Below are positions 1 to 39,103 of a DNA stretch of 39,103 nt, piece by piece (positions within the stretch are counted from its first letter, which is position 1; the number at the start of each line of letters is the position of its first letter). This DNA comes from a virus (taxonomy: Duplodnaviria; Caudoviricetes): positions 1-39,103 of IMG/VR virus record IMGVR_UViG_3300020044_007352; one strand, given 5' to 3'. The notes under the pieces were generated by a model that was not told the origin of the DNA, did not search any database, and saw only the letters and a list, made by a program, of their open reading frames with translations. The position numbers and the translations under genes are program-made.

Positions 1-1224
1 GTCGATATTACGGGTGGTAATATTGATAACGTCACGATGGATAACGTGACTATCGACGGCGTGGTAATTGACAATGCAGACATAAATACGGCAAACGTCA
101 CTACGGCGAATGTCGTAACTGCCTATATCACAACAGCCAATATTGACGATGCCGAGATAATTGATTTAACGGTATCGGGGAATACGATACTCGGAGACGC
201 CTCTGCCGACACGCTGACCATTAACTCCGGGACGTGGACGATAGGAAATGCCTACACATCAACGTATGCCGCTGGAACTGTCGCGGCGGGACAGGTATTT
301 TTAGGGTCGCATCTGTTTACCGCAACTGGCAATTCTGGCGGCACTTCAGATATACGGGCCTTCAGGATGAGGCTTGTGTCAGAAGGCGCGAACAACATAA
401 CGCAATCTGTAACAAATCTCGTCACAGCAACAAATGAATGTGCTGGAACAGTTACAACGCTGCTCGGCAACTCTTTTTCCGCTGGGTCTAACACATCTGC
501 AACAACCACAAATGCAGCCGGGAGTCAGGGCAGTATCTTCATAGTCAGTACTGGTAGTATTACAAATGCCAATGGCTTTAGGGTTATAGCTCCAACGCTC
601 AGCAGCACCGGCAACATTACCAACATGAACGGGTTTAGCGTTGGCGACGTTGGCAACGCCACAAGAATCACAAACTCCGCCTCTTTCTTGGCTGAAAATT
701 GCACCGTTTCCGGCACGCGAACAGCAGGCTTTCTGTCAGCCCAAAACTCCGGCACCGGCGCATGGGGCTTCCTCCACATCGGGACGGCGAATAATGCTTT
801 TAACGGTGCGACCCGCTTCGGCTCAACGACTGCCCCGATAAATACCGTTGACATAACCGGCTCATTTGGCCGTGGTGCGCCTGTAACCAAGACGGGGGAC
901 TTTACCCTATCTGCTACGGAAAACTGGGTAATCAACAATAAATCCGGCTCAACGTGCGTTGTTACGCTTCCAGCGGCTTCCTCATGGACGGGCAGAGAGG
1001 TAATGATGCAGAACTATCAGAATCAACTGGTAAATTCTGCGTCATCGAACGTCATCCCAATATCAGGAGGGGCGGCTGGCACAGCGATACTTCCGGCATT
1101 AGCGGAATCGTGGGTTACATTGGTGTCAAACGGGACTAATTGGGTACAGACAGAATACTTTACCCCGTCATCTGGCTCAGGATTAACACAACCTCAAGTT
1201 ATGGCAAGGACGTTAGGATGCTAG
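1..1224 (+). CDS. Tail fibre / needle-position structural protein, 5' truncated by window
   Basis: Frame is open from base 1 (VDITGGNIDNVT-MDNVT...). T/S/N/G-rich, with N-terminal 5-residue repeats (TANVT/TANVV/TAYIT/TANID) and a C-terminal 'VTKTGDFT...VTLPAAS...LVSNGTNW' module typical of phage fibre ends. Follows gp10 in P22 gene order. Confidence 0.7.
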   Translation, partial: VDITGGNIDNVTMDNVTIDGVVIDNADINTANVTTANVVTAYITTANIDDAEIIDLTVSGNTILGDASADTLTINSGTWTIGNAYTSTYAAGTVAAGQVFLGSHLFTATGNSGGTSDIRAFRMRLVSEGANNITQSVTNLVTATNECAGTVTTLLGNSFSAGSNTSATTTNAAGSQGSIFIVSTGSITNANGFRVIAPTLSSTGNITNMNGFSVGDVGNATRITNSASFLAENCTVSGTRTAGFLSAQNSGTGAWGFLHIGTANNAFNGATRFGSTTAPINTVDITGSFGRGAPVTKTGDFTLSATENWVINNKSGSTCVVTLPAASSWTGREVMMQNYQNQLVNSASSNVIPISGGAAGTAILPALAESWVTLVSNGTNWVQTEYFTPSSGSGLTQPQVMARTLGC

Positions 1225-3929
1225 TTTTAACACAGACAACAGACTTAATTGAGATTGTGCTGGGTGGTGCTGTTACCACAAATCAGCTTAAAGTCACGGC
1301 TTCGTGGCGGGATATTACGACTACAGCCTATACGCCGGGACGCACTGTATCGACCACCAATAATACGACTGACGTTACGATTATCGGTAGTCCAGCCGCC
1401 TCGACTCAGCGCGTTGTTGACCTGATAAACGTCTATAACCTTGATACAGTCGCTCAGACAGTAACGGTCAAGTTTTCAGATAACGGCACTGAATATATTT
1501 TATGGCGCGGGATACTAGAATCCAGCCAAACCCTGACGTACACAGACGCAGATGGATGGTCATTACCTATGCCTGCCGCTGGACTTGGCGGGGTAGCTAT
1601 ATCTGGTGGGCTTAACAGTAGAAGTACAGGAACAGTCAGTTTTGCAAACTCCAACGGGGTGACGTTTGGCCTCGATGGACTTGGGGTAATGACTGCCAGC
1701 GTTGCAGCAGGCGGCGGGTTAAGTGCTATTAACGTTTCGGCTGGCACGACCTCGAATAACCTGTCTGCTTTTACCTTGTCAAACTCAAACGGGGTAAGTT
1801 TCGGGCTTAACGGGTCAGTTATCACCGGCTCACATAACGGATTGACCTCACAAAGCAATCAAGCGTTCTCGGCTCCGGGCGGCTCTTCTGCTTTCCAGAC
1901 CCTTGTTTTTGCCAATTCTCAAGGGGTTAGTTGGTCAAATTCTAACGGCTCAGTTGTTGCCTCGGTAAATACCGCTTATCGCAATTCAACAGATGCGATT
2001 GGTTTAAACACGGCACAATCTAACGTAACGTGGACAGCCAACAGCAGCGGGTTAAGTCTCGACGCCAGAGGCTACGCCGGTACGGTTACAGGGGCGACAA
2101 ATGCCAGTGTAACAGCGAACAGTAATGGAGTGAGTGTATCGGTAGGCAACTACATCACGACCGCAAGGGCAAGCAATGACGCTATCGGCCTGAATACGGC
2201 TCAATCTAATGTCACTTGGACAGTCAACAGTTCAGGACTTAGTTTAGACGCCAGAGGCTATGCGGGGACAGGAACCTCGGCAACGAATGCGAGCGTTACC
2301 CTTAATTCTAACGGATTGGCTATCAGCGTAGCAGCACCCGCAGCGGCGTCGATTAACGTATCCGCCGGAACAACCAGCAACAACCTAACCGCCCTGACAT
2401 TCAGCAATGCGAACGGCTTTTCCTTTGGGCTTAACGCCTCAACGATTACCGGAAGTTATACAACTTTACCCATAGCAACCAACGTTAATGACGTAGGCGC
2501 AGCAGGCTCAACAGGTACGGCAGCGAGTTACGCCCCTGCCGACCATGTTCATGCTGGCGTGGTCAGGATTGCAGCAGGTTCTAACTTGGGCAATACCGCT
2601 GGCGATACACAAGCCAAGCATGGTAACTGGATAATCGTCGGCTCAAATAATATAACGATTTCCGGCGCAACCGGCGCAGTCTCAAACACGATGACGGTGC
2701 GTGGCCCTGATTTAACGCAGTATCTCACGACCGCCCGCGCATCCAACGACGGAATAGGACTGAATACAGCACAGTCAAATGTCACATGGACGGTCAATAG
2801 TAGTGGTTTAAGTCTGGACGCTCGCGGGTACGCGGGAACGGGGACTTCAGCGACTAACGCCTCTATCACAATGAACAGTAATGGACTTGCCATATCTGTC
2901 GGCGCACCTGCCGCAGGCGTAGGTATAGCCGCCGGAACGCGCACTGCAACAACGGCGGGTAACTTGTTATTCGATAATTCAAACGGGGTTACGTTCGGCC
3001 TAAATGCTGTCGGTGGGTCAATCATGACCGCTTCAGTCAATACCAGTTACAGGGCATCAAATGATGCTGTAGGCTTAAATACCGCACAAACCAATGTTAC
3101 TTGGACGGTTAATAGTTCAGGAATCAGTATTAACGCGGCAGGATATGCCGGAACCGGAACCAGCGAATCAGGCGCGGCAGCATTTACTTTAGATAGTAAC
3201 GGACTTGCTTTTAATGCTAATTCCCTAGCTGGCGTAGGCACGTCTGCCACAAACGCCTCTATTACGATGAACAGTAACGGACTAGCTATTTCGGTGGCGG
3301 CTCCGGGCGGCGGGATTACTCATAGCGGCTATTTTGGACACTACACAGGAAATTCCCAAGTAGCTTCTGTTCTGGGTCAAAGGTCTGTATATTTTCAGCC
3401 GATGTTTGTTGACCAAGCCTTTCAGTTTGACAACATGATGATACCTGTTATCTATACCGCAACGTCAAATTCCTCTAATTCGTTTACATGCAGGTTTGTA
3501 GTGGGCATTTACACAAGGAACGCATCTACTTTTTCTTTGTTGGCAAGCACATCGAAGGACTTTGCAATAACTAACTCAGGGACGGTCGGCAACTATTCCT
3601 TAGTAGACGGCATAAGATTAATGCCGATTGAGTGGACAAGAACCGTAACCGCAGGGGATTATTATATAGGCATAGGCTCAAGCACGACCACCGGCGGAGG
3701 AGCCGGAATGACAATGAGCAACTATGTTAACGTCCAATTAAACTCTGTAATTACTGGCGTGTTCGGGTCTGCCGCTAATGCAACACGAGGCGGCCCGATG
3801 GGAATGGGAAGATGGGGCGACTTCACAAACGTAGTGCCTGACTCTGTATCAATCGGCGCAATCTCAAACCAAAACGCGACACTCGCAAGAAGGATGCCTG
3901 TTTTCTATTTCCAGAGTAATACATTCTGA
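1218..3929 (+). CDS. Long S/T/N/G-rich repeat-containing tail fibre / adhesin-like protein (~903 aa)
   Basis: ORF 1140..3929. The ATG at 1218 overlaps the upstream stop (ATGCTAG) and is the more likely start. Two families of internal repeats and a globular beta-rich C-terminal domain. Confidence 0.7.
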   Translation: MLVLTQTTDLIEIVLGGAVTTNQLKVTASWRDITTTAYTPGRTVSTTNNTTDVTIIGSPAASTQRVVDLINVYNLDTVAQTVTVKFSDNGTEYILWRGILESSQTLTYTDADGWSLPMPAAGLGGVAISGGLNSRSTGTVSFANSNGVTFGLDGLGVMTASVAAGGGLSAINVSAGTTSNNLSAFTLSNSNGVSFGLNGSVITGSHNGLTSQSNQAFSAPGGSSAFQTLVFANSQGVSWSNSNGSVVASVNTAYRNSTDAIGLNTAQSNVTWTANSSGLSLDARGYAGTVTGATNASVTANSNGVSVSVGNYITTARASNDAIGLNTAQSNVTWTVNSSGLSLDARGYAGTGTSATNASVTLNSNGLAISVAAPAAASINVSAGTTSNNLTALTFSNANGFSFGLNASTITGSYTTLPIATNVNDVGAAGSTGTAASYAPADHVHAGVVRIAAGSNLGNTAGDTQAKHGNWIIVGSNNITISGATGAVSNTMTVRGPDLTQYLTTARASNDGIGLNTAQSNVTWTVNSSGLSLDARGYAGTGTSATNASITMNSNGLAISVGAPAAGVGIAAGTRTATTAGNLLFDNSNGVTFGLNAVGGSIMTASVNTSYRASNDAVGLNTAQTNVTWTVNSSGISINAAGYAGTGTSESGAAAFTLDSNGLAFNANSLAGVGTSATNASITMNSNGLAISVAAPGGGITHSGYFGHYTGNSQVASVLGQRSVYFQPMFVDQAFQFDNMMIPVIYTATSNSSNSFTCRFVVGIYTRNASTFSLLASTSKDFAITNSGTVGNYSLVDGIRLMPIEWTRTVTAGDYYIGIGSSTTTGGGAGMTMSNYVNVQLNSVITGVFGSAANATRGGPMGMGRWGDFTNVVPDSVSIGAISNQNATLARRMPVFYFQSNTF
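1727..3295 (+). repeat. Interspersed protein repeats in the fibre gene
   Basis: Type A (~58 aa, 'DAIGLNTAQSNVTWTVNSSGLSLDARGYAGTGTSATNAS.T.NSNGLAISV') starts near 1992, 2178, 2748 and 3063, with a partial copy near 3230. Type B ('INVSAGTTSNNL.A.T.SN.NG.SFGLN') starts near 1727 and 2352, with degenerate copies. Confidence 0.9.
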
Positions 3930-4171
3930 TGAAAATAATCGCCAAAATATCCAGTGTAGGAATTGATGGAGACTCAGTATCTATTTCTGTTATCGCCAGC
4001 ACAGATAGTTACTACTGCGCGTCCATAAATGTACGATTACCCGTAATAATAATGAATGAAAGTGCATCTATTTTTAATGATAAAATTAAGGAAGAAATAC
4101 GCAAAGCAATGGAGCACGAACACGACCAATGCGACCCAGATTGCATCATTCTTTTAGGGGGTAGAGTTTGA
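3929..4171 (+). CDS. Small hypothetical protein (possible fibre chaperone)
   Basis: 80 aa, TGATG-coupled to the fibre gene; function inferred from position only. Confidence 0.55.
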   Translation: MKIIAKISSVGIDGDSVSISVIASTDSYYCASINVRLPVIIMNESASIFNDKIKEEIRKAMEHEHDQCDPDCIILLGGRV

Positions 4172-4881
4172 AGCCACAGTTGATAGAAACAGCCGGTTAT
4201 CATAATTCTGATTTAAAGAAATCCAGCACCCGAATCATTGAGGGCGCGTCCTGGAAAAAGCAGCGCATAGTCTCCCTGATACCCGCTGGCGCGATGATAC
4301 CAACAAAGGTATATCTGTCTCACTGTGGATTGATATTCCCCCCTAACCAAGCCGTTCACAGAATGGCTGCGATGGGTATGGAAGTTGGGGAAGCCTTTAG
4401 CAACGCGATAGAACAGATTATATCGCCTGATTCACCGGTCAAGGACTGGGAATACATCTTAACCATCGAGCACGACAATATCCCGCCTGCTGACGGGGTT
4501 CTAAAGCTAATCAAGCGCATGGAAGAACACCCCGAATATGCGTGTATTGGTGGGCTTTACTGGACGAAGGGCGAGACGGGCGTACCTCAAATCTGGGGTG
4601 ATATTAAAGACCCTGTAATGAACTTCAGGCCACAGCCGCCCGTTCCCGGTCAACTTGTAGAGTGCTGGGGTACGGGTATGGGGTTTAACTTGTGGCGCAT
4701 GTCAATGTTTAAAGACGAACGATTGCGCAAGCCGTGGTTTAAGACTATGGCGAGTAAGGACGGAGTTGGCACTCAGGATTTATACGCTTGGGCTGACTTT
4801 AGGAAATACGGCTACCGGTGCGCTATAGACTGCGACATCCTTGTAGGCCACTACGACCATGTTCAAGACATCTGCTGGTAG
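4168..4881 (+). CDS. GT-A fold (GT2-like) glycosyltransferase
   Basis: Hydrophobic strand plus DxD-like 'ILTIEHDNIPP', 'GMGFNLW', acidic 'TQDLY' motif and C-terminal 'GHYD'. No transmembrane segments. Confidence 0.75.
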   Translation: MKPQLIETAGYHNSDLKKSSTRIIEGASWKKQRIVSLIPAGAMIPTKVYLSHCGLIFPPNQAVHRMAAMGMEVGEAFSNAIEQIISPDSPVKDWEYILTIEHDNIPPADGVLKLIKRMEEHPEYACIGGLYWTKGETGVPQIWGDIKDPVMNFRPQPPVPGQLVECWGTGMGFNLWRMSMFKDERLRKPWFKTMASKDGVGTQDLYAWADFRKYGYRCAIDCDILVGHYDHVQDICW

Positions 4882-4888
4882 GAAAATA

Positions 4889-5461
4889 ATGAAAAGAAAA
4901 CTTAAATCCGTACCAGTCCCCGAACCTATCCGCCTTGACATTGGCTGCGGCAAAAACAAGAAGCAAGGCTTTATCGGCGTTGACCAGTACGCAATGGACG
5001 GCGTTGATAAAGTCATGGACGTGCGCGGGAAATGGCCATGGAAGGATAGCTCCGTCGATGAAATCCATTGCTCTCATTTTGTCGAGCATTTAACGAACTT
5101 TGGCGACAAATGGGAAAGGGTGCACTTCTTCAATGAAATGTATCGCGTATTACGTCCAGAGGGCAAAGCAACACTTATATTCCCGCACTGGTGCAGCAAT
5201 CGTTACTACGGCGACCCGACGCACTGTGAGCCGTTTTCGGAAATGGGATTTTATTACCTGTCACGCGAATGGCGAGCAACCCAAGCCCCGCACACTGACA
5301 AGCAATTTAACAAAAACGGCTATGATTGTAACTTTGAATGCACGTGGGGATTTAATCTCCGTCCTGACTTATTAAGCCGTAACCAAGAGTACCAAATGGC
5401 GGCAAGCTCAACACAGAAAGAAGCCATACAAGACATTATTGCAACACTGGTTAAAAAGTGA
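4889..5461 (+). CDS. Class I SAM-dependent methyltransferase (small-molecule/glycan type)
   Basis: 'RLDIGCG' motif I, 'SVDEIHCSHFVEH', 'EMYRVLRPEG', 'DPTH'. ATG at 4889 follows AGGAAA. Confidence 0.85.
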   Translation: MKRKLKSVPVPEPIRLDIGCGKNKKQGFIGVDQYAMDGVDKVMDVRGKWPWKDSSVDEIHCSHFVEHLTNFGDKWERVHFFNEMYRVLRPEGKATLIFPHWCSNRYYGDPTHCEPFSEMGFYYLSREWRATQAPHTDKQFNKNGYDCNFECTWGFNLRPDLLSRNQEYQMAASSTQKEAIQDIIATLVKK

Positions 5462-5468
5462 GGTATCT

Positions 5469-6164
5469 ATGGGAATATTAAGTTCACTATTCGGCAGCGG
5501 CAAAAAAGCAGCAAGGGCGGCGACTGAAGCCTCAAATGTCGCAGCGCAAGGCCAGCAGCAAGCCCTCGGATTCTTGCAGCAGCAAGAGCAAATTCCTCAG
5601 AATGCTTTGCAGGGTCTAGCCGCTTATTTTCAGGTTCCCGGTCAAGCGCCTGGACAAGCCGAACTAATCGCACAGGCGCAAGGCTCACCACTTTATCAGG
5701 CCATTCTCGGTCAACGTGGCGCAGGCGAGGAAGCAATATTGCGTAACGCCTCGGTTACCGGCGGACTACGGTCTGGCAACACTAACGCGGCCTTATCCGA
5801 TTACAATATGCAACTCGAAAATCAGGCATTACTGCAAGCCTACAACGAAGCGCAAGGCCGTTCAGACTATGAAAGAAACCTGAATTTGTCAGGGCTTGGT
5901 GATTTAGCCTCAATGTCTAACGCGCCCGGAATCGCTGAATTAATGGCGGCTATTGGGCAGACAAAAGGGCAGGGCATAATCGGCGCGGCTCAAGCTAGGG
6001 AACAAGGCAGACAGAATACCTTTAACAACATTTTAGGGCTTGGCAGCATGGCACTAGGGTTTGCAGGACTTCCCGGCATTGGCGGTGCTGCGGGCGCTGG
6101 CGGTGCGTCTGGTCTTGCGTCAGGAACAAGTCGCGGTTTCATTCCGGGAATATCAAAAATATGA
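5469..6164 (+). CDS. DNA ejection protein, P22 gp7-like
   Basis: A/G/Q-rich, 'ASVTGGLRSGNT' motif, Gly-rich hydrophobic C-terminus. First of three genes in the ejection position; ATG 5469 follows GAGGT. Confidence 0.75.
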   Translation: MGILSSLFGSGKKAARAATEASNVAAQGQQQALGFLQQQEQIPQNALQGLAAYFQVPGQAPGQAELIAQAQGSPLYQAILGQRGAGEEAILRNASVTGGLRSGNTNAALSDYNMQLENQALLQAYNEAQGRSDYERNLNLSGLGDLASMSNAPGIAELMAAIGQTKGQGIIGAAQAREQGRQNTFNNILGLGSMALGFAGLPGIGGAAGAGGASGLASGTSRGFIPGISKI

Positions 6165-7378
6165 GTGCAAATCCGTTTTACGTTGCCCCTGCTGGCGACA
6201 TATCTAGTGGACTAGCCGGTATCGGCACCGTCCTGAAAGACGTAGGCGAACAGCGCAGAATCCGTGAGGAAGAAGAAGCCGCACGACTGGCAAACGAACA
6301 AGCGCAGCTTGAGATTAATGACGCTATCCAATCCGGCGACATCAATACGCTCAGGATGACAGCGGTTAAATATCCACAAGTCGCAGATGCGATTTACAAT
6401 GGATTTAAAGCGCAGAAGGATGAAGATAAAGCGTCTACTCTCGGATGGATGCGTAAAATTGTAACAGCAGGCAACCCTGTTCAGGCAAAAGCCATACTTG
6501 AAAGCGAGATAGCCAGATTAGACACGATAGGTCGTGATAGTTCTATACTTCGCGGTGAGTTAATGGATTTAGAGTCTGACCCTGAAGGGTTTGTTCAGTC
6601 TACTAAGCTAGGCTATGCCGCGATAGCGCCGGAAAACGAGTATAAGGCGTATCTGGAAGCGAATAAACGACCAGAAGCCAATACTGAAGCAGGAAAGGCA
6701 CGTCAAGACCTTGAAGCGGGACTGATAACGCAAGAAGAATTTGATCGGATAAATGCGCCTGAACAGGCCAAATTCCAGTCTGATGTTGGTAAACTTCTGT
6801 CTGACAGGCAGTTAGCCGTTCAAGAGTTCGGGGAAAATAGCCCGCAGGCGCAAGCATTGTCTGAAGCAATCACGGCAAAAGAATCAGGCGAACCGCCTAA
6901 ACTGTCAGACGTGGCAGGGCTCCGCAAAGAGTTCACCAATCTTTCTAGTAACTTTATTACGATAAAAGACGCGTTTAAGAAACTGGATTCTGCTGGAGAT
7001 AACGCGGCTGGCGACTTGGCGCTTATATTCAGCTTTATGAAAATCCTTGACCCCGGTTCGGTTGTTCGTGAGCAGGAATTTGCAAACGCACAAAATTCTG
7101 CTGGCGTACCCGAACAAATCCGCAATCAATACAACCGTATTCTTTCCGGAGAAAGGTTGTCGCCTGAACAGCGGGTAAGATTCAGGGGTGAGGCAGAGAA
7201 TATTTTTAAAGCGCAGACCGATACGCAGAAAGCAAACGAATCTACTTTCAAGGCTATAGCGCAAAGACAAGGCATGAACCCGGATGACGTGGTTGTGGAT
7301 TTTGTGGGAAGTATGCGGGATACAGCAGACAGCCAATCAATTATTGACCAAGCCGACGCGATAATAGGAAACCAGTAA
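6161..7378 (+). CDS. DNA ejection protein (gp20 position)
   Basis: 405 aa helical protein with 'GDLALIFSFMKILDPGSVVREQEF', a motif seen in podophage internal proteins; synteny. Confidence 0.65.
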   Translation: MSANPFYVAPAGDISSGLAGIGTVLKDVGEQRRIREEEEAARLANEQAQLEINDAIQSGDINTLRMTAVKYPQVADAIYNGFKAQKDEDKASTLGWMRKIVTAGNPVQAKAILESEIARLDTIGRDSSILRGELMDLESDPEGFVQSTKLGYAAIAPENEYKAYLEANKRPEANTEAGKARQDLEAGLITQEEFDRINAPEQAKFQSDVGKLLSDRQLAVQEFGENSPQAQALSEAITAKESGEPPKLSDVAGLRKEFTNLSSNFITIKDAFKKLDSAGDNAAGDLALIFSFMKILDPGSVVREQEFANAQNSAGVPEQIRNQYNRILSGERLSPEQRVRFRGEAENIFKAQTDTQKANESTFKAIAQRQGMNPDDVVVDFVGSMRDTADSQSIIDQADAIIGNQ

Positions 7379-9015
7379 TGGCAACCGCAGAACAGTATGC
7401 AAACTGGATTGTCCGAAACAAGGACAAGAAAGGCACTCCGGAATTTGAAACCGTAGTTAAGGCATATAAATTATCGAAAGGCAGCCAGCCAGTCCAGCAA
7501 CAAGCCGCGCCACAACCATCCTTGCCTGCTGGTAATGGATTTATTGGCGCACTTGAAACCGCTGGCACGATGGTATCTGGCGCACTTGCCGAACCAATAG
7601 CCGGATTAGCTGGCATGGTGCAGGCTGTCAATCCGTTTGCCGGTCAGGGCGCAGGCGTGGAAGCCGTACAAGCCACACGCGAAGCCTTAACTTTCCAACC
7701 CAGAACACAAGCCGGACAGCAGACTTTGCAGGCAACGGGCGAAGTATTACGACCCGTAGGCGAAGCAATTAAAGGCGCAGAGTCCATCTTGGGCGATACC
7801 GTATTTAAAGCCACCGGAAGCCCTGCTTTGGCCTCTGCCGCTACAACCATACCAACCGTAGCCCTAGAAGTCTTGGGTGCAGCTGGCGTTAAAGGAATAG
7901 GCGGTATTGATGAATCCGTGAAACGTGCGGCAATTTCAAAAGGCATGGCTGAAGCGGCTCCGTCTGTTGAGCAATTAAAAAACGTTTCTCGCGCGGCGTT
8001 TAAGGAAATTGATGACCTGGGGGCGGCAGTTGATAACGTCCAGTACCAGTCATTCGCTAAAAACCTGTCAAAAGAAGTCAGTAGATTAGGTCTGGATAAA
8101 GACGTTACCCCGTCAGCATACAAGGCGTTGCAGAGAATTAAGCAAGCATCTGTTGATGAAGTTGGCGACCCTAAAAACGTCAATTTATCTGAACTCGAAA
8201 CCCTGCGGTCTGTTGCTCAGGGCGCAGCGTCATCGTTAAATGCACAAGAAAAAATGATAGGCGTTAAAATTATTGACGCGATTGATGATTTTATAACCGA
8301 ACTTCCTGATTCAGCCATTAAACCCAAGTCAGGCATGGCTCCGGCTGATATTGGCGCACGCTACAAGGTAGCCCGTGATTTATGGGGCAGGGCTAGACGG
8401 TCTGAATTATTGACTGAAGCATTAGCCAAAGCGGATAATCAGGCGTCAGGCATAGAAAACGGGATAAGAGTGCAATTTCGCAGCATCCTAAATAACAAAA
8501 AACAAAAGAAGTTCTTCAACAAAGAAGAACAAGCCGCTATGCGCGAAGTGGTACAAGGAACAAAAGCAACAAACTTGTTTAAATTACTTGGCAAATTCGG
8601 CTATTCAGAAGGTCAGGCAACCAATATGCTTATGGCTTTTTTGGGTGGCGTAGGTGGTGCGGCGGCATTTGGACCGCTTGGCGCGACTATCCCTATAGCA
8701 GGACAAATATCGAAAGGACTTGCCCAGAGACTAACCAAAAATAACGCTATTTTTGCCGACCAAGTAGTGAGGGCAGGAAAAAACGGGCGCAGGATAACAG
8801 AAGCCTATTTCAAGAATACCCCGAAGGCCGCCCGTAGTGCTGAAGAACTATCAGAATTGTTAATGAGGCCGGACGTTGAGTTTAAGCAACTGCCGGATAA
8901 TGTCATTGCAATCGAAGCCGCCAAGATAGCCCGTAAAAAGCGAGAAAGAATGGCGCAGGGCGCGGGGGTTGTAACCGCAGGGGCGAGTTCCTCGGCAGCG
9001 GCAAATGAAGAATAA
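7378..9015 (+). CDS. DNA ejection protein (gp16 position)
   Basis: 545 aa Ala/Gly-rich helical protein, TAATG-coupled; synteny with P22 7-20-16. Confidence 0.65.
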   Translation: MATAEQYANWIVRNKDKKGTPEFETVVKAYKLSKGSQPVQQQAAPQPSLPAGNGFIGALETAGTMVSGALAEPIAGLAGMVQAVNPFAGQGAGVEAVQATREALTFQPRTQAGQQTLQATGEVLRPVGEAIKGAESILGDTVFKATGSPALASAATTIPTVALEVLGAAGVKGIGGIDESVKRAAISKGMAEAAPSVEQLKNVSRAAFKEIDDLGAAVDNVQYQSFAKNLSKEVSRLGLDKDVTPSAYKALQRIKQASVDEVGDPKNVNLSELETLRSVAQGAASSLNAQEKMIGVKIIDAIDDFITELPDSAIKPKSGMAPADIGARYKVARDLWGRARRSELLTEALAKADNQASGIENGIRVQFRSILNNKKQKKFFNKEEQAAMREVVQGTKATNLFKLLGKFGYSEGQATNMLMAFLGGVGGAAAFGPLGATIPIAGQISKGLAQRLTKNNAIFADQVVRAGKNGRRITEAYFKNTPKAARSAEELSELLMRPDVEFKQLPDNVIAIEAAKIARKKRERMAQGAGVVTAGASSSAAANEE

Positions 9016-9187
9016 AGCGCCTGTGACGTGGTTTATTACGTCTGGCTTTCTGGTTTATGGTTTATCAGGCTATCAAGGCGATATTTGGCACAATCACGAT
9101 TATTGGATGATTTCGCTGTTTATACTGAATAGCGCGTCACTTCTTACCTGCATCTATCTTTATTTAACAGGAAAACACCATGAATAA
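9005..9187 (+). CDS. Small two-TM membrane protein
   Basis: 60 aa with two hydrophobic segments; overlaps both neighbours. Confidence 0.5.
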   Translation: MKNKAPVTWFITSGFLVYGLSGYQGDIWHNHDYWMISLFILNSASLLTCIYLYLTGKHHE

Positions 9188-10328
9188 CGTACTTTTCCCC
9201 GCCGCTTATTTCCCCGACCCTGACAACGGCTATCCTGTCGGGCTTGGCTTTGTCTACATCGGGACGGTTGACCTTGACCCGACTATCGAGGCAAACCGCG
9301 TTACGGTCTACCTGATTGAGGAAGATGGAAACCAAGTCACTATTTTACCAGCAGCCCAGCCTTTAACACTTGGCGCGGGCGGTATTGTTTTATACAACGG
9401 CGCACCGGTTCAGGTCATGGTTAATGGTAATTACTCCATGACCGTTCAGGACAGTAACGAAGTCCAAAAGTACTATTTTGCAGACTCAGCGGTTCCTGAT
9501 TACGCGGCACAGATTCAGGATTCTAGCTATACTTACCTGACCAGCGTAGCCGGAACAAACACAATTACCGCCAGCGTTACCCCGTCGCTCACGGCTTATG
9601 CTATCGGGCAGGTATTTCACGGTATCGCGGCGAATACTAATTCAGGGGCGGTCACTCTGAATATCAATTCACTTGGTGCGGCTACCGTATTACTCAACGG
9701 CGCAGCATGTACGGGCGGAGAGTTTACCGCTGATTTGCCGTTCTTTGTCATGTGTACGTCAACCACTCCGAACACGTTTGAGATAGTCAGCCCGTCATTT
9801 AATTCGGTGGCCAGGACGCTATTAGACCAGACAACTCAATCCGACATGTTACAAACCGGCTTGGGCGTGTCAGCGGCTGGATATACGTTAGTAACCCAGA
9901 CCACGCAAGCCTTAATGCGCACCACAGGGCTTGGATTCTCGGCAGATACCTACCTCGGCGGGGCGTGGACTACCCCTACTTTTAGTGCCGGAAATTTCAC
10001 GGCCAGCGGGTCAATGACGTGGACGGTCATATCGGGTGACGTGCTGGAATATAAGTATGTGATAAACGGTAAAACCATGACCGTATCATTTTACATAGAG
10101 GGAACAATCGGCGGGACGGTAAATAATGCTTTGGCAATAGCTATCCCCGCGTCAAAAACAGCGGCTAATTCATTTAGGCAGCCTGCGTGGATTTATGATA
10201 ATAGTATAGGTCAGATTGGATTCTGCCAGCCTTCGGGAACTGAAATTATTATTCAGCTTGCGACTGGCGGTAATTTCACAGCAGGGCCAACAGGCGTTAG
10301 CGGCTCGGTGACTTTCGAGATTTCCTAA
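9180..10328 (+). CDS. Tail fibre with P22 tailspike (gp9) head-binding domain
   Basis: N-terminal 'GFVYIGTVDLDPTIEANRVTVYLIEEDG..QPLTLGAGGIVLYNG..NYSMTVQDSN' closely follows the P22 head-binding domain. C-terminus is short and fibre-like, not a beta-helix glycanase. Confidence 0.85.
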   Translation: MNNVLFPAAYFPDPDNGYPVGLGFVYIGTVDLDPTIEANRVTVYLIEEDGNQVTILPAAQPLTLGAGGIVLYNGAPVQVMVNGNYSMTVQDSNEVQKYYFADSAVPDYAAQIQDSSYTYLTSVAGTNTITASVTPSLTAYAIGQVFHGIAANTNSGAVTLNINSLGAATVLLNGAACTGGEFTADLPFFVMCTSTTPNTFEIVSPSFNSVARTLLDQTTQSDMLQTGLGVSAAGYTLVTQTTQALMRTTGLGFSADTYLGGAWTTPTFSAGNFTASGSMTWTVISGDVLEYKYVINGKTMTVSFYIEGTIGGTVNNALAIAIPASKTAANSFRQPAWIYDNSIGQIGFCQPSGTEIIIQLATGGNFTAGPTGVSGSVTFEIS

Positions 10329-10552
10329 TGCCTACCATCACAATCGAACTAACCAAAGAACAGGTCGACCGGTTATTTTCAGCGATGGAAGAAGTCACGG
10401 GATTGCCAGCAGACATTGAGGCCGTGAATAATCACCTGGTTGAACAATTACGGGGTATTGTATCAAGGGGTGAAAAGCAGAAAGCCGACCGGTTGGCGGC
10501 TAAATCTGCTGCGTTTGATGTAACGTGCTCAGTAGATAACGCTGGTTTATGA
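10328..10552 (+). CDS. Small hypothetical protein after fibre
   Basis: 74 aa, TAATG-coupled. Confidence 0.6.
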   Translation: MPTITIELTKEQVDRLFSAMEEVTGLPADIEAVNNHLVEQLRGIVSRGEKQKADRLAAKSAAFDVTCSVDNAGL

Positions 10553-10824
10553 TTGATTTCCTATCCAGAGCCTACCATTTTCATCCAGCAACCAAGTTTC
10601 TGCTTAATCTAGCTGTGATTTACCCGTTTTTAGTGGTTGACCAGCTACTGAACACCCTTACAGGCGGAAGCCCGCGAGAAACAGTCTCAGGCCGCTTAAA
10701 TCGCCACAGGAACGGCAAAGGTAAATGGCTGGTAAATACACTGGAATGGCTGGATAAAGGCCATTGTGAGTTCTGGGAAGCGCCAAACGCCAAGTCAGAA
10801 GAAACGTTCAACCTATGGCGTTAA
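10549..10824 (+). CDS. Conserved small phage protein ('DQLLNTLTGGSPRETVSGR' type)
   Basis: Motif commonly seen in genes following tail fibres; ATGA-coupled. Confidence 0.65.
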   Translation: MIDFLSRAYHFHPATKFLLNLAVIYPFLVVDQLLNTLTGGSPRETVSGRLNRHRNGKGKWLVNTLEWLDKGHCEFWEAPNAKSEETFNLWR

Positions 10825-10912
10825 TAACCAGCGCCACAAACAGCACCACATTCAGCAATACCGACATTTTCAGCAGTTGCCAGAGGGCGGTGGCGGATTT
10901 GCGGTAGCTCAT
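10808..10912 (-). CDS. 34-aa single-TM peptide
   Basis: MSYRKSATALWQLLKMSVLLNVVLFVALVINAIG. ATGA-coupled to the upstream gene; overlaps the convergent late gene. Confidence 0.5.
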   Translation of the reverse strand: MSYRKSATALWQLLKMSVLLNVVLFVALVINAIG

Positions 10913-11163
10913 TTCGCGTCCTCAAGGGCTTTGATCGCCAGTTCTGTTGTAAGACCGTACATACGGACTAGCGCAATCGCAGATTCCGCCTTCCTCTCCG
11001 CATCTTCCTTCGCCGCCTCCATGTCTGCGAGCTGTTGGCGGAGGGTGGTGATTGATTCCGCTGCGTCTATAAAAATCTTTGCGTTACTGCCTCCGAGCCA
11101 ATCGCTAGCCGGTTCCTTTCTGCCGTACAGCACTTGGCATAAAACTCTTAGAGGGTCAATCAT
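10909..11163 (-). CDS. Hypothetical early protein (coiled coil)
   Basis: ORF 10909..11169; the ATG at 11163 overlaps the micro-ORF stop (ATGATTGA). Confidence 0.6.
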   Translation of the reverse strand: MIDPLRVLCQVLYGRKEPASDWLGGSNAKIFIDAAESITTLRQQLADMEAAKEDAERKAESAIALVRMYGLTTELAIKALEDAK

Positions 11164-11200
11164 ATCCACCGCAAAACGGACAACTCAATAACTCAGCCAT
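11156..11200 (-). pseudogene. Truncated Lar-like CPFCGG zinc-ribbon gene remnant
   Basis: MAELLSCPFCGGYD* preceded by a GGAGG RBS. Confidence 0.55.
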
Positions 11201-11486
11201 TCTGTTCGCCTCCATGTTTTTTGAGGGCTTGTTGTGCAAGAACCTGCCTCTCGTCATTGTCAGTATTTGCGTAGTAAGCCAGCCCATCCACCAGCCCCGC
11301 CTTGTCCTTCTCCAGCTCCCGCACCTTTGCTATGAGGGCGGCGTAGTCGGAATACTTGACGTAATCACCAGTATTGGTGGAATATCTAACATAGTCTCCG
11401 GCGTCCAATTCGCACATATTATGCGTAGTAACGTCTTTGTCAGATAATGTCAGCCCGTACCGCTTGGCATTTTCAATGTCGGTCAT
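11193..11486 (-). CDS. Hypothetical early (Ea/Ead-like) protein
   Basis: 97 aa; tandem GDYVRYS/GDYVKYS followed by a coiled coil. Confidence 0.6.
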   Translation of the reverse strand: MTDIENAKRYGLTLSDKDVTTHNMCELDAGDYVRYSTNTGDYVKYSDYAALIAKVRELEKDKAGLVDGLAYYANTDNDERQVLAQQALKKHGGEQNG

Positions 11487-11495
11487 GGGGCGGCC

Positions 11496-11780
11496 TCAAA
11501 AAGGGCAGTCGTCGAGATTGTCATCAACAAACGCCTTTCTCTCAGGCGCATACCCATCCGCCTTAGCCTTGTCGTGCTTCTGCTTGCTGGCGTTCTCGGC
11601 CATTGAACTAACCGAAATGGACATGAATTTATCGCCTTTCTTGCTGGTTTTTATCCATGCTGCCAGCTTGTATTCAGTCCCGTTTACGTTGATATTGCCC
11701 TGATAATCCGGGTGTTTTTCGGTCGTCTTTTTGTCATTCTTGAAAAGTACGCCCCGGTTTGTATTGTCGTAATCGCTCAT
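11496..11780 (-). CDS. Putative phage single-stranded DNA-binding protein
   Basis: 'GVLFKN..K..EKHPDYQG...LAAW.K.SK.G.KFMSIS' with an SSB-like acidic tail 'DDNLDDCPF'; adjacent to ERF. Confidence 0.7.
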   Translation of the reverse strand: MSDYDNTNRGVLFKNDKKTTEKHPDYQGNINVNGTEYKLAAWIKTSKKGDKFMSISVSSMAENASKQKHDKAKADGYAPERKAFVDDNLDDCPF

Positions 11781-12529
11781 TATCCTTTCCTCAGTGCTTT
11801 TATTCGTGCCTTACTTGTTTCGTTGATTCTGCGCCATACCTCAGTTTTTCCAGCCTCGTTCATTTCATCCCAAAGCTGCAAAATACCGTCATCGTCCTGC
11901 TTGGTATCGTAATCCTGAATCAAATCACGGTACTCGTTCGCCTTTTCCATCAGCTTTTTCATAGCAGACCGCTTGTGACTTGCAAGCTGTTTCCATGCCT
12001 GTAGCCATTCCTCGCCGTTTTCGCGGTCTAATTGGCATAGAGTAGGCCAGTCGCCAGAATCCAGTGCATCCGTAGCCGCCTCAAGCAATTTAGCCGCATT
12101 TGCAGTTTTAGCCGCTTCTGACGCTGAAATATGGTTGATATTGTCCTTTTCAGGGTCATCGCCAGTCTCAAGGACAAAGGTTTTCAGGACAGCGTACTTT
12201 GTGGCGTAGCTGACAGCCTTTCCCGGCCCCTTATCTTGCGGGTCAACGCCGAAGCCAAACGTCTTTATCTCAAACCGATCTTCCGGCTTGTCCACGTTGA
12301 CAAATGATACCGTCACATCCGCCTCAGTCCGGTTTCCGTCCTGCTTCCAGCTAGACACGCTTGGTATCATGGCTATCCCATGCTTGACCAGCATCGGGTG
12401 GATTGCTTCGGATACCGCGTCATGGCCTACAAACCGGTACTGGTTGTTCACTGTCTTGTCGCCTTTCTGGACGTAGCTCAACTCCGCCATGACTGCCAGA
12501 ATCCGCTGATATATATTCAATTCGCTCAT
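11780..12529 (-). CDS. erf: ERF-family single-strand annealing protein
   Basis: 'IYQRILAVMAEL..VQK...NQYRF' N-terminus and ERF motif 'DKGPGKAVSYATKYAVLKTF..ETGDDPE'. Confidence 0.85.
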   Translation of the reverse strand: MSELNIYQRILAVMAELSYVQKGDKTVNNQYRFVGHDAVSEAIHPMLVKHGIAMIPSVSSWKQDGNRTEADVTVSFVNVDKPEDRFEIKTFGFGVDPQDKGPGKAVSYATKYAVLKTFVLETGDDPEKDNINHISASEAAKTANAAKLLEAATDALDSGDWPTLCQLDRENGEEWLQAWKQLASHKRSAMKKLMEKANEYRDLIQDYDTKQDDDGILQLWDEMNEAGKTEVWRRINETSKARIKALRKG

Positions 12530-12583
12530 TTTCCTGCTCCCATTGTTGTTGTTCGTGTTCGTTAACCTGATGCCAGAAGTCCA

Positions 12584-12958
12584 CTACATATCCCTCATCA
12601 TCTGGTCATCGCGGAAACGGTCGTATGCCTGGTCTATTCTATCCCCGTCATCAACCACGTAATCGTTATATTCCTGCTCGGCAAACTGCGTCAGAAAGTC
12701 CTGCATCTTTGTAAACAGGTATTCGCCAGCCCTCGACATCTGCCCGTGACGCATATAGGCGATTAATTGCAGGGCGTCCACCTTGTCCAGCACGTCATTA
12801 TGCGCGTCAATTTTCCATGTCAGGGCGACTAGGGAGCAGATTGTTTGCTGGTCTTCAATGTTTAAATCAGACCATTCCCTGCCGCTGGACTTGCGGTTGT
12901 CGATAAGCGCGCCTAATTCTTGGCGCGGGGTGCGTGGGTATAGTTTGTTAGTTATCAT
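12584..12958 (-). CDS. Hypothetical early protein
   Basis: 124 aa from ATG 12958 with a GGAG RBS. The longer 13276 start overlaps other genes. Confidence 0.65.
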   Translation of the reverse strand: MITNKLYPRTPRQELGALIDNRKSSGREWSDLNIEDQQTICSLVALTWKIDAHNDVLDKVDALQLIAYMRHGQMSRAGEYLFTKMQDFLTQFAEQEYNDYVVDDGDRIDQAYDRFRDDQMMRDM

Positions 12959-12960
12959 GG

Positions 12961-13116
12961 TTACACTCCAAATACGGCAATCGCAAACAGAAAGCCTGAG
13001 ATTATTATTGCAACAGCCGCCCAGTAGATGTTGTTGAATATCACTTGTTCGGGATGGTCTGTCAGCTTTACCGAATAGTCTCGGGGGATATTCGGCTGCG
13101 TGGTTTCTTCGGTCAT
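12961..13116 (-). CDS. 51-aa protein with C-terminal TM segment
   Basis: MTEETTQPNIPRDYSVKLTDHPEQVIFNNIYWAAVAIIISGFLFAIAVFGV; GGGGAG RBS. Confidence 0.6.
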   Translation of the reverse strand: MTEETTQPNIPRDYSVKLTDHPEQVIFNNIYWAAVAIIISGFLFAIAVFGV

Positions 13117-13118
13117 AA

Positions 13119-13313
13119 TTAAACTCCCCTGATGATTGTATTAGCACACCGCGCCACCGACATAAGCCGACCACGCGCCCGATTGTAAAAAGCCATAGCG
13201 TCGGCCTTGATTGTCCGGTCGCCTTTGAAGTATTTGTTACAGTTTGCCAGTGAGCGTTTGGCAATCCAGAAATCAAACATTGCTGCGCGTAGTTCGCGGC
13301 GTATCAGATTCAT
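13119..13313 (-). CDS. Small basic hypothetical protein
   Basis: 64 aa with AAGGAGG RBS. Confidence 0.6.
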   Translation of the reverse strand: MNLIRRELRAAMFDFWIAKRSLANCNKYFKGDRTIKADAMAFYNRARGRLMSVARCANTIIRGV

Positions 13314-13435
13314 TTATCAGCCCTCCTTATACAGTCGAATGGAAGCCCCTCTTGTTCACAGAACATCTCAGCTTGCCATAATGAGTCAAAGGTAAAAGCC
13401 ACTTCGCCGGACGGGTCTAGGATGTCGTATTTCAT
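13310..13435 (-). CDS. First leftward gene, 41 aa hypothetical
   Basis: MKYDILDPSGEVAFTFDSLWQAEMFCEQEGLPFDCIRRADK; AACAGGGGA RBS; ATGA-coupled to the next gene. Confidence 0.6.
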   Translation of the reverse strand: MKYDILDPSGEVAFTFDSLWQAEMFCEQEGLPFDCIRRADK

Positions 13436-13471
13436 TTTGTTCCCCTGTTTCAGATTGTTGAAAATTACTGC

Positions 13472-13501
13472 TTGACGTGCACCTTAACAAAAGAATAAAC
13501 T
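13472..13501 (+). promoter_or_regulatory. Rightward early promoter (PR-like)
   Basis: TTGACG-18 bp-TAAACT upstream of cro. Confidence 0.6.
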
Positions 13502-13509
13502 GCATGCAA
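13481..13509 (-). promoter_or_regulatory. Leftward early promoter (PL-like)
   Basis: TTGCAT-17 bp-TAAGGT with an extended -10 TG; overlaps the rightward promoter. Confidence 0.6.
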
Positions 13510-13533
13510 GCAAAATTTACAGGAATCTATAAA

Positions 13534-13722
13534 ATGGCAAAAAGGACGAACAAGGCCGCAATGAACGCGGTAAAGGCGGCTGGCAGCATAAACAAGCTGG
13601 CAGCGGCTTGCGGGGTAACAAGACAGGCGGTACAAGGCTGGATTAAGAACGGCATTAATGACGTAAGCAGAATCAGACAAGTGGCAAAAATTACAGGTTT
13701 ACCAATAGACTCATTTTTCTAA
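13534..13722 (+). CDS. cro: Cro-like HTH repressor
   Basis: 'AVKAAGSINKLAAACGVTRQAVQGW' is a typical Cro/YdaS HTH; first rightward gene. Confidence 0.8.
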   Translation: MAKRTNKAAMNAVKAAGSINKLAAACGVTRQAVQGWIKNGINDVSRIRQVAKITGLPIDSFF

Positions 13723-13735
13723 ACAGGGGAAATCC

Positions 13736-13984
13736 ATGAAAACCAAGCAGACCCAAACCGAACAAGTAGCCGACTTCATCCGCCACGCCGGTTTCATCAC
13801 CGTCAGGCAGGCGCAACGGCTTAACATTAACAGCCCAAACCAGATTATCAAGCTGGTCAAGCGTGAAATTGACATGCTCGATATGTTCATCTTTACCAAA
13901 CAGGGCAAGCGCATCAAAATCCATTACACCAACAGAAAGGCGGCTCTTGGATACATGCGCAAGATTGGCGGGAGGGTGGCGTGA
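13736..13984 (+). CDS. Small winged-HTH-like protein
   Basis: 82 aa 'QTEQVADFIRHAGFITVRQA...'; AACAGGGGA RBS. Confidence 0.6.
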   Translation: MKTKQTQTEQVADFIRHAGFITVRQAQRLNINSPNQIIKLVKREIDMLDMFIFTKQGKRIKIHYTNRKAALGYMRKIGGRVA

Positions 13985-14160
13985 TGGACAGGTCTGAAGA
14001 TGGTGGCATCACCCACATTCTCGGCCTCATCGTCTCCATCCTGATGATAATCACCGTCGGCCTGGGTCACATCCTCGACGGCGGGAATCCCTACATTACG
14101 GTTATCTCGATGTACGGCTGGGCTATCGTCGGGGTGGATTGTTTGGTGAATATTGAATAG
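13984..14160 (+). CDS. 58-aa two-TM membrane protein
   Basis: MDRSEDGGITHILGLIVSILMIITVGLG...; TGATG-coupled with GGAGG RBS. Confidence 0.5.
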   Translation: MDRSEDGGITHILGLIVSILMIITVGLGHILDGGNPYITVISMYGWAIVGVDCLVNIE

Positions 14161-14168
14161 GGGGAAAT

Positions 14169-14393
14169 ATGAGCGAGTGGATAAGCCTAGCAGATAAATG
14201 GCCTCAAGATGCAGATATGTATTTAGTTTGTGGCGTTGCGCCAGACGGTGAACGATTTATAGCGGTCTGCTGGTCGCCTGATGGAGAAGATTATTGGTTG
14301 ATGGTGTCGCCGCTTGGGTTTAACGATGACTTTCCAGACTATCGCGTTTATGGCGTAACCCACTGGATGCCACTACCGGAGCCACCCAAATGA
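14169..14393 (+). CDS. DUF551-family protein
   Basis: 'MSEWIS..D..P...VTHWMPLPEPP' signature. Confidence 0.85.
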   Translation: MSEWISLADKWPQDADMYLVCGVAPDGERFIAVCWSPDGEDYWLMVSPLGFNDDFPDYRVYGVTHWMPLPEPPK

Positions 14394-14503
14394 CCATCCT
14401 AATCCTAATCGCCATTCTCCACCACATCGACGCCTCTTTCTGGTGGTACATCCTCGGCGTCTGCGTTTGGGTGGGTCATTGTGTTGTGCATAGGGTGTTT
14501 TAA
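14390..14503 (+). CDS. 37-aa hydrophobic peptide
   Basis: MTILILIAILHHIDASFWWYILGVCVWVGHCVVHRVF; ATGA-coupled. Confidence 0.45.
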   Translation: MTILILIAILHHIDASFWWYILGVCVWVGHCVVHRVF

Positions 14504-14520
14504 TTTAACAGGAGAAAAAC

Positions 14521-14799
14521 GTGGACAAATTAGAAACAATGGAAGCCATAAAAATTATGGACGCTTATTGTGACGGCAAGGAGATTGAGGCCAATTATGG
14601 CTCTGGATGGGTTTCAATCAACGACCCTGCATGGCAGTTCGGTGATTTTAAATACCGCATAAAACGAAAGCCAAAAGTAATTTATGTGAATGAGTACAGC
14701 CCCGGTTACGCGCACTACGATACATTTGCAGAGGCTATCGCTAACGCACACAAAAATTGCACTAGAATTGGCGTTAAATACATCGAAGTAATTGAGTGA
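14521..14799 (+). CDS. Conserved hypothetical phage protein
   Basis: 'IKIMDAY.DGKEIE...P.W.F....YRIK' pattern; AGGAG RBS. Confidence 0.7.
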   Translation: MDKLETMEAIKIMDAYCDGKEIEANYGSGWVSINDPAWQFGDFKYRIKRKPKVIYVNEYSPGYAHYDTFAEAIANAHKNCTRIGVKYIEVIE

Positions 14800-14866
14800 T
14801 TGACAACGCGCACATGATGGATAATACTAAAAACAAGCCCCGGCCAGATTTGCGTCCGACCGGGGC
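14800..14866 (+). promoter_or_regulatory. Sigma70-like promoter followed by a GC hairpin
   Basis: TTGACA (14800)-17 bp-AATACT (14823); GCCCCGG...CCGGGGC stem at 14837-14866. Confidence 0.5.
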
Positions 14867-15242
14867 GGCTGAAATGTTCGGCAGGAACAAGACAGCGGGA
14901 AGTTGCAGTATATCAAAAATTCCGCGTTTTTCAATTCTTGCCAAAATTTACCAGCCAGCCGACGGCGCGAATCACGGTGGAGCTATATCCATGCAGGGTT
15001 TTACAGGAAACCTTACGACCTGTCTGATACTTGCTCATGGATTCCCACGCCCGACAACGAGAGCAAGACCCAATTTAAAGATTACGCCCTGTCTGTTGAT
15101 AGGGAGGACGGCAGAGGAACTAATCACCCTTTGCTGGCGGGTAGGACTACCGCAACCAAGTACCCGCAATCGTACCCTTGATAGGGTTTAAAGGGGAAAG
15201 GGCGGAGACTTTGACTAAAATACAGGAAAACAGGGGTAAATT

Positions 15243-15611
15243 ATGGGAATGTTTGATTATTTGAGGTGCGAATACCCGCTCCCAGTAGAGGGGGCAAACA
15301 AGATTCTTTATCAAACAAAAGACACGCCAAGTATGTGGCTTGACGAATACCTGATTGATGAAAACGGGGATTTGTATGGAGAGGAATACGATATTGAGGA
15401 TAGGTCGGACAAAACAAAAGGCCCGCTTGAGTCTATGCTTGGCTGTATGACGCGAGTAAACATCAGGAAAGTAAAAAGCGATTACACCGGCGAAATACGG
15501 TTTTATGGGTTCAAGGATGATGTAAATTATAAAGGATGGGTAGAGTTTTCCTCATACTTTGAGTCTGGGAAAATCAAGAACCTGAACCTGATGGAAAACA
15601 GAGATGACTAA
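15243..15611 (+). CDS. Conserved hypothetical phage protein ('MGMFDY..C.YPLP...YQTKD')
   Basis: Recognisable recurring phage family of unknown function; AACAGGGG RBS. Confidence 0.7.
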   Translation: MGMFDYLRCEYPLPVEGANKILYQTKDTPSMWLDEYLIDENGDLYGEEYDIEDRSDKTKGPLESMLGCMTRVNIRKVKSDYTGEIRFYGFKDDVNYKGWVEFSSYFESGKIKNLNLMENRDD

Positions 15612-15990
15612 ACTACCAAAAGACTTCACTATAACCGAAGCGCACCGCATTTACTGCGAAAAGACGTTCGGGCTACCTTATTTGGCCGACGCCTTACTTT
15701 CCGCGTTCAAAGATGTTTTTGATGAGGAACTAGGCGGGAACGGAACCAAACACAAAAACTGGAATTTGACGCTTTACAAGTTTTTGCGTAACACGGCTCC
15801 GGGCGGCAGGTTTTACAATGCCGTATATTGGGAAGAAAAAAGGAACGCCGCCAAGAGGCTACAATTTGGCGACAGGACGCGCAGAACACCACAGTACGAC
15901 CCAAGAGGCGCACAACCGGAGAAGCCCGCTGAAAAGCATGTAGTTGACGCGGCTATGTCGAAATTAAGGGGGATGCTCAGTGGAATTTAA
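15604..15990 (+). CDS. DnaT-like / replication-initiator C-terminal domain protein
   Basis: 'KLPKDF......F.DVF.....TKHKNWNLTLYKFLRN' resembles the C-terminal domain of phage replication proteins. Confidence 0.55.
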   Translation: MTKLPKDFTITEAHRIYCEKTFGLPYLADALLSAFKDVFDEELGGNGTKHKNWNLTLYKFLRNTAPGGRFYNAVYWEEKRNAAKRLQFGDRTRRTPQYDPRGAQPEKPAEKHVVDAAMSKLRGMLSGI

Positions 15991-16150
15991 ACAGTGGATG
16001 TATATCAACGACAAGCAAGAAGTGGTTACGGTTACCGAAGTCACCCAAACCCCGGCTGAATTTCTCGCGGCAAACAGTCAGGTATACGGATTCGCACAGC
16101 AGATGCGTCCAGGCGCTATGCTTGACCCAAACAGGAAGCAGCTAACGTGA
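15980..16150 (+). CDS. 56-aa hypothetical protein
   Basis: GTG start, MEFKQWMYINDKQEVV...RKQLT*; the stop overlaps GTG 16147. Confidence 0.55.
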   Translation: MEFKQWMYINDKQEVVTVTEVTQTPAEFLAANSQVYGFAQQMRPGAMLDPNRKQLT

Positions 16151-16206
16151 GGGTGCTGGATTTGTTTAGAGGGATAGTATATAGTCCACTAAATGAAAAC
16201 GTATAA
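16147..16206 (+). pseudogene. Orphaned original 5' end of the C5 methyltransferase gene
   Basis: Translates MRVLDLFRGIVYSPLNENV*, matching 'LRVLDLFSGI' of the downstream MTase; GTGA-coupled to the upstream gene. Confidence 0.75.
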
Positions 16207-16711
16207 CTGCTTAAATTGTGGGAACGCATTTGGGTCATACAACCCTAACCCGATTTATTGTTCAGTATTCTGTAAGTCAGAGGGACAATCGCCAGATGTA
16301 GATATTGAAAGGCTCAGGATTTTATATATAGCAGGGAAAACTCAAAACGAAATAGCGGCAATATTTGGAGTGTCTCAAAAGTCTATATTCAAGGCCATGA
16401 AGCGTCATGGAATAAAAGCCAGAAAAGCCGCGAAAAGAAGCCAGACTAGAGAAAATAACAGCTCATGGAAAGGTGACGAAGCGGGAAAGCAAGCATTCCA
16501 TAGGAGGCTTTATGCAAGATATGGAAAGCCGAGAATTTGCGGGGTTTGTGGCACAACAAAATCCAGTAATTATGATTACGCAAACTTAACTGGAAATTAT
16601 CAGGACATTGAAGATTATCTGCCGATGTGCCGATCTTGCCATTGGAAATACGACAAGAAAATTATGAACATAAAACACATGCGGGAGGTTATAAAAAATG
16701 CTGGAGAATAA
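16193..16711 (+). mobile_element. Free-standing HNH-type homing endonuclease gene (Zn finger + HTH + nuclease)
   Basis: CLNC..YCSVFC, HTH 'TQNEIAAIFGVSQKSI', 'NSSWKG', CGVC...'CRSCHWKYD'. More AT-rich than its neighbours. Confidence 0.75.
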
Positions 16712-17765
16712 GTTAAGAGTTTTGGACTTGTTCTCTGGCATTCAAGTCGGCGGATTCTCGTTAGGTCTAGAGGCCGCCGGATTTGAGACGGTGGCGTTTT
16801 GCGAATACGACAAGGCCGCGCAAAAGGTATTGAAATTACGTTGGCCTAATGTGCCAATATTTGACGACATCAGGGGGTTAGATGAAAGTGTTCTGGGAAA
16901 CTCCGAACTCAAACGAGGACAGGGCGGAGAAATATACCCTGAAAACAACATTGAAACATTTCAGGCAGGGTCGCCAGATACATCTAAGCCAGCAGGTTAT
17001 GAGTCAGGAAATGCACCCATCAAAAAAATACAGTTCGCAGATGTCATTACTGGCGGATACCCATGCCAGCCATTCAGTGCAGCCGGGAAGCGACGAGGCG
17101 CGGAGGATGACCGTCACCTCTGGCCTGAAATGTATCGAATTATTAAAATTGTCCGACCTCGATGGGTTATTGCCGAGAATGTTGCTGGCCACGTCAGCAT
17201 GGGCCTCGACAGTGTGTTATCTGACATGGAAGCTGAAAACTACACCTGCTGGCCGTTTATTATTCCAGCTTGCGCCGTTGACGCCAAACACAGACGGGAC
17301 AGAGTTTGGATTGTTGCCAAGTCCGGTGACAAGCGACGCTACGACGGGGGCGATAATCGGAAAGAACGACACATATTATCAGACATCAACGGGGATGCCG
17401 CGCAAAGTGAATCAGAACGGCAAGGACGCTTCGGTTGGTCTGGCGAGACTGGTCCAGCTATTACCGACACCTCAAGCCTGCGACAACAGGGACAGAGGGA
17501 ACCTATCCAGCGGCGCGGTAATCCGCAGGGCGGCGAAAGGCAAACAGATAATGTTAAGTCAGTCAGTGAGTCACGAATCAGGACAGCTGAATCCAGACTG
17601 GGTGGAAAATTTAATGGGCTATCCGCCTGGCTGGACGAACTTGGATTGCCAAAAGTCAGCAGCGGAGTACCTAAGCGAGCTGATAGGCTTAAACAACTTG
17701 GAAACGCCGTAGTCCCACAAATCCCATACATAATAGGCCGCGCAATCATGGAGGCTGAATCGTGA
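16698..17765 (+). CDS. C5-cytosine DNA methyltransferase, alpha-type subunit
   Basis: Motif I 'DLFSGI(QV)GG', IV 'GGYPCQPFS', VI 'AENV', VIII 'HRRDRVWI', X 'LKQLGNAVVP'. No clear motif IX in this frame. Confidence 0.9.
   Translation: MLENKLRVLDLFSGIQVGGFSLGLEAAGFETVAFCEYDKAAQKVLKLRWPNVPIFDDIRGLDESVLGNSELKRGQGGEIYPENNIETFQAGSPDTSKPAGYESGNAPIKKIQFADVITGGYPCQPFSAAGKRRGAEDDRHLWPEMYRIIKIVRPRWVIAENVAGHVSMGLDSVLSDMEAENYTCWPFIIPACAVDAKHRRDRVWIVAKSGDKRRYDGGDNRKERHILSDINGDAAQSESERQGRFGWSGETGPAITDTSSLRQQGQREPIQRRGNPQGGERQTDNVKSVSESRIRTAESRLGGKFNGLSAWLDELGLPKVSSGVPKRADRLKQLGNAVVPQIPYIIGRAIMEAES
16882..17712 (+). CDS. Nested +1-frame beta subunit of the C5 MTase (TRD-like repeats + motif IX-like)
   Basis: 276 codons open inside the MTase, own AGGGGG RBS. 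Repeats WETP/LPSP/LPTP and 'LNPDWVENLMGYPPGWT'. Analogous to M.EcoHK31I alpha/beta. Confidence 0.7.
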   Translation: MKVFWETPNSNEDRAEKYTLKTTLKHFRQGRQIHLSQQVMSQEMHPSKKYSSQMSLLADTHASHSVQPGSDEARRMTVTSGLKCIELLKLSDLDGLLPRMLLATSAWASTVCYLTWKLKTTPAGRLLFQLAPLTPNTDGTEFGLLPSPVTSDATTGAIIGKNDTYYQTSTGMPRKVNQNGKDASVGLARLVQLLPTPQACDNRDRGNLSSGAVIRRAAKGKQIMLSQSVSHESGQLNPDWVENLMGYPPGWTNLDCQKSAAEYLSELIGLNNLETP

Positions 17766-17965
17766 CCTGCCCCTGTGGAAATCCATCGCACCACACCGAC
17801 CTCCTAATCACCGGAGCCGCCCGCGCCTTTCTATCGCGCCCGGATGAACTACGCCAAGTCTGGAAAAACTGGTCGGACGCAACGCACAGAAACCACAAAT
17901 CACCGTCCTTTCTCGCAAGGGTCAGGGCAAAAATTGAAGCTATAAAAACAGGGGAATTGATATGA
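17762..17965 (+). CDS. Hypothetical protein
   Basis: 67 aa; GTGA-coupled, GGAGG RBS. Confidence 0.6.
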   Translation: MTCPCGNPSHHTDLLITGAARAFLSRPDELRQVWKNWSDATHRNHKSPSFLARVRAKIEAIKTGELI

Positions 17966-18206
17966 TTGATGATGTATTCAACAGACTGAAAGTAAAGCGC
18001 GGAAGTGAATTACCGCAAGCCAAACTGACAGAGGATGATGTAAGATTAATCCGTCAAGCAGTAGAAGAAAGAGAAAGGCTCAGGGCGGAAGTAAGCCGAC
18101 TGACCAATAAATCATTAGCAGAGTTTTTTAATGTCCATCGTCGTACCATCGACCGCGTTACCGAGGGTTACAACTGGACGCAAATTTAACAGGGGAATTG
18201 ATATGA
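17947..18206 (+). repeat. Perfect 19-bp direct repeat AACAGGGGAATTGATATGA flanking one gene
   Basis: Copies at 17947-17965 and 18188-18206, each containing RBS plus ATG. Confidence 0.95.
17962..18189 (+). CDS. Orphan HTH protein resembling the DNA-binding domain of HNH homing endonucleases
   Basis: 'RGSELPQAKLTEDDVRLIR...SLAEFFNVHRRTIDRV..GYNW'. Confidence 0.65.
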   Translation: MIDDVFNRLKVKRGSELPQAKLTEDDVRLIRQAVEERERLRAEVSRLTNKSLAEFFNVHRRTIDRVTEGYNWTQI

Positions 18207-20434
18207 AATACGAGCAATTTTTACAGAGTAAATCAATAATAGACGAGCCAACTGGGATAAGCGTAGTCCCTGAACTAAACCCCGCATTATTCCCTTTCCA
18301 GCGCGATATTGTGCAATGGGCTTTACAGCGAGGCCGCGCCTGCGTCTTTGCTGACTGCGGAATGGGAAAGACCCCTATGCAGCTTGAGTGGGCGAAGCAT
18401 ATACCGGGTAATGTCTTAATCCTTGCCCCGCTTGCTGTTGCTCAGCAGACAGTCAGGGAAGGCGTTAAGTTTGGCATTGAAGTTAACTACTGCCGGAGTC
18501 AGTCGGAAGTAAAACCGGGGATAACTATCGCCAATTACGAAATGCTAGAGCATTTTGATAATAAATACTTTACCGGGCTAGTGCTGGATGAATCATCAAT
18601 CCTGAAATCCTACGGCGGCGAAACCAGAAAGCAAATAACGGAATTTGCACAGTCTATTGACTTCCGTCTGGCCTGCACCGCAACGCCAGCCCCTAATGAC
18701 CTGATTGAGTTAATCAACCATGCAGAATTTTTAGGCATTATGTCAGGCAAGGAAATCATCGCGTTATTCTTTACGCAAGACGGAAACACTACGCACAACT
18801 GGAGACTGAAAGGACACGCCAAAAAAGACTTCTGGCGCTGGATGTCTCAATGGTCAGTAGCTATCAGAAAGCCATCGGATATGGGCTATGAAGATGGAGA
18901 CTTCGTTTTGCCTGAGCTGGTCTACCACGATATTAACGTCAAGGTCAATAAACCGACTGACGGGTATCTATTCGCAATCGAGGCGCAGACTTTGCAGGAA
19001 AGACTAGAGGCGAGACGGGAAACTATCGATGATAGGGTTTTAGATTGTGCGGCCATTGTGAATAACTCGGCAGAGCAGTTCATTATATGGTGTAACCTCA
19101 ATTCAGAATCGGAAAAGCTGAAAAAATCAATTCCCGGATCAGTAGAGGTTAAAGGCTCGGACACGGTAAAGCACAAAGAAGAGACCGCAATGAAATTCCA
19201 GTCCGGCGAAATAAGAGTTCTGATTAGCAAGCCCACTATCTACGGGTTCGGGCTTAATTTCCAGAATTGCCACAACGTCGTATTTGTCGGATTGTCGGAT
19301 TCATACGAACAGTTCTATCAGGCCGTTCGTAGATGCTGGAGGTTCGGGCAAATAAAACCCGTAAACGCTTACATAATCACAGCAGAAACCGAGGGCGCAG
19401 TATTGAATAATATCAAGCGCAAAGAGCGACAGTCTAACGAAATGTTCAACGAAATAGTAAACCACATGAAAGATTTGCAAATAAATAAAAAGGGGAGACA
19501 GGAAATGAATTACAAAGAGGATGTGGTAACAGGCGATGATTACACTATCTATCTTGGAGACTGCGTGGAGCAAACAAAACGAATAGAGTCTGGATCTGTT
19601 GGACTGACTATATTTAGCCCGCCATTTCCGGGAATGTACGCCTACACCAATTCAAGCAGGGATATAGGTAACACGACTAGTATTGAAGCGATGATGGATC
19701 ATTTTGAGTATTTAATACCGGAGCTTTACCGCGTATCTATGCCGGGCAGAATGTGCTGTATTCACTTGATGCAATTAACCGCGATGCTGAACAGAGACGG
19801 GTATATCGGGATAAAGGACTATCGCGGCGCAGTTATTAACGCGATGATGAAACATAAATGGGTTTATGCCGGGGAAGTTACGATAGACAAAAACCCACAG
19901 ATACAAGCAGTCAGAAACAAAGAACGCGGGCTTTTGTTTAAGACGCTAGCGACCGACTCAAGCCTCATGAGAATGGCGATGGCGGATTACCTAATCTATT
20001 TCCGCAAGCCCGGAGAAAACCCGCAAAAGATACAGGCCGGACAATCCGATAAATATAACCCGGGACAAGGATGGATAACAGAGGAAGAATGGATCGAGTG
20101 GGCGGCCCCGGTCTGGTATCGCCGCACAAAACACTATCCTGGCGGCATACAGGAAACCGACTGCCTGAACGTAAGGCAAGCAAGAGACACGGACGATGAA
20201 AGACATTTATGCCCCCTGCAACTTGGGGTTATAGAAAGGGCGGTTAAGCTATGGAGCGCGCCGGGCGATCTGGTTTTCTCGCCATTTACCGGAGTCGGCT
20301 CCGAGGGCTATCAGGCTCTAAAGTTTGGGCGTAAGTTTGTAGGAATCGAGTTAAAAGAATCCTACTGGAGATCCGCAGCTGAAAATCTTGAATCTGCCAA
20401 GTCTCATAATCAGGATATGTTCAAGTTGTCATGA
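18203..20434 (+). CDS. SF2 (SNF2-like) helicase fused to a beta-class N4C/N6A DNA methyltransferase
   Basis: 'ADCGMGKT', 'LDESS', 'TATP', 'QAVRRCWRFGQ', then 'IFSPPF' ... 'HLCPLQ..VIER' ... 'SPFTGVGS' ... 'GIELKESY'. Start ATG 18203. Confidence 0.85.
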   Translation: MKYEQFLQSKSIIDEPTGISVVPELNPALFPFQRDIVQWALQRGRACVFADCGMGKTPMQLEWAKHIPGNVLILAPLAVAQQTVREGVKFGIEVNYCRSQSEVKPGITIANYEMLEHFDNKYFTGLVLDESSILKSYGGETRKQITEFAQSIDFRLACTATPAPNDLIELINHAEFLGIMSGKEIIALFFTQDGNTTHNWRLKGHAKKDFWRWMSQWSVAIRKPSDMGYEDGDFVLPELVYHDINVKVNKPTDGYLFAIEAQTLQERLEARRETIDDRVLDCAAIVNNSAEQFIIWCNLNSESEKLKKSIPGSVEVKGSDTVKHKEETAMKFQSGEIRVLISKPTIYGFGLNFQNCHNVVFVGLSDSYEQFYQAVRRCWRFGQIKPVNAYIITAETEGAVLNNIKRKERQSNEMFNEIVNHMKDLQINKKGRQEMNYKEDVVTGDDYTIYLGDCVEQTKRIESGSVGLTIFSPPFPGMYAYTNSSRDIGNTTSIEAMMDHFEYLIPELYRVSMPGRMCCIHLMQLTAMLNRDGYIGIKDYRGAVINAMMKHKWVYAGEVTIDKNPQIQAVRNKERGLLFKTLATDSSLMRMAMADYLIYFRKPGENPQKIQAGQSDKYNPGQGWITEEEWIEWAAPVWYRRTKHYPGGIQETDCLNVRQARDTDDERHLCPLQLGVIERAVKLWSAPGDLVFSPFTGVGSEGYQALKFGRKFVGIELKESYWRSAAENLESAKSHNQDMFKLS

Positions 20435-20895
20435 CCACCACCCCCGAAAAGCCACGCACTCGGATGAAGCCCGAAAAAACCTACATCCTGCGCTCAGGCT
20501 TCCAGCTTGCAAACTGCATACGCTACCTCACGGAAGAGGTAACGTTGCCAAGCGACACACAGAAACGCCCTTACGAGGTCATTATCAAGCCGCACGTTAA
20601 CAGCCTATCCGCAGAGCAGCGTGGATGGTTTCACCGCCTCTGCGAAATGATAAGCAACGATACCGGCTACACGCCTGAAGAAGTCAAGATGATGGTGAAG
20701 GAGAGGGAGTGGGGCGCAGACATCAAGACTGGCCCAGACGGCAAGCAATACAAATTCGTCCGGTCATCCGAGCGCAACGAGGAAGGGCGGAAAACGAACA
20801 AGGTCGAATACGGCGCGTTAATCGAAGGGGCTTACAGACTAGGGGCAGACGCGGGGATCGTGCTGCCGAATCCAGATAGGTTTAGACGTGGTTAA
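20431..20895 (+). CDS. ninB: NinB/Orf-like recombination protein
   Basis: 'SLSAEQRGWFH...ISNDTGYTPEEVK.MVK' pattern; precedes ninG. Confidence 0.6.
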   Translation: MTTTPEKPRTRMKPEKTYILRSGFQLANCIRYLTEEVTLPSDTQKRPYEVIIKPHVNSLSAEQRGWFHRLCEMISNDTGYTPEEVKMMVKEREWGADIKTGPDGKQYKFVRSSERNEEGRKTNKVEYGALIEGAYRLGADAGIVLPNPDRFRRG

Positions 20896-21460
20896 GCCAA
20901 AAAAATGCAAGTGTTGCAGCAATGAATTTGTGCCATTACGCCCGTTGCAGCGCGTATGCTCTCCAACTTGTGCGCTTGGCATCGTTAGGGACAAACAAGC
21001 AAAACGAGCCGCCAAGCAACAGCGACAGGACAAGCAGCGGATAAAGACAAAAGCCAAATGGCTAGAAGAAGCGCAGGCGGCATTTAATGCGTTTATTCGC
21101 GCCCGTGACGCGCAGGACTCGTGTATTTGTTGCGGCAAGATACCAGACACAACCGACTGGATGGGCGGGTTATGGGACGCGGGTCATTACCTCAGTCGAG
21201 GGGCTTTCCCTGAATTGCGCTTTGAGGAATTGAACGCGCACAAACAGCTAAAGTCCTGTAACGGCGGTTCTGGTAAATATGCCAAAAAAGGGCGGACAGT
21301 AAATCAGGGTTATCGGGAAAACCTGATTAAGAAAATAGGGCTTGATAAGGTCGAATGGTTGGAATCAAAACATGAGGCGAAAAAGTACAGTATCGAAGAA
21401 ATCAAGGCAATCAAAGAGCATTACAAACAGAAAACCAAACAACTAACAGGGGTCAACTAA
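20888..21460 (+). CDS. ninG: NinG/Rap junction endonuclease
   Basis: CKCC..F.P....Q.VCS..CA; 'AQAAFNAFIRARD..CICCG..DAGHY.SRGA..LRF.E.NAHKQ'. Confidence 0.9.
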   Translation: MVKPKKCKCCSNEFVPLRPLQRVCSPTCALGIVRDKQAKRAAKQQRQDKQRIKTKAKWLEEAQAAFNAFIRARDAQDSCICCGKIPDTTDWMGGLWDAGHYLSRGAFPELRFEELNAHKQLKSCNGGSGKYAKKGRTVNQGYRENLIKKIGLDKVEWLESKHEAKKYSIEEIKAIKEHYKQKTKQLTGVN

Positions 21461-21461
21461 C

Positions 21462-21878
21462 ATGGGATTAAACGAATACGCGGTTTTCAGCGCGGTCATG
21501 AAAGGCTATAGGCACATACCGCAAATAGCCCAGGTTACAAATTTCAACGTAAACCTGATTAAATTCTGCCTAGCCAAACTAGAGGACATTGATATTCTAG
21601 AGTACGCCGGAGAGTACAAACCATATTCACCAAAACCTAAGAAAGCCGCCAAGCCCAAAGTAAAACGCGCCTACACCAAACGCGCCACACCTATCACTGA
21701 CATGGTTATCGAATACATGAAAGCCAGACCGGAGGGCGTATTGTGCCGCGAAATGTCGCAGGCTATCGAAGTCAACCACGCCTCAGTCAGAAACGTGCTT
21801 AATCTTCAGGTCAAGGCGGGGCGAATCGGGACGCGGAAAGAGGAAAATTCGTGCGTTAAATGGTATTTTCTCACATGA
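21462..21878 (+). CDS. Tandem winged-HTH-like protein
   Basis: Two HTH-like halves joined by a Lys/Pro linker. Confidence 0.55.
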   Translation: MGLNEYAVFSAVMKGYRHIPQIAQVTNFNVNLIKFCLAKLEDIDILEYAGEYKPYSPKPKKAAKPKVKRAYTKRATPITDMVIEYMKARPEGVLCREMSQAIEVNHASVRNVLNLQVKAGRIGTRKEENSCVKWYFLT

Positions 21879-22357
21879 TTAGCTACTGGATTTGCTGCCG
21901 CACCCGCTACGGCGATGAATTCAAAAAGCGTGACCGGCTGGAATCGCTAGGCTTTGAAACCTATCTGCCTATCCGTAAGACTGACATCAGGACGCGCCGG
22001 AAGTGCCGAACGGAAATATCGCCACTGTACCCGCCTTATTTGTTCGTCAGGATGATTGAGGGCATAACCGATATTCACCCCGTAAAGCGTGAAACGCAGG
22101 TTGTTATATTCAACGGCGAGGCGGCAAAGCTGACAGAAGCGTTAATGAGACTTATCCGACACAGTGAAAGCGAGGCGAAACAGTTGAAAAGTGAATATGA
22201 CATAGGCGACCAGATAATCCTGAATAACGGCATCCTGAAAGACTACAAAGGCGAGATAATCAAGCTATCCCGCACTGACCGAGCGATTATCAGGGAAATA
22301 ACAACGGGCAAAGAGTTTGAAGTCAGGCTGTCAGACGTGCGCCCTATTTCTGCTTGA
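21875..22357 (+). CDS. NusG/RfaH-family transcription antiterminator
   Basis: NGN domain 'W...RTRYG.E......LESLGFETYLP...SPLYPPYLFVR' plus KOW 'DIGDQIILNNGILKDYKGEI'. Occupies the Q-gene position. Confidence 0.85.
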   Translation: MISYWICCRTRYGDEFKKRDRLESLGFETYLPIRKTDIRTRRKCRTEISPLYPPYLFVRMIEGITDIHPVKRETQVVIFNGEAAKLTEALMRLIRHSESEAKQLKSEYDIGDQIILNNGILKDYKGEIIKLSRTDRAIIREITTGKEFEVRLSDVRPISA

Positions 22358-22382
22358 ATTACAACTGATTGTTTGCTATAAC
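22354..22382 (+). promoter_or_regulatory. Late promoter (PR'-like)
   Basis: TTGAAT-17 bp-TATAAC with an extended -10 TG. Confidence 0.7.
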
Positions 22383-22505
22383 ACATAGAATGTGCATAGT
22401 AGCGGCCAGATGGACTAAAACCATTAGGTTTAACGCTCGCAAAATTTAGGGGAAAGTGTCCCCGATGCAAATGTTTAAAAACCGGTTTCTCCCCTGTTAC
22501 CGGTT

Positions 22506-22538
22506 GCCGCTTCGTAGCCCATCTGCGAGGCGGCTTTT
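22506..22538 (+). terminator. Intrinsic terminator 1 in late leader
   Basis: 12-bp stem GCCGCTTCGTAG/CTGCGAGGCGGC (two G-U pairs) followed by TTTT. Confidence 0.65.
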
Positions 22539-22599
22539 AATTTACCGCTGCGGCCAAGTGCTCGGATTAGCCGGACATGGCGACAATGGCGGTATTATC

Positions 22600-22636
22600 C
22601 CTGCCACTTTCTCCGAAGGGGTGGCAGGTGTTTTTT
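22600..22636 (+). terminator. Intrinsic terminator 2 in late leader
   Basis: CCTGCCAC.../GTGGCAGG stem followed by TGTTTTTT, just before the endolysin RBS. Confidence 0.75.
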
Positions 22637-22646
22637 AAGGTGAATT

Positions 22647-23093
22647 ATGCAGCTTTCCCCAAACTTCACGGCATACGAATTATACAAAAGCGAAACAGCC
22701 GACCGGCTTGGGATTGATAATACTCCTAGCCCCGAAATACTGGACAGGCTGGCACTCGTAGCGGGTAACGTGCTGGAACGTGTCAGAACGCACTACAATC
22801 GGCCTGTGAAGGTAAATTCAGGGTATCGCTGCCTCGAAGTCAACAGGGCGATAGGATCAAAGGATTCAAGCCAGCATACGCAGGGATATGCGGTAGATTT
22901 TGAAGTCCCAGGCATCGACAACCGCGATTTAGCTATCTGGTGCCGTGATAATCTCGACTACGACCAACTGATTTTAGAGTTTTACACGCCCGGAACCCCT
23001 GATTCAGGCTGGTGCCATATCAGCTATACCGGCACAAACCATAGAAAATCTGTATTAACTATCAATAAAAACGGCACAAGGCAGGGCATTTAA
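22647..23093 (+). CDS. Endolysin, peptidase M15A family
   Basis: 'LSPNFT..E...S.TA.R.GIDN.P', 'NSGYRC', 'SQH..G.AVD', 'DQLILE', 'WCHIS'. Confidence 0.9.
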   Translation: MQLSPNFTAYELYKSETADRLGIDNTPSPEILDRLALVAGNVLERVRTHYNRPVKVNSGYRCLEVNRAIGSKDSSQHTQGYAVDFEVPGIDNRDLAIWCRDNLDYDQLILEFYTPGTPDSGWCHISYTGTNHRKSVLTINKNGTRQGI

Positions 23094-23590
23094 TGAACGA
23101 AAGTATATTGCAAGTATTACGCAATACCCTTGAATACGACCCTGAAACCGGCGTTTTTATCAGGCGAAAAAATAACAAAATAGCCGGCACACGGACAAAA
23201 AGGGGCTATATAGAGATAACCGTTAGCCGCAAGCGTTATTATGCGCACAGACTTGCATGGCTTTATCATTATGGCGAATGGCCGAAAGAATATATAGACC
23301 ATATCAATCACAACAAAATTGACAACAGAATTACAAACCTGCGTGAAGCAAATAAGCAAGAAAACCAAAAAAACGGGACATTGCAGAAAAATAATACATC
23401 AGGATTTGTTGGGGTTTACTACAGTAATACGCAAAAAAAGTGGCGCTCTCAGATAAAAGTAAATGGCAGCCTAATACATCTGGGGATTTTTGATACTTTG
23501 CAAGAAGCAGTTGACTCAAGAGCGCAAGCACACAAACGATTTGGATTCCATGAGAATCACGGGAGGCGCTTATCTTCCCCGAACATATAA
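23093..23590 (+). mobile_element. HNH-AP2 homing endonuclease gene
   Basis: 'YDPETG', 'AHRLAW.Y.YGEWP...IDHINH.K.DNRI.NLR', AP2 'NTSG..GV...W...I......HLG.F'. Confidence 0.9.
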
Positions 23591-23826
23591 CCCTCGTACT
23601 TCAGGACTTAGGCTATCTAGCCCTTGTAATCATTGCCCCGTGTACCATTTTTAACACAGTCCAAAGCCTGACGATTGGAATTATGCTAAGAAATCACATA
23701 GAAGTCGACAATATGCGGTTTGAGCGCCTGAATAAAGATATAGGCCGCCACGACTCAGAACTTAACGACCTGAAAACCGAGCGCCTATCCACAATGGCTG
23801 AAGCCTTTAAACACCTTGTAAAATGA
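23572..23826 (+). CDS. Putative holin-like TM + coiled-coil protein with non-canonical start
   Basis: Frame open 23554-23826 with a TM segment 'LGYLALVIIAPCTIF'. GGGAGG lies 5 nt before ATC 23572; ATGA-coupled to the next gene. Confidence 0.5.
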   Translation: MFPEHITLVLQDLGYLALVIIAPCTIFNTVQSLTIGIMLRNHIEVDNMRFERLNKDIGRHDSELNDLKTERLSTMAEAFKHLVK

Positions 23827-24356
23827 CTTTAACCGACCTGATGAAGTATTACATAGTCGCAGGGCTTATAATCCTGCTTTATATCCTTGTCGGGAACGAA
23901 CTATGGGCGGCAGAGCCGGAACAATTAACCCTTATCGAATCACAAGCAGAATCCGCCGCCCGATTATTTAACAATTACGCCTATCCGATAATGTCCTTTA
24001 TCGGTGCGCCCTATTTATCGTGGCGCGTCACGCAATGGCTAAAACTCAGCTACAAGCGCATATACCACAAGAAGCCTCACTGGTTAGCCCTTGACACTAT
24101 TTCGTGGCTAATGGTATTTGCAATGTCATTCCGGGCATGGATAGCCCATAACGGTGACGTGCAAGCCGCTTTATTCATTGCTCTTGCGGTTTCTTTCACG
24201 CACTCCGCCATTGTTAAAGCATTGTTTGCCCACGCGCCAAAACCAATAGCAGACGCGCTTCAGTACGGGGTAAGTGACGACAAAACAATCCTAGCCGCTA
24301 CGGTATTTGGGCGGGATTTACGCAAAGGAAAGCGGGGAATAGATGGACAAGATTAA
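23823..24356 (+). CDS. Multi-TM lysis-module protein (holin candidate)
   Basis: About four hydrophobic segments and a basic C-terminus; in the lysis cassette. Confidence 0.55.
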   Translation: MTLTDLMKYYIVAGLIILLYILVGNELWAAEPEQLTLIESQAESAARLFNNYAYPIMSFIGAPYLSWRVTQWLKLSYKRIYHKKPHWLALDTISWLMVFAMSFRAWIAHNGDVQAALFIALAVSFTHSAIVKALFAHAPKPIADALQYGVSDDKTILAATVFGRDLRKGKRGIDGQD

Positions 24357-24675
24357 ACCCTATTTACCCATAATCCTGCCCGTATTGGCGGGAATTGCCT
24401 TGTTTATATTCTGGGATTACGCGCTTGAGATAGTGCTTGGCCTGTTTGGATTAGGTGCTGTAGCCATAAAGACGCAGAAAACCAAATCAGAACGCGCCGC
24501 CACCATAGCTGACGAACACGAAAACCTAGCCGACGCCCGTATAATTCAATCCATCAACGAACTGAAACAAGCCGAAACAGCGCACGATAAAGCGGTTGAG
24601 ATAGCCGAAAAGGACGATACTACCCCGATACCGGTTAAGGCTGGCGGGGTTAGGCGGTCATTTAAGAGTCAGTAG
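24343..24675 (+). CDS. Putative inner-membrane spanin (Rz-like)
   Basis: N-terminal TM region followed by a coiled coil. Confidence 0.5.
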   Translation: MDKIKPYLPIILPVLAGIALFIFWDYALEIVLGLFGLGAVAIKTQKTKSERAATIADEHENLADARIIQSINELKQAETAHDKAVEIAEKDDTTPIPVKAGGVRRSFKSQ

Positions 24676-24792
24676 AAAGGCTTTAAGCGCGGTTCGGTGT
24701 TCAGGCTTAATCCAGACCTCAACCTGAATCAGTCCGGCGAGGCGCTTCCTTGCGCGTTCGGCGGCTTTGCGTTGATTGGCTGTGGCGGTCAT
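24658..24792 (-). CDS. 44-aa RHH/antitoxin-like DNA-binding protein
   Basis: MTATANQRKAAERARKRLAGLIQVEVWIKPEHRTALKAFLLTLK, similar to the DUF3018/MazE-like pattern; ATGA-coupled. Confidence 0.6.
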   Translation of the reverse strand: MTATANQRKAAERARKRLAGLIQVEVWIKPEHRTALKAFLLTLK

Positions 24793-24983
24793 TTGCTCAA
24801 ATCCAATAAATCAGACTTGAGTTTGTCTTTTGACTCTTGCTCCCACGCTTGGGCTATCTCGTTACGGAATTGTTTGGCGGTCATCCCGGCGCTAATAGCT
24901 TCTTGCACCGCGTTCCATATGGCATCTTCAGCGCGGCTTGGCATGATGACTTTGAGTCCGCACGACATACCCAGAGGCTTCAT
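24789..24983 (-). CDS. Hypothetical moron protein
   Basis: 64 aa; GGAGG RBS, ATGA-coupled. Confidence 0.6.
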   Translation of the reverse strand: MKPLGMSCGLKVIMPSRAEDAIWNAVQEAISAGMTAKQFRNEIAQAWEQESKDKLKSDLLDLSK

Positions 24984-25174
24984 ACTTCACGCCTCCAAGA
25001 GTTCTTTTTTACGCCTTTACTTGTCAGGCGGCACCAGTAGGTCAGGCTGTTGTTTAAGGTTACTTCGCCGTAACCGGTTATAACGTCGGCTGTTGCTTTA
25101 ATGTTATCGGTCATGACGCCAAATTCGTTTTTGAAAGAGTAAAACACTTTGTCTGTCATTTCGCTGTTTGTCAT
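24980..25174 (-). CDS. Hypothetical moron protein
   Basis: 64 aa; AACAGGGGA RBS. Confidence 0.6.
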   Translation of the reverse strand: MTNSEMTDKVFYSFKNEFGVMTDNIKATADVITGYGEVTLNNSLTYWCRLTSKGVKKNSWRREV

Positions 25175-25205
25175 TTTTGCATCCCCTGTTAAGTTGTTTT
25201 GTTAC

Positions 25206-25243
25206 TGTGACTACAGTCTAATCTGTGACAAGTCACAAGTAAA
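25206..25243 (-). promoter_or_regulatory. Moron promoter with palindromic operator
   Basis: TTTACT-17 bp-TAGACT. TGTGAC-AA-GTCACA (25224-25237) lies in the spacer, with an extra TGTGAC at 25206. Confidence 0.65.
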
Positions 25244-25301
25244 TAGGTATCTATAAAATAGTTTTTAATTAAAAACAGGTTTTTAATATAAAATAGCTAT
25301 A

Positions 25302-25718
25302 ATGACGAAAACCCTGATTATCTCGCTTTTTTTACTGCTTACCGGATGCGCCACCGCACCCGAAACCATCAGTTATGCCGACCACGCCGCAAAATACGAG
25401 GCACTCAAAACCGCCCCGATGAAGCGGGTTAGTTTTGAATTTGACGCTGTATGCTATGATTCAGGGATATGTGAGGTTAAGGAATCGAGACTTCAGGACG
25501 CGGTGGATACGATAACGGCACTCAATGACACGGTAGATAGTCTGGTAACGGCAAGCAATACACGCCTGGACGCCATATCACACTGTGAATATGCCGGAAT
25601 CCAGAAAGACCAAGCTATCCGATATATGGAACAGAGCACATCACGAGCAGAGATTGCCGGGACGGTGAAGCAGGTAATTACGGCGCTGACTTGTGGCGCG
25701 TTACTTTGGGCGAAATAA
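25302..25718 (+). CDS. Lipoprotein, putative outer-membrane spanin (Rz1-like)
   Basis: Signal peptide with lipobox LTGC; in the lysis region. Confidence 0.6.
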   Translation: MTKTLIISLFLLLTGCATAPETISYADHAAKYEALKTAPMKRVSFEFDAVCYDSGICEVKESRLQDAVDTITALNDTVDSLVTASNTRLDAISHCEYAGIQKDQAIRYMEQSTSRAEIAGTVKQVITALTCGALLWAK

Positions 25719-25721
25719 CCA

Positions 25722-25737
25722 AGTTTCACATGGAACA
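25722..25737. promoter_or_regulatory. parS-like site
   Basis: AGTTTCACATGGAACA matches TGTTTCACGTGGAACA at 14/16; intergenic. Confidence 0.45.
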
Positions 25738-25742
25738 ATAAC

Positions 25743-25883
25743 ATGCCACTAAAGAAAGGCTACAGCAAGAAAACCATATCCGCGAATATCCGCAAGGAAA
25801 TCAAATCAGGCAAACCGCAGAAGCAAGCTGTAGCGATTGCCTTATCAGTCGCTAAACGGGCAAAGTCCAAAAAGAGGAAATAA
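25743..25883 (+). CDS. Conserved small basic phage protein
   Basis: [46 protein letters not shown], a pattern recurrent near terminase genes. Confidence 0.75.
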
Positions 25884-25885
25884 TC

Positions 25886-26074
25886 ATGGCACACGTCAAA
25901 AAAGATATTAAGCTGATGAAGTCAATGGCCGCAAAAGAAGCGCAACGAGCCGCAGACCTGCGTAAAGCTGGCAAGGCGCGTCAGGCTAAACTGGTAGACA
26001 AAAAGGCCAGAGGCTACATCAACACCGCAACCGAAATGCGGGTAATGAAGCAGAAGGCGAAGAAGAAAAAGTAA
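25886..26074 (+). CDS. Small Lys-rich protein
   Basis: 62 aa; GAGG RBS, TAATG-coupled to terS. Confidence 0.65.
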   Translation: MAHVKKDIKLMKSMAAKEAQRAADLRKAGKARQAKLVDKKARGYINTATEMRVMKQKAKKKK

Positions 26075-26520
26075 TGCCAGCAGGAAGGCCTCTAAAGTAT
26101 GACAGTCCAGAGCAGATGCAGGCCGTTATCGACCAGTATTTTGACGATTGCGCGTACAACAGAAGCCTAACTGTAGACCCAAAACCAGAAGAACCAAGAG
26201 AGCCAATCACTGACGATTTGCACCCTACAATTACAGGGCTTGCGTTAGTGCTTGATTTGACTAGAAAATCTTTAATTGGCTACGAAGTCAAAGAACAATT
26301 TGTAAACACGGTTAAAAGAGCGAAAGACAGAGTGCAGGCTTACGCAGAGCAAAGACTGTTTTATGCAAACGCGACTGGTACTATATTCAGCATGAAGAAT
26401 AACTTTGACTGGAAGGACAAGACAGAAACAGAGATGTCTGGTTCTTTAGGCGTGTACGAACTGTCAGACGAACAGTTAGACCAAAAACTCGCATTAATGG
26501 CGGCAAAGATTAAGCCTTGA
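26074..26520 (+). CDS. terS: Terminase small subunit (P22 gp3-like)
   Basis: 'GRPLKY.SPE.MQ..ID.YF', 'PTITGLAL.L', 'GTIFSMKNNF.WKDK'. Confidence 0.85.
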   Translation: MPAGRPLKYDSPEQMQAVIDQYFDDCAYNRSLTVDPKPEEPREPITDDLHPTITGLALVLDLTRKSLIGYEVKEQFVNTVKRAKDRVQAYAEQRLFYANATGTIFSMKNNFDWKDKTETEMSGSLGVYELSDEQLDQKLALMAAKIKP

Positions 26521-27245
26521 TTACGCTGATTATCCCGTATTATCGTGCGCCTCGCATGTTGGAAGCGCAACTGGACGTTATCAAAGACTACCCGGCTGGC
26601 ATAAAGGTCATCATCGTAGATGACGGAAGCCCTGAACCAGCACTGGACGTGCTGTATACCATTAAGTATCACGCTGACAATGTTTCCCTGTATCGAATCA
26701 ACGTTGACATCCCTTGGAACCGCGAACAAGCCCGCAACCTCGGCGCGTATGTCGCAGATACTCAGTGGATTATCCAAGTCGATATAGACCACGTTCTGCC
26801 CGCTGCCTGCGCTACTCGCCTGCTAGAGTTGACCCTTAACCCGAAAGACTGGTACAGATTCCCTCGCTACCGCCTCGGCAAAGCAGACGAAACCCGCAAG
26901 AAAGACGCGCTTTCCCCTGACGTCGAATACGGCAAGATTCACCCTCATGTTGACTCATTCCTGATAACCCGCGACATGTTCCTATCTAGTCCCTACGATG
27001 AAAGGTACTCTGGTTGTCTGGGTGGCGGCACTCCGTTCACTGCCAGAATGAAACGACTGTATGGCGAGCCTCGCATGTTGCCTGAAGATGTATTCTTGCA
27101 AGTCCACACTAAACACAAGGTCAAGGACGCCTCAATATCTACCCTGTCACGCGATACCTCAGAGTACGCCCGTAGACGTGAGCAGATAGGCGCAAACGAC
27201 AAACCGCCTCAGATGCTACTCCATCCGTGGCATAAGGTGATTTGA
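26517..27245 (+). CDS. GT2-family glycosyltransferase
   Basis: 'ITLIIPYY', 'IIVDDGS', 'ARNLGA', DxD 'VDID'. Confidence 0.9.
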   Translation: MITLIIPYYRAPRMLEAQLDVIKDYPAGIKVIIVDDGSPEPALDVLYTIKYHADNVSLYRINVDIPWNREQARNLGAYVADTQWIIQVDIDHVLPAACATRLLELTLNPKDWYRFPRYRLGKADETRKKDALSPDVEYGKIHPHVDSFLITRDMFLSSPYDERYSGCLGGGTPFTARMKRLYGEPRMLPEDVFLQVHTKHKVKDASISTLSRDTSEYARRREQIGANDKPPQMLLHPWHKVI

Positions 27246-27961
27246 TGGTCACTGATTATCCATTTGTTCATGGCGAAGTCGCCACAATCGAGAAGATTAA
27301 GCAGGGCTTTTCTATCTCACGGATTGGCGACGGAGAACTTGGTTGTATGGATAACGTCCACGGCTATTCCCGCGAAAAGCACAACGACAAGTTATCCAAA
27401 GAGTTGCGGCGGGTCATATCCAATCCGTCAAAGGGTAATCTAGTCGGCATCCCGACAATGGACAAGAAAGGCAGCAAATATAGGACAGTCGAGAAAACCA
27501 CAGGTAAGGAAGTCGGATGGTTCAGGCACAAGGACAGATTCTGCAAACTGCTATCCCCTGACGTTGAGTATTACTCTGCCTTTATATCCCGCCCTGATTG
27601 CGGCGAATGGATGCTGAATGTTGACTATGCCCGACTTGTGCAATCTATCTGGATTGGCAAAAAAACCGCTGTAATCGGGTCGCGGGACAACAAAGAGAAC
27701 AAGGACAACAAGGTACTCAGCGCGGTACGTTTAACTCAGGACTGCGAATATATCGAGTGTCCCTTTTACGGTGCTTATGGTGAGATTGACCGCTTATATA
27801 AGCAGGCACTTTCATCAGGCTGTGATTTAATCCTTATCTCTGCCGGGGTGACTGCTACGTGCTTGGCTGACAGACTATCACCGCACGTCCAGGCGGTAGA
27901 TATTGGTTCAATCGGTGGTTTCCTGCTCAAGATGCTTGGCGCGGAGAAGTGGCATGTATAG
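27242..27961 (+). CDS. GT-D fold (DUF1792-like) glycosyltransferase
   Basis: 'SISRIGDGE', 'SAFISRP', 'LILISAG.TA..LA..L....QAVDIG'. Confidence 0.8.
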   Translation: MMVTDYPFVHGEVATIEKIKQGFSISRIGDGELGCMDNVHGYSREKHNDKLSKELRRVISNPSKGNLVGIPTMDKKGSKYRTVEKTTGKEVGWFRHKDRFCKLLSPDVEYYSAFISRPDCGEWMLNVDYARLVQSIWIGKKTAVIGSRDNKENKDNKVLSAVRLTQDCEYIECPFYGAYGEIDRLYKQALSSGCDLILISAGVTATCLADRLSPHVQAVDIGSIGGFLLKMLGAEKWHV

Positions 27962-28643
27962 CGATAAGGACAGTAAGAATCCTGCATACCGTGAACTGTA
28001 TGAATCCATGCCGTTTATCGAAGCGTATAGTAAACATACGGATATGCGGATTGCAAAGGACGGCCCACGTCTAGCGATTGGCGCGAAGTCTGACGGGTTT
28101 CAAGACTGGGATTTGCATGGTGAGCAACAGATGCAATTCCTGATTTACTCCGGGATTAAACCTGCATCTGCCCTACTGGACTTTGGCTGTGGGACGGGTC
28201 GCTTGATGTGTAAGGCTGTCCCGTATCTATTGCAAGGCAACTACACCGGTATAGATATATCTGCCTCAGCCATAGCTAACTGTATCGACCTATTAGGCAA
28301 TCCATTAATAGCCGACAAGAAACCCAGACTGGTTCAGGGCGACGGGTCACTGAAAGCCGTGAAGGACTACAGTTTCGACTATATCTGGGCGCACTCAGTC
28401 ATTACCCATTTACCGCCTGACATCGTGAAAGAACTGTTTAACGACCTGTCATCCATGCTATTTGGCGAGTTCAGTTTCACGTTTAAGCTATCGCCTGACG
28501 GAATCAACAGAACTGGGCTGAAGCAATGGTCGTACCCGATTAAATGGTTCGTAGACGCTGCTGCTGAATACGGGCTAAAGGCTGAATATATCGGAGTCGA
28601 ATGGCCTGCCGGACAAAAGACTATGAGGGTTGTGCGTGGTTAA
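27954..28643 (+). CDS. Class I SAM-dependent methyltransferase
   Basis: 'LLDFGCGTGR', 'YTGIDIS', 'FDYIWAHSVITHL'. ATG 27954 follows GGAG. Confidence 0.85.
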   Translation: MYSDKDSKNPAYRELYESMPFIEAYSKHTDMRIAKDGPRLAIGAKSDGFQDWDLHGEQQMQFLIYSGIKPASALLDFGCGTGRLMCKAVPYLLQGNYTGIDISASAIANCIDLLGNPLIADKKPRLVQGDGSLKAVKDYSFDYIWAHSVITHLPPDIVKELFNDLSSMLFGEFSFTFKLSPDGINRTGLKQWSYPIKWFVDAAAEYGLKAEYIGVEWPAGQKTMRVVRG

Positions 28644-29370
28644 TGTCGTTACCTTCTTGTGGAATACCGGCTATCGCAACTACAAGCCGGAACACGTCAA
28701 CATGCTGGCAAACATGGTCAAGCATTTCAGTCCTGATTGTGGATTCATCTGCCTGACGGACGAAACGGAAGGGTTTAACGATAAAGTTCAGGTAGTCAAG
28801 CTGCCTGATTCAGCGTATCGAGTCGCAGGGATACAAGCCCCGCAAGGCAAACAGTTCCCGTCCAGCTATCGCCGGTTGTGGTGTTTCTCGGACGAAGCCA
28901 CGATACTAGGTGATAGGATACTGCTACTAGACCTTGACTGCATGGTACTAAGCGACCTTTCCCCGCTGCTTGAGATTGATTCAGACTTTGTAGGATGGAA
29001 GCCCGACTCAGTATGGGGAAGGGAAGATAGACTCGGTGGTGGCACGTGGTTACTTCGCACCGGTCAACTCGGCTGGTTATGGGATAAGTTCACTGATAAC
29101 CCTGTTAAGCTAATCGCAGAGACGAAAGCAATGGGATGGAACGGGTCAGACCAAGCCATACTCAGCCGCTTCCTACAGAACAAATACCCTATCTGGCCTA
29201 AAGGCTCAGGTATATACGGGGTTCAGGACGGGGTGTTCCACTGGGATTTACCGCCTAAAAACGCAAAGGTTATCCATTTCAACGGCGACGAAAAGCCGTG
29301 GAATCAGCGTAAACTCTGGATGAAAGCTATTTGTAATCATTTCTCCGATGCAAGTCCAAGCCCTAAGTAA
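28636..29370 (+). CDS. GT-A fold (GT8-like) glycosyltransferase
   Basis: 'Y..EHVN.LA.MV', 'FICLTD', DxD 'LLDLD', 'SDQA', 'IHFNG..KPW'. Confidence 0.85.
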   Translation: MVNVVTFLWNTGYRNYKPEHVNMLANMVKHFSPDCGFICLTDETEGFNDKVQVVKLPDSAYRVAGIQAPQGKQFPSSYRRLWCFSDEATILGDRILLLDLDCMVLSDLSPLLEIDSDFVGWKPDSVWGREDRLGGGTWLLRTGQLGWLWDKFTDNPVKLIAETKAMGWNGSDQAILSRFLQNKYPIWPKGSGIYGVQDGVFHWDLPPKNAKVIHFNGDEKPWNQRKLWMKAICNHFSDASPSPK

Positions 29371-31786
29371 AGCCGAAAAAATCCAGTTTCTTCAGTTGAT
29401 GGAGGAAAAGGAACGGCGCAACAAGTCCAGAAAGTTCCTGACGGTTTACGAATCGTTCTATGGCTGGCAGCGTGATTTTGTCCGGGCAACCAAGAAGTAT
29501 CACGAGTGCTGTCTTTGTAGCGCAAATCAAATCGGTAAAACTTATTTAGGCACTGACATTGACGCTATGCACCTGCTTGGAGACTATCCCGATGATTGGG
29601 ACGGTCACAAGTTCGACTTCGCCCCGCTATGCTGGGGGCTTGGCTACTCAATGGAGAAGTGTAGAGACCTGCTACAGAAAGCCTTATTTGGCGAATTGCA
29701 GGGCGATAAATTTACAGGGGGATTAGTCCCTGCCGACAGGATTCTAAGCTATCAGCGGGCATCTGGTACGCCTAACGCCTGTCGTACAGTCTGGGTTAAG
29801 CACCGGCTTGGGACTTCCTTGATTCAGTTCTGGTCATATACGCAGGGTCAACACGCTATCATGGGTGACGTGGTTGACTGGGTTCATGTCGATGAAGAAC
29901 CCGAAGACCAGACCATCCGCCCTCAGTTATTGACCCGTACCATTAACGGGGATAACGGGAAAGGTGGACGGGTTATCTATACGTTTACCCCTGAAAACGG
30001 CAAGACCGACCTTGTAATGAAGTTCATGGACGAACCATCCCCGTCTCAGTTCTTCATGCAAAAGGGATGGGACGACGCCCCGCACATGACGGAAGAAAAG
30101 AAAGCCCGTCTGTTGTCTCAGTATCCCAGTCATCAACGGGATATGCGGTCAAAGGGCGAGCCGATGCTGGGTCATGGAAGAATCTATGATATAGGCGATG
30201 AGTTCATAACCTGCGAACCAATCACAGACATTCCTGCGCATTGGTACGTTATCAACGGCATGGATTTTGGATGGTCGCATCCTCAAGCGCACGTTAAATT
30301 GTACGAGGACAGGGACAATGGAATGTTCTATGTCGCTAAAGCATGGAAAGCGAAAGAGGTATCTGCAAACGATGCCTGGGGTGTAGTCAAGGAGTGGGGC
30401 TTACACATCCCGACGGCATGGCCTCATGACGGATTACAGAACGAGAAAGGCCGGGACGATGCCGTTCAGCAGAAAGTCCACTATGAACGCGCCGGATTCA
30501 AAATGCTGCCCGAACACGCCACATGGCCACCGGTATCTGAAAAGGGTGCAATGAAGTCAGGTGGTAACTCAGTCGAGCACGGACTATATGAAATAGGCGA
30601 CCTGATGCGCAAAGGTAAGTTTAAGCTATTCCGTGGACTGACAGACTTATTCGCAGAGTTCAGACAATACCATCGTGACGACAAAGGCAAGATAGTCAAG
30701 ACAATGGACGACTTGCTAGACGCTTGCTTCCACCCAGATACCGAAATAATGACGGATGCAGGCGCTAGAAAGATAGTGGATATGGTTGGCACGTCAGGCC
30801 GCGTTTTGTCTATTGACGGGCAATATCAGAACTATAGTAATTGCAGGCTAACCAGAAAGGACGCTGAAGTTATCAGGCTTACATTTACAGACGGTCATTC
30901 AGTAGTTTGCACCCCAGACCACAGGTTTTTAACTGGAAATGGATGGATAGATGCGATACACTTACATGATGAAAACATCATAGTGAGTGAGCCATGCACA
31001 TACATTTCAACGGAATCAAGTTTACAAAATTTGGCAACTATTACAGGGCGCGCAGAAAATTTCTGCATAGGGAAATCTGGAAGTTTTACAACGGCAATAT
31101 CCCGCCTAAGCACCATATACACCACATTGACGGAAATACTGAAAACAACAGTATTGAGAACTTACAGTGCGTTGACGGGAAAGAGCACCTATCAAGCCAT
31201 AACAAAGGAAAAATATATACGCCTGTTGCCGCTATTGTCGCCGCTGCAAGATGGAGAAAAACAGAGGAAGGCAGGAAGTTTTCGCAAGAGCACGGCAGAA
31301 AAAACGCTGTATATTTGGTTAAGAAAAATATCATCATTAAGTGTGTCGAGTGCGGAATCAGTAAAGAGGTTATATCAAACTTGCAGAACAAGTATTGCAG
31401 CAACAAATGCAAGTCTAGCCACAGGCGCAGGAATGGCCTTGACCTTGAATCAAGGTTATGTGTTAGATGCGGAACTGAATACAGTGTCACAAAGTACGCA
31501 AAGCAAACGCACTGTGGCAAAAGCTGCGAAAGAAAAGACTGGCTATCAACAGAGCAAGGCAAGCAGCACCTTAAAAATCTTGCGGATAGAAAACGCCGGA
31601 AAGAGTGACGTATACTGCCTAGAAGTAGAAAACACCGAAGCTATGGCGCTAAGGAATGGCGCTATAGCGCACAATTGCCGCTATGCCTACATGATGCGCC
31701 GATATGCTGTCAGGGTTGGCGACCTGACCCAAGCTATACCCAAGCCTTACATTCCCAAGTCTATATCAGTCATAGGAAGAAAATAG
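29348..31786 (+). CDS. terL: Terminase large subunit (P22 gp2-like) with intein
   Basis: Walker A 'ANQIGKT', Walker B 'VHVDEE', 'TFTP', nuclease 'GMDFGW.HP' and 'DD.LDA/CRYA'. 495 aa after intein removal. Confidence 0.95.
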   Translation: MQVQALSKAEKIQFLQLMEEKERRNKSRKFLTVYESFYGWQRDFVRATKKYHECCLCSANQIGKTYLGTDIDAMHLLGDYPDDWDGHKFDFAPLCWGLGYSMEKCRDLLQKALFGELQGDKFTGGLVPADRILSYQRASGTPNACRTVWVKHRLGTSLIQFWSYTQGQHAIMGDVVDWVHVDEEPEDQTIRPQLLTRTINGDNGKGGRVIYTFTPENGKTDLVMKFMDEPSPSQFFMQKGWDDAPHMTEEKKARLLSQYPSHQRDMRSKGEPMLGHGRIYDIGDEFITCEPITDIPAHWYVINGMDFGWSHPQAHVKLYEDRDNGMFYVAKAWKAKEVSANDAWGVVKEWGLHIPTAWPHDGLQNEKGRDDAVQQKVHYERAGFKMLPEHATWPPVSEKGAMKSGGNSVEHGLYEIGDLMRKGKFKLFRGLTDLFAEFRQYHRDDKGKIVKTMDDLLDACFHPDTEIMTDAGARKIVDMVGTSGRVLSIDGQYQNYSNCRLTRKDAEVIRLTFTDGHSVVCTPDHRFLTGNGWIDAIHLHDENIIVSEPCTYISTESSLQNLATITGRAENFCIGKSGSFTTAISRLSTIYTTLTEILKTTVLRTYSALTGKSTYQAITKEKYIRLLPLLSPLQDGEKQRKAGSFRKSTAEKTLYIWLRKISSLSVSSAESVKRLYQTCRTSIAATNASLATGAGMALTLNQGYVLDAELNTVSQSTQSKRTVAKAAKEKTGYQQSKASSTLKILRIENAGKSDVYCLEVENTEAMALRNGAIAHNCRYAYMMRRYAVRVGDLTQAIPKPYIPKSISVIGRK
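30725..31675 (+). mobile_element. Intein (317 aa) in the terminase nuclease domain
   Basis: Block A 'CFHPDTEIMT', block B 'CTPDHRFLT', block F 'DVYCLEV', C-terminal 'AHN' followed by +1 Cys. Confidence 0.95.
30994..31608 (+). CDS. HNH homing endonuclease with Zn-finger repeats, nested out of frame in the intein
   Basis: 'LHREIW....G.IP..HHIHHIDGN.ENN.IENL.C....EH...H' followed by CVEC..YCSNKC and CVRC..HCGKSC. Confidence 0.9.
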   Translation: MHIHFNGIKFTKFGNYYRARRKFLHREIWKFYNGNIPPKHHIHHIDGNTENNSIENLQCVDGKEHLSSHNKGKIYTPVAAIVAAARWRKTEEGRKFSQEHGRKNAVYLVKKNIIIKCVECGISKEVISNLQNKYCSNKCKSSHRRRNGLDLESRLCVRCGTEYSVTKYAKQTHCGKSCERKDWLSTEQGKQHLKNLADRKRRKE

Positions 31787-33877
31787 ATGCTAGACCTTGA
31801 AGATATTAAAGAGATGTTTGATAAAGATTATACCCATAATCAGACAACTCGCATTTCTGCCGCTGATGACCGGTTATTCGCTTACATAACCCAGTGGGAT
31901 TCCAGTCTGATGGAAAACTCACAGCTTGCTTACAAGGGAGAGTTTAATATCATCCGTAAGGCTGTGCGTCAGATTATGGCAGACCTTCGTTCTAATCCGG
32001 TTCAAATAGACTTTGAGCCTAAAGCCGGAAGCCGTGACGATGGGGCAGATATACTGGACGGACTGTATCTATCTGACGACCGCATAAACCTGTCAATCGA
32101 AGCTTATGACAACGCCTCACAAGAGGCTGTTGATTGCGGTATTGGCGGGTGGGAACTCTACACCGAATACGAATCCAACCGCGCAGGGGATAAGAATCAG
32201 GTAATCCGACGCAGACCTATCTACGAGTTCAACAACGTAGCCTTCCCTGATTCTAATGCCAAGTTAATGGACAAGTCAGACGCAAAACGCTGGACGATAC
32301 TGGAATCCTACTCGAAAGAGGGTTATGAAGAATTAGTCGAAGAACTGACCGGCGAGGATTACGACGCCAATCCGGTAAACTTTGCGACCCCTGAAACATC
32401 TTACGTCTTTCCGTGGGTGACTACCAACGAGTTGTATTATGTAGGCCGGTTTTATCACAAGACGCTAGTAAAAGATAAGATTCTCACCCTGAAAGACCCG
32501 CTTGGACAGCCTTTAAAACTCCGTCAATCCGACCTTAACTTAATCATGGACGAACTTATCGAGCAAGGTTACGAGATAGTTGACGAAAAGAGTATCAAGC
32601 GATGGGAAGTACGGCTTTATATTGTATCCGGTGAGCGCATCCTGAAGTCATACGTTGTTGCCGGAGAACATATCCCTGTAATCCCTATCTACGGCGAACG
32701 TGCGTTCATTGAGGGCGAGGAGCACTACGAGGGTGTATATCGGTTAGCCAAAGACCCGCAACGTCTTAGAAACTTCCTGATGTCGTATCTGGGTGATATG
32801 GTTTCCCGCAGCCCAAGACAGAAACCGATATTCGGAGCTGAACAAATTGCAACCTATGAGTTTATGTATGAACAGAATGGGCCAGACAATAATTACCCGT
32901 ACCTGCTTCAAAAACTCAAAGACCCTCAAGGCAATGATTTACCGCGTGGTCCAGTAGGATACTTAGAGCCTCCGGCAATGCCGCAAGCCCTCGCCGCATT
33001 GGTTGAATTAACCAGACAGTCGGTTGAGGATGTCGCAAACCCAGGCTTACCCCAAGACATAGCCGACCCTGACTTATCAGGAAAGGCCGTAGAGTTGTTG
33101 CAGAACCGCCTTGATAACCAGTCAATGATTTACCAGCAGAACCTGAAACACGCCAAGCGATACGACGCGGAAGTCTACGCGTCTATGGCTGTCACTGTTT
33201 ATGATGCGCCCCGTACCGTCACGATTACCCTGCCGGACGGAACCCGTAAGCAAGAGGAAATCATGAAAACGGTAGTCGATGAAGATACCGGTGAACTGGT
33301 GACTTTAAACGACCTGACCAACATGGAGTTCGAAGTTTACGCCAAGATTGGCCCCGCTTACTCAAGCCAGAAACAAAAGACCCGCGATGAACTAGGGGAA
33401 ATGGCGGAACAAGTCGTCAATGCCGACCCTACCCTTTATAAAGCCTTGTTACTCAAACGCCTTGACCTGATGGACGGGGTGAACATGGACGATATACGGG
33501 AATATGCGAATAAACAGTTGATGCTGCTCGGATTCAAGAAGCCCGAAACCGAGGAAGAAATAGCCTTTATGCAGGAAGCCGCTAACCAGCCTGAACAGCC
33601 TGATGCTGAAATGGTGCTGGCAATGGCTGAACAGGAAAAAGCAAAAGCGCAGCAGATGCGTGAAATGCGCCTCGCTTCACTTGATATACAAAACGTCCAG
33701 ACCGATAAGGGCAAGCTACAGATAGACGCCTTTAACGCTGAAACAAATCGCCAAAAAGTGAGGGTAGACGCTGCGAAAGCCGGAACTGAAATCCAGTTTA
33801 CCAAGACCCGGACGCAGGGGCAGGTATTGGACAATATGAGGAAAGTAGTAGAACCGTTCAGGTCACGAGTAAATTAA
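31787..33877 (+). CDS. Portal protein (P22 gp1-like)
   Basis: 696 aa; 'GEFNIIR..V', 'GEHIPVIPIYGE', 'AKDPQRLRN', 'SGKAV', C-terminal helical barrel. Confidence 0.92.
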   Translation: MLDLEDIKEMFDKDYTHNQTTRISAADDRLFAYITQWDSSLMENSQLAYKGEFNIIRKAVRQIMADLRSNPVQIDFEPKAGSRDDGADILDGLYLSDDRINLSIEAYDNASQEAVDCGIGGWELYTEYESNRAGDKNQVIRRRPIYEFNNVAFPDSNAKLMDKSDAKRWTILESYSKEGYEELVEELTGEDYDANPVNFATPETSYVFPWVTTNELYYVGRFYHKTLVKDKILTLKDPLGQPLKLRQSDLNLIMDELIEQGYEIVDEKSIKRWEVRLYIVSGERILKSYVVAGEHIPVIPIYGERAFIEGEEHYEGVYRLAKDPQRLRNFLMSYLGDMVSRSPRQKPIFGAEQIATYEFMYEQNGPDNNYPYLLQKLKDPQGNDLPRGPVGYLEPPAMPQALAALVELTRQSVEDVANPGLPQDIADPDLSGKAVELLQNRLDNQSMIYQQNLKHAKRYDAEVYASMAVTVYDAPRTVTITLPDGTRKQEEIMKTVVDEDTGELVTLNDLTNMEFEVYAKIGPAYSSQKQKTRDELGEMAEQVVNADPTLYKALLLKRLDLMDGVNMDDIREYANKQLMLLGFKKPETEEEIAFMQEAANQPEQPDAEMVLAMAEQEKAKAQQMREMRLASLDIQNVQTDKGKLQIDAFNAETNRQKVRVDAAKAGTEIQFTKTRTQGQVLDNMRKVVEPFRSRVN

Positions 33878-33923
33878 CCGCACCGGACGGACTCCGGGTT
33901 TATCGTTATGCAACGAGGAATAT

Positions 33924-34922
33924 ATGCAGACATTGGAAGAACTGAAGAAAGAAAACGCCGCTATACCGCCGGTTGTTGAGGCTGAACCAGAAGTTGAAAT
34001 CAAGGAAGATGTAACAGAACCCGCGCCAGTAGTCGAGGAAGCCGCAAAAGAGCCGGAAATCGAAGAAAAAGCACCCGAAACGGACAACGATGCGTGGTTG
34101 AAGTCTGAACCAGACCCGGAACCCAAGTTCACGGACTCCGATGTAGCTGCTGTCAGACGGAAATATCAGGCTAAAGCCGCTGAAACTGCCGCAGAAAATG
34201 ACCAGTTACGGGCAGAGGTGGAAGAATTAAAGAAAATAGTTAAGTCTGCGCCCCAAACTCAACCAGTTACACCGGCAAACAAGCCAAAACGGGTGGATTT
34301 TGAGGATGAAGATGAATACATCGAGGCATTGACTGACTATAAAATATCTGTTGCTAGAGGTAGCGATAAAGCGTCAGAAGATGCAAAGGCCGCAAAGACT
34401 CGGCAGCAAGAACAGGCCGAAAAAGTGGCTAAAGCAGTGGACGCGCACTACTTACGCGCTGTTAAACTGGCAGAAAAATCTGGCATAAAAGAGGAAGCTT
34501 ATCAATCTGCTGATTTAAACGTGCGCCGGTCAATCAATGACGTATTCCCTGGCGGTGGTGACGTAATCACAGACGCCCTTATATCCTCTCTTGGCGAGGG
34601 TTCTGAAAAAGTCTTTTATAATATCGGAGTAAACCCTTCACGCAGGGCAAAACTGACGGAATTACTGCGCGAGGATAACTCAGGGATTAAGGCCGCTACT
34701 TTCTTGGGCGAACTGAAAGCGCAGTTAAACGCGCCAAGCAAACGAGAATCTGCCGCCCCTGCCCCTGCCGACCAGATAAGCGGGGACGTGACGAACGGGA
34801 ACAACAAAGCCCGTGACCTGCGCGAAAAGTACCGCAAGGCGCACGAGAAAGGCGACTTACAGACTGCTTTCAATATTAAGAAAGACGCCAAAGCCGCAGG
34901 ACACGATGTTAAATCATGGTAG
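33924..34922 (+). CDS. Scaffolding protein (P22 gp8-like)
   Basis: Acidic N-terminus, coiled coil, 'KP.RVDF', 'SEKV.Y.IG.NP', C-terminal helix-loop-helix; between portal and coat. Confidence 0.85.
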   Translation: MQTLEELKKENAAIPPVVEAEPEVEIKEDVTEPAPVVEEAAKEPEIEEKAPETDNDAWLKSEPDPEPKFTDSDVAAVRRKYQAKAAETAAENDQLRAEVEELKKIVKSAPQTQPVTPANKPKRVDFEDEDEYIEALTDYKISVARGSDKASEDAKAAKTRQQEQAEKVAKAVDAHYLRAVKLAEKSGIKEEAYQSADLNVRRSINDVFPGGGDVITDALISSLGEGSEKVFYNIGVNPSRRAKLTELLREDNSGIKAATFLGELKAQLNAPSKRESAAPAPADQISGDVTNGNNKARDLREKYRKAHEKGDLQTAFNIKKDAKAAGHDVKSW

Positions 34923-34947
34923 TTGAATTAAAAAACGGGGAGACTTT

Positions 34948-35187
34948 ATGAAACAAAAGCAAATAAATCAACAACATGAAAACATATTTAATGTCGGGGA
35001 TGTAGTGCAATTAAAGTCGGGCGGACACCCAATGACGGTAAGTTCAGTGGACATGTATGATACAGATTGGATGGCTAGGCTTTTAAAATCAGCCCCTTTT
35101 TTAGTGATTACATGCGAGTGGTTCGACAAAAAAGAAAAGCGCCGCACTGAAAGATTTAGCCCCGAAACATTAAAAAAATTATTGTAA
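34948..35187 (+). CDS. YodC/DUF2158-family protein
   Basis: 'FNVGDVVQLKSGG.PMTV...CEWFD.....F.PETL'. Confidence 0.85.
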   Translation: MKQKQINQQHENIFNVGDVVQLKSGGHPMTVSSVDMYDTDWMARLLKSAPFLVITCEWFDKKEKRRTERFSPETLKKLL

Positions 35188-35188
35188 G

Positions 35189-35217
35189 TTGAATTACAAG
35201 TATAATTAGACTACAGT
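35189..35217 (+). promoter_or_regulatory. Putative promoter upstream of coat gene
   Basis: TTGAAT-17 bp-TACAGT; shares TTGAATTACAA with the promoter at 22354. Confidence 0.5.
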
Positions 35218-35353
35218 ATTAATACCGCCACACTTTCGGGCAAATAGTGTAGCCGTACAATCCGGTAAATGATTGGTTATTAATCGAAGTCTCCGAGCAT
35301 TTGAGGCAAGAGCCGCTAACGCGGAATAACTAATTGTTTATTGGAGATACATC

Positions 35354-36646
35354 ATGGCTACTCTTACCTCCGGCAAAATTGCCGAAGTCATTTTTGAAAA
35401 CGCGCTGGAGACATTCCAGACTCAGGACATGTTGCTTGACAAGGTATCGTTTGGCGTTCCTGATGCTTCAGACCTTCAGAATTCCTCAAACGTCATCTGG
35501 AAATCGGTACAGCAACACGCGCCAGTTATCAGTGGTTGGGATATGACGGGTCTGGAAACAGGCATTATTCAGGAAACCTATCCCTGCGTACTCGGAACAC
35601 CGGAAAACGATATTGTCAGCCTTCGTGCTGATGATATGCGCGATATGCTTTTCTGGGAACAGCGCGGCAAGGTTTCAGGCCGTCGTCAGGCTTCCGACCT
35701 GAACAGCAATCTTATCTCAGCGATTGTCACTCAGGGTTCATTGCATGTCCGTTCTGATGCGACCAGCGGTTATCCGTTTATCGCAGCAGGTCAGGCAATC
35801 ATGAACGAAAGGCAGTTGCCCAAGAATCAGCGTTATTTCTTCCTGAATGACCGCGATACCCTGACCTATGCTTCTGACTTGGCAGCACGTCAGACATTGC
35901 AGGGCAGGCCGGCAGACACATGGAATAACGGTCAGATTGGCGCAAACGTGGCAGAGTTTGACGTTTATACCTGCTCATTCATGCCGAACCTGACGGGCGG
36001 GGCTTCACCGAACACCACTGTCACGGGCAATCAGTCCTTTGCCCCGCAGGGTGGCTCAGTGAACACGACCACACTGGTTGTAACCAACGTTGATTACCGT
36101 ACCGCTGATATTGCGGTAGCTGCGTCAACCAATTACAACGTAGGCGACAAGATACGCTTCCAGAACCCGAACAACGTGGATGTAAACGCTGTTGGCCTGG
36201 ACGACAAAACCAACACCAACGAGCCGATGACCTTCACCATTGTTGGCAAGCCGAACGCAACCACTATCACTGTATTCCCCAAGCCGATAGCGATTAACGA
36301 CCCTGCTTTGTCCACGCTGGAAAAGGCTTACGGCAACATTGACACCCGCATCCTCAACGGTGCTTTGGTGGTTCGCCTGAACACAGACGCATCTGTGAAA
36401 ACAAATGCTTTCTGGGAAAAGGACGCCATTGAAGTCACGGGCGGAACGATACCGGCTAACCTGTTCAAGGAGTTTGCAGGCAAAAAGGTCATCAGTTCAT
36501 CCATGAAGAACGGGCAGACGATGTATATGGTTTATGACGGCGAGATTCTCGGCATGACCTTTACATTCCGTCTGTTCACCTGGTACGGCATCACCATCCG
36601 CAATCCTTCAGCGGTTGGCGTAGCCACAAGGTACACAGCGACCTAG
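35354..36646 (+). CDS. Major capsid protein (P22 gp5-like)
   Basis: 430 aa; 'Q.S.N.IW..V.Q.AP...GW', 'NVDYR', 'GDKI.F', 'RLFTWYG....PS'. Confidence 0.92.
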   Translation: MATLTSGKIAEVIFENALETFQTQDMLLDKVSFGVPDASDLQNSSNVIWKSVQQHAPVISGWDMTGLETGIIQETYPCVLGTPENDIVSLRADDMRDMLFWEQRGKVSGRRQASDLNSNLISAIVTQGSLHVRSDATSGYPFIAAGQAIMNERQLPKNQRYFFLNDRDTLTYASDLAARQTLQGRPADTWNNGQIGANVAEFDVYTCSFMPNLTGGASPNTTVTGNQSFAPQGGSVNTTTLVVTNVDYRTADIAVAASTNYNVGDKIRFQNPNNVDVNAVGLDDKTNTNEPMTFTIVGKPNATTITVFPKPIAINDPALSTLEKAYGNIDTRILNGALVVRLNTDASVKTNAFWEKDAIEVTGGTIPANLFKEFAGKKVISSSMKNGQTMYMVYDGEILGMTFTFRLFTWYGITIRNPSAVGVATRYTAT

Positions 36647-36652
36647 TAACAC

Positions 36653-36679
36653 GGGAGGGTAGAAATACCCTCCCTTTTT
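36653..36679 (+). terminator. Intrinsic terminator after capsid gene
   Basis: GGGAGGGTA-GAAA-TACCCTCCC followed by TTTTT. Confidence 0.9.
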
Positions 36680-36693
36680 CTTTTGGAGATAAT

Positions 36694-36984
36694 ATGGCGG
36701 TACAGCTATTCAAAGATGGACAGGTAGTTTACGTTGAACCGTCCAGCCTACAGAATCACCTGAATGTCGGCTGGTCACTGGACGACCCTAACGCGCCTGC
36801 TATTAAACACCCTGAAGTCATTTATCCTCAGAGTATCCGAGGCATCGAATCCATGCCGGATGACGTAGCGCAAAAGACAGTGCTTGAACATATGGGTATC
36901 ACTGTCGTCCATCCGGTCAGTACGCCGCCTGAAGTCGAGACGCCCGCGCCCAAGCGACGCGGCAGACCTAAAAAGGCCGCTTAG
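36694..36984 (+). CDS. Hypothetical virion-module protein with C-terminal KRRGRPKK
   Basis: 96 aa; GGAG RBS. Confidence 0.7.
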   Translation: MAVQLFKDGQVVYVEPSSLQNHLNVGWSLDDPNAPAIKHPEVIYPQSIRGIESMPDDVAQKTVLEHMGITVVHPVSTPPEVETPAPKRRGRPKKAA

Positions 36985-37725
36985 TTGTCAACCAAAAGCC
37001 AAATCGTTAATAAAGCCTATGCTCAGTTGAGAATATCAGGCTTGACCGTTGTCGCGTCCCCAGAGGATACGACTATGGCTTTGGGTGAATTAGAGTCCAT
37101 GATGTCTGAATTGTTCTACATGTGGAATCTGGACGTAAATTATAACTTCGAAGCAGTCCCGAACATTAACTCCCAGACTAACGTACCATTTCAGTTTGAT
37201 AACATGATGGTTACAAATCTGGCAGTTCGTTTGATTTCGGCTTTCAACAAAGAAGCCCCTCAGACTCTTTTTAACCAAGCATCTCAATCCCTGTCTGCTG
37301 CTATAGGGTTTAGCGCTGCAATTAACCTGCGTCAAATCCAGCCGCCAAGACGCATGCCTCTAGGGAATGGGAACACTTTCCGTAACGTGTACTTCAATCG
37401 GTTTGCAGTCCCGACCCCGTTACCGCCGCCGGATTCATCGACTAACTACATTCAGCAAGGCGAAACGCTGGACTATTACGAGGACTTTTCTGCCTTTTTA
37501 GGTACGCTCACAATATCGTCATTCACGATTACCAGCGATACATTACTGACTATAGACTCTAGTGCCATATCCGGTAAACGTATTATCTACACGATAACCG
37601 CGCCCGCCGGAGTGAACTATCAAGGCCCGTGGCAGCTTGTCCAGATAACCATTACCGATAGTTCAGGCCGTGTCCTGATAAGGAATATCAATTTCGAGGT
37701 CATTACCCCGCCAGAGGTTCCATAA
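36985..37725 (+). CDS. Head-completion/tail adaptor (P22 gp4-like) with C-terminal beta extension
   Basis: 'TKSQIV..A...L.I.G', 'LE.MM.E', 'NLAVRL...F', 'RRMPLG.GN', then about 90 extra residues. Confidence 0.8.
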   Translation: MSTKSQIVNKAYAQLRISGLTVVASPEDTTMALGELESMMSELFYMWNLDVNYNFEAVPNINSQTNVPFQFDNMMVTNLAVRLISAFNKEAPQTLFNQASQSLSAAIGFSAAINLRQIQPPRRMPLGNGNTFRNVYFNRFAVPTPLPPPDSSTNYIQQGETLDYYEDFSAFLGTLTISSFTITSDTLLTIDSSAISGKRIIYTITAPAGVNYQGPWQLVQITITDSSGRVLIRNINFEVITPPEVP

Positions 37726-37928
37726 TGGCGGAGATGCAAATCCCTTTAATCAAGGGCGACAAGGTAGACGACACTACCGACTATCGAGATGCTTTGCCTA
37801 TTAATATGTCCGGTGTAGTAAAGCCTATCTTGGGCGCTCAGGGCTACATGCTGCAACAGCCTGGACTCACTGAATACGGCATTGCCGAAATAATAACAGA
37901 AGAAGAATACACGATATTCGGGCCATAA
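37725..37928 (+). CDS. Tail hub (P22 gp10-like), N-terminal fragment
   Basis: 'QIPLIKGDK....DYRDALPINM....K.I.G.QGY....PGL' parallels the P22 gp10 N-terminus; stops after 67 aa. Confidence 0.8.
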   Translation: MAEMQIPLIKGDKVDDTTDYRDALPINMSGVVKPILGAQGYMLQQPGLTEYGIAEIITEEEYTIFGP

Positions 37929-37929
37929 C

Positions 37930-38625
37930 ATGCCAGCAGCCATATTCAGAAGGGAATCAGCAATGACGGGCGCGACCCCAAGCACGGGATATGTCCTTGC
38001 TACGCGGGTCAAATTTTCTGGAGAACCAGCAGGGGATGCAACTTTTTTATACGCTGATGACGGCGCAGGTTACGATATTGAAGTTGGATTTTCTCCGTCA
38101 ACAGGCTCAAATAAATTTCTTATTTTATTCCTTACCCAAAATATAGCGGCTGTAGACTATGAATGGATTGCCACAACTGAACCGACAGAGTTTATCCCTG
38201 ATACTTGGTATAGCATTTTAATCAAAGTCTATACGGATTCAGGCGATACAGGATACCCGCTTGAAGTCTGGATAAATGGCGTTGAGATAACAATGGATGC
38301 TACCACATGGGATGGTACTGGTCAGTTAGTGGCGTGGGACGACATGACTGCATGGCAAGTAGGGAACTTTTACGGCGATGAGGTTGTTAGCTCTCGGTTT
38401 ATCTGGTTTGAGCCTTCACTGACCGGCGACCCTTCATACAGTGACTTTTTTGAAGCAAATAACTGCGTTAGAGACTTGGGTGTTGACGGGTCAGTCCCGA
38501 CAGGTAGCCAGCCTATGATTTACATGGCAGGTGGTTCGGTTGATTATCAGGACAATAAAGGCTACGGCGGCGCGTTTCCTATATCTTTTGGCACGATATA
38601 CAGCGGGTCATATACATGCCCCTAA
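37930..38625 (+). CDS. Beta-sandwich (LamG/concanavalin-like) domain protein inserted in gp10
   Basis: 'DTWYSILI...LEVWINGV', 'DLGVDGS.PTG.QP.IY.....NKG.GG.F'; acidic and aromatic. Confidence 0.6.
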   Translation: MPAAIFRRESAMTGATPSTGYVLATRVKFSGEPAGDATFLYADDGAGYDIEVGFSPSTGSNKFLILFLTQNIAAVDYEWIATTEPTEFIPDTWYSILIKVYTDSGDTGYPLEVWINGVEITMDATTWDGTGQLVAWDDMTAWQVGNFYGDEVVSSRFIWFEPSLTGDPSYSDFFEANNCVRDLGVDGSVPTGSQPMIYMAGGSVDYQDNKGYGGAFPISFGTIYSGSYTCP

Positions 38626-39103
38626 ATTATTTCAGTCGCGGCGGATTGTGGAACGAAAGGCAGCAAAACCTTTTCCGGATACTGAACGGCTCTTTCTATT
38701 CGATAAGCCCTGACGGGATAAAGACAAGCCTCGGCGCGGTCACGGGTAACGGGCAGTGCAGCCTTCCCTATTCCTTTAACACGCAAGCGATTATCGGTGG
38801 TGGAAAATACTACTTATACGACCCTGTAAACGGATTCCGGCAAGTCACAGACCCCGACCTCGGCAATCCGATTGATGCTGTATGGGTGGACGGGTATTAC
38901 TTCTTTACCGATGGGGAATATCTCTACCATACCGACATAGCCAACGAATCATCCATCGACCCGCTGAAGTTTGCAACGTCGGAGTTTTCGCCAGACCCGA
39001 CAGTTGGGGTAGGACTCACCACTGACAATAAGGTTATGGCGTTTAACCGCTATACGATTGAGTATTTTATCAATCAGGCTAACGAGAACTTTGCATTTTC
39101 CCG
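38616..39103 (+). CDS. Tail hub (P22 gp10-like), C-terminal part, 3' truncated by window
   Basis: Read manually: MPLNYFSRGGLWNERQQNLFR...DGYYFFTDGEYLYHTDIANESSIDPLKFATSEFSPD...RYTIEYF. Matches gp10 'SRG...ITDLEDES...AESQPD...TIEYF'. Confidence 0.85.
   Translation, partial: MPLNYFSRGGLWNERQQNLFRILNGSFYSISPDGIKTSLGAVTGNGQCSLPYSFNTQAIIGGGKYYLYDPVNGFRQVTDPDLGNPIDAVWVDGYYFFTDGEYLYHTDIANESSIDPLKFATSEFSPDPTVGVGLTTDNKVMAFNRYTIEYFINQANENFAFS

Follow-up and report, generated by a model that had tools for sequence, protein, structure and literature searches.

A candidate virion-protein glycosylation cassette set between the terminase genes of a P22-type phage

Introduction

Why do four genes for sugar-transferring and methyl-transferring enzymes stand between the small and large terminase genes of a P22-type phage, and on what do their products act? 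The genes lie in a window of 39,103 nt (the whole stretch of DNA analysed, a 97%-complete genome). According to the initial annotation, they belong, together with a second glycosyltransferase-methyltransferase (GT-MTase) pair at 4168-5461, to one cytoplasmic late pathway of four GTs and two MTases that makes a methylated glycan on capsid or fibres. Phage-encoded virion glycosylation is tied to mycobacteriophages in the literature that we examined, and a literature search, for the most part outside subscription journals and limited to papers without their supplements, turned up no report of a phage cassette made of GT2, GT-D and GT8.

Results

Four overlapping genes fill the terS-terL gap

The gap between terS and terL is filled by four co-oriented open reading frames that are chained to one another, and to both terminase genes, by overlaps:

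26074..26520, + strand: terminase small subunit, terS (PF16677, E 1e-19; phrog_606); left flank, overlapping the GT2 gene by 4 nt
26517..27245, + strand: GT2/GT-A glycosyltransferase (PF00535, E 3e-9; DDGS and DxD motifs; model and Foldseek); overlaps the GT-D gene by 1-4 nt
27242..27961, + strand: GT-D (DUF1792) glycosyltransferase (PF08759, E 7e-19; start TTG 27242 or ATG 27245); overlaps the methyltransferase gene by 8 nt
27954..28643, + strand: class I SAM-dependent methyltransferase (Methyltransf_12, E 1e-12); overlaps the GT8-like gene by 14 nt
28630..29370, + strand: GT8-like glycosyltransferase (PF01501, E 1e-6; phrog_1962; DxD at 101-103)
29348..31786, + strand: terminase large subunit, terL, with intein (PF03237, PF17289, PF14890); right flank, overlapping the GT8-like gene by 23 nt

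The separation of terS from terL by four overlapping genes is real, and Pfam bears out the four families first proposed for them. The usual adjacency of terS and terL also holds, as judged from two coat relatives with no cassette at that junction: in L349 a PHROG-confirmed terS adjoins terL, and in L357 a 143-aa open reading frame of no recognised family abuts terL. A crude scan of 26074-29370 found no promoter-like or terminator-like site. A hydropathy scan found no hydrophobic segment in any of six proteins, those of the cassette and of the 4168/4859 pair (Kyte-Doolittle 19-mer mean never above 1.52), in line with the earlier statement that the cassette proteins have no TM segment. As an argument for a virion target, this property is weak, because soluble enzymes are also frequent among the GT2 and GT8 enzymes of LPS synthesis.

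The predicted enzymes retain catalytic-type residues

AlphaFold models of two cassette proteins (pLDDT 91 and 95) match DUF1792 structures in one case and GT-A enzymes in the other. For the GT-D protein, the best three Foldseek matches (4pfx, 4phr and 5v4a) are all DUF1792, with TM 0.72-0.75 (for 4pfx, E 1.6e-12 and TM 0.75), and the profile aligns to 4phr with E 3e-31 and with the R-x-G-D-G-E motif in register. In SRRP loci, DUF1792 enzymes move glucose from UDP-glucose to a disaccharide on the protein, and the D-x-E motif of GT-D enzymes has a catalytic role; across 57 sequences its E32 is invariant and its D30 nearly so. The available part of one source mentions a Mn-binding glutamate for GT-D enzymes (PMC8784642). 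The protein scores 71 bits on TIGR03728, far under the 291-bit cut-off. We conclude that the GT-D fold of this enzyme is confirmed at the level of predicted structure.

Residues D35, D36, D89 and D91 of the GT2 protein are invariant across 74 sequences, and the catalytic-type residues of the cassette enzymes are unchanged over 30-90% identity. For the methyltransferase the most probable start is ATG 27954, not TTG 27903, because the resulting product of 229 aa fits a homologue of 228 aa. The GT8-like protein has weak PDB matches, to glycogenin and Skp1 Gat1 (E about 0.004) and also to LgtC; its Atlas neighbours are for the most part viral, and a quick tree resolves paralogous subfamilies and gives no order of events. 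We infer that it is a candidate first-sugar transferase.

The cassette recurs among virion genes of unrelated phages

Among 87 non-redundant viral locus groups, GT2 is found in 79, GT8 in 78 (having served as search query for one locus only), GT-D in 74, and 64 groups have all three. Nine of the 57 groups anchored on GT-D have no GT2 or GT8, and every one of the nine is truncated at a locus end; in three loci (L018, L036 and L045) GT2 and GT-D are fused in one open reading frame. An MTase of some kind is present in 68/87 groups, the Methyltransf_12-like family of the window in 17/87; other relatives have different MTase families in this slot. Recovery of these loci needed alignment queries: single-protein scans of viral contigs returned none for GT-D and one locus for GT8, and a GTDB pattern scan, of low sensitivity, returned 2.

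A packaging or virion gene lies within 1.5 kb of the cassette in 77/87 groups (73/87 once one unconfirmed portal-like cluster is discounted), and on both sides in 26. The cassette occupies many different head and neck junctions, with at least five portal families, and replication genes are not its setting; terL is on the opposite strand in 9/77 adjacent cases. In the sole cultured match, 'Tetraselmis viridis virus' S20/SI1, it is set between the major capsid and head-closure genes. Homologous cassettes unlinked to structural genes, which the initial annotation had named as evidence against its proposal, are thus mostly not what is found; the clear exceptions are four loci (L046, L062, L066 and L138), which follow lysis or replication genes or have other non-virion genes around them. 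Relatives carry additional genes for a Maf-like transferase, a PseB-like dehydratase, a UDP-sugar dehydrogenase, a sulfotransferase and other MTases. The GT-D fold is not protein-specific, because a 27%-identical GT-D sits in a cellular polysaccharide-type locus (L142, GT2-GT-D-FkbM). We conclude from these locus comparisons that the GT2, GT-D, GT8 and MTase genes form a mobile cassette.

The fibre-linked pair is a separate module

The second GT-MTase pair exists, with weak Pfam support for GT2 (E 0.027), as part of a module at 1140..5461:

1140-3929, + strand: Ser/Thr/Asn-rich fibre-like protein, at the start of the module
between 1140-3929 and 4168-4881, + strand: small open reading frame
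4168-4881, + strand: GT-A-like protein (weak Pfam GT2 match, E 0.027)
4859-5461, + strand: MTase, second member of the 4168-5461 pair

A homologue of the 1140-3929 fibre accompanies the 4168 GT in 30/40 groups, with the pair downstream, and an MTase is present in 39/40. The 4168 GT has at least 6,468 related GTs, 14% PF00535 among its Atlas neighbours, no clear PDB relative (SpsA, E 0.033) and no match to Che8 gp110. It was found in 0/49 cassette records (positive control 5/5), and GT-D in 0/39 records with the 4168 GT (many of them fragments, 11 near-complete); one GT-D match and one 4168-GT match lie on 27,475-base JGI contigs that may be one contig. The co-occurrence with Ser/Thr-rich fibres that had been suggested as a check is seen for the 4168-5461 pair, and the single pathway of four GTs and two MTases is not supported: in the records searched, the two modules are independent. 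We conclude, from gene neighbourhoods, that the 4168-5461 pair forms a module of its own, which travels with a Ser/Thr/Asn-rich fibre.

The coat protein carries a Thr-Ala-Thr tail

The proposed substrate and attachment site are the following:

35354..36646, + strand: P22-type coat protein (PF11651, E 4e-63), proposed substrate
36635..36643, + strand: codons for the coat C-terminal Thr428-Ala429-Thr430, putative attachment site (from the sequence)

The C-terminus of P22 coat is exposed outward, and virion glycosylation of the Corndog/Che8 type reportedly takes place at the capsid C-terminal Ser/Thr. Most close coats end at the residue equivalent to Tyr427. A Ser/Thr end occurs in 5/74, and two of these five are the cassette carriers. 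The closest coat relative, L347 (78% identical and found via its coat), carries GT-D and GT8 immediately ahead of the coat gene, together with the same Thr-Ala-Thr extension; L349 and L357 have neither the GT-D/GT8 set nor the tail (absence in these two, and extent in L347, being judged within 3-21 kb of each contig). The cassette was found in 0/75 IMG/VR loci whose coat gene is complete.

Across cassette loci the capsid ends in Ser/Thr in 21/32 (the other 11/32 do not), the tail tube protein in 11/26 and the portal in 3/41. For one HK97-like family, capsids with a Ser/Thr end number 11/13 with cassette-family GTs versus 1/16 without, in a table that leaves out Maf-only loci (12 HK97-like, 2 lambda-like). 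Tests on independent pairs, all underpowered, gave p 0.25 for HK97-like loci (4 pairs) and p 1 for lambda-like loci (3 pairs), with a Ser/Thr end also in 11/41 GT-less capsids; the P22-like comparison is a single independent pair. These tests leave out read-through ends (L207, L231, L334 and L342), short-flank loci and duplicates, and tables without the context filter did not reach significance (p 0.11 and 0.32). Among distant P22-type coats, 48/113 have a Ser/Thr end. A lone GT8 homologue follows a Ser-ending capsid gene in L300, most GT-less sisters of which end in Pro, and a poly-Ser coat tail occurs alongside a different GT set in L404/L405. Divergent GTs may be hidden among the 'no GT' controls; a Pfam scan of 130/215 representative unknown open reading frames from control loci found one GT9-like gene (L206). 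The link between a capsid Ser/Thr tail and presence of the cassette is not significant on independent pairs and is confounded by kinship.

Discussion

We propose, with a probability of about 0.7, that the cassette O-glycosylates virion proteins late in infection, in the manner of Corndog gp35-38 minus the GT25-like enzyme, a reading that draws on gene order, sequence comparison and analogy. The evidence points to the coat, more than the fibres, as substrate. Of the initial proposal, a late cytoplasmic cassette with virion proteins as its most probable targets is retained, with the coat favoured, and a single pathway and the fibres are not.

According to this proposal, translational coupling would cause the enzymes to be made in the late phase of infection, alongside terminase and coat, and host nucleotide sugars would serve as donors. 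The glycogenin-like GT8 would put the first sugar on the terminal Thr of the coat; the choice of GT8 rather than GT2 as initiator, to which we give slightly less than even odds, is a guess, because no homologue of the GT25-like enzyme of Che8 and Corndog was found. GT2 and GT-D would then extend the chain sequentially, as DUF1792 and CgT do on Fap1, and the methyltransferase would cap a sugar, so that the virion would bear a short methylated chain, attached most probably to the C-terminal Thr of the coat. Additions of Maf-like, PseB-like, UDP-sugar dehydrogenase, sulfotransferase and other MTase functions would vary the glycan in relatives. Possible benefits are surface shielding, altered adsorption or altered particle stability.

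Placement between terS and terL, in a late position that would equally suit modification of DNA at packaging, raises the alternative that phage DNA is what the cassette glycosylates, its bases being given a handle by an enzyme that has escaped recognition. DNA-modifying clusters sometimes have GTs beside terminase, according to the available part of 10.1101/2023.12.21.572611, and the window encodes a C5 DNA methyltransferase (16698-17765), which corrects the earlier view that no base-modifying enzymes are evident; that view stands for oxygenase and thymidylate-synthase homologues, of which none was found. However, the described routes, as far as the available parts of the sources go, require a thymidylate-synthase homologue or a 5mYOX oxygenase (10.1101/2023.12.21.572611, PMC13326640). 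Thymidylate synthase was found in 0/49 cassette records (the control being detected in 10/14) and in none of the scanned window open reading frames, 2OG-FeII_Oxy_3 in 0/26 records, and Tet_JBP in 0/49, the last in a search run without a positive control that could miss a divergent oxygenase. The C5-MTase is present in only 7/20 near-complete records and is unlinked to the cassette in the window, and the cassette is mobile between junctions of the head and neck region, not among replication genes. We consider action on DNA very unlikely. Action on host LPS or another surface glycan, for serotype conversion, superinfection exclusion or receptor masking on debris, would be compatible with the soluble LPS enzymes of the GT2 and GT8 families and the weak LgtC match, with the nucleotide-sugar enzymes, typical of O-antigen loci, that relatives add, with the GT2-GT-D-FkbM set of the cellular locus and with the four loci away from virion genes. 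Against it, GtrA and serine recombinase were each found in 0/26 cassette records, and tyrosine integrase in 3/20 near-complete records (integrase in 4/26 overall) and not in the window genome. The cassette is also unlike a lysogen-expressed moron, because its genes overlap terS and terL without a promoter-like site. We rejected conversion of the Gtr type, there being no GtrA, hydrophobic segment or integrase, and regard action on surface glycans in general as unlikely.

Could the substrate be other virion proteins, such as Ser/Thr/Asn-rich fibres, modified by the cassette alone or with the 4168-5461 pair? Ser+Thr make up 25-26% of the fibres at 37-1224 and 1140-3929, tail tube proteins have Ser/Thr ends at the frequency given above, and the JGI matches to both modules possibly share a contig; but the two modules were never together in the records searched, and the fibre has its own co-travelling GT and MTase. 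This makes a non-coat target quite unlikely, although the cassette may possibly extend a fibre glycan in the window phage. Synthesis of a small-molecule glycoside, or carriage as neutral cargo tolerated in a late operon, would fit an MTase slot whose occupants come from small-molecule or sugar MTase families, and would also fit the variable accessory genes; it is highly improbable given the invariance of catalytic-type residues, the tight overlaps and the repeated placement among virion genes.

Virion-protein O-glycosylation thus remains our preferred reading. A broader and more tentative proposal, which we hold at somewhat less than even odds, is that phages of Gram-negative bacteria exchange an O-glycosylation kit in which GT8 primes a C-terminal Ser/Thr tag that unrelated capsid proteins gain along with the cassette, GT2 and GT-D extend, and diversity comes from exchangeable modules (methyl-, sulfo-, Maf-like and nucleotide-sugar), with a separate and much larger fibre system giving two independent glycans per virion in the window phage. 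If virion glycosylation by the cassette is true, a different enzyme set would do the job known from mycobacteriophages in podo- and siphoviruses whose hosts are probably Gram-negative, and a glycosylation cassette would shift between unrelated head modules. GTs in virion operons, often annotated as LPS or auxiliary metabolic genes, would then need re-annotation; phage proteins would join the GT-D fold, of which little has been characterised; the enzymes would provide a small soluble set with a candidate tag of three residues; and the role of a glycan coat in environmental phages would become testable.

Comparison with known systems

P22 GtrABC brings about serotype conversion by membrane proteins that include the GtrA flippase. 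The window resembles it in having GT genes in a P22-type phage, but the cassette has no GtrA, membrane GT or integrase and is located in the late operon. DNA sugar hypermodification, in the available parts of its descriptions (10.1101/2023.12.21.572611, PMC13326640), likewise employs serial phage GTs, sometimes with epimerases and sometimes near terminase, whereas searches of the window and of the cassette records revealed no base-activating enzyme.

DUF1792 (dGT1) and CgT act in sequence on streptococcal Fap1, according to the available parts of PMC5063993 and PMC6973325. As far as these sources go, the cassette shares with dGT1 the GT-D fold, an aligned D-G-E motif, a GT-A/GT2 partner, fused to it in 3 relatives, and, by analogy, the cytoplasmic sequential extension proposed here. 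It differs in that the window scans found no GtfA/GtfB, accessory secretion genes or SRRP context around the GT-D gene, and in that the fusion order is reversed relative to the order given there, with GT2 first.

The closest functional model is that of Corndog gp35-38 and Che8 gp108-110, for which Freeman et al. 2023 (PMID 37329881) reportedly described virion glycosylation. In the available parts of the sources (PMC4351075, PMC12363180, PMC11600133, PMC11256854), an O-methyltransferase gene and three GT genes stand between the Corndog portal and protease genes (PMC4351075), capsid and tail tube are the reported targets of the system (PMC11600133), and the GT25-like enzyme (Che8 gp110, Corndog gp38) is termed essential. 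The cassette is not a member of this family. It has no homologue of gp36 or, among its profiles, of gp38/gp110, which match PF01755 (window GT8 versus gp38, P 0.1), and has GT8-like and GT-D enzymes instead; gp35/gp108 are TylF/Methyltransf_24 enzymes, a family that fills the slot in 4/87 relatives, and the window MTase is Methyltransf_12-like. The cassette is moreover mobile across unrelated head types, and the window host is probably Gram-negative. The likenesses are that window GT2 is a distant homologue of Corndog gp37, over its full length, and of Che8 gp109, a likeness at superfamily level (hhalign P 92.6, E 4.7e-7, 189 columns against gp37; GT2 HMM 25.9 and 18.6 bits against gp37 and gp109); that both systems, as far as Corndog is described in these sources, combine three GTs and one methyltransferase in overlapping genes inside a head operon; and that Corndog capsid and tail tube end in Ser and the window coat in Thr, a hydroxy amino acid in both.

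Genome setting and the four cassette genes

The window is a record of 39,103 bases, 97% complete (CheckV). Its head and tail genes form a module of P22 type (terS, terL, portal, scaffold, coat, gp4, gp10, ejection proteins, head-binding spike), and its early genes are lambdoid (Erf, NinB, NinG); neither a tyrosine integrase nor a serine recombinase was found in this 97% complete record. Genes for membrane proteins and a lipoprotein-like ORF (25302) come after the endolysin gene, an order that suggests a Gram-negative host and that we take to resemble the spanin pattern. The features considered here are:

1140-3929, Ser/Thr/Asn-rich fibre-like protein
4168-4881, glycosyltransferase (4168 GT)
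4859-5461, methyltransferase (4859 MTase)
26074-26520, terS
26517-29370, cassette of four genes: GT2, GT-D (DUF1792), class I methyltransferase, GT8-like
29348-31786, terL
35354-36646, P22-type coat

The initial annotation placed four genes between terS and terL, and this is confirmed: the genes overlap one another, terS and terL. Profiles match GT2, GT-D, class I methyltransferase and GT8, as assigned, and the claim that membrane segments are missing also stands, with a clear membrane segment in none of six proteins (the cassette four and the 4168/4859 pair). The GT-D model (pLDDT 91) has structure matches at E<0.001 to DUF1792 only, and its profile aligns with 4phr (E 3e-31), including the D-G-E motif; the GT2 model (pLDDT 95) has a GT-A fold; and the GT8 profile shows weak likeness to glycogenin and Skp1 Gat1 (E about 0.004). 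The methyltransferase probably starts at 27954. Cassette GC content is that of the genome.

Several neighbouring features were also observed. The terL gene contains an intein (PF14890, residues 468-776), which its relatives in L348 and L349 lack, with an HNH endonuclease ORF at 30994-31608 on the same strand in another frame. The head-closure gene gp10 (37725-39103), unbroken in L349, L352, L357 and L359, is interrupted by a 231-aa ORF (37930-38625) with weak lectin-like Pfam matches, which may reflect a natural split or an assembly artefact. A C5 DNA methyltransferase (16698-17765) is overlapped in another frame by a second methyltransferase-related ORF (16882-17712), an arrangement reminiscent of two-subunit overlapping methyltransferases, and 18131-20434 encodes an N6/N4 DNA methyltransferase domain fused to a helicase.

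The cassette is conserved, mobile and mostly placed among virion genes

Close database relatives number 64 for GT-D and 580 for GT2. From the alignment scans, the 80 best loci were kept for GT-D (of 91) and for GT2 (of 118); adding a single GT8 locus, the cultured record and the window and grouping at 90% nucleotide identity gave 87 groups. GT2 is present in 79, GT8 in 78 and GT-D in 74, and 64 groups have all three; the search design inflates the GT2 and GT-D counts and leaves the GT8 count unaffected. A methyltransferase of some kind occurs in 68 of the 87, a Maf/MptE-like transferase in 35, a PseB-like dehydratase in 23, a UDP-sugar dehydrogenase in 8, a sulfotransferase in 3 and a GT2-GT-D fusion in 3. 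Minimal sets consist of GT2 and GT8 (L130, L135, L138, L083), and in L300 (821-3850; also L302) a lone GT8-family homologue lies 3' of a Ser-ending HK97-like capsid gene and a 92-aa ORF. We conclude that the GT2/GT-D/GT8/methyltransferase cassette is real, conserved and mobile; our literature search found no description of such a phage cassette.

The initial annotation had named cassettes unlinked to structural genes as evidence that would count against it. Of the 87 groups, 77 have a packaging or virion gene no more than 1.5 kb away (4 of them by way of a portal-like cluster lacking PHROGs confirmation) and 26 have one on both sides, at varying junctions: terS|terL, terL|portal, portal|capsid, capsid|adaptor and head closure|neck. 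Nine of the 77 have a convergent terL in place of a co-oriented one. The remaining ten groups comprise three that reach a contig end, two with a neighbour at 1.9 kb, L033, where by our reading of gene content the cassette lies upstream of head-like genes, and four real exceptions (L046, L062, L066, L138). Among 50,697 phage records there was a single cultured match, the tailed virus record 'Tetraselmis viridis virus' S20/SI1, where the set sits between capsid and head closure.

Related arrangements were seen in passing. For locus L002 (NC_020840.1) the stated host is an alga, but its genes, among them HK97-type head genes, are those of a tailed phage; we infer a bacterial host. Six lambda-like loci (L007, L018, L022, L029, L031, L061) have a second, paralogous GT8 immediately 3' of the major capsid gene. 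Many HK97-like phages (L324, L330, L335 and others among L268-L343) have a Maf/MptE-like gene between head-tail adaptor and head closure, often alongside GT8-like and Methyltransf_24 genes. In L195 (9183-18818), a long sugar-pathway cluster, by our reading GT8-like, Maf-like, nucleotidyltransferase-like, epimerase and further enzyme-like ORFs, lies downstream of a Ser-ending lambda-like capsid gene.

Capsid C-termini as a substrate clue

In cassette loci, 21 of 32 capsids (8 clusters) end in Ser or Thr, vs. 1/20 adaptors, 3/22 neck proteins and 3/41 portals; the Corndog capsid and tail tube both have a C-terminal Ser. The window coat has a Thr-Ala-Thr C-terminus, which extends three residues beyond the usual stop of close relatives. 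Its closest near-complete relative (L347, 78%), retrieved by coat alone, has the same tail, and GT-D and GT8 genes that end 170 bases 5' of the coat match. Among 74 distinct close coats, five end in Ser or Thr: the window, L347, L350 and L351 (same clade; sequences examined stop short of the terminase region) and L403, in which no cassette was seen. Among 75 IMG/VR loci that include the whole coat gene, no cassette was found, although only 9 loci demonstrably span the region 5' of a terL homologue. In control families, where the with-GT class takes in loci with a GT8-family match alone, Ser/Thr-ending capsids number 11/13 with cassette-family GTs vs. 1/16 without (HK97-like) and 10/10 vs. 11/41 (lambda-like). 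Independent pairs are too few (4 HK97-like, p 0.25; 3 lambda-like, p 1; 1 P22-like), tables without the filter give p 0.11 and 0.32, and a wider search found Ser/Thr C-termini in 48 of 113 P22-type coats regardless. The link between capsid Ser/Thr tail and cassette is suggestive, not proven.

As a separate observation, L405 (9995-18804; also L404) has a P22-type coat with a poly-Ser C-terminal tail and, downstream, a GT2-like gene, a GT9+GT4-like gene and a methyltransferase related to that of the window cassette.

A separate fibre module

The 4168 GT belongs to a highly conserved family, mostly without a Pfam name, with at least 6,468 relatives (best 120 at 72-90% identity). Of 40 groups including the window (from 43 viral loci), 39 have a 4859-type methyltransferase and 30 have a 1140-3929 fibre homologue, which is usually located immediately upstream. 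N-x-S/T motifs in the fibre homologues exceed expectation from shuffles (536 vs. 411), which may merely reflect the fibre repeats. The proposal of one pathway joining cassette and 4168/4859 pair is not supported: the 4168 GT is absent from 49/49 cassette records, and GT-D from 39/39 records carrying the 4168 GT. We conclude that the pair and the fibre form a module distinct from the cassette.

Substrate of the cassette

The cassette most likely glycosylates the virion coat (probability about 0.7). Of the annotated alternatives, capsid or fibres, the coat is favoured, since the fibre travels with its own GT and methyltransferase (30/40 groups). Within coat glycosylation, it is about an even bet that the C-terminal Thr is the attachment site.

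That the cassette instead glycosylates phage DNA is highly improbable, as described DNA-glycosylation routes require base-modifying enzymes (10.1101/2023.12.21.572611 and PMC13326640). The initial annotation saw none; this holds for thymidylate synthase (0/49 cassette records) but not for the C5 DNA methyltransferase of the window, a class found in 8/26 cassette records. 2OG-FeII_Oxy_3 was found in 0/26, and Tet_JBP in 0/49 in a search without a positive control. Modification of a host surface glycan, a role to which a distant GT-D in a cellular polysaccharide-type locus (L142) lends some weight, is unlikely: cassette records contain GtrA in 0/26, a serine recombinase in 0/26 and an integrase in 4/26, and no promoter-like site was found inside the cassette. 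Locus L141 is a phage-like contig within a Rhizorhabdus MAG.

Comparison with known glycosylation systems

In streptococcal Fap1 glycosylation, DUF1792 and a GT-A partner act sequentially (PMC5063993, PMC6973325), and DUF1792 is termed the single characterised GT-D enzyme (PMC8784642). In mycobacteriophage Corndog, the genes for three GTs and an O-methyltransferase lie between those for portal and protease (PMC4351075), and such enzymes are said to glycosylate capsid and tail tube, with gp38 (Corndog) and gp110 (Che8) essential (PMC11600133, PMC12363180, PMC11256854, PMC12582341). Because the window GT2 is distantly homologous to gp37/gp109, whereas the cassette has no equivalent of gp36 or of the GT25-like gp38/gp110, the cassette probably works in the manner of the Corndog system yet is not a member of it.
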